Shown: positions 1 through 64,000 of the stretch, piece by piece
How positions within the stretch are numbered: position 1 is the stretch's first letter
Layout of the letters: every line of letters starts with the position of its first letter
From: Geosiphon pyriformis uo1
Taxonomy: Eukaryota > Fungi > Glomeromycota
Assembly: GCA_016748015.1 (NCBI GenBank)
Contig: JAAOMT010000523.1
Coordinates: 680,156-744,155 of the forward strand
Reading direction: 5' to 3'
DNA length: 64,000 nt
Position numbers and translations under genes: made by a program
The notes under the pieces: generated by a model
Databases searched by the model: none
What the model saw: the letters and a program-made list of their open reading frames with translations, nothing else
Told to the model about the DNA's origin: nothing

Positions 1-174
1 AACAACTGGCACAGAATTGGTTATTCCACTTATAAGTCCAGCAGTTCAAATTATAAGAGATAATTTGAAGATAAATTCAGTTATTGGAAATTCAACTACT
101 TCCAGAAAACGTGAATTCACAACAAACAGACATTAACAACATTAAAGAAAAGAGACCAAAAACCTTCAGTAATA
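1..174 (+). repeat. 3' portion of the 5' LTR, family A
   Basis: Direct repeat of ~8906-9079; ends ...CAGTAATA (decayed GGTAACA, compare 60504). Confidence 0.9.
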
Positions 175-176
175 TT

Positions 177-187
177 TGGTGCTTTCT
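177..187 (+). promoter_or_regulatory. Primer-binding site, probably elongator tRNA-Met type
   Basis: TGGTGCTTTCT 2 nt after the LTR end; matches TGGTGCTCTCT at 54857 in family C. Confidence 0.7.
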
Positions 188-299
188 CATAGAAACAACA
201 CAACAACAACAAATTCAAAGTGGTAACTCCAGTAGACACAACAACTTTAGAATATTATTAGTTAATTTACACCTACTGCAAACAAAGATTCAACATCCA

Positions 300-3200
300 A
301 GACAGAATTGAAATTTTTAAGAAATCACTATACCAATACATTGAAAACTGCATCAATAATTATCTCTTTGAAAACTACAACATTTTAGAAATCAGAAGCA
401 ATCTCTATAATAATTTATTGCACTATTCACACTTGAGAACTGAAAACCTTAACAGTAAAACACTTAACACCTACTTTCAAGAATTCAACTTTAATATTAT
501 TCAATATTGTAAAAAAAAATACCTAATACAGTCCAAATACTCTCTTGACTTTAAATTAGAACCAGAAAATAGCAACAACAAAAAGCAAAAAAAGATACTT
601 TGAATTAGTCATACAATTTACAACACACCAAAAACAACTGCCAAACACTTACAAATACTTGAACAAAGAACCAATGTCAAATTACTACTTTCTATTACAT
701 CATTTTCAATTTCACTTGCTCAATCACAAACTCCAAATTCACCACTTATTCAGTTCTGAAAACTAGAAGATTTTCAATCACCCAAAAGTTTTACTTAACA
801 GCAAAAACCAATATTAACCAGCACTAATCTTCTTGATTACTTAGAAAAAAATCAAAATAATTATTTAAAAAACTTAGAAAGTAAAGAAACCAAATCAGAA
901 CAAAAAAAAACTACAGAAAACAAAAAAAAAATAACAACTACATACATTGCAAAAATCACTGAATTTACAAGAAAAAATGTTGATACCAGTCTACAAGAAT
1001 GGCTTGACAAAGTTCAAAAAGTGCAAATGGATGGACTGCAGCAAAAATGCTAAAAGCAATCTCATATTTTCTCTAAAAAACAGCAGAAGAATAGTTTGAA
1101 AACTTGGATGCACCTTTTGAAAACTGGCAAGCATTTAAAAATGCTTTTTTACAACAATTTATTAACAACAACATATTTATTATACTCCAAAACTGATTCC
1201 AAAACATCAAACAAAAATCATTTGAATTTGTCATAATTTATTTTGGAAAATTCAACAAACTCTTTTGACAAATTTAACAATTGGAAACCAATGAATATTA
1301 TTCCAATGCCCAAATTTTGATTAGTTTATTGCAGGATTAAAAGATAAATTAATTAAGAAAATTTGCTTCCATGCTTCAAAAAACTTAGCTATAGTCATCT
1401 AACATGCAAAAAACTATGAAATAACTATAAAAGAAACAAATCATACAAAGTTTGTAAACTTTATAATTAAAAAAACCAGTTTAACAGCTGAAAAAAAAAT
1501 TGACCAATTCACAAAAAGGATTAAAAATTATTTCACAAATCAACAATAACAGCAACAACTACAAAGATATCAGCCACTTCAATAATGCAATCAAAACAAC
1601 TACCTTTTATTAACCAACAACCAATCACAAAACTGTCACTATTGTAAAATTCCAGGACATTGGAAACAAGATTGTAGAAAACTACAACAAAACCAACAGA
1701 ATAGGAGTAATTAACATTACTTTTCACTACAGCAATCTTATTATCAAACTTTACAACCATCTGCCTATTACTTTCTAAGATCCCAGCAACAAAACAATTA
1801 CTATCAGCCTGTTCTATAGTAGTAATATTAACAACTTATGCCAAAATTACAGTATTAGCAATTACCTTCAGCTTAACAATATCAAGTATCTGCAAAAAAA
1901 TTAGGACAACAAAACTAATTCATACCACAAAATCAGTTCCAAACCCAGAACAACCAAACAAATATTAACAATTAATTAGTTTCCCGAAATCTGATTCAAC
2001 AAAGACATAATCACTATTATATCCAACTAAGTTACTTAACAATACCTGAAAAACAGAATTTTTAACAAACTGCACTTTCTGAAAATGAAACTACAATACT
2101 AAGATAAAACCCTTCCAATAATACAATTTTACCAGCCAGAATTGTCCAAAATACCAATTTTTCAGACATATTTCTATTTAAATTTGAAGCAAATAAATCA
2201 CTATTCTTGCTTAGTAATGCAGCAGTCAATAAACAAAAAGCAATTACTGTTATGTATACAAAAGCTAAAGTAGAAAACAAACCAATTCAATTAATTCTAG
2301 ACAGTAAATTACCTGAAAGTATTATCACCTACCAATTAATACAACAGCTTAATCAAAATGTTAACAGACCAGCCCAAACAGTATTTGTTATAGCAAATGA
2401 CATAAAGAAAAATTCAGTAAAAAAAATTAACAATTTTTCATTTATTATTGATGAAATCACCATATTAATCAAAGTTTTAGTCATGAATGCATCCCAATAC
2501 CAAGTTCTTGTCAAAAATAATTGGCTTTTCAAGGCCAATGTAAATCTAGATTGGGAAATCCAAGAACTAAAAATTTTATATCAAAGACAATATACACAAA
2601 TACCTATTATATGTGGTACTTTTAACAAACAATTAGAAAAAGCTCCAGTATTTAAATTTGAAAAAAAAAGAAAAACCAGTAATTAAAACTTTTATGGCTT
2701 TTAAATCAACATCCAATTGAACAGAAAAAACAGAACAAAAAATTTTTGAGAAAACCAGAAGATGAAATGTTGTTCAATACTTTACATCAAAACCACAAAA
2801 ACAACCACCCTATATTCTACTTAAATATAAAGATTGCAAGAAAAAATTTTCATTAATAGAAGCATGTATATCCTCAAAAGAAAAATATAAAACTCATATC
2901 TGTTACTATTATAAAGCATATCATAGAAAACAATTTGGATATCTTAAACAAAATAGAAAATGAAACAACACTTTTTGTTTTACATGTGAAGATATATTAC
3001 CAGAAAAATACAACTGGATTGATATTGCAATAAAAGAAAGAGTAGGTGATCAAATCTGCTAATATGCCTTATCAATTTCAGAAAAAGTTAGAAGAAGAAC
3101 ACTCTTTGATACAGCATACAACAATGCTTTCAACAAACTCTACTACTACCTTCATAATGCTAAAATAATCTTTGATTTAGTAATAGCTTTAATCAATGGA

Positions 3201-5816
3201 GCTATACAAGAAGATGTTTACCAAATAAAAGAAGCTGAATACATTGAATACACTATGAAATTAGCTGGATTCAACTATAAAAATAAAGTAAAAACATATC
3301 ACCAAATTGCAAGTCACACTTATTCAATCCAAGAAGCTTAAATTCAATGATTAAAGCAAATAAACATTCAATTGTGTAAAGAATACATCATGTCTTGTAA
3401 TAACAAATGATGTCCAAAATGCTATGCTTTTAACATCCTTTTGCTTAGCAAAAATAACCAAGAGGAAATCAAGTTTGGAGAACATATGTCAAAAAAAAAA
3501 TTGCAACAACTTCAATCTATTTTCTTGAAAACCAATCAGTCTTACAACTCAAGTACTTTGATAACAATGGCCAAGAAATTAAACCAGAAAAAGCTTACAA
3601 AATTGATGCAGAATATGATCTATAATGTTCAAGAAAAAACACTTTAGTTCTTCAACCAAAATCCTTAACAAAAATCAATCTCAAAATTGTTCTCAAAATT
3701 TCACCAGGAGTTATAGTTCAAATTGCTTCTTGATTATCTTAGCCAGCAAAAAATCAACATTAAAGAAGGAGTTATAAATGCAAAATATACTGGAGATATT
3801 ACCATTATGCTACAAAATAAAACTGAAAACTATTTAAAATTAAACATACAAAAAAGATTGTTTAAGCAATTTATCTACTCTTAATCAACATTTTAGAGTT
3901 ATAATTAGTTAGTAACAGAGAACAATTAGGCAAAAGTAAAAGAGGAACTCAAGATTTTGGTTTAACTGGATGATTTACAGTTTCAGTAAATATAGCTCTC
4001 AATACACAGAATAAATCTTACCAGATTTTTTAACTTCTTTAACCAATTACTATATTATCTTTTGAAGAACATTACGAAATCTACACTTGCTTAAAACCTA
4101 CTACCACCCAACAAATCTTTAAATCCAATAAACAAATCTGTTTAAAGCATGAAATTTTAATTCCAAATGTTTATATACCAAAAGAAATAAAAAAATTTCG
4201 AATTACTTTTTATAATCCCAACAATTACCTTATTATTTTATTAAATAAATTAAAAATTAGAATTATACATAGCAACATTTTTCAAGATAAAACTCCTCAG
4301 ATGGTCAGCAATTTTATCGAAATTGTGAAACATATCTTACTTTCAAACTTAAACATTATTCTCATTACTAAAAACTATCATATTTTGGAAGAAAAACTCT
4401 CTTAAATCAATATGGATTTTTTAGAATCATTACAACAAAGACAAATAAAACAGTTAATTGCTAAATACATTGATATATTTGCCAAAGATAACTATGATCT
4501 TGGAAAAACTAATATTGTCTAATATCAGATTTACACAAGAAATGCTCTATCAAAATATTAACAAGCTTATTAAATACCACCTATCAGCCACCAATTCATT
4601 AGAGAAGAAGTCCAAAAAATGCTCAATAATGGATTGATTTAACCATTAAAAAGTTCTTGGGTCTTATCAGTAGTGCTAATTAAAAAAAAAATAGAAAAAT
4701 CAGATTTTGTGTTAATTATTGCCAACTGAATAGTGTGATAATTAAAGATGCCTATCCTTTTCCAAGAATTAATAACATGCTAGATGCTCTAAGAAAAGCC
4801 AAGTTCTTTTTAACTTTAGACTTAGAAAGTGAATACTGACAAGTTAAAATAGACCCAAAAGATTATTTCAAAACAGTATTTATTACCCAAAAAGAAAACT
4901 ATGAATTCAATATTATGCCTTTTAAACTCTGCAATGCATTAGTAACATTTCAATAACTCATGAATGTTGTATATAAAAAACTTTTATGACAATTAGTAGT
5001 TGTCTATTTGAATAATACTGATGTGTACTCACCAAGCTTTGAAGCTTATTTTATCTATCTGTAAGAAGTTTTTTAATGATTATGGAAAGCAAAATTTAAG
5101 TTGAATATTAAAAAATATTAATTTAGAAAAACAAGTTTAATTTTTTTTGAACATATTGTTAGCAAAAATAGAATCAAACCAAATCTTGGAACAATCAGTG
5201 CTGTTAAAAACTTTTAAACTCCCAAAAATATCACAGAGCTATAAGGATTTGTAGAATTAGCCTTTTACTATCAAAAATTTATAAAAAAATTCTCAAAAAT
5301 TGCCAAACTATTCAATTATCTCACCAACAAAAACATGCCATATCAATAGACTGAAGAATAACAAAAAGCCTTTAAAATTTTTAAAACAAAATTAACAACA
5401 GCTTCAGTTTTTGCTTATCTAAATTTCAGCAAATAGTCTTAACTAGTCATTGATGCTTTATACATAGTATTTGGTACAATTCTATTACAATTGGATGAAA
5501 ATGGCCAGAAACAAGTTATTGTTTATGCCAGTAGGACACTCAAATCAACAAAACTCAAATATAGTTCAACTGAATTAGAAGCTACCACAGTCATTTAGAC
5601 TTTTAAACATTTTCAATAATACTTAAAGAATAGAAAAGAATTTGACATAATAACTAACAATATTGGTCTCAAATGGCTTAATAAAAAAAAATCTGAACAA
5701 AGTCCCAAACAATCTCAATGAAATGATTTCCTAACAGACTACAAATATATTGTATACTACAAACCAGACAAATTACATACAAATGTAAATAGTCTTTCCA
5801 AATAAGACAAAATTAG
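300..5816 (+). pseudogene. gag-PR-Cys-rich-dUTPase-RT-RNaseH polyprotein remnant
   Basis: ORF 2207-2686 is a retropepsin (PIQLILDSK...YQVLVKNNWL); dUTPase remnant ~3570-3965; RT remnant (FCVNYCQLN, DAYPFPRI, VVVYLNN); RNase H ends TNVNSLS..QN*; many stops and frameshifts; start approximate. Confidence 0.9.
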
Positions 5817-5865
5817 AATTTACACCAATAAACTACTAATTTAACAACAATTAACAACAAAAACA

Positions 5866-7255
5866 ATAGATCTTGAAAACTATAACAACATTAAAAACTA
5901 TTTGGAAACTTTTATCATGCCAAAAAATTGGTCTTCAAGTAAAAAACATTGATTACAACATTAATTAAAACAATATTTTATACACCACAACAAAATTTAT
6001 TATTGAAACTATAGAAATCCAATTAACCTACTTAGATTAGTACAAAAAAACAAAAAAAAACAATCCTTTATAACATGTATACAGACTTTTCATCAGCATA
6101 CTTAAAAAGAAATAAAACAATTCAAAAAACTTTTAAACATTATTTTTGGCCTCACATGCAAAAAAACATTCAACAATATGTAGAATCTTGTAATAGTTGT
6201 TAAAAAAAAGAAGGAACTTGCTTCATGGAACCTTTAAATTCAATCAAAATTGGACAACTTTTTGATAGAGTTAGAATTGATTTAGTCGAACTATTATCTA
6301 TTACAACCCAAAGAAATTGTTATATTGCAGTTGCAATAAATTATCTCACTAAATGGCCTGAAGTTAGAGCCATTCAAAAAACAGATGCAAAATCAGTAAC
6401 AAATTTCATTTATGAAGACATTATTTGTAAACATGAATGCCCAATTGAACTTTTATCTAATCAAAAAACACATTTTGTGAACAACTTAATACAAAAAATT
6501 TGTGAATAATTCAATATCAAAAGATCTCTATTATCACCTTATTACCTTCAAACAAATAGACTTGTAGAATATTTCAATAGAACATTGTGTGAATCTTTAG
6601 CCAAAGTCTCAACTGATTTTAAGCAGAAATGTAATATATTTATTTTATTAGTGTTATTAGCATATAGAACACTAAAACAAGATATTATAAAACACATACC
6701 ATTTGATTTTATGTATAGAAGAACAGCAACATTACCAATTAATTTCACAGTAGAAACATATTTAGTACAACCAATCAATAAAGAAAACTTTCAAAAAACA
6801 CTCCAAAGAAGAGCATACACTTTTTTTAATACACTGGAAAGAAAAAAACAAATAGCAGCCACTTATATTAAACACTTTCAAGCCCAACAAAAAGAAAACA
6901 TAACAACAAATTGCCACCAGTTATCAACAAATTTAAAGTTAGAAATAAAGTTTTCTTACATAAAACTAAGGCTGAAAAACAATAGAATAGAAAATTTGAA
7001 CATAAATAGGATAAACTATTTTATATTCACAAAATTCTAGACAATAATTTATACAAATTAAGACTTAATAACAAGGTTTTAGCAAAAGTTGTACATAGAA
7101 ATTAATTAAAATACTATTATTCCAGAACAAATTCTGAATTATTAATTTTACAAATTGTTATACATTCTCCTTTAATTAATTCTGAAAATATTCTTCAAAA
7201 TTTAGAACCAATAGTTATAATAGAACAACAACCAAAACTTGAATACTTAATTTAA
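5866..7255 (+). pseudogene. Integrase remnant in its own ORF (ATG decayed to ATA)
   Basis: FDRVRIDLV, YLTKWPEVRAI, LLAYRT, HIPFDFMYRR; homologous to 51153-52381 and 62300-63685. Confidence 0.9.
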
Positions 7256-7427
7256 TATTTTTACAATAATCTCTTTAAATAATACACAAAACATAAAACA
7301 AAAATAGTAAATAATTACAAAAAACATCCAAATCTAAAAACAAATAAAATTGTATACCCAAAAATAATTTTCTTTATTTTTTTTTCAAAATTTTATTTAT
7401 TAGTTAGTTATTTATTATCAAAAATAA

Positions 7428-8109
7428 ATGTTAGCCTTGAAAACACTTCCTGACTTATATATAATAATTAATAGAAGTCAAATTAATTACATTCAGAAAA
7501 AAATCACAGCCTTAGTAGTAAACAATTCTCAAAATTATTATTCCTATAAAAGAAGCACAAGAAATTACTTTGAAAATCAATTACCAAAACTTTCAAAACA
7601 AGCTTTAAAAGAAAATTTTTTAATTGCCTCTATTAATATTTTACCAAATGCCACAATCCAACAAAAACTTCTATTATTTCTCAATGAACAGAACAATAAA
7701 TATACTCTTATCTATAGATATTTTTATATTGAAAAAACACTTTATAAACGAAAAATAGAACTTGAAGCAACAAACATTACTCTTGAAGCTATACAAAAAC
7801 AAATCTACAATAAATTTAAGACAACAGTTGGATCAACAAATACTTGCTACAAACTTAGAGCAGCTTTTAGACTCTATGACTTATTCAATACTTGCTACAA
7901 ACTTAGAACAGCTTTTAGACTCTATGACTTATTCAATACTTGCAAAAATGTCCTATAAAATCCAATACTTTACCCAATAAAAATTCAGTACATTAAAAAG
8001 CTTACAGAACTGAAATTTCAACAATTTTCAGACCAAATTACCACAATTATTTTGAACTATTATCTTAACATTACAAACAATACTTGATTTTAATGGAACT
8101 CAGTTTTGA
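7428..8109 (+). pseudogene. ORF3 (accessory protein between integrase and 3' LTR), family A copy 1
   Basis: ORF 7428-7958 clearly homologous to 61814-62134; continues past stops to the PPT. Confidence 0.8.
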
Positions 8110-8120
8110 GAAGAAGATTA

Positions 8121-9079
8121 TGTTACCAGTAGAATTTTAGCTATTAATTAGCATAAAATTACCCTTATAATTCCTATTATTAATTAGTATATATTATTAT
8201 CATTTTTATTATTACTTATTATTTAATCAAATTATCAAATATCATCATTTAATTAATAATTCAATTTGTATTATAGAAATTAAGATAATCAAATTATACA
8301 ATACTTTAAACCATTTAATATTCAAAAATTCGCCAAAATTAGCAGAAATTGGCCGAAATAATTAATAGTTTGTGGAAATAATTTGTAGTTTGCTGAAATA
8401 TATCTTTAATTTGCCAAAATTAAAGCAAAAAAAAAGTGCAAGTTTAAAGACTAATACTATAACAAGTTTTATAAAAAAAAAGCTTCTTTTTTCAAGAAAA
8501 TATATCTTACTTTTAAATATCTTAATTAAAACAAATTATCTCTTACACATTCTTACAAAAAGCAAATAAAAATTAAAAATATTTGAAAACCAAATCCTTA
8601 ATTATTCTACTTGAAATTCACAAAAAATCCAATTAACATTTTAAAATTAATTAGCTACCAATTTCAATAATCTGTTAGTAACCCCAGATTTTGATAGAAA
8701 ACAATTCTCTTAACAATATTTTATTTCTTTTATATTTTTTTTATTTTTCTTTACTTTTTTTATTATAAACATTAGGGTAGTTTACAGACAAAATTCCTGT
8801 AGAAGAGTTGATTTTCACAACAAAATAACTACATATTTTTTAGTGAGTTTCCAGACAAGCAATTCTTGGAAAAAAGTTAATGTTTACTACAACATAACTA
8901 CACAAAGCAACTGGCATGAAATTAGCCATTCTACTTATAAGCCCAACAATTTAAATTATAGAAGATAATTTGAAGATAAATTCAGTTATTAAAGGTTTAA
9001 CTACTTTCAGAAAACGTGAATTCACAACAAACAGACATTAACAACATTAAAAAAAAGAGACCAAAAATCTCCAATAATA
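8121..9079 (+). repeat. 3' LTR, family A (~959 bp)
   Basis: Starts TGTTACC after PPT GAGAAGAAGA; homologous to the reverse complement of 60504-61487. Confidence 0.9.
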
Positions 9080-12000
9080 TTGACAAACAGTTTAATAAAC
9101 ATTACAAACAAAACAGCAAGCATTGCTTAAAACCACCTAATCATCTGCTACAAAAACTTTTTTATAAATCTCAATAAGAAAAGCCAAACATGATCATGCT
9201 GCCACACAGACAAAAACATCAGTCTGATCATTACCAACATTTCCTAAATGACTTTTTATTTTTATTTATCTCATAGAAATGTTTTTTGATCTTATTAAAT
9301 TAACAATATGACATCTTTTTACTTAATACTTGTTCTAAAAGTCAGACTAACATAGATTGCATTCCAAAAAACATGTATTCAGAACTGTCTGACTATTCAT
9401 ATATAAGACCACTAAACAAAACAAAAAAACATATTCTAAGACCAAGGCAATTGCTTGTAATTTTAATAGTATCAAAAACAACAAACCATTCATTTTAACA
9501 CTTACATCCAAACCAATATCAGAAAAGTAAGCTACTGTTTTATTAGCAGCTTTTGACATTCTTAAATTCTTTAAAAAACCATCAGAATAATTATTAATTG
9601 CTCTAGCTCACACCTTATATAATTGCTCACATACTTCTAAGAATTTATTTAAGCAGAAAAAATCTGAACAGTCCAAACTAATAACACTCTCATTAGATTT
9701 CACAAAAAGATTATTTATATATACCAAAGCTCTTTCAAACCACAGAAGTACTAAACTCCTCAAACTCAATTTTTTCTAACACCTAAAAGTTTTCCAATTC
9801 ATGATTAAATTATGCTTGTTTAGCAAAATATTTCCGAAAGCAAAACCAAAACATTTCAAGAAATACACCATATTAAAATAATAAGCATCCTTCAATATTT
9901 TAAATATCAAAAAATGGCCAGGTCTATAAAATGTATTAGATAAGTTATTGACCAAAAAGATCTTAGTATCCAAAAAATTCTTATGATGTTAGCCAAAAAG
10001 TTATTCTTTGAATTGACTTTTAACTTGATGGAAAACTGCAAAAAGTTTAAAAATGCCTATCCTAAAACTTGCAAATTCAGAGTATGATGCTCAAACAATC
10101 AGCCAAGAATACTGACAGTATTAGAAAATCTAACCACTAAAGCAATTTTGGCTTCAGTCTAAATCTGCTCAAAAGACTTTAAATTATACAAAGATGGGTG
10201 GTACAAAGCCTCATTGAAAAAGTTTTTTAGCAAATTGGCTTTAAATTTGAGCCCATTTCTTATTATAACATTTTATTTGCAACATACACTTTTAAACATA
10301 AAACTGAACTGTGTTTGGTAACTAATTATAGACTGCAAAACTGCTAAAACTAAATAAGAGAACTATTTATTTGACATTATTTTTTTGAGAACCAAATTTA
10401 AAAAGAACTTGATATTTGAATGCATTTTAGCAAGACTTGGCTTGAACAAGCCCTTTGTTAACAAAAAAATACCCAAATATTTATGAGACACATCATACTT
10501 GGCTATAGAAATTGGCTGACTACTAATATGCAAAGATGCTTTAATTATTCTTTGGTTAATAAAAATTGTCATTATCTTGTTATTATTAATAGAAATGTTA
10601 TTAATACTGAAAAATTTACTTGCAATATCCAAAATATATTGTATTAAAACCTGCTTATTCTCTATTTATATTGTATTATTAACAAAAGCACTTATAGCAA
10701 AGAACAAGGACTTGTTTCTATTAATCTTTACTTTGTCTGTTTTTGCCACAAAATTAGAGTTAATTTTATATTCACACAAATGTTGATGTCTCTTGACCTT
10801 GCACAACAAAGAATTATAAAAAATCCTTCAGAGAAGTGACAAAAAAACTTCACCTTAATCTAGTCTATCATGTATCTTGTAACTATTTAAAAGATCAAAA
10901 TCAGTTATATCTTGTTAACTTTGTTCTTATAAATATTTCCAAAAAACCTAATAAATCTGTTATACATCTTAATACAATACAAACTTAATCTTAAATAATG
11001 TCAATCAACTGAATCATAAGCTTTACACATGTTTTATAGAACCATTCAGATTTTTTGGCTCTTTTTTAGAGTATCTTTAACTAATAAGCCAATAGCAAAC
11101 ACAAAAAACTAAGTAGAAATACCTTTTAAGACTGAAAAATTATCTTTACAAAGAATATTAAACTTGCTATAAACAGACAAAATTTTTTTTGCAGTTTTAA
11201 TTAAAGTAATGAAATAAGTGTTGGTCAAAATATTATTCCATTTATAAAGCTTGAAAATTATCAAAACTTATGCCTTCTTTCATAGATCTAAAATATTATC
11301 AAGCTTTAGACATAAATTAAACAGAACCAAAAAGCATTTTATTAATTCATTATTACAATGCTACTATAGCTCATTTGATATGTCAAAAAGACCAGTAGTC
11401 TTGCTTTTGGACAACTTACTTATTACCAAAACCAATTCTTTCAAGCTGATATTATTTATAATGCCAGAAAATGCATTGTTCTTTATGCATTCCAAAGGTG
11501 CATATTAATAAGCCCATAAATCAGACAGAACCAAAAAAATTATGCACTTTTTTGTCTAATTTACCATAATATTGTAACTTCAGATTTCACTTTCTTGGGC
11601 TTTAAAATCAATTTTTCTCCAATTACTAAATAATTTAGAACAACTTTGTAGAAAAGTCACTTTAGAATACTTCTTATTATGCTTTTTTTATCTGAATTAA
11701 AATTTTCTATTTACTTTTCAATTACTCTTTTAATAATTGTATCTCTAGCTATTTCTAATTCATAATACTTGAACTTTTTATATTTTTTTTTAATCAATAA
11801 CAATTATTTAATAGCTTTCATTGAAAATGTACTATTCTGAATTATAAAATTAATCTTAAAAGTCTCTTTGTTGTCAATTGTTTACCACTTTTTAAGAAAA
11901 CATTTATATTTAGTTTTGTTGTCCATTTTCAATTCTCTTACAATCTTGGCCACAAATAATTCCAGTCTAAAAAACTTTAATAACTGCTTATTCTTTAAAC

Positions 12001-15000
12001 ACTTAAAGTCACTGAACCAATATTTAGCAAAAATAGCATTAGTTAAACTCATTATCATTTCCTTGATCTTATCTCATATGGCATTCAAATTGTCAAAGAC
12101 TTTTGTATCCAAAAATTTACCTATTATTATTAAAAGTTTGATTGAAATACACTTCTTAAAATAGACCCATTTAGCACTATTTGTATCTTTGATATTAAAC
12201 TTCCAGTGATTTTTGTTTGTTTGTTTTCAAATACTATTAAGATTTGCATCCAAAAAATTTTCCAGTCCAACCAAAACCAAAACTGTCTTATGATCTGTGT
12301 TAAAAAATTCAGATACAGAGCCAATCTTATACACCAGAACTGTTGACAACAAATTTTCATTAACAAAAATATAATTGATAACTTTCTCAGCTTCTTTAGA
12401 GTTTATTCAAGTAGGAACCTTAACTAAAAAGTGTTCTTTAAGTAAATTAATCAGACCCAAATCTGAACATTTCTTAAAGCTTGCATTTTTTTTAGAACTA
12501 TTTTTATTGAAGTTACCACTTAGAATTATAAAAAAACTAGAATTAATCATCTTGAAGATTATAAAATTGATATTTAAAGCTTAGCCAAACTATGTACCAA
12601 CAGATACACCAATATATAAACTTAGTATTGTAACTAAAAGCTTGTTTTTAAACAAAAGACATATTAAAATTAACCAATCTGGATTTTATCTATCTTTAAA
12701 ACATGTTAAGCTAAAGAACTGTTTATAATTATGACAATACCAGCATTAAAAAACTCTTATCCAAACCAGAAGTAAAAATCTGAATTCCATCAAACTTATT
12801 TATAATCCATGGCCTAATTTTAGACCTTAACTTTGTTTCAGTAATAATAAAAATCATGTTATCTGAATTCACATGCCAATGAACAATATTTTTCTGCTTG
12901 GCAAAGATATTGAAACCTTTAATGTTGTAAGTAGAAATCTTCTAAACCAGATCTGTTATTTAGAAGAAAGATTTTTTACATCCAAACTAAAATTGTCTAC
13001 TTTTTATTAGGTCCATAATTGTAATCAACAAATTGTCTATATTTACTTCCAACTTTGAAATAATTGATTTATTAAGAATCACTACTTTCACAACAGTTTT
13101 ATTACAAGTGATCACATGTGAATCCTCATTCATTACTATATTTGCTTTTTAATTCTATAATAGAAGAGTTACTAACAGCTAACATTCAAAACTAGATTGG
13201 AAAATCATTGGTCTAAGTGTGTTCAATCTCTTAGCCAGTTCACCAACTTGCTCTGCAAGGCTAGCAAAACTGTGCTCAAGAATGACAAACCTACTATTTA
13301 TTTTATCAAACACAAACAGAGGAGACTTTATCTCCAAAATAGAGCCAAAATTTGACAGACTATCATGCACAAAAAGAGAAAAGAAAGATTTACCAACAAG
13401 TTTAGCCCAAGAGATACTATTAAAAGCAATTAAACATGTAACAAGAGCTGAACATTTAACATAAATGGCTACCAATCTGCTTTTATTAATGTTTGATCAT
13501 ATTTTTTAAGAGAAAACACCAGAAAAAAACTTCTACTTACAAAACAGCCCAATAATATATGATCTATGTTTTCATACTTTGCACACTTGGCACAACTCAA
13601 ACAAAACCAGTACAAACTAGGACTTCTTAAGATTAGAGTTGTTTCTATGACAGAATTAATTAACTTAGCAAAGTCAAAACAAACAACAACACATCTGACC
13701 TAAACATAAATAACTAGATAATAATCAATAACATAAGTTTTTCTATCAACAAATACAATGTAGTTTCAAATATTATGTGCATTTGTTCCTACTGGTAAAG
13801 TATACAATAGTGTCCTATAATTGTTCCTTATATTTCATAATTTTTTGTTTTTATCAGCTCTAACAACATATACTATATCATTTTTTATTAAGATAAACCA
13901 CTGTTACAGTTTAAGAATTTAGCAAAAAAAATCATAAAAATAATACAAACTATTCAATCATAATATAGCACAGTAATAATCTTAGAAAGGTAATGATTAA
14001 CATAGTAGCAAACACCATCTCGCGATAGTGGCAAGCACCAGTTCACAATAGCAGCCAACACCAACTGGTGATAGCAGCAAGCACCAGGTTGAAATATCAA
14101 AAAGAAAGTATTTTCTCGTAGAACTACAAACATGTATATATACAGTAGTTTTAATATTGGGAAAGAATCAATCAAGTAATAAAAATTATAACTTATCAAG
14201 CAATAGATCCAATTTTATCCAACAAACTCCACTTTAAATCATACTTTCAAATTAAATATCCCAAGAAACCTTTAAAATCAAAAAAAAATGAAAAAAAATA
14301 TTTAAAACTGAACTATCACAACCCAAAGTATTAAGAAACTTACTTGTATTATTTATTGAATGAAACTATCATTCATCAACTGAATCCCTTGGAAGAATAA
14401 TCCTTGATCAAGATTATTCACGTTGTTACTAATTGATAAAAGCTTTATTGTGAGAATTAGAAAAGCGCTAAAGACCATTAACATTCTGTGTTTCTAGATT
14501 AGAGAAACACATCAGGCAATTGCAAGGATAGCCTCAGAGAAGACCCCAGACAGTGAGTAGATTTCAGTTCAGCCTCTGAAAAGGAGTACATAAACACACA
14601 CAACAATCAAGAATTAAAGAATAACTTACATCGCAACAGTAAAAAGAAAGCCTTCAGTATAACAAGTGACCTTATCACACAAATAGAATTGAGAAACTCA
14701 CGAAAGACTGATTGCAATTAAAGCGGGATATCAGCAATTAAATATAACAAGAAAACCATCCCATAACACCACTTTGTTGCAACCAAATCAGCATAATTAA
14801 TCTCATTAAATTCAACTATTGTTTTTTGTCATAGCTTCACTAACTGTATTTTGATTGACTTAATCAACCCTAATTTAGAAAATGCAGCATGCACAGCTTT
14901 AATCAGAGTACTAATTGAAATTTTTTTTAATACTACAGCCTAATCTAAATGTTCAGCAGATTTTTTGAGATTAGTATTTACCAAGATTATCACATTCTTT

Positions 15001-15640
15001 GCCATATTAGCAGTCTGAGCCAAATTTAATTCAGAAGTGAATGTTGTTTTAATAATTTTAGTAAATTTTAAGAGAATAAAAGTCTCTCCAAAACCATTAA
15101 TTTTTAAAAACAATTTTTTGATTGTTGTTAGTTTCTTCTAAGATGATTTTTCAACAATTTTATCCAGTCCAATATTTATAGTAAAAATTTTTTTAACAAA
15201 AACATTGACCAAGTTTTTTAGAAGAAAAAAAAACATCAAAAGAACATCCAACAAAATATTATTATTATCATTACTCAAAAAATCAATCTTCTCTAATGAC
15301 TTTTCCAATACCTTTTTGGTTTGTACCTGTAAATCTTTAAGTATTTGATCAGAATTTTCTTCAGCAAATATAGCATCTTTACCATAATTAAAGCTGGTCT
15401 TCTTAATTAGACACTCTTTTTTTATGTTAATATTATTAGATTTGATAGTGTTACCAATTTTAAAACTTCATTAATAACTACTTAATTCTTTAACAGAAAT
15501 CTCTTTGTTATTAATACTATTTTTTAAAGCACTTTTTTTTTTTTCTTCCTAAATAAAACAGATTTAATACCAATATCAGAACCAGAATTTTTAAGAGGTT
15601 TTTTTATAACAGCAATACTAAAGCCAATAGTGGTTTTATA
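9080..15640 (-). mobile_element. Non-LTR retrotransposon (LINE): ORF1 plus ORF2 with APE endonuclease, RT and RNase H; decayed; interrupted by LTR insertions
   Basis: Minus-strand remnants: endonuclease start KISTYNIKG..ITETKLR (~12959-12830); RT region (ILDIASKFF, HKYLGIFL); RNase H (YSDG, LQAIALVLE); ORF1 Cys/His knuckle near 13590; 5' boundary approximate. Confidence 0.85.
13902..14768 (+). repeat. Solo LTR, family B (867 bp), 4-bp TSD CCAC
   Basis: TGTTAC...ATAACA termini; CCAC at 13898-13901 and 14769-14772; near-identical to 42555-43420 (rc) and to the LTR segments of 44534-53622. Confidence 0.95.
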
Positions 15641-16861
15641 ATCAAGCAAAAATAGTTTGAATTTATTATACTAAATAGTAAAAAACTTTTTTTTAATTTT
15701 TTTTTGAAAATTTGAAACAAAGAAGAAAAAAAAGTTTTATGTAATTTAATATTTAAATCTGATTTATTTTCGGGTTTTTTAATATTAATTATTATTAATA
15801 TTTGTTATTATTATTTTTAAATTTAAAATAACTTTTAATAAAATAATTATTAAAACTAATATATTATACAAAAATTATATTTAAAAAAACTTTTAATTAT
15901 TAATATTATTATAAATATTAAAATTTAAATTATTTGGCTTTTAATTATAAAACAGTTTTTTTTTGTTTTTTTTAAGTTTTTATTAAATTTAAAATTCTTG
16001 TAAATTAGTTTGATTTAAATATATATATAATTATAAAAATTGGAATTTTAATAAATTTAGTTGTCTTTTTTGTAATTATTAAAATAAGCTCTGTTATAAA
16101 TATTAAAGCCTATTTTATTTTTAATTTAATTATTAATTTAAAAATTCCAATTAATTTAAAGATAAATACAAAGCTTATTTTTTAAATATTTATAAAATAA
16201 ATAAGCTTATTATAATCAAATTTTATAAAAAAACAACAATAAAATAAATGTAAAAACATTTTTATAATATTAAGTTTTTATTAAGTACTTAATATTTATT
16301 AACTTAAATTTAATCAGCTAATTACATATAAAAAATACATAAACAAACTTATAATTATAAATAATTTAAATTAATTAAATTTTTTTAGAAAATAAGTTTA
16401 CTACAAAAATCAAAAATATATCTTTTTAACTATCAAAAATATTATTAACAATTTATATATTTACTTATTATATTAAAATTTACAAATAAAAATTTTTCTA
16501 AAAAAATTTAATTCATTTAAACTATAATTATAATTATTAAAAAAACAAAAACAGTTATTTTTATTATTACAATATTTATAACAACTTTGAATATGTTTTT
16601 TAATAACAATTTAATAATCATATTATTTATTTATATATTTTTGGTTATATATTTGCTATATTATTTTAATTTTTTTGAATATTTATTGTTTTAGTTTTTT
16701 ATATTAGTTGGTTTCTTTTTTAAAAATAATTATTAAATATATAAAAATATAACAAATATGCTTTTAAAAAAACAATACAAAATGACAAATTCTATTTTAA
16801 TTTAAATATAATTCTATATAAAACAAAAAAAATTACAAAATATTTATAATTAAAAAACATA

Positions 16862-18110
16862 CACTCGACGGAAAAAAGTCATGGGACACTTTATTATTTC
16901 TTTACTAACTTTTTATTTTATTTAATACTTAAATAACTAGTTGGTCCACCTTCCTTTCTAATACATTCTTCAATATGTTTAGATACACTAATAACCAAAT
17001 TTATATAGATATTTCGTGGAATTGCTTGTCATTCTTCTTGTAACGCGAGAAATAATTTGTGATTATTTTCGGGGTGCGGATTTCGTTTTTTGAGTTGTTT
17101 TTGTAAATAATCTCATAAATGCTCTATTGGATTCAAATCGGGTGATTGTGCTGGCCATTTAGAAAGTAAATTGAGATGTTTTTGAGCCATCCAAGTCTTA
17201 ACATCTTTAGCTATATGAATTGGGGCATTATCTTGAAATAAATAATGTTTATGATAAAATTTATAATTAATCTATGATAATAAATGTTTTTTTAAAAGAT
17301 CAATATATCCAAACTGATTTAATATGCCTTTTACTAAAACTAAAGGACCTAATCCAAACCATAATTCCTCCTCCACCATGCTTTACAATTGGTAATAAAT
17401 TTTCTTTGTTAAATCTTGTTTCTTTTTCTTTCAATACTTTTTGAGGTCCATTAGAAAAAAGACAAAATCTTGATTCATCACTTCAAATAACTTCATTCCA
17501 TTCTTTAATTGTCCAAAAAAAATGTTCAATACATCAATTAAGTCGATTTTCTTGTTGGATTTGAGTTAATAATGGTTTTTTTGCACCAATTCTTGAGTAA
17601 AGACCAATTTTGTGTAAGAAAGTGATAGTTTTTGTTGAAACTTTTTGGATTCTTTTTAATTGTTTTTTGTAATATTTTGATAGTTTTTTATTAAGAAAAG
17701 AAGATCTACCATTTCTGGATTCAATAGTCTTGGTTTTTTTATAATGAGAAACTATATTTTTAATAGTTGATTTAGCATAATTAAGTTGTTTTGATATTTT
17801 ACGTACAGATTTTCCTTCTTTTGAAAGAATAATAATTTTAATACGCTCAAAATCATTTAATTCTTTCCTTTGAACTTTGGATTTTTGAATATTCATGTTT
17901 ATCTCGAAAAATTTTATGTTGATAAAAAAACGCAAATTAAATATTGTTAATTATATCTTTGTTTTGATTAATAATTGTTATTTTAATACATTTCTTACTT
18001 TTTATAGATAGCTAATATAGTTATAAATAAATTTTATAGATATTTTTATCATTTATAGAACACAAAATAATAAAAATGTAAAGTGTTTCATGACTTTTTT
18101 CCATCGAGTA
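16862..18110 (-). mobile_element. Tc1/mariner DNA transposon, decayed
   Basis: ~32-bp TIRs CACTCGACGGAAAAAAGTCATGGGACACTTTA / rc TACTCGATGGAAAAAAGTCATGAAACACTTTA; TA on both flanks. Confidence 0.95.
16930..17896 (-). pseudogene. Tc1-type DDE transposase pseudogene
   Basis: HTH region (GKSVRKISKQL), SDESRF, QDNAPIH, WPAQSPDLNPIEHL; contains stops; 3' end approximate. Confidence 0.9.
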
Positions 18111-18834
18111 TATATGTATTTTATTAATAAAAAAAATTTTAAGTTACAAAACAATTTTACTTATTTGTACATAATTCATATTTAATATATAATAATTAAG
18201 TTATATAAAAATAAAAATTATACTTTTATAAACATATTAAAAAAAACAATTTAAATTTATAAATTATGTTAAATTAATAATTAATAATTTTTTGTGTTTT
18301 TTATTTATTTTATTTATATAATTGTATTTTAACAGTTTGTTATTATTATTAGTTTAAATATATAAAAATGTTTTTAATAATAATAATACAATATATTATT
18401 ATTATATTATATTTATGTAAATTATGAATTATTAAATTATATTTTTACAATTTTATTCAAACTAAATTTAATTTATTTCACATAATAAATTTGAATTATT
18501 TTATTTTATATTTTATGCTATAAACATTTTACTAATGTTTTGCTTTAAATAAAACAAGAATCAAGTAACATTGCCAAAATTGAAATCTGTATATCAAAAT
18601 TAAGAAATGCATGTTGGTCAAATAAGTCATACTTCAGAATATTCATGAAATCTATAAATGATAAATTGACAATTATTTTTTATAGCATTTTCATTTCAGG
18701 CTAAGTCTGGTTTTTTCCTGTTAAATTGTTTTTGCTTTTTAACATAATAATAAATTTTGGAATTTGATATTTAAACTTGAGGGCATCGAAAAAGCCTCGA
18801 GGCTCGACTACATATTAGGCTTCCAGGCAGTCAG

Positions 18835-19715
18835 TTAGAATTTGAGATTGTGAGGGAATACATTTTTTGACAAAGAGAAGCGGGCACGAAGATAATCACG
18901 AAGATGAGGAGTTTTTCTAATTGCAGAAACGAGCGTTTTGTCGACATTTTTCTGGTCGGTAGCTTTGTTTTCCGGAAAAGGTCTTTTCTTCTGTAATTAA
19001 TCAAAATTCCTTATTGTGTTGAAGTATTTACAAGAATGGTTATCTACATGAATCTATAAAATTTACATTACCTTGTCACCCCCTGCAAAGAAATCCTCCT
19101 CAGTGCCTTTCTTTGTCGATTCTTTTTCCTTCTTGAAATATTTATCATCAAACTTGTCAATCTAAAAATTTGATTCAAAAGCAGTTAATAAGAAATTATA
19201 TTACTTGGAAGCCAATTAAATCTTTTTATTACCGAGACACCAGAAATATCTAATTTCGTAGAGGTGGAAATCACGTAAGCTTGATTGACGCGCCTCAACG
19301 GAACTCCATTAAACTTATATGGGCCGGTAATCAAAAGAAGACCACTGGGCAATTGTTTCAAGAACACAACACGCTTGCCACGGAAGCGACCAGCTAACAA
19401 AACAAGAACGGTTCCAGGTGTAATGGAAGAACGAAGTTTCGTAGGCTTATTAATCTTTCGGGATTTCTTAGGTTTAGGGACATCCTCGGCAGGGTAGAAT
19501 CGAGGTGCTTTATTCACCGGAACTAAACGCTGTCCACCATTTTTATCTCCCTTGATCGGCACTGTTTTCGCAAGTTCTGGCTTAGCATCAGACTTTGGTA
19601 CAGGGACCTTTTTGCGTTTATACAAGGCCTTTTTAGCGTAGACAGCTGACCGGGTGTGTCTCGTAATCCCAGGAACAAGGAAAGAATTGCGAGGGGCGTG
19701 GTGAGTGCGTGCCAT
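18835..19715 (-). CDS. RPL6: 60S ribosomal protein L6 (eL6); exons 19715-19233, 19161-19072, 18990-18835
   Basis: [29 protein letters not shown]...[14 protein letters not shown]; GT-AG introns restore the frame to ...FPHNLKF*. Confidence 0.97.
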
Positions 19716-20267
19716 TTTTACCCTTAGAATAGATTCAAGAAAATCAATTAAAAGCTACCCTATCATTAATTTCATAATTGTAGCCTCTCTTTCACCGAAA
19801 GCGTCGAAATTGATAGATTAATGAAAAATAACTTGTGATATATGATGGGAACATCTAAAAGAAAAGTTCCTGAAGAACATATAATGATAATAATTGGCAG
19901 TCTTTTTCAAAATCGGCAAAATGCAAAAGCCTTCACACATTTCAAGAACTTTCCCAGTAGGCTACAAAAATTTATATCACAGGAAAAAGGAACCCTTTCG
20001 ATGTAATTCCCCAGTAAAGAATAGCGGATAAAGGCAACAGTCTAAAACCTACCAAAGACTTCCAGTCGAGGAAAATAAAGAAATGAAACTGCTATATTTA
20101 AAATCTACTCACTTTATCTTTTGTAGTGTGCAACGTCACAAAAGAATTTTTTCACTTCAAACGTGATCAGAGCCCAAATATGATGATTTACATTTTTTGA
20201 TGGGTCAAGTCCAAATAGTCCTTGAATTTTTTCCCCTTTGAATTTTGAGAAGTTTACCATTCTCAAT

Positions 20268-22118
20268 ATGGCGGCTTATGATTTGATACCTCGTATGATT
20301 CCTTACTTGGATAGACACCTTGTCTTCCCTTTATTAGAGTTCTTGTCTTTGAACAAGGTGTTATTATATTGCTTTGTTTTTTTAAACATATATCAGCGAG
20401 AGCTCACGGATCACTTTTATGGGGCGGTTATTGATACATTCAGATATACCCTGAAAAAGATTTACTCTATGCTAAGTATGAGCTCTTAGGAAAAACAAAT
20501 ATGGTGGATTTTACTTCCGGGCTCTATAAGGAGATATACGAGACTGAGGACATTCCGCAAGGTATTAGTTTTCCTTTATCCGATAATTCTCCACGTAGAT
20601 CATTAACCGTTTTGGATTTACCAATCTTAACTTTATCTCTGTAAAACTTTCAATCAAGAGTTCGTTAGCAAGAGGCAGGAGGTACTTCAAACTTTGGGAA
20701 ACCTCCAAACTGAGTCCCAAAAAGTTTTAGATATTATTGAGAATCCTGAAGTGATCGCAGCTCTTCGTCAAGATAAATTGCAAAACTTGCATTTCTTGAA
20801 AGAAAAGTATGGGGTAAGTTACATGCATTTTAATATGAATGAGTTTGTTCATTCCAATGTTTTTGCTTATTATAATTACCTATCTAGCTTACCGACGATA
20901 TGGTTGACACGCTGTACCAATTTGGGCAATTCCAATATAATTGTGGCTCATACGGTGGTGCTGCAGATATGTTGTATCATTTTCGCGTATTGGTGAGTCT
21001 AATTAATGGATTAGAAAGACTCGAATGAGTTGAATTCTGCTTTAATCACTTTAAATCCTGTTTGCTCAGTCAACAGATCACGAAAAAAATCTTTCTGCAT
21101 TGTGGGGAAAACTGGCTTCAGAGATTTTAGACACTAATTGGGATAACGCATTAGAGGAACTACAAAAATTAAGAGAGACCATTGATCAAAAGGTTTGCTG
21201 CTAGATTTTATCGAATATTATGCTTGTTTTGAATATGCTAATATTTGGACAAAATGTAGAACTTTTCATCACCTCTACATCAACTTCAACAACGCTCATG
21301 GTTTATCCATTGGTCGATTTTTGTGTTCTTCAATCATCCAAAAGGGCGTGATGGAATTATTGATGTTTTTTTCCAACCTCAATATCTCAACACAATACAA
21401 ACTTCTTGTCCATGGATACTTCGGTATCTTACGACTGCTGTTGTCACTAACAAACGTCGCAAGAATATCTTGAAGGATCTTGTCAAAATTATTCAACAAG
21501 AAAGTTATGAATACCAAGACCCAATCACTGAATTCGTTGAGAGTTTATATGTGAAATTTGATTTTGAAGGTGCCCAACTTAAGCTCAAACAATGCGATGA
21601 AGTTCTGCAAAATGACTTCTTTTTAGTCGCTACGAAATTGGATTTCATCGAGCATGCCCGTTATCTTATTTCTGAGACCTATTGTCGCATTCATTTGAAA
21701 ATTGATATCAGGTACGTAAGCTGTTAAATCGAATTTAATAATAAATTTGAGGCAGAAATTGATTCTCCAATGGGTATTCAGTGAACTATCACAGACTCTT
21801 AACTTGGAACAAGAAGAAGGGGAAAAATGGATTGTTAATCTCATCCGAGATACACGTGTTGATGCAAAACTTGATTTCAAAGAGGTTTGGTTAATTTGAT
21901 TTCAAAATCCACCAAAGATTACCTCAAATCTATTTCTAATCAATTCTAACATCTGGTTTTAGAACACCGTGATCATGAACCAAAATCATACATCTATTTA
22001 TCAACAGGTAATTGAGCGCACCAAAGGGTTATCTTTTCGTTCTCAAGTATTAGCTTCTACGATTGAAAAACGTGAGGCACAAAATCAAAATCCAAATGCG
22101 GATATTGGCACCGAATAA
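20268..22118 (+). CDS. EIF3E: Translation initiation factor 3 subunit E (Int6), 8 exons
   Basis: [55 protein letters not shown] region, [12 protein letters not shown]; seven GT-AG introns. Confidence 0.97.
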
Positions 22119-22297
22119 AATCAATAGAAAAAGATCAAAAAAGATGTTCTTCATTGTGTACTAATATTTTGCAACGACCCTGAGACAAGAAATGGGATGA
22201 ATTTACATACTGGAGGATCTGCAGGTGTTTAAACTACTGCACTTTTACAAGGGCAATTTTGACCTGAGAACCGGCAACTCCCTATCCTGATACGGTA

Positions 22298-22755
22298 TTA
22301 ACGGTCTGGTGACCATTCGTCGAATGTTGTCATTGTTCTAGTGACCATAATTACCATATCCATCAATGAGTTCACCGAAACGCGTAACATTTTTATGCTC
22401 GAACAATTAAATTCCCTATAATTGAGAATTTCGGGAAACAGACAATAAATAGTGCGGCAGCGCGAATGGTTGGAAAGTTAACTCACACTAAAAGCTGTTC
22501 TTCCTCAGTTCGTATCACTCGCGTTATTTCATCACTTTTAAGTTCCCTATCGACCGCTAGAACCTGTGACGCCATTTTAGCCAGGCGGGTAGAAGGGAAA
22601 GGGATTTTTATAGTCCTGACTCACCACAAGGAATTTAGTGAATTTTTATCATGCAATCGTACACAGATAAATTCGACGTTTGAAAATACGAGTATTTCAT
22701 AATTAGATAAGTAAGCGTATTCTTTAATTTACATTTTTTGTTCGAGAGTCGCCAT
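22298..22755 (-). CDS. PCC1: EKC/KEOPS subunit Pcc1 (LAGE3 family); exons 22755-22733, 22615-22487, 22415-22298
   Basis: Spliced product MATLEQKMTIKIPFPSTRLAKMASQVLAVDRELKSDEITRVIRTEEEQLLVEFNCSSIKMLRVSVNSLMDMVIMVTRTMTTFDEWSPDR*; IPFP, LxVDxEL and LRVSVNS match the Pcc1 pattern; both introns GT-AG. Confidence 0.88.
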
Positions 22756-23061
22756 CTTTTTGAAGGTTATCGCCTTTGGGAAAGCAATTACCAAAAAAGG
22801 AATATATATAATTTTTCAATATCACAGATGTCGATTCAGATATCGTGCGACCAAAGTATCACTAAATTATTGGTAGGCTTGCCTGTTAATCAGAACTCAA
22901 TCAAAACTTGATTACGTGATAAAAAAAGGGTCAGGGATAAAATCAAGGATTCTTGAAATATTAAAGAGCCTTTTTATTTTAATGAATTAATTTTTAGAAA
23001 AAATCTATGATAATATTTATTTACCCAACTGTAATTCATTCGAAAAATCGATACGAATACT

Positions 23062-25299
23062 ATGCCTTATAATATTGCGTAAGACGAATTTATGGTATAT
23101 CTCTGGAAAGAACTTTTCTGCATCAATTGATTTTTAATCAAATACTCAAAATCATTGAATAGCATGGTATCTGACTTCTTTTACCCAAATATGGGTGGTG
23201 TAGAAAGTCATCTGTATCAATTATCTCAAAGACTGATTCAATGTGGGCATAAGGTTGTAACATACTATTGCTAGTGCCAGCATCAAAAACGGCAATTGAA
23301 TCTAATTAAAAGGTTATGCACTGATACAGGTCATCATCATCACCCATTCATACGGAAATCGTACCGGGATTCGGTATCTGACCAATGGGCTGAAAGTCTA
23401 TTACGTACCTCACATGGTAATCTATTCGGAAGCGACCCTGCCCACCATTTACGGCTTTTTCCCAATCTTTCGAAACATTGTGCTTCGGGAGAAGATTGCT
23501 ATTGTACATGGACATCAGGCATTCTCATCCTTATGCCATGAGGCCATCTTGCACGCACGAACCATGGGCATGAAAGCGTGTTTCACTGATCATAGTTTAT
23601 TTGGGTTTGCAGACGCGAGTAGTATTCTCATGAATAAGATGTTGAAATTTACATTGAGTGATATTGATCATGTGATCTGCGTAAGCCATACAAGGTATTT
23701 TGACGCGTTATTCATTTTTCAAGCATTAAAATAATGTAATATATGTTCCGATCACTTTTTAATAGCAAAGAAAACACCGTATTAAGAGCAGTATTGAACC
23801 CTCGTATCGTTTCGGTAATTCCAAATGCTGTCGTAGCATCTCAATTTAAACCAGACCCTGGGGCACGGGATCCAAATTTCAGTGAGATAAAAAATTAATT
23901 ATTAAGTTTTCTCCGTCTATTCACTTTTAATTATTAAAATTTTTAGTTACTATTGTGGTTGCAAGTCGATTGGTATATCGAAAGGGAATGGATTTACTAG
24001 TAGCAGCTATACCGAGAATATGTCAAAATCACGCGAAAGTGCGATTTATAATTGGTAATAGGCTTTGAGTTCTTGTGCGATCGATATGTACAGAACAGAT
24101 TTTATAAATCATAGCCCTTTTGACCAAAAAGTTTTCACTCGATTGGATTACTGCTAAAGGTGGTGATGGTCCAAAGAGAATCGACTTGGAACAAATGCGA
24201 GAGAAATACTTATTGCATGATCGGGTCGAACTACTTGGGCCCGTGGTAAACCATGAAGTTAGAAATGTAAAAACCAAAAGTCATTTATAATTGTTCAGAT
24301 AATATTTCACTCCCTTTGAACCTTTCTCACTATCATGCTTCTTGATCCTATTATTTGTACCAGGTCTTGACAAAAGGCCACATATTCTTGAATACCAGCT
24401 TGACTGAAGCATTTTGTATAGGGATTGTGGAGGCAGCTTGTTGTGGGGATGTATTCATCAAATATTTCCTAAACTGGCCTAATTCATGCAGTTTTTATTG
24501 AGTTGATTAAATATTTTCTTCGATTTCCAGACTGATGGTTGTGAGCACGAAAGTTGGAGGCGTTCCGGAAGTGCTACCTAGACACATGATAATTTTTGCC
24601 AATCCTGAGGAGGACGGTATTAAACAAGATTTTACTTCAATTTATTACACTTATTAAAAATCTATCGCTAAGTCGCTATTTTGTCACTTAAATGTGATTT
24701 ATTTAGATCTCGTAGACGCCGTTTCGAAAGCGATCGAAATGATTCGGTTGAAAAAGGTGATTCCTGCTAAATTCCACGATGAGATCAAAGAAATGTATAG
24801 TTGGGTCAATATTGCGCGACGAACAGAAAAGGTGAAATTAAATTTTTTGACTCCATATTCAAATGACTTTGATGTTCGAGCTGTTAAGTAAAAACGAATT
24901 CACAAAAGGTATATGATGCGATATCGCAAATGAAAACGCCCCCACTAATGGAGAGATTACGAAGGTATGAAACAGCTATGAACTTTAGAAATTATAATGC
25001 ATCATCTTTAATTCTATTTGAATTCTCACTTGAATCTTCAGATATTATGGCTGTGGTGTATGGGCGGGAAAGATATTTTGTGTACTCATTGCGATCGATT
25101 ATCTAATATGGATGTTTTTGGAATGGTTGACACCACGTGAAGATATCGAGATTGCGCCCCCATTTCCGTACGAAAAATATAGAAAGGTTCGCAAAATGAC
25201 TACTATTCAATGATTATTCTATGAAATATTCTGACGTGATTTTAAACTTTACAGATGTGTCAGACGACAAAAAAGGACGACGGAGAGGACTTCAGATGA
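23062..25299 (+). CDS. PIGA: GPI-GlcNAc transferase catalytic subunit PIG-A/Gpi3/Spt14, 12 exons
   Basis: [74 protein letters not shown]; intron 7 has a GG donor. Confidence 0.97.
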
Positions 25300-25638
25300 A
25301 AAATACTCAAATAATTATCCTTTGTTTAATTGCAGAATAAATAAAATGCACACGAATATCAAATTTCCGACTTATCGACAGTCTGTAATCCAGATTGGCC
25401 ATGAGTAATACCTATTTCTTAATATTTCGAGGCTGCTTTACTTCATGTTCTTGGATTGGATTTTCTGATTCCCTGGCCTACTTTCTTCCCGTCAAAGCTG
25501 TTTGAGCTTGAAATTCTTGGAAAAATCTAAAAGATCAAATTTCAAAATTTCAATCATAGAAATGATATTTAAATAATCTGCATCTACAATTTTTCTTACT
25601 GGAGGTTGAAGAGTGATTCTTTTTCCAATTTTCCCACT

Positions 25639-26324
25639 TCAATTGTGTCGAAAAAACTTCATTCCCATCCAAATCCAAAAAACAGCATATACAGTAACTG
25701 ATAAGGTTATTGGTACCAAGAGACAGTAATATTCATCCCTTTTGATCCAATCAAGGGTCTCGGAGATAAAAATATTAAAGTGAGCTTTGGTAAAAGCTCA
25801 ACTCGAGCTTGAAGAATTAGCGTAGCAATTACCCTATTTCCTGTCTCTGGTATGAATTTGCTAACTACAATAGCATACATACTAGTCACAAACATGATAA
25901 AAGAGGCAAACAAAAGAGCCCATCCCCATAAAGAAGTGCTATCTGGCTCTAATTGAGATAGATGTGTAGTTTTTTGTGTATAACTTGGCGTATTGGGACG
26001 CTCAATCGGTGGGATGTGTGGAGATTCGGTAGGCCAGGGAAGGATCATCTCCATTTCTTCTTCATAGAAGTCGTCATCTTGTGTTGCGAGGGAAGATGAG
26101 GGTACCGAAAGAAAATGCCCTTGATTTTGGTGATTGCTGTTCGAGAGGTTTAATAAAGGTGGGGCGACAGTTTTATTTGGGACTTGCAATGGGCTATTGG
26201 GCAGGGAACGAGTAGCACCAAAACTGGGTAAAGTATGAAACTGGGGCTCAGATTTATTTTTCTCTTCATCATTTGTTATTGTCGGAGGGAAGAACGAGGC
26301 ATGATGGTTAAACGTTGAAGACAT
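25639..26324 (-). CDS. PIG-Y/Eri1-domain membrane protein (GPI-GlcNAc transferase subunit Y-like) with a long low-complexity N-terminus; intron 25832-25759
   Basis: C-terminus WGWALLFASFIMFVTSMYAIVVSKFIPETGNR|TLDWIKRDEYYCLLVPITLSVTVYAVFWIWMGMKFFRHN*: two hydrophobic helices and the DxYYCLLVP...GMKFFRHN pattern of PIG-Y-family proteins. Confidence 0.8.
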
Positions 26325-26532
26325 TAGTTCCCAGAACTAAATAGCGTTATGAGCCACAAATTTTGATAGCATCATAAATATTTTGGTAAATATTCTCCGA
26401 AGAGCTTTTAAATTTCTGTGGTTCATGCAAGTTTCCAGTCTTAGTTTTCAATTCCCTGATTTACCATACGTTATTCAAATAGCATCAAGATTGTAAATTC
26501 TATAAAAGAGATAAAATTCGGAAAATAAAAAA

Positions 26533-27915
26533 ATGAAGCCACCAGATAGTCCACAAATTGTCGCCGTGGCTCAATTTTGCGCAACGAATGATGTAGAGGC
26601 GAATGCAGCTATATGCATTGATCTCATCGCGCAAGCTGCTCGTTCTGAAGCTAAGGTAGAATCTCAGGGATAAAAAATTTAAAAGTGCCTGTGATTAGTC
26701 AAAAGTTGAAAAAAGTTAAGAAAAATTTGATATAGAAAGATTTGTCAGCCAAGAAAGTATTTCAATCTAAGATAGTCTTAAAATTTCGCGGTGAATTTAA
26801 AAGAGGACTGAATCATGATTGAATTGTCTCTATATTCACGGCTAGATGATATTTCTTCCCGAAGGATCAGACTTTATTTCCGGATCTCCCGAGGAAAGTA
26901 TCGCGCTAACTCATTCACATAGTGATAAATTCTTGAAATCGCTACAAGATGCTTCAATAGAGCATGGGATCTGGGTATCAGTAGGCGTACATCAAAAGGT
27001 ATATATTTCTGTTTCCTTTATGCCTTTCGCGTTCTAAGTAATGTTTATCAAATCAAGTCTAGATCCCTTCCACGAAGTCTCGTATTCACAACACCCACCT
27101 GATAATCAGCCCCTCACCCCCGTCCCAGGCTACTTCCTCATCCCCACGACTATTTATCCCTGCTGCAACATATCATAAGCTCCATCTCTTTGATGTTACT
27201 ATTATCGACGGGCCGACGCTTAAAGAAAGTGCTGTAATCGCACCCGGAACAGAAGTAATTGATCCGGTGGAGACACCCATTGGGAAATTGGGGTTAGCAG
27301 TATGTTATGATATGCGATTCCCTGAAATATCTACAGAGTTAAGAAAGCGGGGTGCTGAAATTCTCGCATATCCCGCGGCATTCGCTGTGATAACTGGAAG
27401 AGCACATTGGGGTAAGTTGTAAGATATCCGAAATGATGTGGATCGAAAGACGAGCAGTTTTTCGCACTCATAGAATTTTTCACTGGGAAAATGGTTCATC
27501 TCTTTTAGAAGTATTATTACGTGCCAGGGCGATAGAAACTCAAAGTTACGTGATTGCCAGGTGATAGATTGATTTCAAATATAATCAAGCATCTCATTAT
27601 GGATCGTTTTGCTTATCCTTATATTTCGGTTTCAAGCGCTCAATTCGGACAACATAATGAAACTCGTGCAAGCTTTGGAAATGCCATGGTAAAATATTTT
27701 TTATCTGTTGCCTTCCAAATTAGTTTAAGATTGATTTTTTAATCTACCATAATTGTTTCGTCTAGATTATAGACCCGTGGGGAATAATTGTGGCAAGATG
27801 CTCCGAGTCTCCAATATCTAATATAGCACTGGCGAAAATCGATCTTGAACGGCTACGACAAGTTAGAAGAGATATGCCAGTATTTGAACATCGACGTACC
27901 GATATATTTTCATAA
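26533..27915 (+). CDS. NIT1: Carbon-nitrogen hydrolase, NIT1-like (deaminated glutathione amidase), spliced
   Basis: Triad motifs FLPEG, YHKLHLFDV, VCYDMRFPE; AHWEVLLRARAIETQSYV; IIDPWG. Confidence 0.88.
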
Positions 27916-28026
27916 TCTATTTACCTGGCCTTTCAGTTACAATGACAATTTGTTAAAAAATTAAACCTTGTTGTCAAGATATGTAAATTGTTTTTTTCAT
28001 GATAATTGGAAAGCCACGGAATAATT

Positions 28027-30127
28027 TCATTTAATTCGATGTCTTTTGGTATCTTCACCAGCAATTTTTTCCTCTTGTCTCTTATTTTTCCAGGTTTGCA
28101 ATTTATCTATTGCCCTTTGGAGAATTTTTTTCTCACTAAGGCGGAGAATAACCGCGTTTAAGAAACGCCTCTGGGTCCCCTTTCTAGCAAGAATATCTTC
28201 GTCCTCCTATCAATAAAGGGTTAGCCCACATAAAAAAAATGAAATGAGCAGAAAAAACCCACCTGTATCGTTGAATTGTATTCCAGCAAACGAGTTTGGA
28301 ACAACTTGATTAAGGGTTCTCGAATCTCGGAGGATATTGTTGGTTTGGGCATTTTTCCAATCCTTTTAAGAGCCTTCAATTCTGTTTTATCCAATATCAT
28401 GACTTTGGCTACATTCATTTTAGGAAGGGTGTATAGTCGAGATTTGTAAATGGGATAGTAATTTAAGCTCTCTTAGGAGAAGAAAGCTTACCTGTAATTA
28501 TCAACTCTGGGGGTATTTCACCACTAGTATCCAAAACAAAAATGCTCAAATAGAATCGTTTTCGATTAATCATTTCTGAATTTAAAAAATGCTAAGGTTC
28601 AATTAAACTGATTTTGCTCTGATACTTACTCGTCTAAAATTTCATCTTCAAGTAACATATCAATCTATTTATACAATATATACGAGTTTAATTCAATTAC
28701 TTAAAAGTTTTCAAGAAAATCTTTAACCTATACCTTGGTATTTTTAGTGACATCATCGGTCGATAATATGTCAACTGCGAGTTGGCCATTAATTTCAACA
28801 ATATCATGAATGTTATCCTTTTCTATATATCCATATTTACGCAAAAGATCTGCAATATTATGAACATGAATGAGCAATCAAAGTAGTTTCCGAGATAGAA
28901 GAAACCTTGAACTAAAATTCTTACCCGCAGAACACAATTCACCATAAGTATTGTACTAAATAGACCAGTAATGAGTAGCGTAAAAATCTTTAAAATTGTG
29001 TTATTCTATTTCAAGTAAAAAACTCACAATTTGCTCATCTCTTGCAATGTTCTTAATAGCCACCATTTGAAATGATTCAACTCTACTGAATAGTCTAGCC
29101 TGAATTGAAAATTTTTTAGAGGAGCAACATTAAATAATAGAGAATTCTGTGTATGTTCAGAAAACTAACATTATTATAGCCAGTTCGATGGTTCAACATG
29201 TCAGCCATGGGAATCATAGTCACTTCTTCCATGGGTTCTTCGTCAATTTCAAAAGCACCTTCTTCTAGTTCATCTACAGAAAACTGCAAATCTTTCTTGT
29301 CATTGTGAAAAGCATTTGCCATGATGAGTGAGCCCACTTGATGGAATAGTTCAATAGTGTAAATACTGGGATCGAAAATCTCTAAATTATCCTAATATTT
29401 CATAGGTTAAAATGAAATAAAAATGAATACATTAAATTTTCAATATATACGTTGATTATCGGTAATAAATGTTCTCGAAATGCGGCTTCAGCCTCTTCTT
29501 TTCCGATCTTGCCTTTTGAGCACAAAATAATTAGGAATATAAAAGTAAAAAGAGTAATATTTAAGATCTAATATAAGTCAAACGTAAATTTTGCAGGGTT
29601 TCAAAAATTACCTATCACACTGGTACCCTTTAACTCCTTCAATTCGTCAGCACTCCAAAACATTGGGGTATCAAACTCCTTTTGCAAAATGTTGAAATAA
29701 GGAACCCACAAGGAATCCTGCTTTTTGCTCTCATACATTATGCAAAGTATTAATGGAAACCATGGGTTAATTTTCCTTAAGCGGGAAAAGGTTTCGAGAG
29801 ACAGTAAAGAATTGAGAGAAGAGGTGTCGGGGGAGAGAAGTATACAACGAGGTATGGTGAATAATACTTCGTCTTTCTAAAATTAAGTTATTAATTGCAA
29901 AAGGAATAAGGGAATTATTGTTTAAAGAGCTTAACTGTGAATTCAAGATACATAGAAAACTTTACTTCAATTTCCTTCAAAGCGACAACCCCACGACCGG
30001 CAAATTCACTAGAATAGTCTTTGAAACTTAGTTTTGCTGAAATGAACCCTCCATTTTGGAGGAACCACTTAAGAAAGTTTTCATTAGTCTGGTTAAATAA
30101 TGAATTAGCTTCAGGGCAATTAGACAT
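28027..30127 (-). CDS. SET-domain N-lysine methyltransferase, RKM4/SETD6-like, multi-exon
   Basis: AGRGVVA, WVPYFNIL, TPMFW, MIPMADMLNH, YNTYGE..SADLLRKYGY; Rubisco-LSMT-type C-terminal region. Confidence 0.88.
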
Positions 30128-30238
30128 ATTATGTGAGGGTTAGATTTCGAAGGTTCAAGTCCAAATTAAATTTATTATCCGATAAATTGATTGATCATAA
30201 GATTACAGATACATCAAATTAAAAGCATATGTAGTCAA

Positions 30239-31880
30239 TTATTCGGTTTTTCTTTCATCGAGATCCTCTCGTTTATTTACCCATGTTTTCATGCATTCGT
30301 CAAGCCCAGAAAACTGATATTTAAATTTTTTTTGAATTTAGTCAATTAACGAAAACAAATTATAAATTAAAATAATTTAATAAACTTACTTTACGCATTA
30401 AATCAATCATAAACCCGGGCAAAAATCTTATAATAGGCAAAAGGTTGACATAATAAGGAATCAAAATATCGTCGCCTTCGTTCTTGTCAAGAGCAGTGAT
30501 GATTGCCTTAACAACATCAAGTGGTGCCAACTGAGGGGTAAAAAAGGGGGATGATACTTCAACACCGGCAAACAGTTCTGTTCCAACTTTTCCAGGACAG
30601 ACTAAGGTTGTTCTGACTTTCTTGGCATTGTATCTGTAGAAATTTTAAACGATTAATTGACATGAAAAATTGGAAATCTGAGAAATTTATCGTCAAAAAA
30701 ATTACCGCGAATGCAATTCAAATCGAAGCGATTCGTGAAAACCAAGTAAACCAGCCTTTGAAGCAGAGTAATCGGCTATTTTATTATTGTATGGAGAAAT
30801 ATAATTATGATAATAGTCATAATTAATACGGCGTTTTCTTTCTAAACAAATATTTCTCATCTGTACCTGCTTGGGAGACTCCCGTATAAGCAATTGCCGA
30901 AGATATGGTAACCTGTGATTAACATATAAAGATCAGTAAATGAAATAAATCAATTAATTTAGTGGAACAATTAGAAATTTACGATATGCCCGTGATTGTT
31001 TTTCACCATATCCGGTAAAAACACTTTAGTAGTCCAAAACGAGGATAATAGATTAACCCCGATAGTCCTAAACATTTTTTTTTTTAAGAATAAGTCATAA
31101 TGAAAAAGTCCCAAAATTCACAAAAGCTAATCATCAAGTTGGAAAATTAAAATGAAGGAGATGCGCGCTTACTTTGATATTTCTTCGTGAGATTCATCCA
31201 GTATAGTTTTGCCTCTTATAATCCCTGCATTGTTAATTACAATGGTGGGGTGACCAACCTGTAATAAAATGATTTTTTATAATGGAAAATTACCAATGGT
31301 CAAAATTATTTATTAAAAATCTTACGTCTATTAATATCTGCTTAGCAACTCGTTCAACTTCTTCAAACCTTGAGACATCACACTTATAATAAGCCACGTT
31401 ACCTTAATTTCAGAAAAACTATTAAATTATCTAATTCATGGATACCACACAAAGAAAATTAAATACCATTTTCTACTTCAGGAGGGGCAAGATCTAAAAT
31501 TATAACGGAAACATTTCTTAAGGCTATCGTTTCTACCAACAACCCTCCAATTCCTCGTGAACCTAAAGGATAATTTGTAAAAATTCTTGAAAAGACAAAA
31601 AGTGAAATCAAGCTAAATCACCCCCAGTCACCACGACTATTTCATTATCCCAATCAGTTCGATCAGAAGTCCATCCGTTTCGCAACTTTCTTGACATAAA
31701 TGCCGCGCCCCAAAAGGTACATACAAAAAAAACATAGATGCAACCCGATAGAAAAACGGGGTCAAAGAAGTCATATCCTTGGACGTACAAAAAGGGTAAA
31801 AAAATAAGAGCAAAGTAAGGATGAAACAAAGATAGAAATAGTATTCGAAGGAAAAAATCAATATTGAAGCCTGAGATCAT
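30239..31880 (-). CDS. Membrane-anchored short-chain dehydrogenase/reductase (RDH10/17beta-HSD11-like), multi-exon
   Basis: N-terminal hydrophobic segments, [31 protein letters not shown]. Confidence 0.9.
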
Positions 31881-32380
31881 TTTTTGGACAAAATTTGAAC
31901 AGAGATGAAGTAGAAAACGATTCAAGGAAAAAACTTAAATTAAGGTTTCCAGGAAAGTTTAAAAAATAGTTTTTATGTTTCACGCGTTCTTAGATCTATT
32001 TACCCGATCCATCGAAATGAATTTTAGTTTTTTTTCCTTTTGTGAAAAAGAGAATGGTTTTGCTTTGATAATATTCAAATTAATTTGTTGAAGTTACAAA
32101 ATTAGCTTTCTCAATAATAGATACCGAATACCCAATTGTTTGTCATCAGTTAAGGCTTAGAATCCTCTTCTTTACGGCTAATAAAAGAAACCAAGAATAG
32201 AAGAGTTCGAGATGCATACCAAAATAGAAATCTGTACGTAAAGCTTTAAGTCTCAAAAAAAACCCCTTCAAAGATTCAACCAGTTTTATCCAGAAACAAT
32301 AAATGTTTTTTTCACCTGAATAAAATCATGATCTTGCTAACTTCAAGACAATAACCTTCACTTGATGATTTTAATTCCTT

Positions 32381-33018
32381 TCATGTTGATTTTTCCTCCT
32401 CAATTTTTTCTTCAGAAGGCTGTGGTTCAACGGGGTCCATAATATTTAACAAAAATTCAACGACTTTTTCGTGATTATTTTGTTGAGCTTCGAACATTGC
32501 CGTCCTTCCGCTTCTATTTTTTATCTAAGGATAATGATAAAAAATTCATTTAAATTTCAAAAGCAACGGATACCAATTTTGGGAGTTCTAGATTAATTAT
32601 CACCTTGATATCAGCTCCATGTTTTACCAATGTCTCAACAACTTTTTGATGTCCATTTAAAGCACTCCAATGCAAAGGTGTATTTCCTGAATCATTTTGT
32701 ATATTAACGGCAGATATATCGGTTGATTTTGTCATTTCTATTATAAAGTCTACAATATCTATTAAATTTATTAAAACTATTAGATTATCTTCAATCATTT
32801 TTGAACAAAAGTTTTAGTAAATTTTAACCTATATGTCCATTTGCACTAGCCATATGCAAAGCTGTATTCCCAGAAGAATCTTTTGTTATTAAATAAGTAG
32901 TTGAATTTGAACTGATGGTTTCTTTAATCTCCTCAAATTCTCCATAACGAGCACACGCTATCAGTTCATACACAATTTCTTGAGCTTCAGCTGAAAGAGT
33001 TTGTGAGGAAACTGGCAT
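32381..33018 (-). CDS. YAR1: Ankyrin-repeat protein, Yar1-like (Rps3 chaperone), 3 exons
   Basis: CARYGE, GNTALHMASANGH, NDSGNTPLHWSALNGH, acidic tail. Confidence 0.78.
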
Positions 33019-33149
33019 CTTCAGATCAATTTTCTTTCGGATTTCCAAATTTCCTATTTTTGGGTGATTTTGGCATGTGATCAGATTTTTACAAGAATTA
33101 AACTAATAAGGCCTGTGCTTTTAGAAATTTTAATTTCAATCTCTTTGCT

Positions 33150-34812
33150 ATGGGTCATTCCACGGAGATAGTAGGCCAAGTAACTGCTACAGAACAAGAA
33201 TCTACCTCAGAAAAAAAGCAAAATGCAAAAACGGCTGCAAGTATAGGTGCTCCTGCAGCTATTGCAAGGTCAATAGTTTTACAAGGGCTTGCCCTCTGGT
33301 ACAGGACTCCAATAAAGGTAAGCCCAAAAGATCAGTTTCTTTGGAGGCCCTTTCTTTTTATGTAACCTATAAATTCTACTTTTTTGAAAGCTTTTCCGCC
33401 CGCTTAGAGTAGATTATTTAGTCATGGCACGAGCTATCCTTCCTGTGGAAAATCAGAAACGTCACTGGTTTCGTTCTACTAGTTTGGGAATGTTATCACA
33501 CGCAGTTGAACTTCACGGTGTAAGTAACTGGAATATTAATTCAAGATCTTGTTTTTACTTTGTGCTTTCACAATCACAATTAAAATTCCTCAATTTCGAT
33601 TAATGATTTGCTATTTCATCTTTACAGTTCGATTTTATAAGGTACTCTATGCATGTCTTTACTAATGTGTTAACATTTCCGTGAATTCAAACTTGATAAT
33701 TTTTATTTTATTTTTTTGCCTTTTAGACGTAATGTCATGCCACCTTTAATCGCGAACTCTGTGATTGGGGCGGTAAGATGGTGCCTCCAACAATTATTCC
33801 TTGAATGCTGTATGGATAAAATCTTTTTACGAATAAAACAAGTACTTCTCTTTTGATCAAATAATCACATCTATTCATATTTAAATTTTCTCATTAAATT
33901 ACAGGTTCTATATACTGTATACATTTCCTCCCTTGAAAGATGTCATAATCCTACGAGTCTCTTGTCCCATCATCCTTCTTTCACCCCTCCACCATTTTCA
34001 TTGGTATTTCTTTCGGGCTCAATTGCAGGTGCTGCACAATCTTTAATTGCCACACCAATGGACTCGCTCAAAGTACGATTTGAGGTTAATGATTTATTAG
34101 AAGGTAAACATCGAAGTATGTTCGGTTATGCTATGAACACATGGAAAGAGCTGGGAATATCCAGTATATATCGAGGTTTTGGTTTAACCCTTGTCAAGGT
34201 ATTAGGTATTTCTATTAGAGTTCTTTTAAGATTGTTTGATCCATAAATAATTCTTATTCATCCATAAATCAGGATTCGTTCTCATGTGGCCTTTTCTTTG
34301 GAGTTTTTGAATATGTAAAACATCAATGCTATCGCTCTTTCATTAATGAAATCTACAACTACCAATCTAAAGAAGTAACAAGTTCTCAAAGTGATCTATC
34401 ATCATTATTAACAAATAAGCCTCACTTTATGCTGGAACCAGCTTTCGTTTTGGCTGCTGGTGGCTTGGCTGCTATCTCGTATCACCTTATTGATTACCCA
34501 TTAGACAGAGTACGGAATGTTTTTCTCATCGAGGAAGCTCAAGCCGAGTATCAGCACGAGAAAGGGTCAAGGCTCTACAAAGCTACATGGGATCATTGCA
34601 GATTAATGGCGTCGCGAACAAGTTGGGCCCATTTTTTGTACAGTGACTTTGGGGCGACAGTATTGCGTGCAGTACCAGCTACTAGTATTGGATTTTTGGT
34701 CTTTGAATTGATGAAACGAAATTTAGATCGTAAATATTATGGGAATCAAGAGGGTGATGAAAATAAGGGAAGATTTTCTTCATGGTGGCCCAGTGATCGA
34801 TTGCCTGGGTGA
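33150..34812 (+). CDS. Mitochondrial carrier family protein (fungal type), multi-exon with a 14-nt microexon at 33628-33641
   Basis: Carrier signatures PMDSLKVR and YPLDRVR; spliced ..HG|FDFIR|RNVMPPLIANSVIGA|VLYTVY.. Confidence 0.85.
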
Positions 34813-35549
34813 AAACCAGAGATTTTACCCCAAATTTTATATTTAAAAATTCAATATCCCTACTCCTTTACTTAGGATCAAACCAGAAGATTTAAGACTT
34901 TAAGAGTAAAAATATTACTTTCATTATCATTATTATAGACTTTGTAAATGTAACTATCATAGATAATTTCGGCTGGTTTGTTCCAGATCATCCATTTTCA
35001 AGGAAAACAGGTGAATATTTCTTTGTTTGAATTAGTCCTTTAGATTCTAGATATAATGCACAAATCAGGTAACTGATTCATTATGTTGAAATCGAAATAT
35101 TTTCTTTCAAGTTTGAATAAGAAAACGAAAAATTAACTGTCATTTAAAATACAAAATTTATAAATTTATTTAAATAAAATTAATAAAATTATAAATTATA
35201 TATAACAAATTAACATTCATATTTGTGTAAAAAATAATGATTGTGTTTTTATTTCTTATAATAATTTTATTTAACATCAAAAAATCACAAAATTCTATTA
35301 TATGAACTTTTTATTTTACTAACCATTTTATAAATTTCAATGTTTTCAAAATAATATTGTGGAATTTTTTATTTTTGTCGTTTGAATTAATAAAAGAATG
35401 AACTATTATTACCAATTTTTTATACTGGAAATTTGAGGTTCAAAATTCCTTTTATGAATATCAATCAGATGATAAGTACCGCTGACGCAATGCCTCTCAA
35501 ATTTGATATATAAGGCCATTCAGTTATCACTCTTGTAACTCTGACATTC

Positions 35550-35720
35550 AAACACTAAACAGCACCACAGACAGTAGAGATTTCTCGCGTAATGCGATCG
35601 ATTTATCTCTGGTTCGTGGAGTGTTTTATTGCTGAGAGGAGTATTCTTACCAACCCATTTTAATCACGACACTAGAAAATGCTTCCACCAAAGATGTCGT
35701 TTCATGCTATGGGTACATTC
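35550..35720 (+). ncRNA. Box H/ACA snoRNA, predicted guide for LSU rRNA pseudouridine at the yeast 25S U2314 equivalent (snR86 target); 5' end approximate
   Basis: H box AGAGGA 35635-40; stems ACCCAT/ATGGGT and ACGACA/TGTCGT; ACA at 35715-17, 14 nt after the upper stem; guides TTAATC + TTCATGC pair with rRNA GCAUGAA-UG-GAUUAA; TATATAAG at 35507. Confidence 0.85.
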
Positions 35721-35949
35721 TTTATAAGTTCCTTTGGAAAACATTTAATATGTGAAAAATTTTAATTTCTCAAATGTATTAACAATTAACAAAACAACAT
35801 ATATGAAAATGTTAGATGTTATTTTGGCTTTTTTCGCGAAATAGCTTTTAGAAGAGTGAATTATTAATCCAAAAAAGTCAAATTAACTAAAAAAAGTTGA
35901 GGCAAGGCTCTGAATTGATCCCATCGAATGGAGAGAGATCTTATGCTCA

Positions 35950-37416
35950 TTGGACCATCTTTCTATAAATCCAGCTGAAATTTTTCAATTATTTCTGGCC
36001 TTCATAAAAATGCATGGTTTTTTGCAGACCAGAATATTTTCGACTTGCTGTATACGCTCGGCAACCAGTACTCTTTTTTCCCTTAAATTAAAACCCTCTA
36101 TAATACGAGATCACAAGTCAAAATTCGGCGAGCTTTTTCGAGGCTACTGTTTACTCCTGCCCCTTAAACGATATTTACCACCGAAAACGCACCTTTTGAA
36201 TTCTCATCAAAAGTCTACAATTCATACATATAGTCGCAAAGGAAGACTTCTCCCTCCTCTACCGACTGTTACTCCCGTTTTTAAGCAGGGTTTCACTATT
36301 TTCTTCCGAGGTCTCAAACATGTTTTAATAGGCTCTATAGCATTTTTAACTTTATTGTTCATAGTATCGCGTGGCGTTCACCTCTATATTGAGCATTTTT
36401 ATTACTCTACTCCTTCCTCAATTCCTTCAAAAGCGCGTGATTTCCTTCGTGCAGCCTATATTTTTGAAGAATGGTATCCAAACCTGGAAAACGCCCAGAA
36501 AATCCTTTACGATGCTTTTATAATTATTCAAAAAGAAAAAGAATTACCTCCAACTGATCCAATAGTGTTGGATATTTTGCTCCGAATCGCAAATAATGCC
36601 ATGAGGCTTGGAAACCTTCGAGAAGCAAATTTAGATTATAAACGCATTTTTGATGTCTTAATTTATCAAGATGATGAGGTGAACAGGAAAAAAGCGATAG
36701 ATGTTGCGAAAAAAGCCGCGAAAATCTCTGTTAAAGTCAAAGATTTTCGATTGGCAGAGGATTATTTGATATGGACGATTGAAACATTGAACAAAGAACT
36801 TCACACTAACAAAAACTTATCATATAGTGGGAATAATATTGAATCCCAAGTTTTCAAAAGGACTACATCTCAAGACTCCTTTATTAATTTGCAATCAAAG
36901 ATGAGCATGGATCTAATTCAATGTACAGTAATGCTTGCTGGAGTTTATGCTACACAAAAGCAGTTCGATAAAGCACTCCCTTTATACTTAGGCTCTCTTA
37001 AGATGCTAGTAGAAAGAAAGGCTACAGAAAAAGATCCTGAAAAGAAGGATTTATCAAAAGAATTGACAGATTCTGATAGTTTTCATCATTGCGGAGATGC
37101 AATCATAATGGGGCATTTAGGAGAAATCTTTTATGCCATGGGAAAAGTAGAAGAAGCTATGGGTTGGTTTCAAAAAGGATTTTTGATTGCAAAACGCGGG
37201 AGTGGTATAAGAAATTGCGATGAATGTGCAGGTGTTATACTTAATAATCTTGGGCTGATAAATGAAAAGAAAGGATTATTGGAAGATGCTAAAGCCTTTT
37301 ATTCTCAAGCACTTTCATTTGCTGAAATCGCCGATGATGTTGAAGGTCGTGAAGAGTTTTCTACGAATTTACATCGAATACAAATCCATGACGAGGAAAA
37401 TAAAAGTTCTGAATAA
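35950..37416 (+). CDS. Intronless TPR protein, probably mitochondrial inner membrane (Mgr3/TTC19-like); likely ATG at 36010
   Basis: 488-aa ORF; basic/Ser-rich presequence-like N-terminus, one TM segment, TPR-like helices (GHLGEIFYAMG, LNNLGLI..A..FY..AL). Confidence 0.75.
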   Translation: MDHLSINPAEIFQLFLAFIKMHGFLQTRIFSTCCIRSATSTLFSLKLKPSIIRDHKSKFGELFRGYCLLLPLKRYLPPKTHLLNSHQKSTIHTYSRKGRLLPPLPTVTPVFKQGFTIFFRGLKHVLIGSIAFLTLLFIVSRGVHLYIEHFYYSTPSSIPSKARDFLRAAYIFEEWYPNLENAQKILYDAFIIIQKEKELPPTDPIVLDILLRIANNAMRLGNLREANLDYKRIFDVLIYQDDEVNRKKAIDVAKKAAKISVKVKDFRLAEDYLIWTIETLNKELHTNKNLSYSGNNIESQVFKRTTSQDSFINLQSKMSMDLIQCTVMLAGVYATQKQFDKALPLYLGSLKMLVERKATEKDPEKKDLSKELTDSDSFHHCGDAIIMGHLGEIFYAMGKVEEAMGWFQKGFLIAKRGSGIRNCDECAGVILNNLGLINEKKGLLEDAKAFYSQALSFAEIADDVEGREEFSTNLHRIQIHDEENKSSE

Positions 37417-38105
37417 TTGTGCCTTCTTCAAATCTTTTATGTTCTTAGTACTTTTGAGAGATTATCTACTACATTTACTACAGTATTAGAAGTTAGTAGT
37501 GAAATGAAACCATAACTGGTTAGCAAAATTATTAGTTACTGTGATAATAGCTCACCTTATGGTAATGTGGTAGTAACCGTATAGCTAACTGTGGCTTTAG
37601 AGAAAATCATCATTGTTTCTGTCTATCATAGCAAAAAAATTGCTACATCTGTTTAATCAATTTCAATAATGCTATAGGTAAAGACATTGATAAAACTCGA
37701 CAAATCTATTTTATCGAGATTTGAAATTAAAAATTTATTTTTGAATTTTGTTAAAAATAATATTTTTTAAACAAATTATTGCATATAAATATTCTTGCAT
37801 AAAATTAATTTACATTAAATACATTACAAAACCCAAAAATTACAGTATTTTGAAAAAAAAAACAAGTAAAAAAAGTATTGTTATATATTTTAAATTATTT
37901 AATATTAAAGCTATTTAGAAATAGTTAAATAAAAAATAATAATATATAAAACACATATATTAATTTTTTATTGTTTAATAAAATGCAATTTAACCAAAAA
38001 TATATTAAAAACAATTATATAACAAATAAATTAAAAAGCTACAAAAAATATATACAATAATAATTTATTAAATATAAAAAAACAATAAAGCCTTTAAATA
38101 TTAAA

Positions 38106-40950
38106 TTTTTTTTTTCCTTATTTTACAAGTACAGAGACAAAGCAAGTGAATTAAACTAAATGTGGCTCATGTGCTTTCTATATGTAACTGGCCACTTGAA
38201 CCAATCAAAATGGCATTACATACTTACTAGAACTTTTGCACTATTGTCCAAACCAGAAAAAAACAAACATGGCTTGTGCAAACCAAAACTAACAGCAAAA
38301 GACTTAATTATATTAAGCAAACAAATTACTCTTTCAGACAGCAAACTGGATCAACCATGCAACAAACTAGATACCATTTTCACATCACAAACTAGACCAG
38401 ATTTCTCCATTAAGGCCTTAAACTTAGATTTTAGCAATTACAACTTACTATAATGCTCATTAACCAAGTAGTAAATAAAGTCTATTATTATCAGAAAAGC
38501 CTTTTTCCTATTTTTAAAATACAATACTGTCTCTTTTACCCAATCTTTAAGAATAAAACTCTTGCACAAAACTGTGTAAATACCAACATTTGAAGCATCT
38601 AAAGAGAAAGTATAGAGCACTAAAGATAAAGCTAAAAAGCATCTTTTAATCAAGAATTTCTATAATTTAATATAATCTGAGATAATATCAAAGTACACAG
38701 AGGCATCTTTTACACAGATAAAAACATGATCAGACAGCTCTACATTATCACACATTAAGCACTGAATGCCCAGATAATTTTTGTTATAAAGCCTTTTGCG
38801 AACAGCCACTAGTAATCTCCTATGTATAACTTTCATTAAATATATGCACAAAATAGCTGACTTTTTATTAATAAACTCAGCCAACATGTGAAATCTGAAT
38901 GTTAAATTAAAACAGTACAATCTCAATTGACACATTAAATAAAAGAGCCCTCCAAGATATTAGTATCAAGACCTGTTTGTTACAATACTTAACAGACAAT
39001 TCAATAAATATCACAAACAAAATTGTGAGTATTGTCCAAAACTATTTAATCACTCACCATAAAAATTTTTTTACAAACTCCAATAGGAAGAGCTAAATAT
39101 GACTCTGCTATCATACAGACAAAAACATCAGCCTGATTATTATTCACATCTCTTAAATAATCCTTTATCTTTATCTATCTTACAGAAATGTTTTTTAATC
39201 TAATTAAATTGGCAATATAACATCTTTTACCCAATACCTATTCCAAAAGTTAAAATAACATACATTACACTTCGAAAAACATGCTTTCAAAACTGCTTGA
39301 CTATCTATGTACAAAACCATTAAGCAAGATAAAAAAATGTATTTTAGGACCAAAGCAATTGTCTGCAATTCGAACAATGTTAAAAATAACAAGCTGCCCA
39401 CTTGAACATTCACACCAATTCCAATATCAAAGAAGTATGTTACTATATCATTAGAAATCTGTGGAATTCCCAAATTTTTTAAAGAATCATTAGTGTACAC
39501 ATTAATTAATCCACTTCATACTTTATGCAATTGCTTGTGTACTTCCAAAAATTCAGTTAAGCAGAAAAAATTCAAACAATTCAAACCAATACTATTATCA
39601 ACAGACTTTATTGAAAGATTATTTATAAATGCAAACACTTTTACAAACCATAGGTAATTATTTGAAGTCTCAAATTAAATAACAAATCCATAACTTGGTA
39701 ATATTTGAAGGTTTTAGTTATCTAAAAGTTTTGATTGGAGTCTTTTGTATAATGAACAGAGATTCAAGTGTGGTTTTTTTTAGTAATGTTTTAAGTGTTA
39801 ACTCTTGAGTTAATGTGGTTTGTTGTCTTTTACTTTCTGAAATCACAATTTCATTAAATTTTTTCTCAGTGTAGTGGCCAGCAATCTCCTAGTAAGCCAT
39901 CCTCAAATCTAAGTGTCTATCTTTATTTCTGGATCTTTTACCAATGCTATATCCTGATGTCAGTAACTCAGTGCTTAATCCTTAATTAATTAGTATACAA
40001 CAATAAAAAAGAAAATAAAAAAAAAAAATAAAAGAAATAAAGAAAATAGAAAATAAGCCAAAATAATAAAATGTTAGTATTCTATTAATAGCCATGATTA
40101 AAAGCTATTGTTTTAGCAGAGTTAAGTATAAGCAGCTATTAACATGAAGTATTAATAGTCAGAGTTTGATGAATATTTCTCAATCAATAAATAGTAACAT
40201 AAATTGAATATGGATAAGTATTTTATTGATATTTTGATAATTTCACTTTAGTGAATATGAACCATTCATAAAGAGATTAATAAATAGATAGGAAAAGAGT
40301 CTAAATTAAAAGATTTTGGTCTTTGTTCTTCTTTTTCTGCTTCTAATACTCTTGCTATATATACATAATTTAGATTCTACAAAATCACTCATATTCCCAA
40401 GTAATGTGCTATAATTTCTTGAACAATACTTACATTGCTGAGCAATGTGCCCTAATTTTCTAATATTGCTCTACATTACTAAATAATGTGCCATAATTTC
40501 TGATATTGTTCCACATTGCTGAGCAATGTGCTTATGTATTAACTACTACTTTTCTATTGGTTTATCTGTTTTTTTACTATCTTTTTTTATATGTTTTCTT
40601 TATAAGTAACATTGTACACAATTTTTTTCAATGTTGAAAAGTTTTTTAATCCATAATCAAACCATATTTATTCAGTAAAACATTTCCAAAAGCAACACCA
40701 AAACACTTTAAAAAATAGACTACATCAAAATAAAAAGCATCTTCTAATATTTTGGATATTAAAGAATAGTTAGGTCTACAGAACACATTAGACAAATTAT
40801 TGGCCAAAAACATCTCAGTGTCCAAAAAATTTTTTACAACACCAGCCAAAAAGTTATTTCTTAGATCAATCTTTAATTTGACAGAAAATTGCAAAGAGTT
40901 TAGAGGTACCCACCCTAAAACTTGTAAATCTAAAGCATGGTGCTCAAACA
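38106..40950 (-). mobile_element. 5'-truncated LINE (post-RT, RNase H, CCHC) with poly(A) tail, interrupted by a solo LTR
   Basis: HHALDLQVLGW, YTNDSL..ELQTIALVL..IDSQA, CLMCDNVELSDHVFIC; T10 run at 38106-38115. Confidence 0.85.
39651..40611 (-). repeat. Solo LTR related to family C, small deletion at the left junction
   Basis: Reverse complement starts TGTTACTTATAAAG and aligns with 54006-54854, including the palindrome array. Confidence 0.85.
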
Positions 40951-41175
40951 TTAATTGTATTTACAATATTTATTTAAGATTAAATTTAAACAAAATATTT
41001 TTTTAATAATTTAACTTAAAATTATAAATTATAATATAATAAAATATTAATTATTATTTTTAAAAAAAAAAAACAAAATATATAAAAAAATTTAGTTAAA
41101 TTATTTAATTTATAATATTTTTTTAATGCTATTAACAATTATTAAATAATTATTATAAATAAATAAATAAATAAA

Positions 41176-42554
41176 TTTTTTTTTTTATTACAAATTTTAT
41201 AAATGAAGTCCAACCACTATCTAATACATAGAACTAAACTAAGTAAAACCAACTAAACACAGCTTATGCACAAACTACATGTAATCAGCCACTCAAGCCA
41301 GACAAGGCAACACTATACACCTATAGTAACAAAAGCATCACCACCCAAACCAGAGAAAAAATGACACAATTTGCGCCTACCAAACTTAACAGCAAAAGAT
41401 TTTATAACACCAAGCATGTAAACAACACTAGCCGACAACATAGAAACTACACTGCTGAACAAGCCAGAAATCACACTATTATCCCCAACCAAACCAGTTT
41501 TTTCCATCTCTGCTCTATGCATGGTCCTAACAATCCATATTCAAGTATACTACAACTTTACCACAAATTTGATGTATTCTACTAAGGTCTGAGTAGTTTT
41601 TTTTTTCCCCTCAAAAACTGAAACAGCTTCAGCATACCAATCTCTCATTACAAAATCCTTGCATACTGCTGTATAAAAACTCATATTTGAAGAACATAAC
41701 GAGAGTGAGAGCAAAATAGCAGACAGAGATGAATTCAAAAGATCAGACATCAACATCTATTTTTTAGCAGCTTTAGCCAAAATGTCCCCATGGAGACCAA
41801 AGTCATCAGAATAAGTGAAAACATGATTAAAGAACTCCACCTTATCACACAGCAAACACAAAACACCAGAATAACTTCTGCTATACAATTTTTTTTTAAC
41901 TGCAATTGGCAGCTACCTATATACAGCCTTCATTAAATACATGCATAAATTGGCTGACTTCCTACTGGTGAATTCAGAAAGTATGTGTGAATCAGGATGC
42001 CAAATTGCTGCAGTAGCATCCCAATCTATTTTTTTAATCATAACATTTGGAACTATATCAAAATCCAGACCAGCCTCCCAATAAGCACAGTATATTAACT
42101 GGTGTAAGTCCTGAGCAAAATGACAAACATTGCCAGATATGGTAGTTTTTTTAGTGACTAGAAACCTCTCCTGGATATTAACTGGCAAAGAAAAAGACGA
42201 GAAAGTAGCCTCATTAGCCAGCATGTCAGCTCTTATATTGCCCAATACATCCAAATGTTCTTTAACCTTTACCCACTTAATTGAAATATTTTTGTTTTTA
42301 AGGAGATTAACAATTTGCAATCTTTTGATCCAATATTGGTTATGGAAGTTAGGTGTAGTCAAAGAAGCCTCAAAAATACAGGCATCAATTGCAGATTAAC
42401 TATCCAAGTACAAAACCACTAAGCAAGAGAATGGAACACACTCCAAGACCAACACTATAGCTTGCAGTCCAGCTAAAGTAAAGGACAAAAATCCAGCAAC
42501 CTTAACTCCAATGCCTGCATTTGCAGCCAGAAAGTATGCAGCTGCCCTACCTGC
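41176..42554 (-). mobile_element. LINE 3' part (RNase H, CCHC, 3'UTR, poly(A)); same element as 43421-44533, 53623-54005 and 60216-60503
   Basis: AGRAAAYF..LQAIVLVLE..WVKVKEH..GNIRADMLA; T11 at 41176-41186. Confidence 0.88.
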
Positions 42555-43420
42555 TGTTACGGGATGGTTTTCTTGTTATATTTAATTGCTGATATCCCGC
42601 TTTAATTGCAATCAGTCTTTCATGAGTTCCTCAATTCTATTTGTGTAATAATGTCACTGTTATACTGAAGGCTTTCTTTTTATTGTTGCGATGTAAGTTA
42701 TTCTTTAATTCTTGATTGTTGTGTGTGTTTATGTACTCCTTCTCAGAGGCTGAACTGAAATCTACCCACTGTCTGGGGTCTTCTCTGAGGCTATCCTTGC
42801 AATTGCCTGATGTGTTTCTCTAATCTAGAAACACAGAATGTTAATGGTCTTTAGCGCTTTTTTAATTCTCACAATAAAGCTTTTATCAATTAGTAACAAT
42901 GTGAATAATCTTGATCAAGAATTATTCTTCCAAGGGATTCAGTTGATGAATGATAGTTTCATTCAATAAATAATACAAGTAAGTTTCTTAATACTTTGGG
43001 TTGTGATAGTTCAGTTTTAAATATTCTTTTTCATTTCTTTTTGATTTTAAAGGTTTCTTGGGATATTTAATTTGAAAGTATGATTTAAAGTGGAGTTTGT
43101 TGGATAAAATTGGATCTATTGCTTGATAAGTTATGATTTTTATTACTTGATTGATTCTTTCCCAATATTAAAACTACTGTATATATACATGTTTGTAGTT
43201 CTACGAGAAAATACTTTCTTTTTGATATTTCAACCTAGTGCTTGCTGCTATCACCAGTTGGTGTTGGCTGCTATTGTGAACTGGTGCTTGCCACTATCAC
43301 GAGATGGTGTTTGCTACTATGTTAATCATTACCTTTCTAAGATTATTACTGTGCTATATTATGATTGAATAGTTTGTATTATTTTTATGATTCTTTTTGC
43401 TAAATTCTTAAACCGTAACA
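42555..43420 (-). repeat. Family B LTR in inverted orientation with non-matching flanks
   Basis: Reverse complement of 13902-14768; flanks CTGC and GCAT. Confidence 0.95.
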
Positions 43421-44533
43421 GCATCTACATAGTATATTTTGAATATTGCAAGTGAATTTTTTGTGATCAATGACATCTTAATTAATAATGATAAGATAGT
43501 AGTGATTTCTATCAATCAAGAGGTTAGGAATGCTTCACTATTAATTAATAGATCGCCAATTTTAATTGCTAAAAAGGGTAAGTTACACCAATATTTGGGT
43601 ATCTTTCTGTCAACTGAGAGTTTTTTTAAGCCCAGTTTGGCTCAAGCCCATAAGGATGTCAGGTTTTTTTCTAATATAGTATTAAGAAAAGCTATTATAG
43701 ACAAGCAATCCTGTTATTTGGTTTTGGCAGTTTTGCAACTCATTGTTAGCTATTGTATACAGTTCAGTTTTGTTGCTTTAGATGTGTGTTATAAGTGAGA
43801 TATTATAATTAGAAAAGGTCTTAGAGCCAAAGTTGGTTTACTATATGACTTCTCCAGTAAGGTCTTGCATTACTCTTCTTTATATGGTTTAAAGCTCTTT
43901 AAGCAAGTGCAGTCTGAAAGAAAACTGGTGTCACTAATTTTATTTTCTAATGGCCATGGCATTTTTGAACATTTATTTAATCATAGATTTTTGGATTTGC
44001 AAGTTCTGGGATGGTCTCTTTTGAATCCTTTGCAGTTTTCTGTTAAGTTGCGTGTTAGTCTTATTAACAATTTTTTGGCAGAGGTGGTAAAGATTTTTTT
44101 GGAGAATGAGTTATCTTTAGCAAACAATTTACCTTGTGCCTTTTATGGGTCTGGCAATTTCCTGATGTCTGGCATTCTGAGTCAGTCTTTGTATTACAAA
44201 TCCATTTTTTCATTGAAGCATTTTGGTGTTGCTTTTAGTGACAGACTTCTTGACAAAAAAGAAAAGATGATAGACTGGAAACATTTTGGCATTGGAAGTG
44301 ATTGAATCCAAGGGGTTCTGTGTCTTACTGGTTTTCTTTGACATCTGATTTTATGAACAATTATATTTCTTTAGGGGTCAGAGCTGCTGCTGCTACTAAG
44401 GAGAATGTATTGAGTGTTTTGGATTCTGATAAGTTCTTTGAAATTCATAATAGTCTACTGGAGGTATGATCTGATTGTATTGAGGTTTATACAGATGGAT
44501 CCTTGAGATGTGCTGGTTCTGTTGGGGTGGCGG
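43421..44533 (+). mobile_element. Middle segment of the LINE (RT C-terminus to RNase H start), inverted relative to the rest
   Basis: AST*YILNIASEFF..HQYLGIFL..VYTDGSLRCAGSVGVA. Confidence 0.88.
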
Positions 44534-45032
44534 TGTTACGGTTTAAGAATTTAGCAAAAAGAATCATAAAAATAATACAAACTATTTAATCATAATATAG
44601 CACAGTAATAATCTTAAAAAGGTAATGATTAACATAGTAGCAAACACCATCTCGCAATAGTGGCAAGCACCAGTTCACAATAGCAGCCAACACCAACTGG
44701 TGATAGCAGCAAGCACCAGGTTGAAATATCAAAAAGAAAGTATTTTCTTGTAAAACTACAAACATGTATATATACAGTAGTTTTAATATTGGGCAAGAAT
44801 CAATCAAGTAATAAAAATCATAACTTATCAAGCAATAGATCCAATTTTATCCAACAAACTCTACTTTAAATCATACTTTCAAATTAAATATCCCAAGAAA
44901 TCTTTAAAATCAAAAAGAAATGAAAAAGAATATTTAAAACTGAACTNNNNNNNNNNNNNNNNNNNNAGAAAAGAAAATCAAAAAGGAAATAATAATTAGC
45001 AATAATTCATTGCTAAAAAGGAAAAGACAAAA

Positions 45033-48000
45033 GTGGTGACAAAAACCCCTAATCTTACTGTTTTTGAATTCTGCCGTGCTATTTACACACAAAATCAAAG
45101 TGATCTTAGATTACCAGAAGGGTGTTGTCCAGCAGAATCTGTCCTCACTTATTATATCAATGCCAGAATAAATTATCATATAGGAAAGGAAGAAGAACCA
45201 CACGACGCAAAACTTGGATTGTATAGAGAATTATCACAATACACTACAAAAGAAGTAGCAGTAATAGCCGCAACTATTGTTAAAATCTATCGAGAAATTG
45301 AGCAATACACCAACGAAAATTTTCCAATATCCACAGGAAACACTAGGGAATGCGCCAACAAAACCAAAGAAAATTTAGAAACTAATCAAGAAAGTAACCA
45401 GCAAAAACTAGAAACACCAGCTCAAACGCCAAAGAAAACTGTCACTCAATCAATAAAGAAACAACATATTTATTCACCAGAAGATAAATCNNNNNNNNNN
45501 NNNNNNNNNNAAATATCCCAAGAAATCTTTAAAATCAAAAAGAAATGAAAAAGAATATTTAAAACTGAACTATCACAACCCAAAGTATTAAGAAACTTAC
45601 TTGTATTATTTATTGAATGAAACTATCATTCATCAACTGAATCCCTTGGAAGAATAATTCTTGATTAAGATTATTCACGTTGTTACTAATTGATAAAAGC
45701 TTTATTGTGAGAATTAGAAAAGCGCTAAAGACCATTAACATTCTGTGTTTCTAGATTAGAGAAACACATCAGGCAATTGCAAGGATAGCCTCAAAGAAGA
45801 CCCCAGACAGTGGGTAGATTTCAGTTCAGCCTCTGAGAAGGAGTACATAAACACACACAACAATCAAGAATTAAAGAATAACTTACATCGCAACAGTAAA
45901 AAGAAAGCCTTCAGTGTAACAGTGACATTATCACACAAATAGAATTGAGGAACTCATGAAAGACTGATTGCAATTAAAGCGGGATATCAGCAATTAAATA
46001 TAACAAGAAAACCATCCCGTAACATNNNNNNNNNNNNNNNNNNNNGAAAGTAACCAGCAAAAACTAGAAACACCAGCTCAAACGCCAAAGAAAACTGTCA
46101 CTCAATCAATAAAGAAACAACGTATTTATTCACCAGAAGATAAATCATACCATTTTTCACTAGAAAATAAGATACAAATTCCATTAGGAGCTGCATCATC
46201 ATCAACATCAACTCCACAAATGCCAAAAACTCCTAGTTATATTGATAAAATTAAACAACGTAACTGGGGAGACATACCAATTACAGGAGGATATTCATCA
46301 CTATTCCAAAACCCTCTTTTTCAGCCAAAATTTTAGAACAGAGTTTGAAAACCGTGAAGAGGAGTCTGAATCAGAATCCGAAAAAGAGACCAGCAAAAAA
46401 ACAATCACAAGACCAGTTACTGGAACAAGCAGCCAGTCCAAAAACCAAGAAACTCGTGATCAAGAAGAAGAACCGGATATAAGGGAAGCCACCTTTAGGA
46501 ACACTCAAGGAAATATCATCCCACGTCCTCTTAGACCAATAAACCCACCAGCAGAAAACAGCAACGAAATAACCACACCATACATTGCAAAACTAACAGA
46601 TTTCTCAGGAAAGGAAGAAGAAACGGATGTGCACACATGGCTCAGAGAAGCACAAAAAGCCATCCAGGCAAATAACTGGAATGACCAAAGAGCAATTCAA
46701 ACATTACCTTTCTTCCTGAAAGGCACAGCCGACTCATGGTATCAAAGCCTGGAAACAAAACCCACGAGCTTCGCCGAATTTAAAAATGCACTCCTGGAGT
46801 ATTTTAGCGACCCAAACGCCGTAATCCAACTACAGAACAAATTCAATACTATCAAGCAAAATACCGGTGAAACTGTTACCCAATACCTTGCTCGATTCAA
46901 TCGAATTTGCCATCAGATTGAAGCGATTGAACAAGGATACTACACTGATCCTCAGGTTTTAAATCAGTTTATTAGAGGATTAAAAAGCAGCATTTTAGGA
47001 AGAGTACGCCCTGCCCACCCTAATTCCTTACCAGAAGCCATTATGCTCGCCAGAGCCCTTGAATCGGCTAAGAAAGAAGCTAACCATAGTCAAATGGTTA
47101 ACATGGTAATGGAGGAAAATAAGACAGAAACATTAGAGAAAAGAGTAACGCGATTAGGAGAAGAACTCTCTAAGAAAATAGAAAGTTACCTCATCCCGGA
47201 TCCGAGAAAAAATACATACCAACCACCCCAAAGACGCAGCCAGGAAGTCAGCGACAGTCGAAATAATCACCTGTCGCGCCAGGAATTTAGAACAGAAACA
47301 CGCGCCTGCCATTTTTGCAAACGCGTAGGACATTTGATTAGTCAATGTCGAACGCGAATGATGCAGAAAGCATGCAAAAATAATTACTACACGCCACCCC
47401 AAATGCCCAGAAACCAGTACACACCAATACCATGCCAATATCCCACCACGTATTAAAATCAAGGAGCTTACCAGCAACAGCCCATGATAGCCAACCTGAA
47501 TTAGCGTTCCGAGGCCCGAAATCAGCCCATGTGGAACCAGAACGCGTTGGTCCAGAGGAATCCAAACCGTGCTGGAACCAATCAGCAAACCAATCCAAAC
47601 TACCAAAATTATCAACAAACTTACTTTAATATACTGGAAAACCTGATCATTGGAAACAATGATGGTAGAAACATAAACAGAACCAAGAATTCCTCCAAAT
47701 TGAGCCAGACAATACCACCAGCAGTTGCCACCNNNNNNNNNNNNNNNNNNNNNNNNNGCATAGTAATACCTACAAAAGTATTAGTAATGGACGCTACACA
47801 ATATCAAGCGTTAGTAGGGAATGACTGGCTAACAAAAGCCAACGCCACCCTAGACTGGACCACCCAAGAGCTTCTGATCAATTATAATGGCCACCAGGCC
47901 AAAATTCCAGCCACCTGTGGCCACTTCCAAAAACCCAGCACCAACCAAAGACCTACCTTCGAATTTGAGGAAAATCCAGCACTACCAGCCATTGAAACCT

Positions 48001-51000
48001 ATCAGCTCTCTTAGGCTGATGACCAAAGAACAGGACTACCAGCCGTACCAACGTGGACCAGCGAAGAAAGATCTGAATAGAACCAGGTAAGTTCACGAAG
48101 AAACCACCAGTGACGCAGACCAAAGCTAGAATGCTCGGTTTGCAAGAAGAAACTCTCGTCTATGACTGCGTGCAGCACACCGGACGAAGACCCAAGAAAT
48201 CCCACTCACTACTATTGTAACCGTTGTAACAAAGAAAAATACGGTTACCCAGAAAGACACGGAAAATGGGACGAGGAACCATGCCTCACTTGTGGAGAAC
48301 CGTTACCAAGAGAGTGCGACTAGAACGACTTACCAGGCAGAGGAGGAACGTGTGACGCAACTTGCCAATACACGATCCTCATCTGTGACTGGGTAAGAGG
48401 AGGAACGCCGTTCGAAGCAGCGTTCAACAGAGCGTTAAAAAGACTACAGCACTACCCACACGACGAGGACGAGTTGTACAACACCACACAAGCCAAAGTA
48501 AGAGGAGGAACCGCCAAAGAAATACGACGTTGGAAAGAGTCAGCCGAAGTAGCCGACGAAGTTGCCAGCTACAACATGTTCGACCCAGTGGACGAATTCC
48601 AGGACTACTACCAACAACTATGCCCCACTCGACAAGAGCAAAAACAATACCTCGTCCAAATTAACACTTATCTCTGCGAAAACTGTCTCATCCCGTGCCA
48701 AAGTCAGTGCTGTGAAGAGTGTCAAGACGAAAGGGACTTAGAAAGAAAAATGGAAATTGAGAATCAGCAGTCTCAAAATCAATCAATAAATCAACAAGAC
48801 TCACCTGACGGTCCCAAGTCAGAAAAATTTGTAGCCTATACCGACCTAGAACAGGTGACCGACATCTGATACTTCGACAACGGGCACTTAGGAATAATAC
48901 CTGAAAGAGCCCATCCAACTGATGCCGGATTCGATCTACGTTATCCAGAAGACCAATCCACAATGTTACCACCCAGGAGCATCACCAAAATCGACCTAAA
49001 AATAGCGGTTGAAATTCCGCCAGGAATAATGGTTCAAATGGCGTCATGATCAAGTCTTGCGAAAAAAAGGAATAAGCATTCAAGGAGGAGTAATTAACTC
49101 TGGATACACTGGAAATTTGATGGTTTTGCTACAGAATAATTCAGAAAAGTCTTATACCATTGAATCTAAGAAAAAGATTGCACAAGCAATTTTCCTACCA
49201 TTGGTAAAAATTGGGAAATTCGTGTCAGTGAAAAATCGTGAGGAATTGTCACAAACAACGAGAGGAACTTTTGGTTTCGGATCGACAGGAAAAGGAATTG
49301 AAGCGAATTTCACTGAAACAATAGGGGAAAAAGGCAAAGTAATTAAAAATGAGCAGTTCATCATGCTCCTACTATATGGAAAATCAGAAATAAGAATAAA
49401 AAGGACAATTAAAGAAAAAGACCTAATATTTGAGCCCTACCCAGAAACTTGCCAACAGTTTCTCATAGGACTTACTAACCTTTTTATTCCAGTTGATAAA
49501 GCTCAATAGATAAAAATTTCTATCGCAAACACCACAGAAGAACCCGTCTACATTCCGGAAGATACCATCATTGGATACCTCGGAACGGAGCTAGAAAACG
49601 TGTCAACACCACAAGAAATTCTAAATTTCCCAGAAATCACCCTCTACTGTGAACTCACTTCAATAAATTGGCAACAACTGGTAGAATGCTATCAATTTAC
49701 GCCAGAAAAATTGGCCAAATTAAACATTAGAACAATGGATCCCGACCAACAGTGACAATTAAAAGCATTAATTTTAAAATACTCTGATATATTTTCAAGA
49801 AATGGCGAATTTGGAAGAACCAACTTGGTTCAACACCAAATCCCCACTGGAGATGCCAGACCTGAAAAACAACGCGCTTACCGTGTCCCACCAATGGAGC
49901 ATAATTTTATCAGAGAAGAAGTCCAAAGCATGTTGGAAAAAGGAATAATACAACCATCAATGAGCCCATGGTCCTCACCAGTTGTTTTAGTAAGGAAAAA
50001 GAACGGAAAAATTAGATTTTGCGTCGACTATCGCAAACTAAACAGCAAAACAACCAAAGACTCATACCCAATACCGTTAATTGACGAAATCTTCGATGTT
50101 TTTGGAGGAGCAAAATGGTTTTCTATACTGGACTTGACCAGTGGGTACTAACAAGTAGAAATGGACCCAAAGGACAGGCATAAAACAGCATTGACAACAC
50201 AAAATGGCAATTATGAGTTCAATGTAATGCCATTTGGATTAACAAACACTCCCGCAACATTCCAAAGACTAATGGACGTAATTTACTCCGGAATCCTGTG
50301 GCAATCTATTATTGTCTACTTGGATGATACAAATGTTTTCTCGTCAAAATTCATGGATCATCTCCAATATTTACAACAAGTTTTTGAGAGATTGAGACAC
50401 GCTGGACTTAAACTAAATCTAGAAAAATGTTTCTTTGGGAAAAATGAGCTAGCATTTTTAGGACACGTAGTTGGAAAAGATGGAATAAAACCAGATCCAT
50501 CAAAAATAGACAAAGTGAAAAATTTTCCAGTACCTCGAAACGTCTCAGAAGTTAGAAGCTTTTTAGGACTCGCATTTTACTACCACTGCTTTGTAGAAAA
50601 CTTTTCAAACATCACCAAACTCCTTAATTACCTACTATCTAAAAATGTGAAGTTTGAATAGACTGAAGCACAACAAAAAGCTTTTGAGTACCTTAGACAA
50701 AAGCTCATTGAATCACCAATAATAATCTATCCGAATTTCAACAAGAAATTCATTTTGGCCACAGATGCCTCTGGAACTGGACTTGGAGCCATTCTGTCAC
50801 AAAAAGATGATAATGGAAGAGAACGTGTAATTGCTTATGCCAGCAGAAATCTCAGTACGGCAGAACAAAACTATGCAGCACATGAACTTGAATGCTTAGC
50901 AGTAGTCTGGAGTTGTGTTCACTTTGACACATATTTACGGTACCAACCCTTTGAGATTATGACAGATCATAGAGGTCTGGTCTGGTTAAATAACAAGAAA

Positions 51001-51123
51001 GCGCTAAAAGGAAAATACGCCAGATGGTCACAAACATTAGCACCATACGATTATATTATCAAATACAAAGAAAGTACCAAAAATGCTAATGCCAACTGTT
51101 TGTCAAGAATGAGACACACATAA
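45033..51123 (+). pseudogene. gag-PR-Cys-rich-dUTPase-RT-RNaseH polyprotein, family B (some stops, gaps)
   Basis: ORFs 45033, 46242, 47529, 48474, 49057, 49825, 50161 and 50755; ends ANANCLSRMRHT*. Confidence 0.92.
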
Positions 51124-51152
51124 AAATCACCAACCCACCCGTCACAACAACA

Positions 51153-52381
51153 ATGAACAACCACCTTTACAAAAACCTCAGCCAATACTTGGAAACACTA
51201 CAAATAGACGAAGAAATGCCAGTAAAAGAGCTAATTAAGCTCCAAAAATTAGCAAAACACTATTTCATCCAAAATCACATATTTTATTACCAGAATCGAC
51301 AAAATCCAGATAATCCATTAAGAGTTATAACCACGGATGAAAAAGAAACTATCTTATTTAACATGCACTCAGATATTCATTCAGGCCACTTTGGAAAAAC
51401 AGCAACCATCCAACGTGCAACTAGCCATTACTATTGGCCAAAAATGAGCTCAGACATAATCCAATACATAAGAAATTGTGACCCATGCCAACAAAGAGGA
51501 GGAGCAAAAACAATGGAATTATTAAGACCAATAAAAGTTGGACAGCCATTTGACAGAATCGGAATTGATTTAGTTGGACTCTTAACAATAACAACAAGAA
51601 ACAACCGTTATATTGCAGTAGCCATGGACTATCTCACCAAATGGCCAGAAGCTAGAGCTATTAAAACAGCTGATGCTATTTCCGTAGCTCAATTCGTACA
51701 TGAAGACTTAATTTNNNNNNNNNNNNNNNNNNNNNNNNNNNNNNNNNNNNNNNNNNNNNNNNNNNNNNNNNNNNNNNNNNNNCAGCAGTACTACTAGCAT
51801 ATAGAACAGTAAAACAAGATACTACACAATTCACACCGTTCGAACTAGTTTATGGAAGAAAAGCCACATTACCCATTGAACTTACTATTCCAACTTATCC
51901 AAGTGACACTATCACGGAAGCAACATTCCAGGAAACACTACTTAGAAGAACATACGAATTAATGGGAACTTTAGAAAACAAAAGAAGAAAAGCAGCACAA
52001 AATATTGAACAATCACAAAAACAACAAAAAGTGAGACATAATAACCAGTTACCAGATAATATAATTAGCTACAAAATTGGAGATAAAGTATTGTTGCATC
52101 GTACAAAAATGGAAAAACAGTGGAGTGGAAAATTTGATCACAAGTGGGATGGACCATTTTATATTCACAAAATACTTGGAAATGGAGCATACAAGCTAAG
52201 ACTAGATGATAAAATATTAAGAAAAGCAGCACATGATAACCGGCTGAAATTCTATTACAGTAAACCAGTAATAACAACAAAAACACCCAGAATTGGAACA
52301 CAATTACCTTTAATTCTACCAGAACAAATTCCACGAGATTTAGAACCAATAGTTTTAATTGAACATTATTCAAAAAGATAA
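51153..52381 (+). CDS. Integrase in a separate ORF (HHCC, catalytic core, GPY/F-type C-terminus; gap inside)
   Basis: Own ATG; HSDIHSGH..CDPC, RIGIDLVG, DYLTKWPEA, KWDGPFYIHKILGNGAYKL. Confidence 0.88.
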
Positions 52382-52465
52382 TTAATCTTAGATCATGACA
52401 AAAATGATTTAACAACCATAAAAATGCATACAAAAGATTCCAAAATAGCAGTCAAAATTAAAACA

Positions 52466-53111
52466 ATGATACTTATTCCAGAAAACATCAACAATATAAC
52501 TCAACAATTAGTTGAAAGCTTACAACAATTAAAATCCGATCTGGAAATCACAGTTAATAGCTCCAAAATAACATACATAAAAAGAACAATAGAAAATCCA
52601 AAAACAAGAAAAGAACATAATTTTGAACCATATAATATTGCCAAATATAACAACAAATTTATCAGCAAAGTTATTGAAAAATTAGAGATAGCATTGGGCA
52701 ATACATTAATAATGAAAAAAATAGAAATAAGTGAATTAACACCAGACACATTTAGCAACTTGAAAACGAAATTTCCAATTAATTACTGTTATTATCAACT
52801 AGGAAAGCACTTAAACATACAAACATTATACTCAAAAGACTCAACTAGAGTGTTTGACAAAACAACTATCCAACTATTAGAACCTTTCATTGGAAAAACC
52901 AACACTACATTCCATTCAAAAACAGTTTACAGAATTTTCAAAGCATTTGAAAACTGTCACAAATTATTGTTGGACCCAACCATAAACATAATAACAACCA
53001 ACAGTATTGGACGACTTACCACCTCGCAATTTCAAGAATTACAACAACAAATTAATCACACAGTATTGAACCACTATAGTAACTTAGAATTTAATGAAGA
53101 AATTAACTTCG
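52466..53111 (+). CDS. ORF3 accessory protein, family B (3' end in gap; alternative ATG at 52424)
   Basis: Open for over 210 codons; distant homolog of family A ORF3. Confidence 0.75.
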
Positions 53112-53622
53112 NNNNNNNNNNNNNNNNNNNNNNNNNNNNNNNNNNNNNNNNNNNNNNNNNNNNNNNNNNNNNNNNNNNNNAAGTATTAAGAAACTTACTT
53201 GTATTATTTATTGAATGAAACTATCATTCATCAACTGAATCTCTTGGAAGAATAATTCTTGATCAAGATTATTCACATTGTTACTAATTGATAAAAGCTT
53301 TATTGTGAGAATTAAAAAAGCACTAAAGACCATTAACATTCTGTGTTTCTAGATTAGAGAAACACATCAGGCAATTGCAAGAATAGCCTCAGAGAAGACC
53401 CCAAACAGTGGGTAGATTTCAGTTCAGCCTCTGAGAAAGAGTACATAAACACACACAACAATTAAGAATTAAAGAATAACTTACATCGCAACAGTAAAAA
53501 GAAAGCCTTCAGTGTAACAGTAACATTATCACACAAATAGAATTGAGGAACTCACGAAAGACTGATTGCAATTAAAGCGGGATATTAGCAATTAAATATA
53601 ACAAGAAAACCATCCCGTAACA

Positions 53623-54005
53623 ATGCCTAATTACTTCTGACCCAAATTATATCATCAACAAAAGTGCCTGTAGCCAAAAAAGAGGTTTTTTTTCCACTTG
53701 CCTCAATCCTGTCAGACTTTGCTACAAACTTAGAATCAATCCTATACCTACATAATTGCTTATGATTTTTCACTTTACACAAAAATAGATCATAAAATAT
53801 TCTCCAAAGCAGTAGGAAAAAGATCTCCTCTTAATCTAACCTATTATGTACTCTATAACCATCCGAGAGCCCAAAGTCAGTCATTACCCTGTTGATCCAG
53901 TCTTCATGAATGTTGCCAAAAAATTGGATGAAACATCTACACATTTTAATGCAATGCAAGCTTACATGTAAATAATGCCAATTTACTGAATCATAATCTT
54001 TGCAC
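53623..54005 (-). mobile_element. LINE RT segment
   Basis: KDYDSVNW...RIFYD...TFVDDIIWV. Confidence 0.88.
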
Positions 54006-57000
54006 TGTTACTCATAAAAAGAAAACAGTTATAGAAAATAGTAGACCAATAGGCAAGTAGTAGTTAATATGTAAACATATTGCTCAGTAATATGGAGCAA
54101 TATCAGAAATTATAGCATATTGCTTAGCAATGTAGAGCAATGTCAGAAATCAAGGCACATCACTCAGCAATGTAGAGCGATGTCAAGAAAATATGACACA
54201 TAGCACATCATTCGGGAATGTGAGCAATCTTATAGAACATCAATTATGTATATATAGTGGTAACATTAGAAGTAGAAAAAGCAGAATCCATTAGTTAGAA
54301 ACCTTCTACATCACAAATATCAATAAATAATTATTCACTATCTCAATTCACTTTCTACTATTAACACTTTATGTTGATAGTAATTAATATTTAACCATAC
54401 AAGAACAATAGCTCTTGATCATAGCTATTAACAGGATATTAACTTGTAAATCACCTTGGCTTATTTTTTACATTTCTTTATTTTCTTTTATTTCTTTTAT
54501 TTAATTTTGTTGTATACTAATTGATTAAAAGCACTGAGTTATTAATGTCATGGATAGCCTGGTAAAAGACCCAGAAATAAGAATAGCATTATATATATTA
54601 TTGGATAGCTTACCAGAAGGACACAACTGCCAGAATAAATCTGGCCACCAAGCTGAGAAAAAAATTGGGAAACAACTTACACAAACTAACTGCATATAAC
54701 ATCAACAAAGAATCTCTGTTTATTATACAAAGAACTCAACTCTAAAACCTTCAGATACAACCAACATATCAGTATTACTAGCACTATTAATCAATTAAGT
54801 ACCAAGTTATGGGTTTGTTATTTGCTTTGAGACTTCAAATAATTACCTGTAATATTTGGTGCTCTCTGTAAGATATAATCTTACAGAGAACCTGTACCAA
54901 CAACTCCATTCAAAAGTGGCAGAATCAGAAAACATAGGAGCAAACCATTTAGGATTCATGAAATCCTTATTTCAACACTACTGTTAACACTTGGGATTAA
55001 CCCCAAATCACATATCAGCAGAATCAGCCTTCAACTTTTACGTCAATAAAAGAATTGCCTACTTATTAAAAACAGCAACAAACACTGAATCAGTAAGGGA
55101 GACTTTTTACAATAAATTAATCCAAAACAGCAGCTTACCAACAAACTATAATTTCACATCTATCATTACTGAGATTAATAAAAAAATTGAACATCACACC
55201 CAACAGAAATATCCAATCACCTATGCAAGTAAAGACAAAAGAAAACTACAAACACCAGCAGTAACACCCAAAAAAATACAACCAACCACTTGGAAGAAAC
55301 ACAGAATTGAATCACCTACCAATCCATCATATTATTATACTCCTAAAAGCACCATCAATATTACATTAACAGACATGTCCACATTGAATGCGACATCAAC
55401 ATTTGGATGATTCTCATTTCAAAGTAAACAAAAGAAAGAAGACTTATTAGGACCATACAGTGTGTATTTTGAAGGATTTAAATCATGATTGCCAACACCA
55501 TCAGGATTTTGATCACTACCATCTCAACCAGATTTTGGAACTGCGAGTCCTTGGGAAGTCCCAGAATTGGAAGGAGAACAAGAAGAAGAGAAAAAAGAAT
55601 CTGAGGATCAGGAATTTACATACCAAAACCTGATTCCAGGAAACCTGGAATTTGAAACCCTGAATGTTTAAACTCCGAAAAATCCAAACCAAAAAAATCT
55701 GGAAATCAAAACTCTGAATTTTCAAGCTCAGCCAAATCAGAATAACCAAAACCCCAACTTAATTAATCAACAAAACTTACCTCCAGTAATTGTTATTGAT
55801 CAACCACCAATTAATCCAATAGCCAAATCCATACAACAACCACTTCAATAGCTATCACAACAACCCAACTTAGATCCAATGGCCTATGCACCAATCGCAA
55901 AACTTGACAATTTTACCAGTGAAGAGGACAACACTCAAGTATGGCTAAACAACATAGAAAAAGCCATCACAGCCAATGGATAAAATGATGTCTGAACAAT
56001 GCAAGCCATTCCCTACTTCCTCAAGAATACTGCTAATTTATGGTATCAGAGCTTGATTAATAAATCACAAGACTTTAATGCCTTCAAAATGGAATTCTTA
56101 AGATACTTTAGCAACAATAACAGTATCAATCACCTAGTTAATACATTCACCACCATGAAGCAAGGAGAAACTGAAGCAGTCACTACTTACCTAGGACACT
56201 TCTATAGAAACCTGCGCCAAATCCAAGCAATTGACACCAACTATTTCACAGTGCCACAGATTCTTAACCAGTTTATCTATGGCCTGCACAGCAGTATCTT
56301 GCAATATGTACGTTCATTGCATTCAGGCATCTTTTAAGACATAGTCACCCATGCCAGAGATTTCGAATCAGCTGAGTTAAAAGCCAACCACACCCAAGCT
56401 GTTAATCTAGTAATGAACGGATCATCTAAATTGGATTCCAAATTGGAGAAATTCAATAAAACAATTAATCAAAAGATAGAGGAATACTTAGCTAACAACA
56501 ATCAGACAATTTATCAACCACCACAACGACACCACAATCAAGAAAACTCTAATCATCCACAGAATCAACCACATCCATCTTTATTGACCAATCAACAGTG
56601 GCAACAGGAAATGCATATCTGCCACTATTGTGGTAAACAAAAACATATCCAAATCAACTGCTGCCAGTGTATAAATAACCAATAATTGGAAAATCAATAT
56701 CAAAGCCCCGATCACTGGTTCTCAACTCTGAATCATCAATCAAACTCAGCACAATATCAAACCACTTATCTGCCAATAACACAGCAACCAATCTATCAAC
56801 CATCAGCATATCAAATCCCAATTTATCAACTGCAGACAATTTACCAGCCACAGCTACCAGTAATATATCAACCACAGTTACAAGTAATCTATCAGCCTTA
56901 ACAATCAATCCAAACACTACCCCAAAACCCAGCTCAAATGACATCAGGAGATCTCAAACCCAGAATCACCCAAAACTGAAGATCGGTGATGGTCATTCAC

Positions 57001-60000
57001 CAACCAATCACCAGCCCCTTTTACCAACTCACTGGATTATGCTCTCGGAATTTGGATACTGGTTCCAACCAAAACCCGAATTCCCAACACTATTTAAGTC
57101 TTTTGGTTACTCCAGAAAATGCCACTACCAACAACCCAAAACCCCATTAACAAATAACACTTACCAACAACATCCTACCAGCAACCATTACCAATGACAA
57201 ATCATTGGCCACCATTTTTCCCTTTGAACTCGAGGAAACCACAATAGTACTGCTATTCAGTAGAGCTGTTCTAGAAGAAAAACCCATTACAGCTATGTAC
57301 ACTAATATGAAAGTTGATGGACACTTCATCAAACTGATCTTAGATAGTAGATCAGCTGGCAGCATCATCACCAGACAACTCATGGATCAATTAAGTTGCC
57401 AAGTTGATCACACTGCCAGTGCTAGAATTATCACAGCTGATGGAGCAACCAAAACACCCATTGGAGAGATTGACAATCTATTCATAGAAGTCAATGACAT
57501 TATTATACCAATTAAGGTACTGGTAATAGAAGCCACCCAGTACCAGGCTCTCATTGGCAATGACTGGCTGTTTAAAGCCAGCACTATTATGAACTGGAAC
57601 ATACAAGAGGTCCAACTCAGTCAACATAACCAACATACAAGGGTACCAGCCATCTGTGGTCACTTTAAATCAAATCATCTCTCCACACCATTGATTGAAT
57701 TGAAAGAAGAAAAACTGAAACCTACCTGGGAGGCATACCAAGTGTCGTGGGCTGACAATAACCACAACAAACTGCTGCTAATATTATTGTGAGACAAGTC
57801 AGTAAAAGGAAAACAAAAAGAAAAACTCACTTGGAAAACTGACAATCTGACATGGATTGACAATGATGACAGTAAACCAACAGTAAATTGGGAGTGGAAA
57901 AAAGATAAAGGAAGAGACAAAGAGAAAAGAAAAGAAAAAGACACTATCCAAGCCAACAATACTTATATTCCAGACACTTATGCTTTATCACAACAGTCTA
58001 CCTATTGCTGACCCAAATTAATATGCATTAATTGCGGCAAAAAATTGTCATCAATGGGTGTATGCTGTGGCAATAATAAGGAATACCAAATGGCGACCAA
58101 ATTCTACTACTGTATATGTGTTATAGAACACTTTGGATAACCGAAAAGACAAGAAAAATGGGACAATGAATCTTGTCTAGCTTGTGGTGAAACCTTACTC
58201 GATGAAAGAATGTGGAACAACATTCCTGGTCAAGGAGGAATATGTGACACTTTGTGTCAGTACACAATCCTTATCAGCAACTGGGTCAAGAAAGAAACTC
58301 CAATAGAAGCTGCTTGAAGAAAAGCTGTGCAATGATTAAACAGTTGTCCACATGACAATGATGAGATCTGGAAAATGGTAATGGCCAAGATAGAAGGAGC
58401 ATCATTTGAAGAAATCAGAGAAATCAAAAACAACCCACCAGAACTCATAGAACTTAACTGGGACCCAGAACCAGTTATAAATCTTCTAGATCCAAAACAA
58501 TTTCATGAACACTACCAAGAGTTGACATCCACAAAAGAAGAGCAAAAGCAACACCTAGAATAATTGAATACTCAACTATGTCAACACTGCCTAATTCCTT
58601 GTGATTTTCAATATTGTAATGAGTGTGACCTTATTTACAATCCACCACCATGCATGATCTACACGATCCCAGAAGAAAACAAACCAATGAGCAGCTGCAC
58701 ATCGGAATCGGAATCAGTTTTCAATCCTGATTCAAACTCTAACAACAACGATGATGAAAACAATGGTTCCAGCTCCACTTTAATTAGCAATACAAATTAT
58801 GACAATTCAAACTCTGATTCATATCCCAAAACATTTATCACACTTCTTGACCTTACCAAAGAGCAGGAACTGAAATGGTTTAGTGATAATAATGAAGGTA
58901 TCATGCCTGAATGCATGCACAATACTGATGCAGAGTTTGATCTGAGATATCCCAGAAAAGATCCCATTAAATTGAAACCACATTTGCACACCTGCATTAA
59001 TCTCAAAGTAGCATTGGAAATCCCAGCAACAACAATGGTTCAACTAGCATTCAGGAGTAGTTTAGCAAAAAAAAGAATAAACATCAAAGGAAAAATAATT
59101 GATGCAGGATATGTAGGAAATATCATTGCTATGCTACAAAATGATTCAGAAAAAGCATACACTATAGACCCAAATAAAAAAATAGCACAGGCAATATTCC
59201 TATTTCTGGTAAAAATAGCTCAGTTAGTGTCAGTAAGAAACAGAGTCAAACAAACAATACTTGAAAAAGAAGTATTAAAATTAATTCAAAATGAAGATTT
59301 CAACAGAGCTCAATATTAAAAAGGAAGAAATATTGTTACTCATAAAAAAAAACAGTTATAGAAAATAGTAGACCAATAAGCAAGTAGTAGTTAACATGTG
59401 AGCATATTGTTCAACAATATGAAGCAATGTCAGAAATTATAGCACATTGCTTAGCAATATAAAGCAATGTCAAAAATCAAGGCATATTGCTCAGCAATGT
59501 AGAGTGATGTTAAGAAAATATGACACATTGCTCAGCAATGTGAGCATTACTCAAGAAATCATAGCACATTGCTCGGGAATGTGAGCAATTTTATAGAACA
59601 TCAATTATGTATATATAGTGATAGCATTAGAAGTAGAAAGAGCAGAATTCATCAGTTAGAAACCTTCTACATTACAAATATCAATAAATAATTATTTACT
59701 ATCTCAATTCACTCTCTACTATCAGCACTTTATGTTGATAGTAATTAATACTTAACCACACTAGAACAATAGCTCTTAATCATGGCTATTGATAGGATAC
59801 TAACTTGTAAATCGCTTTGGCTTATTTCTTACATTTCTTTATTTTCTTTTATTTCTTTTATTTGATTTTGTTGTATACTAATTGATTAAAAGCGCTGAGT
59901 TATTGATGTCACAGATAGCTTGGTAAAAGACCCAGAGATAAGAGTAGCATTATATATATTATTGAATAGCTTACCAGAAGAACACGACTATCAGAATAAA

Positions 60001-60215
60001 TCTGGCCACCAAGCTGAGAAAGAAATTGGGAAACAATTTACACAAACTAACTGCATATAACATCAATAAAGAATCTCTGTTCATTATACAAAGAACTCAA
60101 CTCTAAAACCTTCAAATACAACCAACATACCAGTATTACCAGCACTATCAATCAATTGAGCACCAAGTTATGAGTTTGTTATTTGCTTTAAGACTCCAAA
60201 TAATCACTTGTAATA
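54006..60215 (+). mobile_element. Ty3/Gypsy LTR retrotransposon, family C; internal deletion of RT, RNase H and integrase
   Basis: LTRs 54006-54854 and 59334-60215; PBS at 54857; gag, CHYCGKQKHIQINC, LILDSRSAG protease, Cys-rich domain and dUTPase all in one frame; PPT 59318-59330; TSD GCAC/GTGC. Confidence 0.95.
54857..54872 (+). promoter_or_regulatory. PBS TGGTGCTCTCTGTAAG, fits the 3' end of an elongator tRNA-Met (...CUCACAGAGAGCACCA) with one G>A
   Basis: Starts 2 nt after the LTR end; tRNA identity inferred from the typical tRNA-Met(e) T-stem and acceptor end. Confidence 0.65.
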
Positions 60216-60503
60216 GTGCATATCCTGTAGCACTAACCAAAGCTTTCTGTTTTTCTTCAGAGCATCCTCAACAACTGAGCCAATAGCAAAAATAGGAGAC
60301 TGGATCAAAGTACTCTTTAACACTAAAAAATTGTTACCATAAAGAACATTAAATTTGCTATAAGCCAAAGATATCTGATCAGATAGGATCTTAGATAGTA
60401 TTTTACATGTTATTTTAACCAATGTGATAGGTCTGGTATTTGTCAAAATACCATTCCACTCATAAGGTTTTGGAATCATTGAAACCCACACTTCTTTTTA
60501 CAG
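60216..60503 (-). mobile_element. LINE RT N-terminal segment
   Basis: WVSMIPKPYEW..TNTRPITL..KILSKIL..LWLVLQDM. Confidence 0.9.
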
Positions 60504-61499
60504 TGTTACCAGAGGTTTTTGGTCTTTTCTTAGCTCTTGTATGTTTGTTGTAATGCTGTTAATTCACGATTATAGGAAGTGTTTGAACCTCTGATAACTG
60601 AATTTATCTTCAAATTATCTCCTATAATTTGAACTGCTGGGCTTATAAGTGGAATGGCCAAGTCCGTGCCAGTTACTTTGTATAGTTACATTGTAGTAAA
60701 CGTCAACTCTTTTCCAGGAATTGCTCGTCTGGAAGCTTACTAAAAATATGTAGTTATTTTGCTATGAAAGTCAACTTTTCTACAGGAATTCTTGTCCATA
60801 GGCTACCCAAATAATTTATAATAAGAAAAGAAAGAGAATAAAAGAAATGTAAAAAAAAAGTAAAACTGATGATTTATAGAAGTCGTTTCGGATCCAGGCC
60901 TGGAAATGCTTTAACAATCTACTGAAATTGGTAGTTAATCAATTTCAACCTGTTAGTAGAAATTGGTTAATTTCAAAGGAAATAATTAAAAATTTGGCTT
61001 TTTGAATTTATTTGATATTTATTTTGTTTTTGTGTGTAAAGGATGATTCTAATTATTAAATCTGAAGTAAAATACATTTTCTCGAAAAGAAAAGCTCTTC
61101 TTTTATACAACTTGTTGTAACACTATTTTATGAACTTGAACTTTGCTCTTTTCTACAATTTTGCTGAACTAAAGATATATTTTGGTGAACTACAAGTTAT
61201 TTCTGCGAACTATTAGATATTTTGGTACACTATCAATTATTTCGGCAAATTTCTACAAATTTCGGCAAACTTTTAAATGTTATATATTTCAGGGTATTAC
61301 ATGATTGATTATCGCACTTAGGTTACATTTGTGTTATATACAAATTGGATTATTAATTAAATAATAATTTTGGACATTTTGCTAATGTAATAAGTAATAA
61401 TTTGAAATAATAATATATGCTAATTAATGATAAAATTTATAAGGGTAATTTTATGCTAAACAATATTTCTAATTTTGTCTGATAACATAACCTCCTCCT

Positions 61500-62176
61500 C
61501 AAGACTGAGCTCCATCAAAGTCCAAGTACTGTCTGTAATTTCCAGATAATAATCCAAAATTATTGAAGAAATTTGGTCTGAAAATTGTTGAAATTTCAGT
61601 TCTGTAAGCTTTTCAATGTATTGAATCTTTAAAGGCTGTAAAATTGGGTTTTGTAGGACATTTTCACAGGTGTGGAATAGGTCATAAAGTTTAAGAGCAG
61701 CTCTTAGTTTATAATGACTGTTTGTAGGTCCAGCTGTTGTCTTGAATTGATTGTGGAGTTGTTTCTAAATAGCTTCTTTTGTGAGATTTGCTGCTGTAAG
61801 CTCCCATTTTTGTTCATGAAGTGTTTTTTTCAATGTAAAAATATCTATATATTAGAGTATAGTTGTAGTTTTTGTCATTAAGACACAGTTGAAGTTTTTG
61901 TTGAATAGTAGCATTCGGTGGAATACTAATAGGAGTGAGCATTAAGTTTTCTCTTAAAGCAAGCTTTAGAAGTTCTGGCAGGTGAATTTCAGAATAACTT
62001 CTTGTGTTTTTCTTATACGGGTGATATTTTTGTGCATTTGGGGCTAAATTTGTAACTACTTCTGTTTGGGTATAATTAATGTGGTTTCCAGTAACAATAA
62101 TAGATAATTCGGGTATTGTTTTTAAAGCTAACATTAGTTTTTGGGATAATTGTTAAATGTTTTGAGGAATAGACAT
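61500..62176 (-). pseudogene. ORF3 accessory protein, family A copy 2
   Basis: MSIPQNI*QLSQKLMLALKT.. aligns with family B MILIPENINNITQQLVESL..; contains stops and a frameshift. Confidence 0.8.
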
Positions 62177-62299
62177 TATAAGAGATTTTAAAATAAAAGA
62201 AAATTATTTTTGGTGTATGGGTTTTTATGTTATTTTTGTTTTTGTTTTTGTGAGATTGTTTCTAAATTATAATGATATAACTATAATGATAAATTTAAA

Positions 62300-63685
62300 T
62301 TAAGTGTTCAAGTTGAGAGGTTGTTCAATGACAACTATTGGTTCTAATTTTCGGAGAATATCTTTGGGATTGATTAAAGGGGAATGTGTACCAATTTGTG
62401 GAATTAATGATTCAGGATTGTTTCTGGAATTATAGTGTTTCAAATGATCTCCATGTGCAACTTTTGCTAGGATTTTGTCATTAAGTCTTAGCTTGTATGA
62501 TCCGTTGCCTAGGACTTCATGAATAAAGAATGGTCCATCTCATTTATTTTCAAATTTTCCACTCCATTGTTTTTTAGCTTTAGTTCTGTGTAAGAGAACT
62601 TTGTTTCTGATTTTAAATCCATTGGTAACTGGAGGCAATTTGTCATTATGCCATTCTTTTTGTTGAGCTTGGGAGTGTTTAATATGGGTGGCTGCTATTT
62701 GTCATTTTCTTTTTAACATGCTAAGCAAAGTGTAGGCTCTTTATTGTAGTGTTTCTTAGAAATTGTTTTTATCGATTGTTTGTGTTGGGTATGTTTTCAC
62801 AGTGAAACTAATTGGTAATGTTGTTGTTCTTTCATAAGTTAAATTAAATGGTGTGTGTTTTGTGGTATCTTGTTTTAGTGTTCTATATGCCAGTAACACT
62901 GATGGAATAAAGAAATCCCATTTTTGCTTAAAATTGGTTGAGACTTTGGCTAATGATTCACACAATGTTTTGTTGAAACATTCTACAAGTCCATTTGTTT
63001 GTGGATAGTAGGACAAAAATAATGGTCTCTTAACATTAAATTGTCCACAAATTTTCTGGATTAAATTGTTCACAAAATGTGTTTCTTGATCAGATAAAAG
63101 TTCTATTGGGCATCTATGTTTACAAATGATGTCTTCATAGATGAAATTTATTACTGATTTCACATCTGCTCATTGAATGGCTCTGGCTTTAGGCCATTTG
63201 GTAAGATAGTCTACAGCTACTGCAATATAACAGTTTCCTTGGTTTGTGATAGGGAGTGGTCCGACTAAATCAATACCAATTCGGTCAAATGGCTGTTCAA
63301 TTTTGATTGGGTTTAAAGGTTCTGTAGGGCGAGTTTCTCTTCTTCTTTGACAACTATTACAAGACTTAACATATTCATAAATGTCTTTTTTCATTTGAGG
63401 CCAAAAATAATATGCTAGTGTTCTCTGGGTGGTGCTTTCTTTTCCTAGGTGTGCTGATGAAGGGTCTGAGTGCATGTTATATAAAATGGTTTCTTTTTCA
63501 TGTTCTTGTATTAATCTAAGCGGATTGTCTGGGTTTCTGAAGTTTCGATAATAAATAATGTTGTTGTGTAAGAAGTATTGTTTGGCTTGTTGTTGTAACC
63601 AATGTTTTTCATTTGGGGACCAATCTGTTGGAATTGTTAATGTCTCCAGATATTGTTTAAGATTGTTGTAATTTTCAGGGTTCAT
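62300..63685 (-). pseudogene. Integrase in a separate ORF, family A copy 2
   Basis: MNPENY.., HSDPSSAH..CNSC, RIGIDLVGP, LLSDQETHF, PQTNGLVE. Confidence 0.92.
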
Positions 63686-64000
63686 TGTTTGTTGTTTTGT
63701 TGTTAATTCAAATGAGTGTTGTTTTTATGTTCTAATCTTGCCTCATTCTTGAGAGACAATCAACATTGGTGTGGAGTTTTCCTGGTTTGTGATGTACAAT
63801 GTATCAGTAGTTGGCTAAAAATCCTGTCCATCAAGTTTGTTTGGCATTTAGCTAAGTGTTTTTGTTTTGAAGCTATTTGAGTCCAATATTATCAGTGATA
63901 ATATCGAATTTTTTGGGTCTGAGGTAAAAGTTGAAGTAATGTAGGGCCCAGATTACTGCTGCAGTTTTTAATTCTGTTGCAGGGTAGTTCTTTTCAGCTG

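Follow-up and report, generated by a model that had tools for sequence, protein, structure and literature searches.

A cysteine-rich domain between protease and dUTPase in Ty3/Gypsy retrotransposons of Geosiphon pyriformis

Among the described systems that come closest to the locus studied here is PosPlaTy3-5 of Postia placenta, a dUTPase-bearing fungal Ty3/Gypsy element treated in a survey of chromodomain-bearing elements (PMC2864245). In the betaretroviruses MPMV and MMTV, NC-dUTPase has been proposed to attach dUTPase where reverse transcriptase (RT) synthesises DNA (PMC4531489); NC is a basic Gag product of 81-95 aa, which is frameshift-joined and lies upstream of the protease (PMC4531489, PMC1802613). 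In the Juno LTR retrotransposons of bdelloid rotifers, a Zn knuckle follows the dUTPase (PMC5408684). As to the zinc modules themselves, the treble clef has been described as a zinc knuckle, loop, beta-hairpin and helix, in which the knuckle and the start of the helix supply two ligands each, and L24 has been assigned to the TRASH family (PMC4999995), while FCS fingers have the spacing C-x2-C-x14-30-C-x3-C and some of them are non-sequence-specific binders of RNA and DNA (PMC4047054).

In this study, we analysed a 64-kb window of Geosiphon pyriformis DNA, the whole stretch being numbered from its first letter, in which a homologous Cys-rich domain of about 200 aa lies in frame between protease (upstream) and dUTPase (downstream) in three elements, B, C and A. 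The dUTPase between protease and RT in the Pol of an LTR retrotransposon is shared with PosPlaTy3-5; however no mention of a Cys-rich domain was found in PMC2864245 (the words 'zinc' and 'PHD' are absent from its main text), and the elements treated there are chromodomain-bearing, whereas the integrase of B gave no chromodomain match. As in NC-dUTPase (PMC4531489, PMC1802613), a zinc-binding module, here a predicted one, immediately precedes dUTPase in the polyprotein of a retroelement, but the Geosiphon domain is 200 aa long, all-Cys, downstream of the protease and partly acidic, and the likeness is one of analogy, not homology. In Juno, too, a zinc module has been added next to dUTPase, in the interval from protease to RT (PMC5408684), but this is a single knuckle after dUTPase rather than three predicted sites and a helical bundle before it. 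The TRASH/FCS/L24e group shares the spacing of the second finger and has L24-type chains on which the first finger superposes (PMC4999995, PMC4047054), although the Geosiphon domain lacks the FCS tripeptide and a Pfam score. No description of the domain was found in the literature searched, a search that had most subscription journals and supplements outside it; the part of PMC6338049 examined treats accessory domains of helicases and does not contain the Cys-rich domain.

Organization of the elements in the window

The window is AT-rich eukaryotic DNA, with ordinary genes in its middle and decayed LTR elements at either end. The features of the three elements are as follows.

Element B
45511-46024, + strand, 5' LTR, part between gaps
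46188-47453, + strand, gag with capsid and zinc knuckle (Pfam)
47760-47915, + strand, C-terminal half of the aspartic protease, the remainder lying inside the assembly gap 47733-47757
48114-48725 (widest reading to 48767), + strand, Cys-rich domain with one stop inside, TAG at 48321 (tblastn, alignment)
48126-48245, + strand, finger 1, C-x2-C-x24-C-x2-C, predicted treble clef and the sole net basic part
48267-48365, + strand, finger 2, C-x2-C-x19-C-x3-C with an invariant W-x4-C-L-x-C, TRASH/FCS-like spacing, predicted treble clef
48357-48540, + strand, predicted three-helix bundle continuing from finger 2, weakly HTH-like (pLDDT 94-97 in a homologue)
48663-48722, + strand, C-terminal site C-x2-C-x3-C-x4-C-x2-C, preceded by an acidic helical stretch (modelled with low confidence)
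48870-49293, + strand, dUTPase, with a stop and a one-base frameshift near 49047-49062
49294-49677, + strand, conserved segment of ~130 aa between dUTPase and RT, without Pfam name
49753-51120, + strand, RT and RNase H (Pfam)
51150-52378, + strand, integrase with H2C2 and Tf2-type SH3 (Pfam)
53181-53622, + strand, 3' LTR, 97% identical to the 5' LTR

Element C
54006-54854 and 59334-60215, + strand, LTRs
57286-57651, + strand, protease
58012-58638 (widest reading to 58647), + strand, Cys-rich domain with 4 stops (tblastn)
58870-59244, + strand, dUTPase; RT and integrase are missing

Element A
2243-2605, + strand, protease
2820-3422 (widest reading 2811-3446), + strand, decayed Cys-rich domain with 5 stops (tblastn)
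3548-3970, + strand, dUTPase
4565-4953, + strand, RT

Element B reads LTR, gag, protease, Cys-rich domain, dUTPase, conserved segment, RT/RNase H, integrase, an extra ORF and LTR, and its LTRs around gag and a pol ordered protease, RT, RNase H, integrase place it among Ty3/Gypsy elements. By its integrase, B does not classify as a chromovirus, as the C-terminus gave no chromodomain match and SH3_Tf2-1 (E 6.7e-6) is the sole match at E<=1 in 51785-52378. The gag frame is that of the protease, the Cys-rich domain and the start of dUTPase, and this single frame contains 8 scattered stops. The two LTRs of an element are 97% identical in B, 86-88% in C and 87% in A (over the visible 174 nt), while the LTRs of A, B and C gave no blastn match to one another (word size 7, E<1e-3), in agreement with the description of three families with unrelated LTRs in an earlier reading made from the sequence only.

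Several further observations were made in the window. The segment of ~130 aa between dUTPase and RT is ~30% conserved with the environmental protein P0126 and has a counterpart in A at 4112-4351; judged by eye, it is possibly a degenerate second dUTPase-like fold. The extra ORF downstream of the B integrase (52382-53110, +, ~240-280 aa) has no Pfam match, and counterparts are seen as ORFs or repeats near 7428-7958 (+) in A and near 61100-62300 (-) in a minus-strand element. In element C (54006-60215) the dUTPase abuts the 3' LTR and other family-C models go on to RT; the lack of RT and integrase in this copy is best read as an internal deletion. More family-B LTR copies with 96-98% identity lie at 13901-14771, 42552-43421 and 44534-44946, one of them inverted, and these are apparently solo or partial. 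The 3' part of a fourth element (60512-63914, -), which has an integrase H2C2 and is 74% identical to A, leaves the window end before reaching the Cys-rich domain. A Tc1/mariner-type transposase fragment (HTH_SB, HTH_Tnp_Tc3_2) is found at 17534-17950 (-), and host genes within 19185-37416 encode ribosomal L6e, an eIF3 subunit, PIG-A, a PIG-Y-like ORF, a mitochondrial carrier and a TPR protein. Below the Pfam cut-off, there are hints of PAZ_2 (E 0.0036) and RNase H (E 0.0068) in the regions 45006-45548 (+) and 41913-42395 (-), that of PAZ_2 being immediately upstream of the B 5' LTR.

Conservation and range of the Cys-rich domain

A tblastn search of the whole window with the B domain had two matches, to C at 45% and E 5e-52 and to A at 26% and E 4e-23, and no others. 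The alignment scores were 472 for B/C, 230 for B/A and 211 for C/A, compared with shuffle means of 32-37 and per-pair maxima of 51-66 (300 shuffles each), and the cross-family score was highest in the sense frame (472 versus at most 243 for the other five frames). Nucleotide identity at codon positions 1/2/3 was 0.58/0.72/0.41 for B/C and 0.53/0.61/0.34 for B/A, and position 2 was the most and position 3 the least identical in all three pairs; because identity runs in the order 2>1>3, the comparison indicates that the domain is under selection in its sense frame. The linkers flanking it do not align across the families and the domain is therefore sharply bounded. The family Cys are retained at 13 of 13 positions in B and 12 of 13 in C. 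The sequence-only reading had quoted Cys-rich motifs in B, C and A, placed them between protease and dUTPase and described the copy in A as decayed; the motifs are all present there, the location is the same in all three elements, and the A copy, besides its five stops, keeps 8 of the 13 Cys.

The same reading made its case dependent on Cys conservation in the wider family, and this was found. We assigned 45 alignment rows manually to eight lineages, of which four consist of one environmental sequence each, and the 13 Cys are retained across five to eight lineages: C59, C62, C82 and C86 in 8/8, C10 in 7/7, C7 in 6/7, C35 and C38 in 7/8, and the five C-terminal Cys in 5/5. Misses are single decayed copies, and other Cys, for example at position 20, are lineage-specific. 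No His is conserved in fingers 1 and 2 across lineages. Finger 1 is net basic in all four sequences counted (K+R 7-11, D+E 4-7), acidic residues greatly outnumber basic ones in the C-terminal third (D+E 11-14, K+R 1-3), and the linker from domain to dUTPase is 44-86 aa long, acidic and variable in seven proteins.

All 31 relatives from a first protein search belong to G. pyriformis. A second search gave 228, and the best 120 that were listed comprise 119 from G. pyriformis and P0126 (ENA), an unbroken 1064-aa frame with protease, Cys-rich domain (49% to B), dUTPase and RT. Trimeric dUTPases have five conserved motifs; read by eye, all five are intact in the P0126 dUTPase (Pfam E 2e-20), and the window copies are broken. 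When 1.84 billion representatives were searched with a profile, 418 matched, and the 20 most divergent of the best 150 listed were 17 G. pyriformis proteins and three ENA proteins (P0126, P0210, P0271); weak relatives elsewhere are possible among the matches below the best 120 of 228 and the best 150 of 418. Of the pattern matches in viral contigs 0/58 and 0/21 were confirmed, and of those in metagenome contigs 0/189 and then 1/47; the last, L001, holds a 33% relative that is likewise downstream of a protease. A match in a bacterial genome (L002, 1/19) was discarded, since it is out of frame, lies over another gene and is taken as chance, and phage records gave none. Among the matches listed, all species-assigned homologues are thus G. 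pyriformis gene models, to which copy B is up to 95% identical, and the environmental members are four sequences, one with an unbroken frame. On these searches the known range of the domain appears narrow, one named species and four environmental fragments.

Across 283 domain proteins, a protease was found upstream in 160 and a dUTPase downstream in 116, and 63 were domain-only fragments. Protease and domain trees were built from 12 of 16 picked rows, the other four being dropped for short matches. Both trees recover families A and B, with deeper forks unresolved or different. One ancestral insertion of the domain is the simplest reading; instead of three independent captures, we regard the families as diverged branches of one lineage that inherited it along with the protease. 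On the same 12 rows, the domain changes ~2-3 times faster than the protease, with the Cys retained.

One run, X1, from one study and flagged 'RNA?', gave contigs on the minus strand of family B (window 45936-49669 and 53283-53485) with 14 joints. Nine of these end exactly CT..AC on the + strand and three more can be read as minus-strand GT-AG if an N run, a shift by one base or a single substituted letter is allowed for, which makes 12 of 14; the remaining two are an assembly gap and a non-canonical joint. Donors are GTAAGT/GTATGT-like and one intron has TACTAAC ahead of the acceptor. The RNA crosses gag, protease, the Cys-rich domain (with two introns inside it), dUTPase and LTR, and is best read as a multiply spliced antisense RNA from a less decayed family-B copy and not from the window copy; the joined window exons, from a decayed copy, have no frame longer than 99 codons. 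Over the family C domain X1 has no contig, which is uninformative either way. Since 55 of 69 differences between window 46221-48964 and the X1 contigs are A>G or T>C, the window having A/T where X1 has G/C, copy B has lost G and C, and this loss looks like methylation-driven or RIP-like decay. It is hardly credible that no protein domain is selected here and that the conservation comes from chance in a Cys-rich stretch or as a by-product of this antisense RNA, which crosses the domain in family B: the sense frame scores best, codon position 2 is the most conserved, each frame of the spliced product contains 11-20 stops and the environmental lineages keep Cys and Trp.

Predicted fold and class of the domain

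A first AlphaFold model of copy B from a 10-row alignment (pLDDT 46) was set aside in favour of one of the P0126 domain (residues 341-556 of that protein) from the 45-row alignment, with pLDDT 74 and pTM 0.54 (residues 1-80, 63-84; 81-140, 94-97; past 150, 32-61). The predicted fold begins with a treble-clef finger; a second finger follows and passes into a bundle of three helices, and the five-Cys site at the C-terminus is modelled with low confidence. Binding of three zinc ions is predicted. Finger 1 agrees with the description of a treble clef in the predicted model, with helix 36-43 beginning at C35/C38. In VIA-align, residues 1-44 superpose on treble clefs with rmsd 1.9-2.6 A and Z 3.3-4.4, namely on the Rim2 finger (Z 4.4, 1.9 A over 41), on a pre-60S ribosomal chain (Z 4.4, 2.3 A over 41) and on several L24-type, LIM and FYVE chains. 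Residues 82-135 superpose on small helical bundles with Z 4.2-5.8, tied with unrelated bundles and with many HTH proteins among the matches, including the DNA binders SSV1 F-112 (Z 5.7, 3.1 A over 52), TetR-type proteins and Mu transposase (Z 4.4). The best match of the domain, Z 5.8, is in the range below 8 in which a similarity may be a common arrangement.

Neither Pfam, PHROG, PDB nor Foldseek gave a significant match: PDB sequence searches reached E 0.51-0.85 at best, PHROGs E 0.015 in one of nine members, and Foldseek of the P0126 model gave none at E<=0.001 in PDB or BFVD (PDB E>=0.13), its weak top rows being GATA3 (E 0.13) and LIM domains. In the ESM Atlas, the best scores were 0.83-0.84, under the lead level of 0.9, with zinc ribbons as the nearest named clusters. 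No chain among those searched has the tandem finger-finger-bundle-finger layout. The suggestion that this is not a standard Gypsy domain and a putative multi-zinc one is in agreement with these searches, in which no confident match to a described Gypsy Pol domain was found.

Known classes were considered in turn. Finger 2 has the FCS/TRASH spacing (C59, C62, C82, C86) and, in the prediction, the strand-strand-helix order of a treble clef, fold-search matches being mostly at 1-47 and 62-138; by sequence, it has [VT]-C-D instead of F-C-S, and the B and C stretches match no Pfam family at E<=10. RING domains are cross-brace structures with C-x1-3-H-x2-3-C/H in the middle; the domain has four C-x2/3-C pairs and no conserved C-x-H pair, the RING entries of Pfam score no better than E 0.19, and this on a piece of 43 aa, and residues 1-44 superpose on one treble clef, so the earlier 'RING-like' label is not retained. 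PHD ligands are C4-H-C3, and the absence of a conserved His and scores below cut-offs (PHD E 0.31, zf-HC5HC2H E 0.022-0.18) argue against this class. LIM domains have a His ligand and a 2-residue spacer between fingers and GATA fingers are C-x2-C-x17-18-C-x2-C; here the spacer is ~20 residues, the loop 24 residues and Foldseek E>=0.13, and both were rejected. A His-Me finger (HNH) nuclease was likewise rejected, as no catalytic-type His is kept across lineages and the BFVD HNH rows have E>=0.02 and TM<=0.2.

Possible functions and meaning

We tentatively suggest, at somewhat less than even confidence, that this conserved accessory domain of the Gag-Pol polyprotein in a fungal Ty3/Gypsy lineage is a nucleic-acid-binding module that holds dUTPase at reverse transcription. 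The protease would cut upstream of the domain and leave it joined to dUTPase; nucleic acid would be contacted by finger 1 and by the helical bundle, and the domain would hold the enzyme on RNA/cDNA inside the particle, where dUTP would be removed at the place at which RT works and less uracil would enter the cDNA. We favour this reading because the parts of the domain resemble nucleic-acid binders, dUTPase is a fixed neighbour, and NC-dUTPase and Juno are precedents. The fixed order, the weak treble-clef and HTH-type likeness, the FCS spacing, the basic finger 1 and the betaretroviral precedent are consistent with it. It is weakened by the lack of a significant fold match to the model and by equal-scoring treble clefs that include protein binders (Rim2, LIM). 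In addition, the C-terminal third is acidic, unlike NC, the variable acidic linker could be cut, the Gag of B already has its own zinc knuckle, and the fixed order of domain and dUTPase may come from one ancestral insertion alone.

LIM, Rim2 and FCS fingers are often protein binders, and the domain could instead be a protein-binding adaptor that is released from Pol and counters host defence, be it silencing, methylation or deamination-type mutagenesis, for which retroviral zinc-binding accessory proteins offer an analogy. The acidic net charge of the domain, its faster evolution than the protease with Cys kept and the strong G>A/C>T loss in the copies are in line with this; however it resembles no known counter-defence protein in the libraries searched and Pol would be a poor source for a factor acting before transcription, and we consider this reading, which the sequence-only reading had also raised as an anti-defence module, possible but doubtful.

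A chromatin or DNA reader that steers integration, as a substitute for the chromodomain absent in the lineage, would be consistent with the lack of a chromodomain match in the B integrase and with the weak matches to GATA3 (E 0.13) and VAL1/2 PHD-like domains (Z 3.5-3.7). Known integration-targeting modules are on the integrase C-terminus, whereas this domain is ~800 codons upstream of the integrase, with dUTPase, RT and RNase H in between, and the PHD and GATA ligand patterns are lacking. Chromatin reading, which the sequence-only reading had proposed, therefore fits badly in a role of integration targeting and is unlikely. Its other label, 'DNA-reading', would agree with the predicted parts of the domain.

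It is quite unlikely that the domain binds no ligand and serves only as a zinc-stabilised structural or oligomerising spacer, needed for the polyprotein to fold, to be packaged or to be cleaved in the right order. The poor order of the C-terminal helices and five-Cys site as a monomer (pLDDT 32-61) can mean an interface and the odd Cys count may point to sharing of a zinc site, but conserved surface-type residues near fingers 1 and 2 (K-K-L-S, K-W, W72, G-G-x-C-D) suggest a ligand and, to our knowledge, most Ty3/Gypsy elements need no such spacer. More speculative, and very unlikely, is a uracil-control cassette in which the domain would be a three-zinc Vif-type factor blocking a fungal cytosine-deamination or RIP-like defence while dUTPase clears dUTP, and which would have aided expansion of the lineage in early-branching mycorrhizal fungi.

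The Cys-rich domain is real and under selection, is without a name in every library searched, and is a new accessory part of an otherwise known type of element; it extends by one unnamed family the few accessory modules recorded for the Pol of LTR retrotransposons. The unbroken natural homologue P0126 makes the proposed coupling to dUTPase directly testable. An LTR expansion has been described in Geosiphonaceae (PMC11952901); the lineage bearing the domain fills the genome of an early-branching mycorrhizal fungus, and well over a hundred 'hypothetical' Geosiphon gene models are explained as transposon debris. If the domain does hold dUTPase at reverse transcription, retroviruses, rotifer elements and fungi would each have come independently to couple zinc fingers with dUTPase. 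This would be relevant to the question of why a dUTPase is present in retroelements at all, which is called unclear in PMC2864245.

Follow-up and report, generated by a model that had tools for sequence, protein, structure and literature searches.

In textbook LTR retroelements and retroviruses, integrase (IN) enters the particle as part of Gag-Pol. For the Metaviridae, which comprise Ty3/Gypsy elements such as Ty3, the ICTV description places IN inside pol and gives solely gag-pol, gag plus pol or gag plus pol plus env as layouts (PMC7879559), and the available part of a survey of fungal LTR elements likewise has IN within pol (PMC3248453). Ogre/Bianca plant elements carry their polyprotein in two ORFs parted by a non-coding spacer (PMC6317226), Tat elements offer a partial parallel with an additional RNase H in a separate ORF (PMC10508981), and in LINE-1 (ORF2), SART1 and CaMV an enzyme ORF lies downstream of a long ORF, overlapping it or separated from it by a spacer (PMC5972666, PMC10275272). 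Foamy viruses leave an essential enzyme, Pol, unfused to Gag and package it another way (PMC7828637).

The window analysed here, a 64,000-nt stretch of the Geosiphon pyriformis genome, contains elements of two families, A and B, which share with Ty3/Gypsy elements the LTRs, the polypurine tract (PPT), a Ty3-type capsid, the PR-RT-RH-IN order and an H2C2-DDE-GPY/F integrase. They differ from canonical Metaviridae in that IN is a separate ORF and that the third gene encodes a predicted helical protein of ~145 aa without a Pfam match to env. Because integrase lies outside pol, we class them as a Ty3/Gypsy-derived variant and not as canonical members. The PPT precedes the 3' LTR in both A copies, at 61500 (minus strand) and 8108, and in the related locus L004, and is N-masked in family B.

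Table 1. Element parts and junctions of families A and B, in positions of the window.
Feature	Position	Strand	Remarks
Family B 5' LTR, TG...CA, ~870 nt	44534..46024	+	split by assembly gaps into 44534-44946 and 45511-46024
Family B gag, 5' part	about 45006-45490	+	scaffolded between the two halves of the 5' LTR
Family B N gap			directly after the 5' LTR, at the expected tRNA primer binding site
Family B gag (Ty3 capsid), decayed	46188..47456	+	Pfam PF19259, PF03732
Family B protease region, linker and dUTPase, decayed	47505..49509	+	dUTPase is PF00692
Family B RT-RNase H, C-terminus ...LSRMRHT	49756..51120	+	PF00078, PF17917
Family B antisense intron, GT-AG	50982..51138	-	joint 50981>51139 in run X2, absent in run X1
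Family B gag-pol stop TAA, directly after RNase H	51121..51123	+	
Family B spacer, 29 nt, G-poor	51124..51152	+	without ATG or AG; purine at -3 of the IN start
Family B stand-alone integrase ORF, own Met (ATG 51153-55)	51153..52381	+	N gap 51715-51782
Family B ORF3, ATG 52424 or 52466	52424..53111	+	N gap hides end and PPT
Family B 3' LTR, visible part	53181..53622	+	
Family A copy 2 TAG 63734-32 and 46-nt spacer	63686..63734	-	TAA 63727-25 closes the IN frame
Family A copy 2 integrase ORF	62300..63685	-	461 codons, interrupted by 5 decay stops in frame
Family A copy 2 ORF3, broken	61491..62176	-	terminates in the PPT ahead of the 3' LTR
Family A copy 1 TAG 5814-16, 49-nt spacer, ATA 5866-68 (decayed start)	5814..5868	+	
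Family A copy 1, remains of integrase and ORF3	5866..8122	+	reach the PPT at 8108

The original prediction, made from the letters of the window, was that RNase H (RH) ends in a stop that is followed by a spacer and a new ATG for integrase, and the positions were verified at all three junctions. The pol frame of family B ends in ...CLSRMRHT and TAA 51121-23, and that of family A copy 2 in ...DCLSRMRQD, with the integrase ATG at 63685-83 on the minus strand. In both, the pol stop stands two codons past LSRMR and the IN ATG falls at the same residue. The TAG of A copy 1 is homologous to these stops; one base has apparently been lost a few codons upstream of it, so that its RH and IN frames now coincide and the TAG is out of frame. 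The family B integrase comprises a YPYY-type N-terminus, H2C2, a DDE core and an SH3/GPY-F region, and the family B protease was called via similarity to window 57151-57789, which matches aspartyl protease families. Each copy in the window has decayed and carries in-frame stops in pol as well as in IN; the window alone is therefore insufficient as proof, and evidence from outside it is needed.

Several other features of the window were recorded. A dUTPase lies between protease and RT (49030-49509, 58564-59319 and about 3740-3860) and is also found in some relatives (P0169, P0171, P0182), and P0205 has a NUDIX domain. Solo family B LTR copies are located at 13902-14768 and 42555-43420, and the 42555-53622 cluster, judging from its flanks, may reflect an inversion, or else mis-scaffolding, between LTRs in opposed orientation. 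A host gene island (19185-37416) lies between the repeats, with exons recognised by eye as ribosomal protein L6-like, eIF3e-like, PIG-A-like and mitochondrial-carrier-like, plus a TPR protein.

As a family-level variant check, 5,876 contigs of run X1 were placed on window 49700-52600. The window's private nonsense changes (50150, 50660) appeared as rows in which the majority of contigs carry the other letter. The stop and the ATG behaved as fixed in the family, as predicted, with no variant at either site (51121-23, 51153-55) in the 40 rows listed out of 205, and the complete indel table of the 5,876 contigs contained no indel in the spacer. A contig of run X2 covering 51139-51197 showed a single base difference, in the spacer.

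Beyond the family, the first residue is Met in 119 of the 120 IN homologs listed, 98 of which start exactly at the query Met1 and 14 more at the internal Met17; these proteins are 253-807 aa long only, and the search is unable to show fused forms. Met1 is invariant in an alignment of 65 sequences. Among 120 longer RT-RH homologs, IN is present in 55 and absent in 65, and the latter end at most 5 residues past the RH match (33), at most 30 residues past it (5) or have a longer non-IN tail (27). All 14 RT-RH homologs with at least 53% identity are without IN. We then turned to nucleotide loci: 83 were fetched, and both the RH end and the IN start were found in 44 (45 rows). All 15 loci with at least 390 bits on the IN profile are split, 13 with an ATG at Met1, and the remaining 30 rows, below 390 bits, comprise 25 fused and 5 unclear cases; the cut was set after seeing the data, and the profile was made from free-standing integrases, and RT-RH trees therefore serve as the independent check. 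Intact split elements include L004, L017 and L036, and L017 is a full-length element with 435-nt LTRs that are 96.8% identical, intact ORFs and the split.

In a FastTree reconstruction of RT-RH (145 rows), a clade of 64 rows, all IN-less and including the window copy, was recovered with a support of 0.908. Next to it, with low support, come four more rows without IN and the fused P0216; L035 and P0233 fall outside the IN-less clade. A quick mixture-model tree of 39 rows, from which the split L035 was omitted since it groups elsewhere, gave one split clade of 18 (SH-aLRT 82), which P0216 adjoins, and in an LG+G4 tree of 60 rows the split label needs 4 changes. Split rows thus cluster on the RT-RH trees, but clade support is moderate. 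A single origin of the split is likely on the basis of these trees. We are nearly certain that the three-ORF architecture with a separate integrase is real and not a product of decay.

Judged by its sequence features, the lineage is one of Ty3/Gypsy-derived LTR retrotransposons, and Geosiphon and Rhizophagus are the sources of its named members; for IN, the relatives that carry a name belong to Rhizophagus irregularis and R. clarus. Both top atlas clusters for IN are eukaryotic, with Mucoromycota the commonest, and a scan of viral contigs returned 3 weak, unrelated loci.

Some members depart from the general pattern. One subgroup of the split lineage (P0159, P0164, P0202, P0217, L004, L017) has 200-600 extra residues after RNase H, for which no Pfam match was found in the members scanned. 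In the close fused relative P0216 / P0312, the YPYY-type N-terminus is kept in frame after an acidic linker, which makes it a candidate for an ancestral or re-fused state. The locus L035:1355 combines a split IN of the clade type with an RT that groups elsewhere, and L056:7266-8335 has an IN without an upstream RT match and with a frame gap; L035 and L056 are possibly recombinant or Ginger-like elements.

The tricistronic layout that had been proposed (gag-pol, IN, ORF3) was borne out. A homologous ORF follows IN in nine loci, with a weak pairwise match to the window ORF3, and a profile that includes the window ORF3 collected 463 representatives at E 0.001 or better. Since this ORF3 family is conserved, the tricistronic layout is a trait of the lineage. 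Close ORF3 relatives are 9 matches of up to 95% identity, all named Geosiphon pyriformis. Extra ORFs of plant elements are, by contrast, described as heterogeneous in the available text of PMC6317226. The AlphaFold model of ORF3 (~145 aa) is all-helical and compact, with a pLDDT of 96. We found no Pfam match common to the members and none to env, the best PDB sequence match had an E of 0.08, and Foldseek gave no match at E 0.001 or better. The best VIA hit (Z 5.3, rmsd 3.4, 69 aligned) lies among common helical bundles, and overall ORF3 is without a clear match, TAV-like proteins included, in Pfam, PDB and BFVD. Such an absence of matches is evidence for neither a new fold nor a function.

To describe the RH-IN junction, we compiled 15 cases (13 loci, window B and window A2). 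The spacers measure -8, -4, 29, 30, 39, 46, 62, 63, 74, 89, 110, 163, 278, 365 and 727 nt. The two negative values are start-stop overlaps, the -4 case in the form ATGA. Nine of the ten spacers of 29-163 nt are without ATG (1 observed against 5.9 expected), and the three long ones (278, 365 and 727 nt) contain 22 ATGs, with about 23 expected. A purine occupies position -3 of the IN start in 13 of the 15 junctions, the closest upstream ATG is at least 44 nt away in 13, and in 12 the folding of the 60 nt ahead of the ATG is weaker than the average for upstream RH windows.

We consider the following mechanism. A single full-length RNA would carry gag-pol (PR-RT-RH), a stop, integrase with its own ATG, a stop and ORF3. 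Ribosomes would terminate after RNase H, scan the short unstructured spacer and restart at the integrase ATG. By analogy with known cases, we give about an even chance to integrase being made in this way, by termination-reinitiation with scanning, which accounts best for the overlaps, for short spacers without ATG and for the irrelevance of phase. In CaMV, reinitiation spans from a few nt to 700 nt and needs no cis signals, and in LINE-1 it is described across 63 nt (PMC5972666); reinitiation of this distance-tolerant kind is established for CaMV and has been proposed for LINE-1 (PMC5972666, PMC10275272), and a start-stop overlap is the usual mark of translational coupling (PMC10275272). The comparison has its limits: LINE-1 and SART1 are non-LTR elements and CaMV is a pararetrovirus, while here we deal with an LTR element whose ORF3 has no TAV-like match and for which reinitiation is only proposed. 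TURBS-type reinitiation relies on a UGGGA motif upstream of the stop and on adjacent start and stop; here, UGGGA is present within 120 nt upstream of the pol stop in 0 of 15 junctions, and start and stop are adjacent in merely 2. It is doubtful, though conceivable, that ORF3 acts in trans, as the element's own factor, either to permit reinitiation or to bring free integrase to the particle, in what would be a polycistronic class of LTR elements.

The 22 ATGs of the long spacers mean that linear scanning from the pol stop would not pass them, and members whose ATG-rich spacers run to several hundred bases would require a further route, for example an internal promoter. Production of both integrase and ORF3 from subgenomic mRNAs, started at internal promoters that lie either within the RH 3' end or within the spacer, is a possible general explanation that we rate as somewhat unlikely. 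Long ATG-rich spacers with one TATA-like hexamer each occur in L003, L017, L028 and L035, but such hexamers are expected by chance in AT-rich DNA. The element L017 is intact despite its 727-nt spacer, and the distance to the upstream ATG and the strong start context also speak for this route: leaders that are free of ATG, weakly folded and favourable in start context would suit the 5' UTR of a subgenomic RNA just as well. Against it, the spacers of 29-30 nt and the overlapping start-stops would place the promoter inside the RH coding sequence, and overlaps of this kind usually signal translational coupling (PMC10275272).

The suggestion that the CAA-rich spacer acts as an internal-entry site or as an enhancer similar to TMV omega fared less well, and we regard it as very unlikely. 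The spacers are literally CAA-rich, as had been stated, but modestly so, since the three spacers of the window reach merely the top 6-9% of same-length windows within their own A/C-rich elements. CAA is enriched about 2-fold in the last 25 nt before the ATG (25 against 11.9 expected, 15 junctions), and the window spacers are G-poor and weakly folded. However, 3 of the 15 leaders are free of CAA, the spacers of L002 and L010 are T-rich, and two loci have no spacer at all, which makes CAA weak as a defining signal.

Splicing, which would yield either an RH-IN fusion by removal of an Ogre-like intron or a spliced IN mRNA as in foamy viruses, is highly unlikely. Precedents exist in the intron between the ORFs of Ogre (PMC6317226) and in the spliced pol mRNA of foamy viruses (PMC7828637), and a distant acceptor inside RH could be used. 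Removal of the spacer as an intron, the Ogre-type arrangement, cannot restore one ORF in 11 of the 15 junctions, including window B and A2, where an in-frame GT-AG join is impossible; furthermore, no YAG lies within 40 nt of the IN ATG in 11 of 15. Among the X2 joints listed (15 of 17 in one listing; contigs of one sample), none had plus-strand GT..AG ends and no sense splice into IN was seen. A depletion of sense-strand splice donors was considered and rejected: 19 were counted against 110 in base shuffles, but 68 against 90 in synonymous-codon shuffles, and fused elements share the depletion (155 against 188).

A programmed frameshift or readthrough that produces a normal Pol-IN polyprotein is extremely unlikely. 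Three of the 15 junctions (window B, L023, L036) keep the IN frame open ahead of the pol stop, and just one in-frame stop is present in L010, but an IN-frame stop lies at or after the pol stop in 12. The differing spacer phase that had been held against a shared frameshift extends to all three phases (0, 1 and 2 occur 3, 4 and 8 times). No conserved signal was seen: the three open windows have no slippery heptamer, and stop contexts differ. Recognisable recoding contexts do occur further upstream in the same lineage and none at the RH-IN junction, and recoding would leave the invariant Met unexplained. The four-ORF layouts of L003, L014, L017 and L023 were considered as further reinitiation and are better explained by recoding (readthrough or frameshift) ahead of RT. 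One in-frame UGA, with CUA after it, lies between protease and RT at L003:870, L017:3358 and L023:1585, which we take to be a readthrough-type context, and in L014 the frame changes at gag|pro near a U-UUA-AAA heptamer.

Finally, chance nonsense and indel decay of a continuous pol is scarcely credible: decay stops abound in the window copies, and the B junction taken by itself might pass for a two-base slip in a short repeat, but the stop position and the Met are common to families and genera, the spacer is free of indels in the family contigs, and the intact split elements contradict a chance nonsense mutation as the origin of the split, in line with what had been argued from the window.

Integrase would reach the cDNA outside Gag-Pol, by binding the genomic RNA or the capsid or by meeting the cDNA after uncoating. 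By analogy, we infer that its packaging may resemble that of foamy-virus Pol, recruited through genomic RNA. According to the available description, foamy viruses separate the whole of Pol by splicing and still cleave IN from it (PMC7828637), whereas here IN alone is separate.

Run X2 comes from the same sample as X1, is labelled 'DNA?' and was treated as RNA because of intron-shaped joints only; run X3 gave no placed contigs. In window 45685-51139, 13 of its joints have minus-strand intron ends, 11 of them exact GT-AG and 2 off by one base. These antisense joints span LTR, gag, PR, dUTPase, RT and RH and have typical donors, and the donor of the intron listed in Table 1 sits in the RH-IN spacer. 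Run X1 lacks the three antisense joints located in 49700-52600. These observations indicate a long antisense RNA, spliced several times and derived from a family B copy that is less decayed; this RNA could feed RNA silencing. Joined, the antisense exons of the window copy hold no long ORF, and the longest one that starts with Met has 83 aa. As for IN expression, the antisense RNA says nothing positive, and contigs cannot show 5' ends. Other X2 contigs join IN or RT straight to the end of ORF3 and the PPT region (51477 to about 53105, the joint with an 8-nt microhomology, and 49660 to 53045) and are probably internally deleted derivatives.

The integrase itself resembles those of Ginger1 and of YPYY-bearing Gypsy elements, with which it shares a stand-alone protein of ~420 aa, a YPYY-type N-terminus, H2C2, DDE and GPY/F (PMC2836005). 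Conserved residues are Y12, P19, Y/F37, Y/F45, H72, H79, C109, C112, D139, D199, E235 and P-Y/F. The YPYY/Ginger1 motifs were assigned by eye from the description in PMC2836005; in that account, Bao et al. place the YPYY integrase group near Ginger1. Ginger1 is bounded by TIRs, has no RT and carries a C-terminal OTU or Ulp1 domain, whereas here IN lies downstream of RT-RH within LTRs, and no OTU or Ulp1 domain was found in P0008. In addition, the lineage differs from Gmr1-like elements, in which IN is upstream of RT: the IN-first loci L072, L073 and L080 form a separate group.

In the literature searched, we found no paper that describes integrase as a separate ORF of LTR retrotransposons; consensus elements of this kind may be on record in Repbase, GyDB, Dfam, subscription journals or supplements, which lay outside the search. 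Papers on transposable elements of AM fungi describe Gypsy/LTR expansions, including in Geosiphonaceae, with the layout absent from the available text (10.1101/2021.03.30.436303, PMC11952901). The split-integrase lineage is thus apparently undescribed.

A successful high-copy lineage with a separately translated integrase would mean that coupling to Gag-Pol is dispensable. It raises the questions of how fungal ribosomes get to two further ORFs on one RNA and by what means an unattached integrase locates its cDNA. The finding bears on the Gypsy-to-Ginger1 question posed in PMC2836005: if integrase is indeed expressed as proposed, a free YPYY integrase with its own start would be an intermediate type from which Ginger1 DNA transposons could arise. 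Annotation is affected as well, as pipelines that demand RT and IN in one ORF would label intact elements defective. The lineage also accounts for many host-gene annotations as 'integrase core domain' in Rhizophagus and for 'hypothetical proteins' in Geosiphon.

Follow-up and report, generated by a model that had tools for sequence, protein, structure and literature searches.

Additional ORFs in sense orientation, located between pol and the 3' LTR, form a recognised class (PMC7264820; PMC11728184), of which the members described as aORF-3S in PMC7264820 come from plants and insects and are often Env-like, with transmembrane segments. Two element-encoded regulators are also relevant here. VANC of the VANDAL DNA transposons, for which binding and demethylation have been proven experimentally, is an accessory protein that diverges fast between families carrying family-specific tandem repeats in their non-coding DNA (PMC5735166), and CERV of the Caenorhabditis elegans element Cer1 is a regulatory protein distinct from Env that an LTR retrotransposon encodes; it is translated from a spliced mRNA and exports the genomic RNA (PMC10309623). 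For fungal Gypsy elements, a survey mainly of chromoviruses documents dUTPase in pol in Postia, Phanerochaete and Tuber, including a position between PR and RT, and one of its figure legends names an "add. ORF" of unknown function (PMC2864245). In Geosiphon pyriformis, LTR elements account for 41.2% of the genome (PMC11952901).

The window analyzed here (a 64,000-nt stretch of the G. pyriformis contig JAAOMT010000523.1, to which all coordinates refer unless stated otherwise) contains an ORF of this kind, ORF3, in a Ty3/Gypsy LTR retrotransposon, recognized as such by its LTRs, gag, and RT-RNase H ahead of integrase. This family B element (~44534-53622) comprises gag, dUTPase, RT, RNase H and integrase with LTR pieces on both sides (Table 1), and the dUTPase in pol is common to it and the fungal Gypsy elements of PMC2864245. 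Lying in sense orientation downstream of pol and ahead of the 3' LTR, ORF3 falls among the aORF-3S, with which it shares position, orientation, conservation across copies and the lack of a detected cellular homolog, but compared with those described in PMC7264820 it is fungal, predicted to be soluble and a member of another, unnamed family. Its sense frame is open for 229 codons (52424-53110, plus strand), a length with a chance of ~7e-9 at the local composition, and begins 42 nt beyond the integrase stop at 52381. The ORF3 starts of other subfamilies align with the ATG at 52466, and another in-frame ATG lies upstream at 52424. The frame then enters a run of Ns that conceals its stop and the PPT. 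An initial reading of the window from its letters (the sequence-only reading) had reported a sense ORF of ~215-230 aa in families A and B; this holds for family B, but both family A copies are interrupted by stops, A1 by a premature stop (7956-7958) accompanied by a 12-codon duplication and A2 by a stop at codon 8 accompanied by a frameshift after YFYIEK. ORF3 is a real gene, for which a putative role is proposed below.

Table 1. Coordinates of ORF3 and associated features in the window
Feature	Position	Strand	Remarks
Family B solo LTR	13903..14768	+	complete, 866 nt; four 23-nt units at 14002-14093
Family B 5' LTR	44534..46025	+	pieces out of order round N runs; four 23-nt units from 44634
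Gag, family B	46188..47456	+	Ty3_capsid, Retrotrans_gag, weak CCHC knuckle
dUTPase domain, family B	49030..49509	+	upstream of RT; E 1.4e-14
Reverse transcriptase and RNase H, family B	49880..51123	+	two internal stops before the terminal stop
Spacer, RNase H stop to integrase ATG	51124..51152	+	29 nt, A/C-rich
Integrase, family B	51153..52381	+	separate cistron with own ATG; Integrase_H2C2; SH3_Tf2-1-like tail below cut-off
Spacer, integrase stop to ORF3 start	52382..52465	+	84 nt, AT-rich, three upstream ATGs
ORF3, family B, from the homologous ATG	52466..53110	+	last codons and stop hidden in N run
Conserved C-terminal helical domain of ORF3	52733..53086	+	118 aa; predicted, pLDDT 84; ParB/Spo0J-like arrangement, weak
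Family B 3' LTR	53181..53622	+	visible half
ORF3, copy A1	7428..8140	+	broken; runs on into own LTR
ORF3, copy A2	61456..62176	-	broken; runs on into own LTR
Final ORF3 codons, family C	59221..59319	+	internally deleted element; stop just ahead of PPT
Family C LTR array	54076..54195	+	40-nt units, cores partly palindromic
Family A LTR array	61177..61276	-	20-nt units

The overlapping, out-of-order pieces of the family B 5' LTR and leader between N runs (44534-46146) are probably an artefact of assembly or scaffolding. A protease match was obtained in family C only, the corresponding region of family B being cut by Ns. Families B and C also possess a Cys-rich region of ~250-300 codons between protease and dUTPase (48030-48870 and 57800-58830), and Pfam gave no meaningful match for the piece 48324-48866 from family B. 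In the family C element (54007-59860) an internal deletion has removed RT, RNase H and integrase and fuses dUTPase straight to the last ORF3 codons.

The homology of ORF3 between families A and B, suspected at first by eye, was corroborated by tblastn within the window (E-value 1e-7, 23% identity over 207 columns, and 5e-6), and the two A copies match the ORF3 family profile with E-values of 5.7e-25 and 5e-34. Likewise, the suggestion that family C retains the last codons proved correct, as the product of 59221-59316 is identical in 25 of 33 positions to the C-terminus of a full-length relative (P0164). A simple Nei-Gojobori comparison of a single pair of decayed copies, A1 and A2, gave 62% identity over 207 codons, with dN 0.23, dS 0.99 and a ratio of 0.23 (bootstrap 0.13-0.35) rather than a value near 1, while the integrase of the same pair showed 65% identity and a ratio of 0.31 (0.22-0.42). 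The divergence of ORF3 at the three codon positions (0.26/0.16/0.39) is highest at the third, and from this pattern together with dN/dS it follows that ORF3 is selected as a protein. Its greater divergence relative to integrase, claimed from the outset, is evident between families A and B (22-23% vs. 49-57% identity), but not within family A. By these comparisons purifying selection acts on the ORF3 protein, which over long evolutionary distances evolves more quickly than integrase.

Database searches with the family B protein yielded nine matches, all from G. pyriformis, six of them with 73-95% identity over 37-89% of its length. A phmmer search of 1.84 billion representatives reported 42 matches at E <= 0.001, and the 20 that were looked up comprise 18 Geosiphon models and 2 ENA/JGI proteins. 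A profile search found 224 matches (Geosiphon: 119 of 120 among the matches listed) and a further one 54 (Geosiphon: 53), so many "hypothetical proteins" of Geosiphon are this transposon gene. Among the 117 family-A-like proteins examined, 70 are at least 200 aa long and possess the family's end. The 224 profile matches and the low dN/dS thus show ORF3 to be conserved across numerous copies as well as selected. On the contig of the JGI protein (L001), RT-RNase H is likewise followed by integrase, ORF3, PPT and LTR. A cluster of 98 members in the Mucoromycota Atlas (score 0.94) lies below the recognition threshold and represents a lead to a wider range. In several Geosiphon gene models a 60-codon frame from the family B LTR (53357-53560) is fused to pieces of ORF3, by splicing or as a gene-caller artefact.

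The placement of ORF3 between integrase and PPT applies to family C, whereas the frames of A1, A2 and L001 extend past the PPT and into the LTR, and in family B the end is masked. Upstream of the PPT (59300-59335, 61520-61490, 8085-8120; 3088-3120 in L001) the elements share one short DNA motif, and depending on the family ORF3 passes through it in one of two frames, so that the protein ends in the DFDGAQY type or the ELSLEEE type. Since families translate the same DNA in different frames, this motif is probably a cis-acting signal overlapping the ORF3 end. In a tree of 22 hand-picked C-terminal domains the two end types separate cleanly (support 100/99, with a long-branch warning), with family B on the DGAQY side.

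The ORF3 product is predicted to be small and soluble, with a compact helical C-terminal domain built around a helix-Gly turn-helix core. In agreement with the view that it is not Env, none of eight members contains a hydrophobic segment as judged by hydropathy (maximal 19-residue Kyte-Doolittle values 0.27-1.29) or the furin motif R-x-[KR]-R. The structural matches are mostly helical bundles, and the best fold hint, albeit a weak one from modeling, is a ParB-like DNA-binding domain. At the sequence level neither the ParB/Spo0J/VirB HTH domain nor DUF1016_N shows a significant match to ORF3 (Pfam: best E 0.028, far under the cut-off; hhalign: under 1%, with a positive control that was itself weak), the ParB N-terminal domain has no match in ORF3, and the context of ORF3 is a eukaryotic retroelement. 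Eukaryotic ParB-type HTHs fused to methyltransferases are known, with no case from an LTR element in the part of that account concerned with them (PMC4738411).

The LTRs carry tandem arrays that differ by family, with units of 23 nt in B, 40 nt in C and 20 nt in A, and a 9-mer present three times in L001. Among five LTRs compared, the B, C and L001 units are each confined to their own LTR, and cross-family alignment recovered one 43-nt stretch only; family-specific tandem repeats in non-coding DNA, as accompany VANC, are therefore present here. The complete solo LTR of family B is bordered by a 4-bp direct repeat, likely a target-site duplication. CpG is depleted in parts of the elements (0.05-0.68 vs. 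0.89 in a host-gene stretch), which suggests methylation of these elements, a footprint that coexists with LTR-element expansion.

We tentatively favor, as a possibility falling short of an even chance, that ORF3, a conserved accessory gene of these Ty3/Gypsy elements, encodes a family-specific LTR-binding regulator that supports the element's own transcription. The predicted helical domain would bind the repeat array in the LTR of its own family, and the bound protein could raise transcription of that family or shield it from host methylation; we infer that ORF3 is expressed, resides in the nucleus and binds DNA, with the LTR array as its target and a gain in transcription as the outcome. This reading is preferred because the protein is selected, predicted to be soluble and has a DNA-binding domain as its best fold hint, and because turnover from family to family is seen in the protein as well as in the LTR array, as with VANC (PMC5735166). 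ORF3 shares with VANC an accessory role encoded by the element, fast divergence between families and family-specific repeats, but VANC belongs to another transposon class and another kingdom, and its activity is backed by experiment where that of ORF3 is predicted; no likeness to VANC appeared among the Pfam, PDB-sequence or fold matches of ORF3. If the reading is true, a family-specific regulator encoded by the element would help to explain the LTR expansion and would be a fungal retrotransposon counterpart of VANC. The sequence-only reading, which proposed recognition of the family's own LTR array or TAV-like reinitiation, finds partial confirmation in its observations and partial support in its interpretation. 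Further analogies for ORF3 are foamy virus Tas, HTLV Tax and caulimovirus TAV.

A doubtful but serious alternative is that ORF3 acts on RNA, through TAV-like reinitiation at downstream cistrons or CERV/Rev-like export of unspliced genomic RNA. It draws on the arrangement of pol: in all four elements compared (B, A1, A2 and L001) a stop closes RNase H just past its last conserved motif and integrase restarts after a G-poor, A/C-rich spacer of 29, 49, 46 and 24 nt, respectively (51121-51155, ~5810-5865, ~63730-63683, and 772-801 in L001), the integrase ATG being mutated in A1. Because the offsets between RNase H and integrase span all three frames, readthrough or one fixed frameshift is insufficient. 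ORF3 is a further cistron behind a spacer of 84-316 nt, and this layout, as read from the DNA, means that integrase and ORF3 would each have to be translated by reinitiation or internal entry, or from a separate RNA. A polycistronic layout with short intercistronic spacers, as would be expected with a TAV-type factor, is thus present at the DNA level in 4/4 elements; however, reinitiation across short spacers or internal promoters could suffice without an element protein. Comparisons of ORF3 with Pfam and with viral folds returned no match to TAV. CERV provides a precedent for an RNA export factor among Gypsy accessory proteins (PMC10309623), but neither a splice nor homology to it is in evidence for ORF3. 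Against an RNA role, domain searches revealed no match to an RNA-binding family, no conserved basic patch is seen by overall charge, and fast divergence between families would be less expected for a partner of the conserved ribosomal machinery. In a literature search of the main texts of mostly open-access papers, neither the split integrase nor the ORF3 family was found described.

It is unlikely that ORF3 is a cofactor of the particle or of integration, whether by binding the ends of the cDNA or by anchoring integrase, itself made as a separate protein, to the target chromatin. The family B integrase gave no chromodomain match, ORF3 adjoins integrase in every intact context seen, and a DNA-binding fold would fit this role equally well, but between families ORF3 diverges much faster than its supposed partner. 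We regard as similarly improbable that ORF3 has no sequence-specific nucleic-acid target and instead binds a host protein or limits its own element, as a non-specific silencing suppressor or in copy-number control; helical bundles do dominate the structural matches, and accessory TE proteins of Arabidopsis are predicted to have many host contacts (PMC13547354), but no specific match was found and the weak ParB-like hint favors nucleic acid. That ORF3 is a decayed Env, or a frame devoid of function that has persisted by chance or owing to cis-acting DNA close to the PPT, is very improbable in spite of the Env position and of the final codons overlapping a DNA motif read in two frames, given the absence of hydrophobic segments and furin motifs in 8/8 members, the dN/dS and third-position pattern given above, and a protein conserved over 200 residues between families whose LTRs do not align.

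Elsewhere in the window, a host-gene island (19000-37400) has a higher GC content and is not depleted in CpG; it includes a TPR protein identified by Pfam and what resembles ribosomal protein L6. On the minus strand, 41913-44305 contains fragments that resemble a LINE element (RNase H-like), broken up by copies of the family B LTR.
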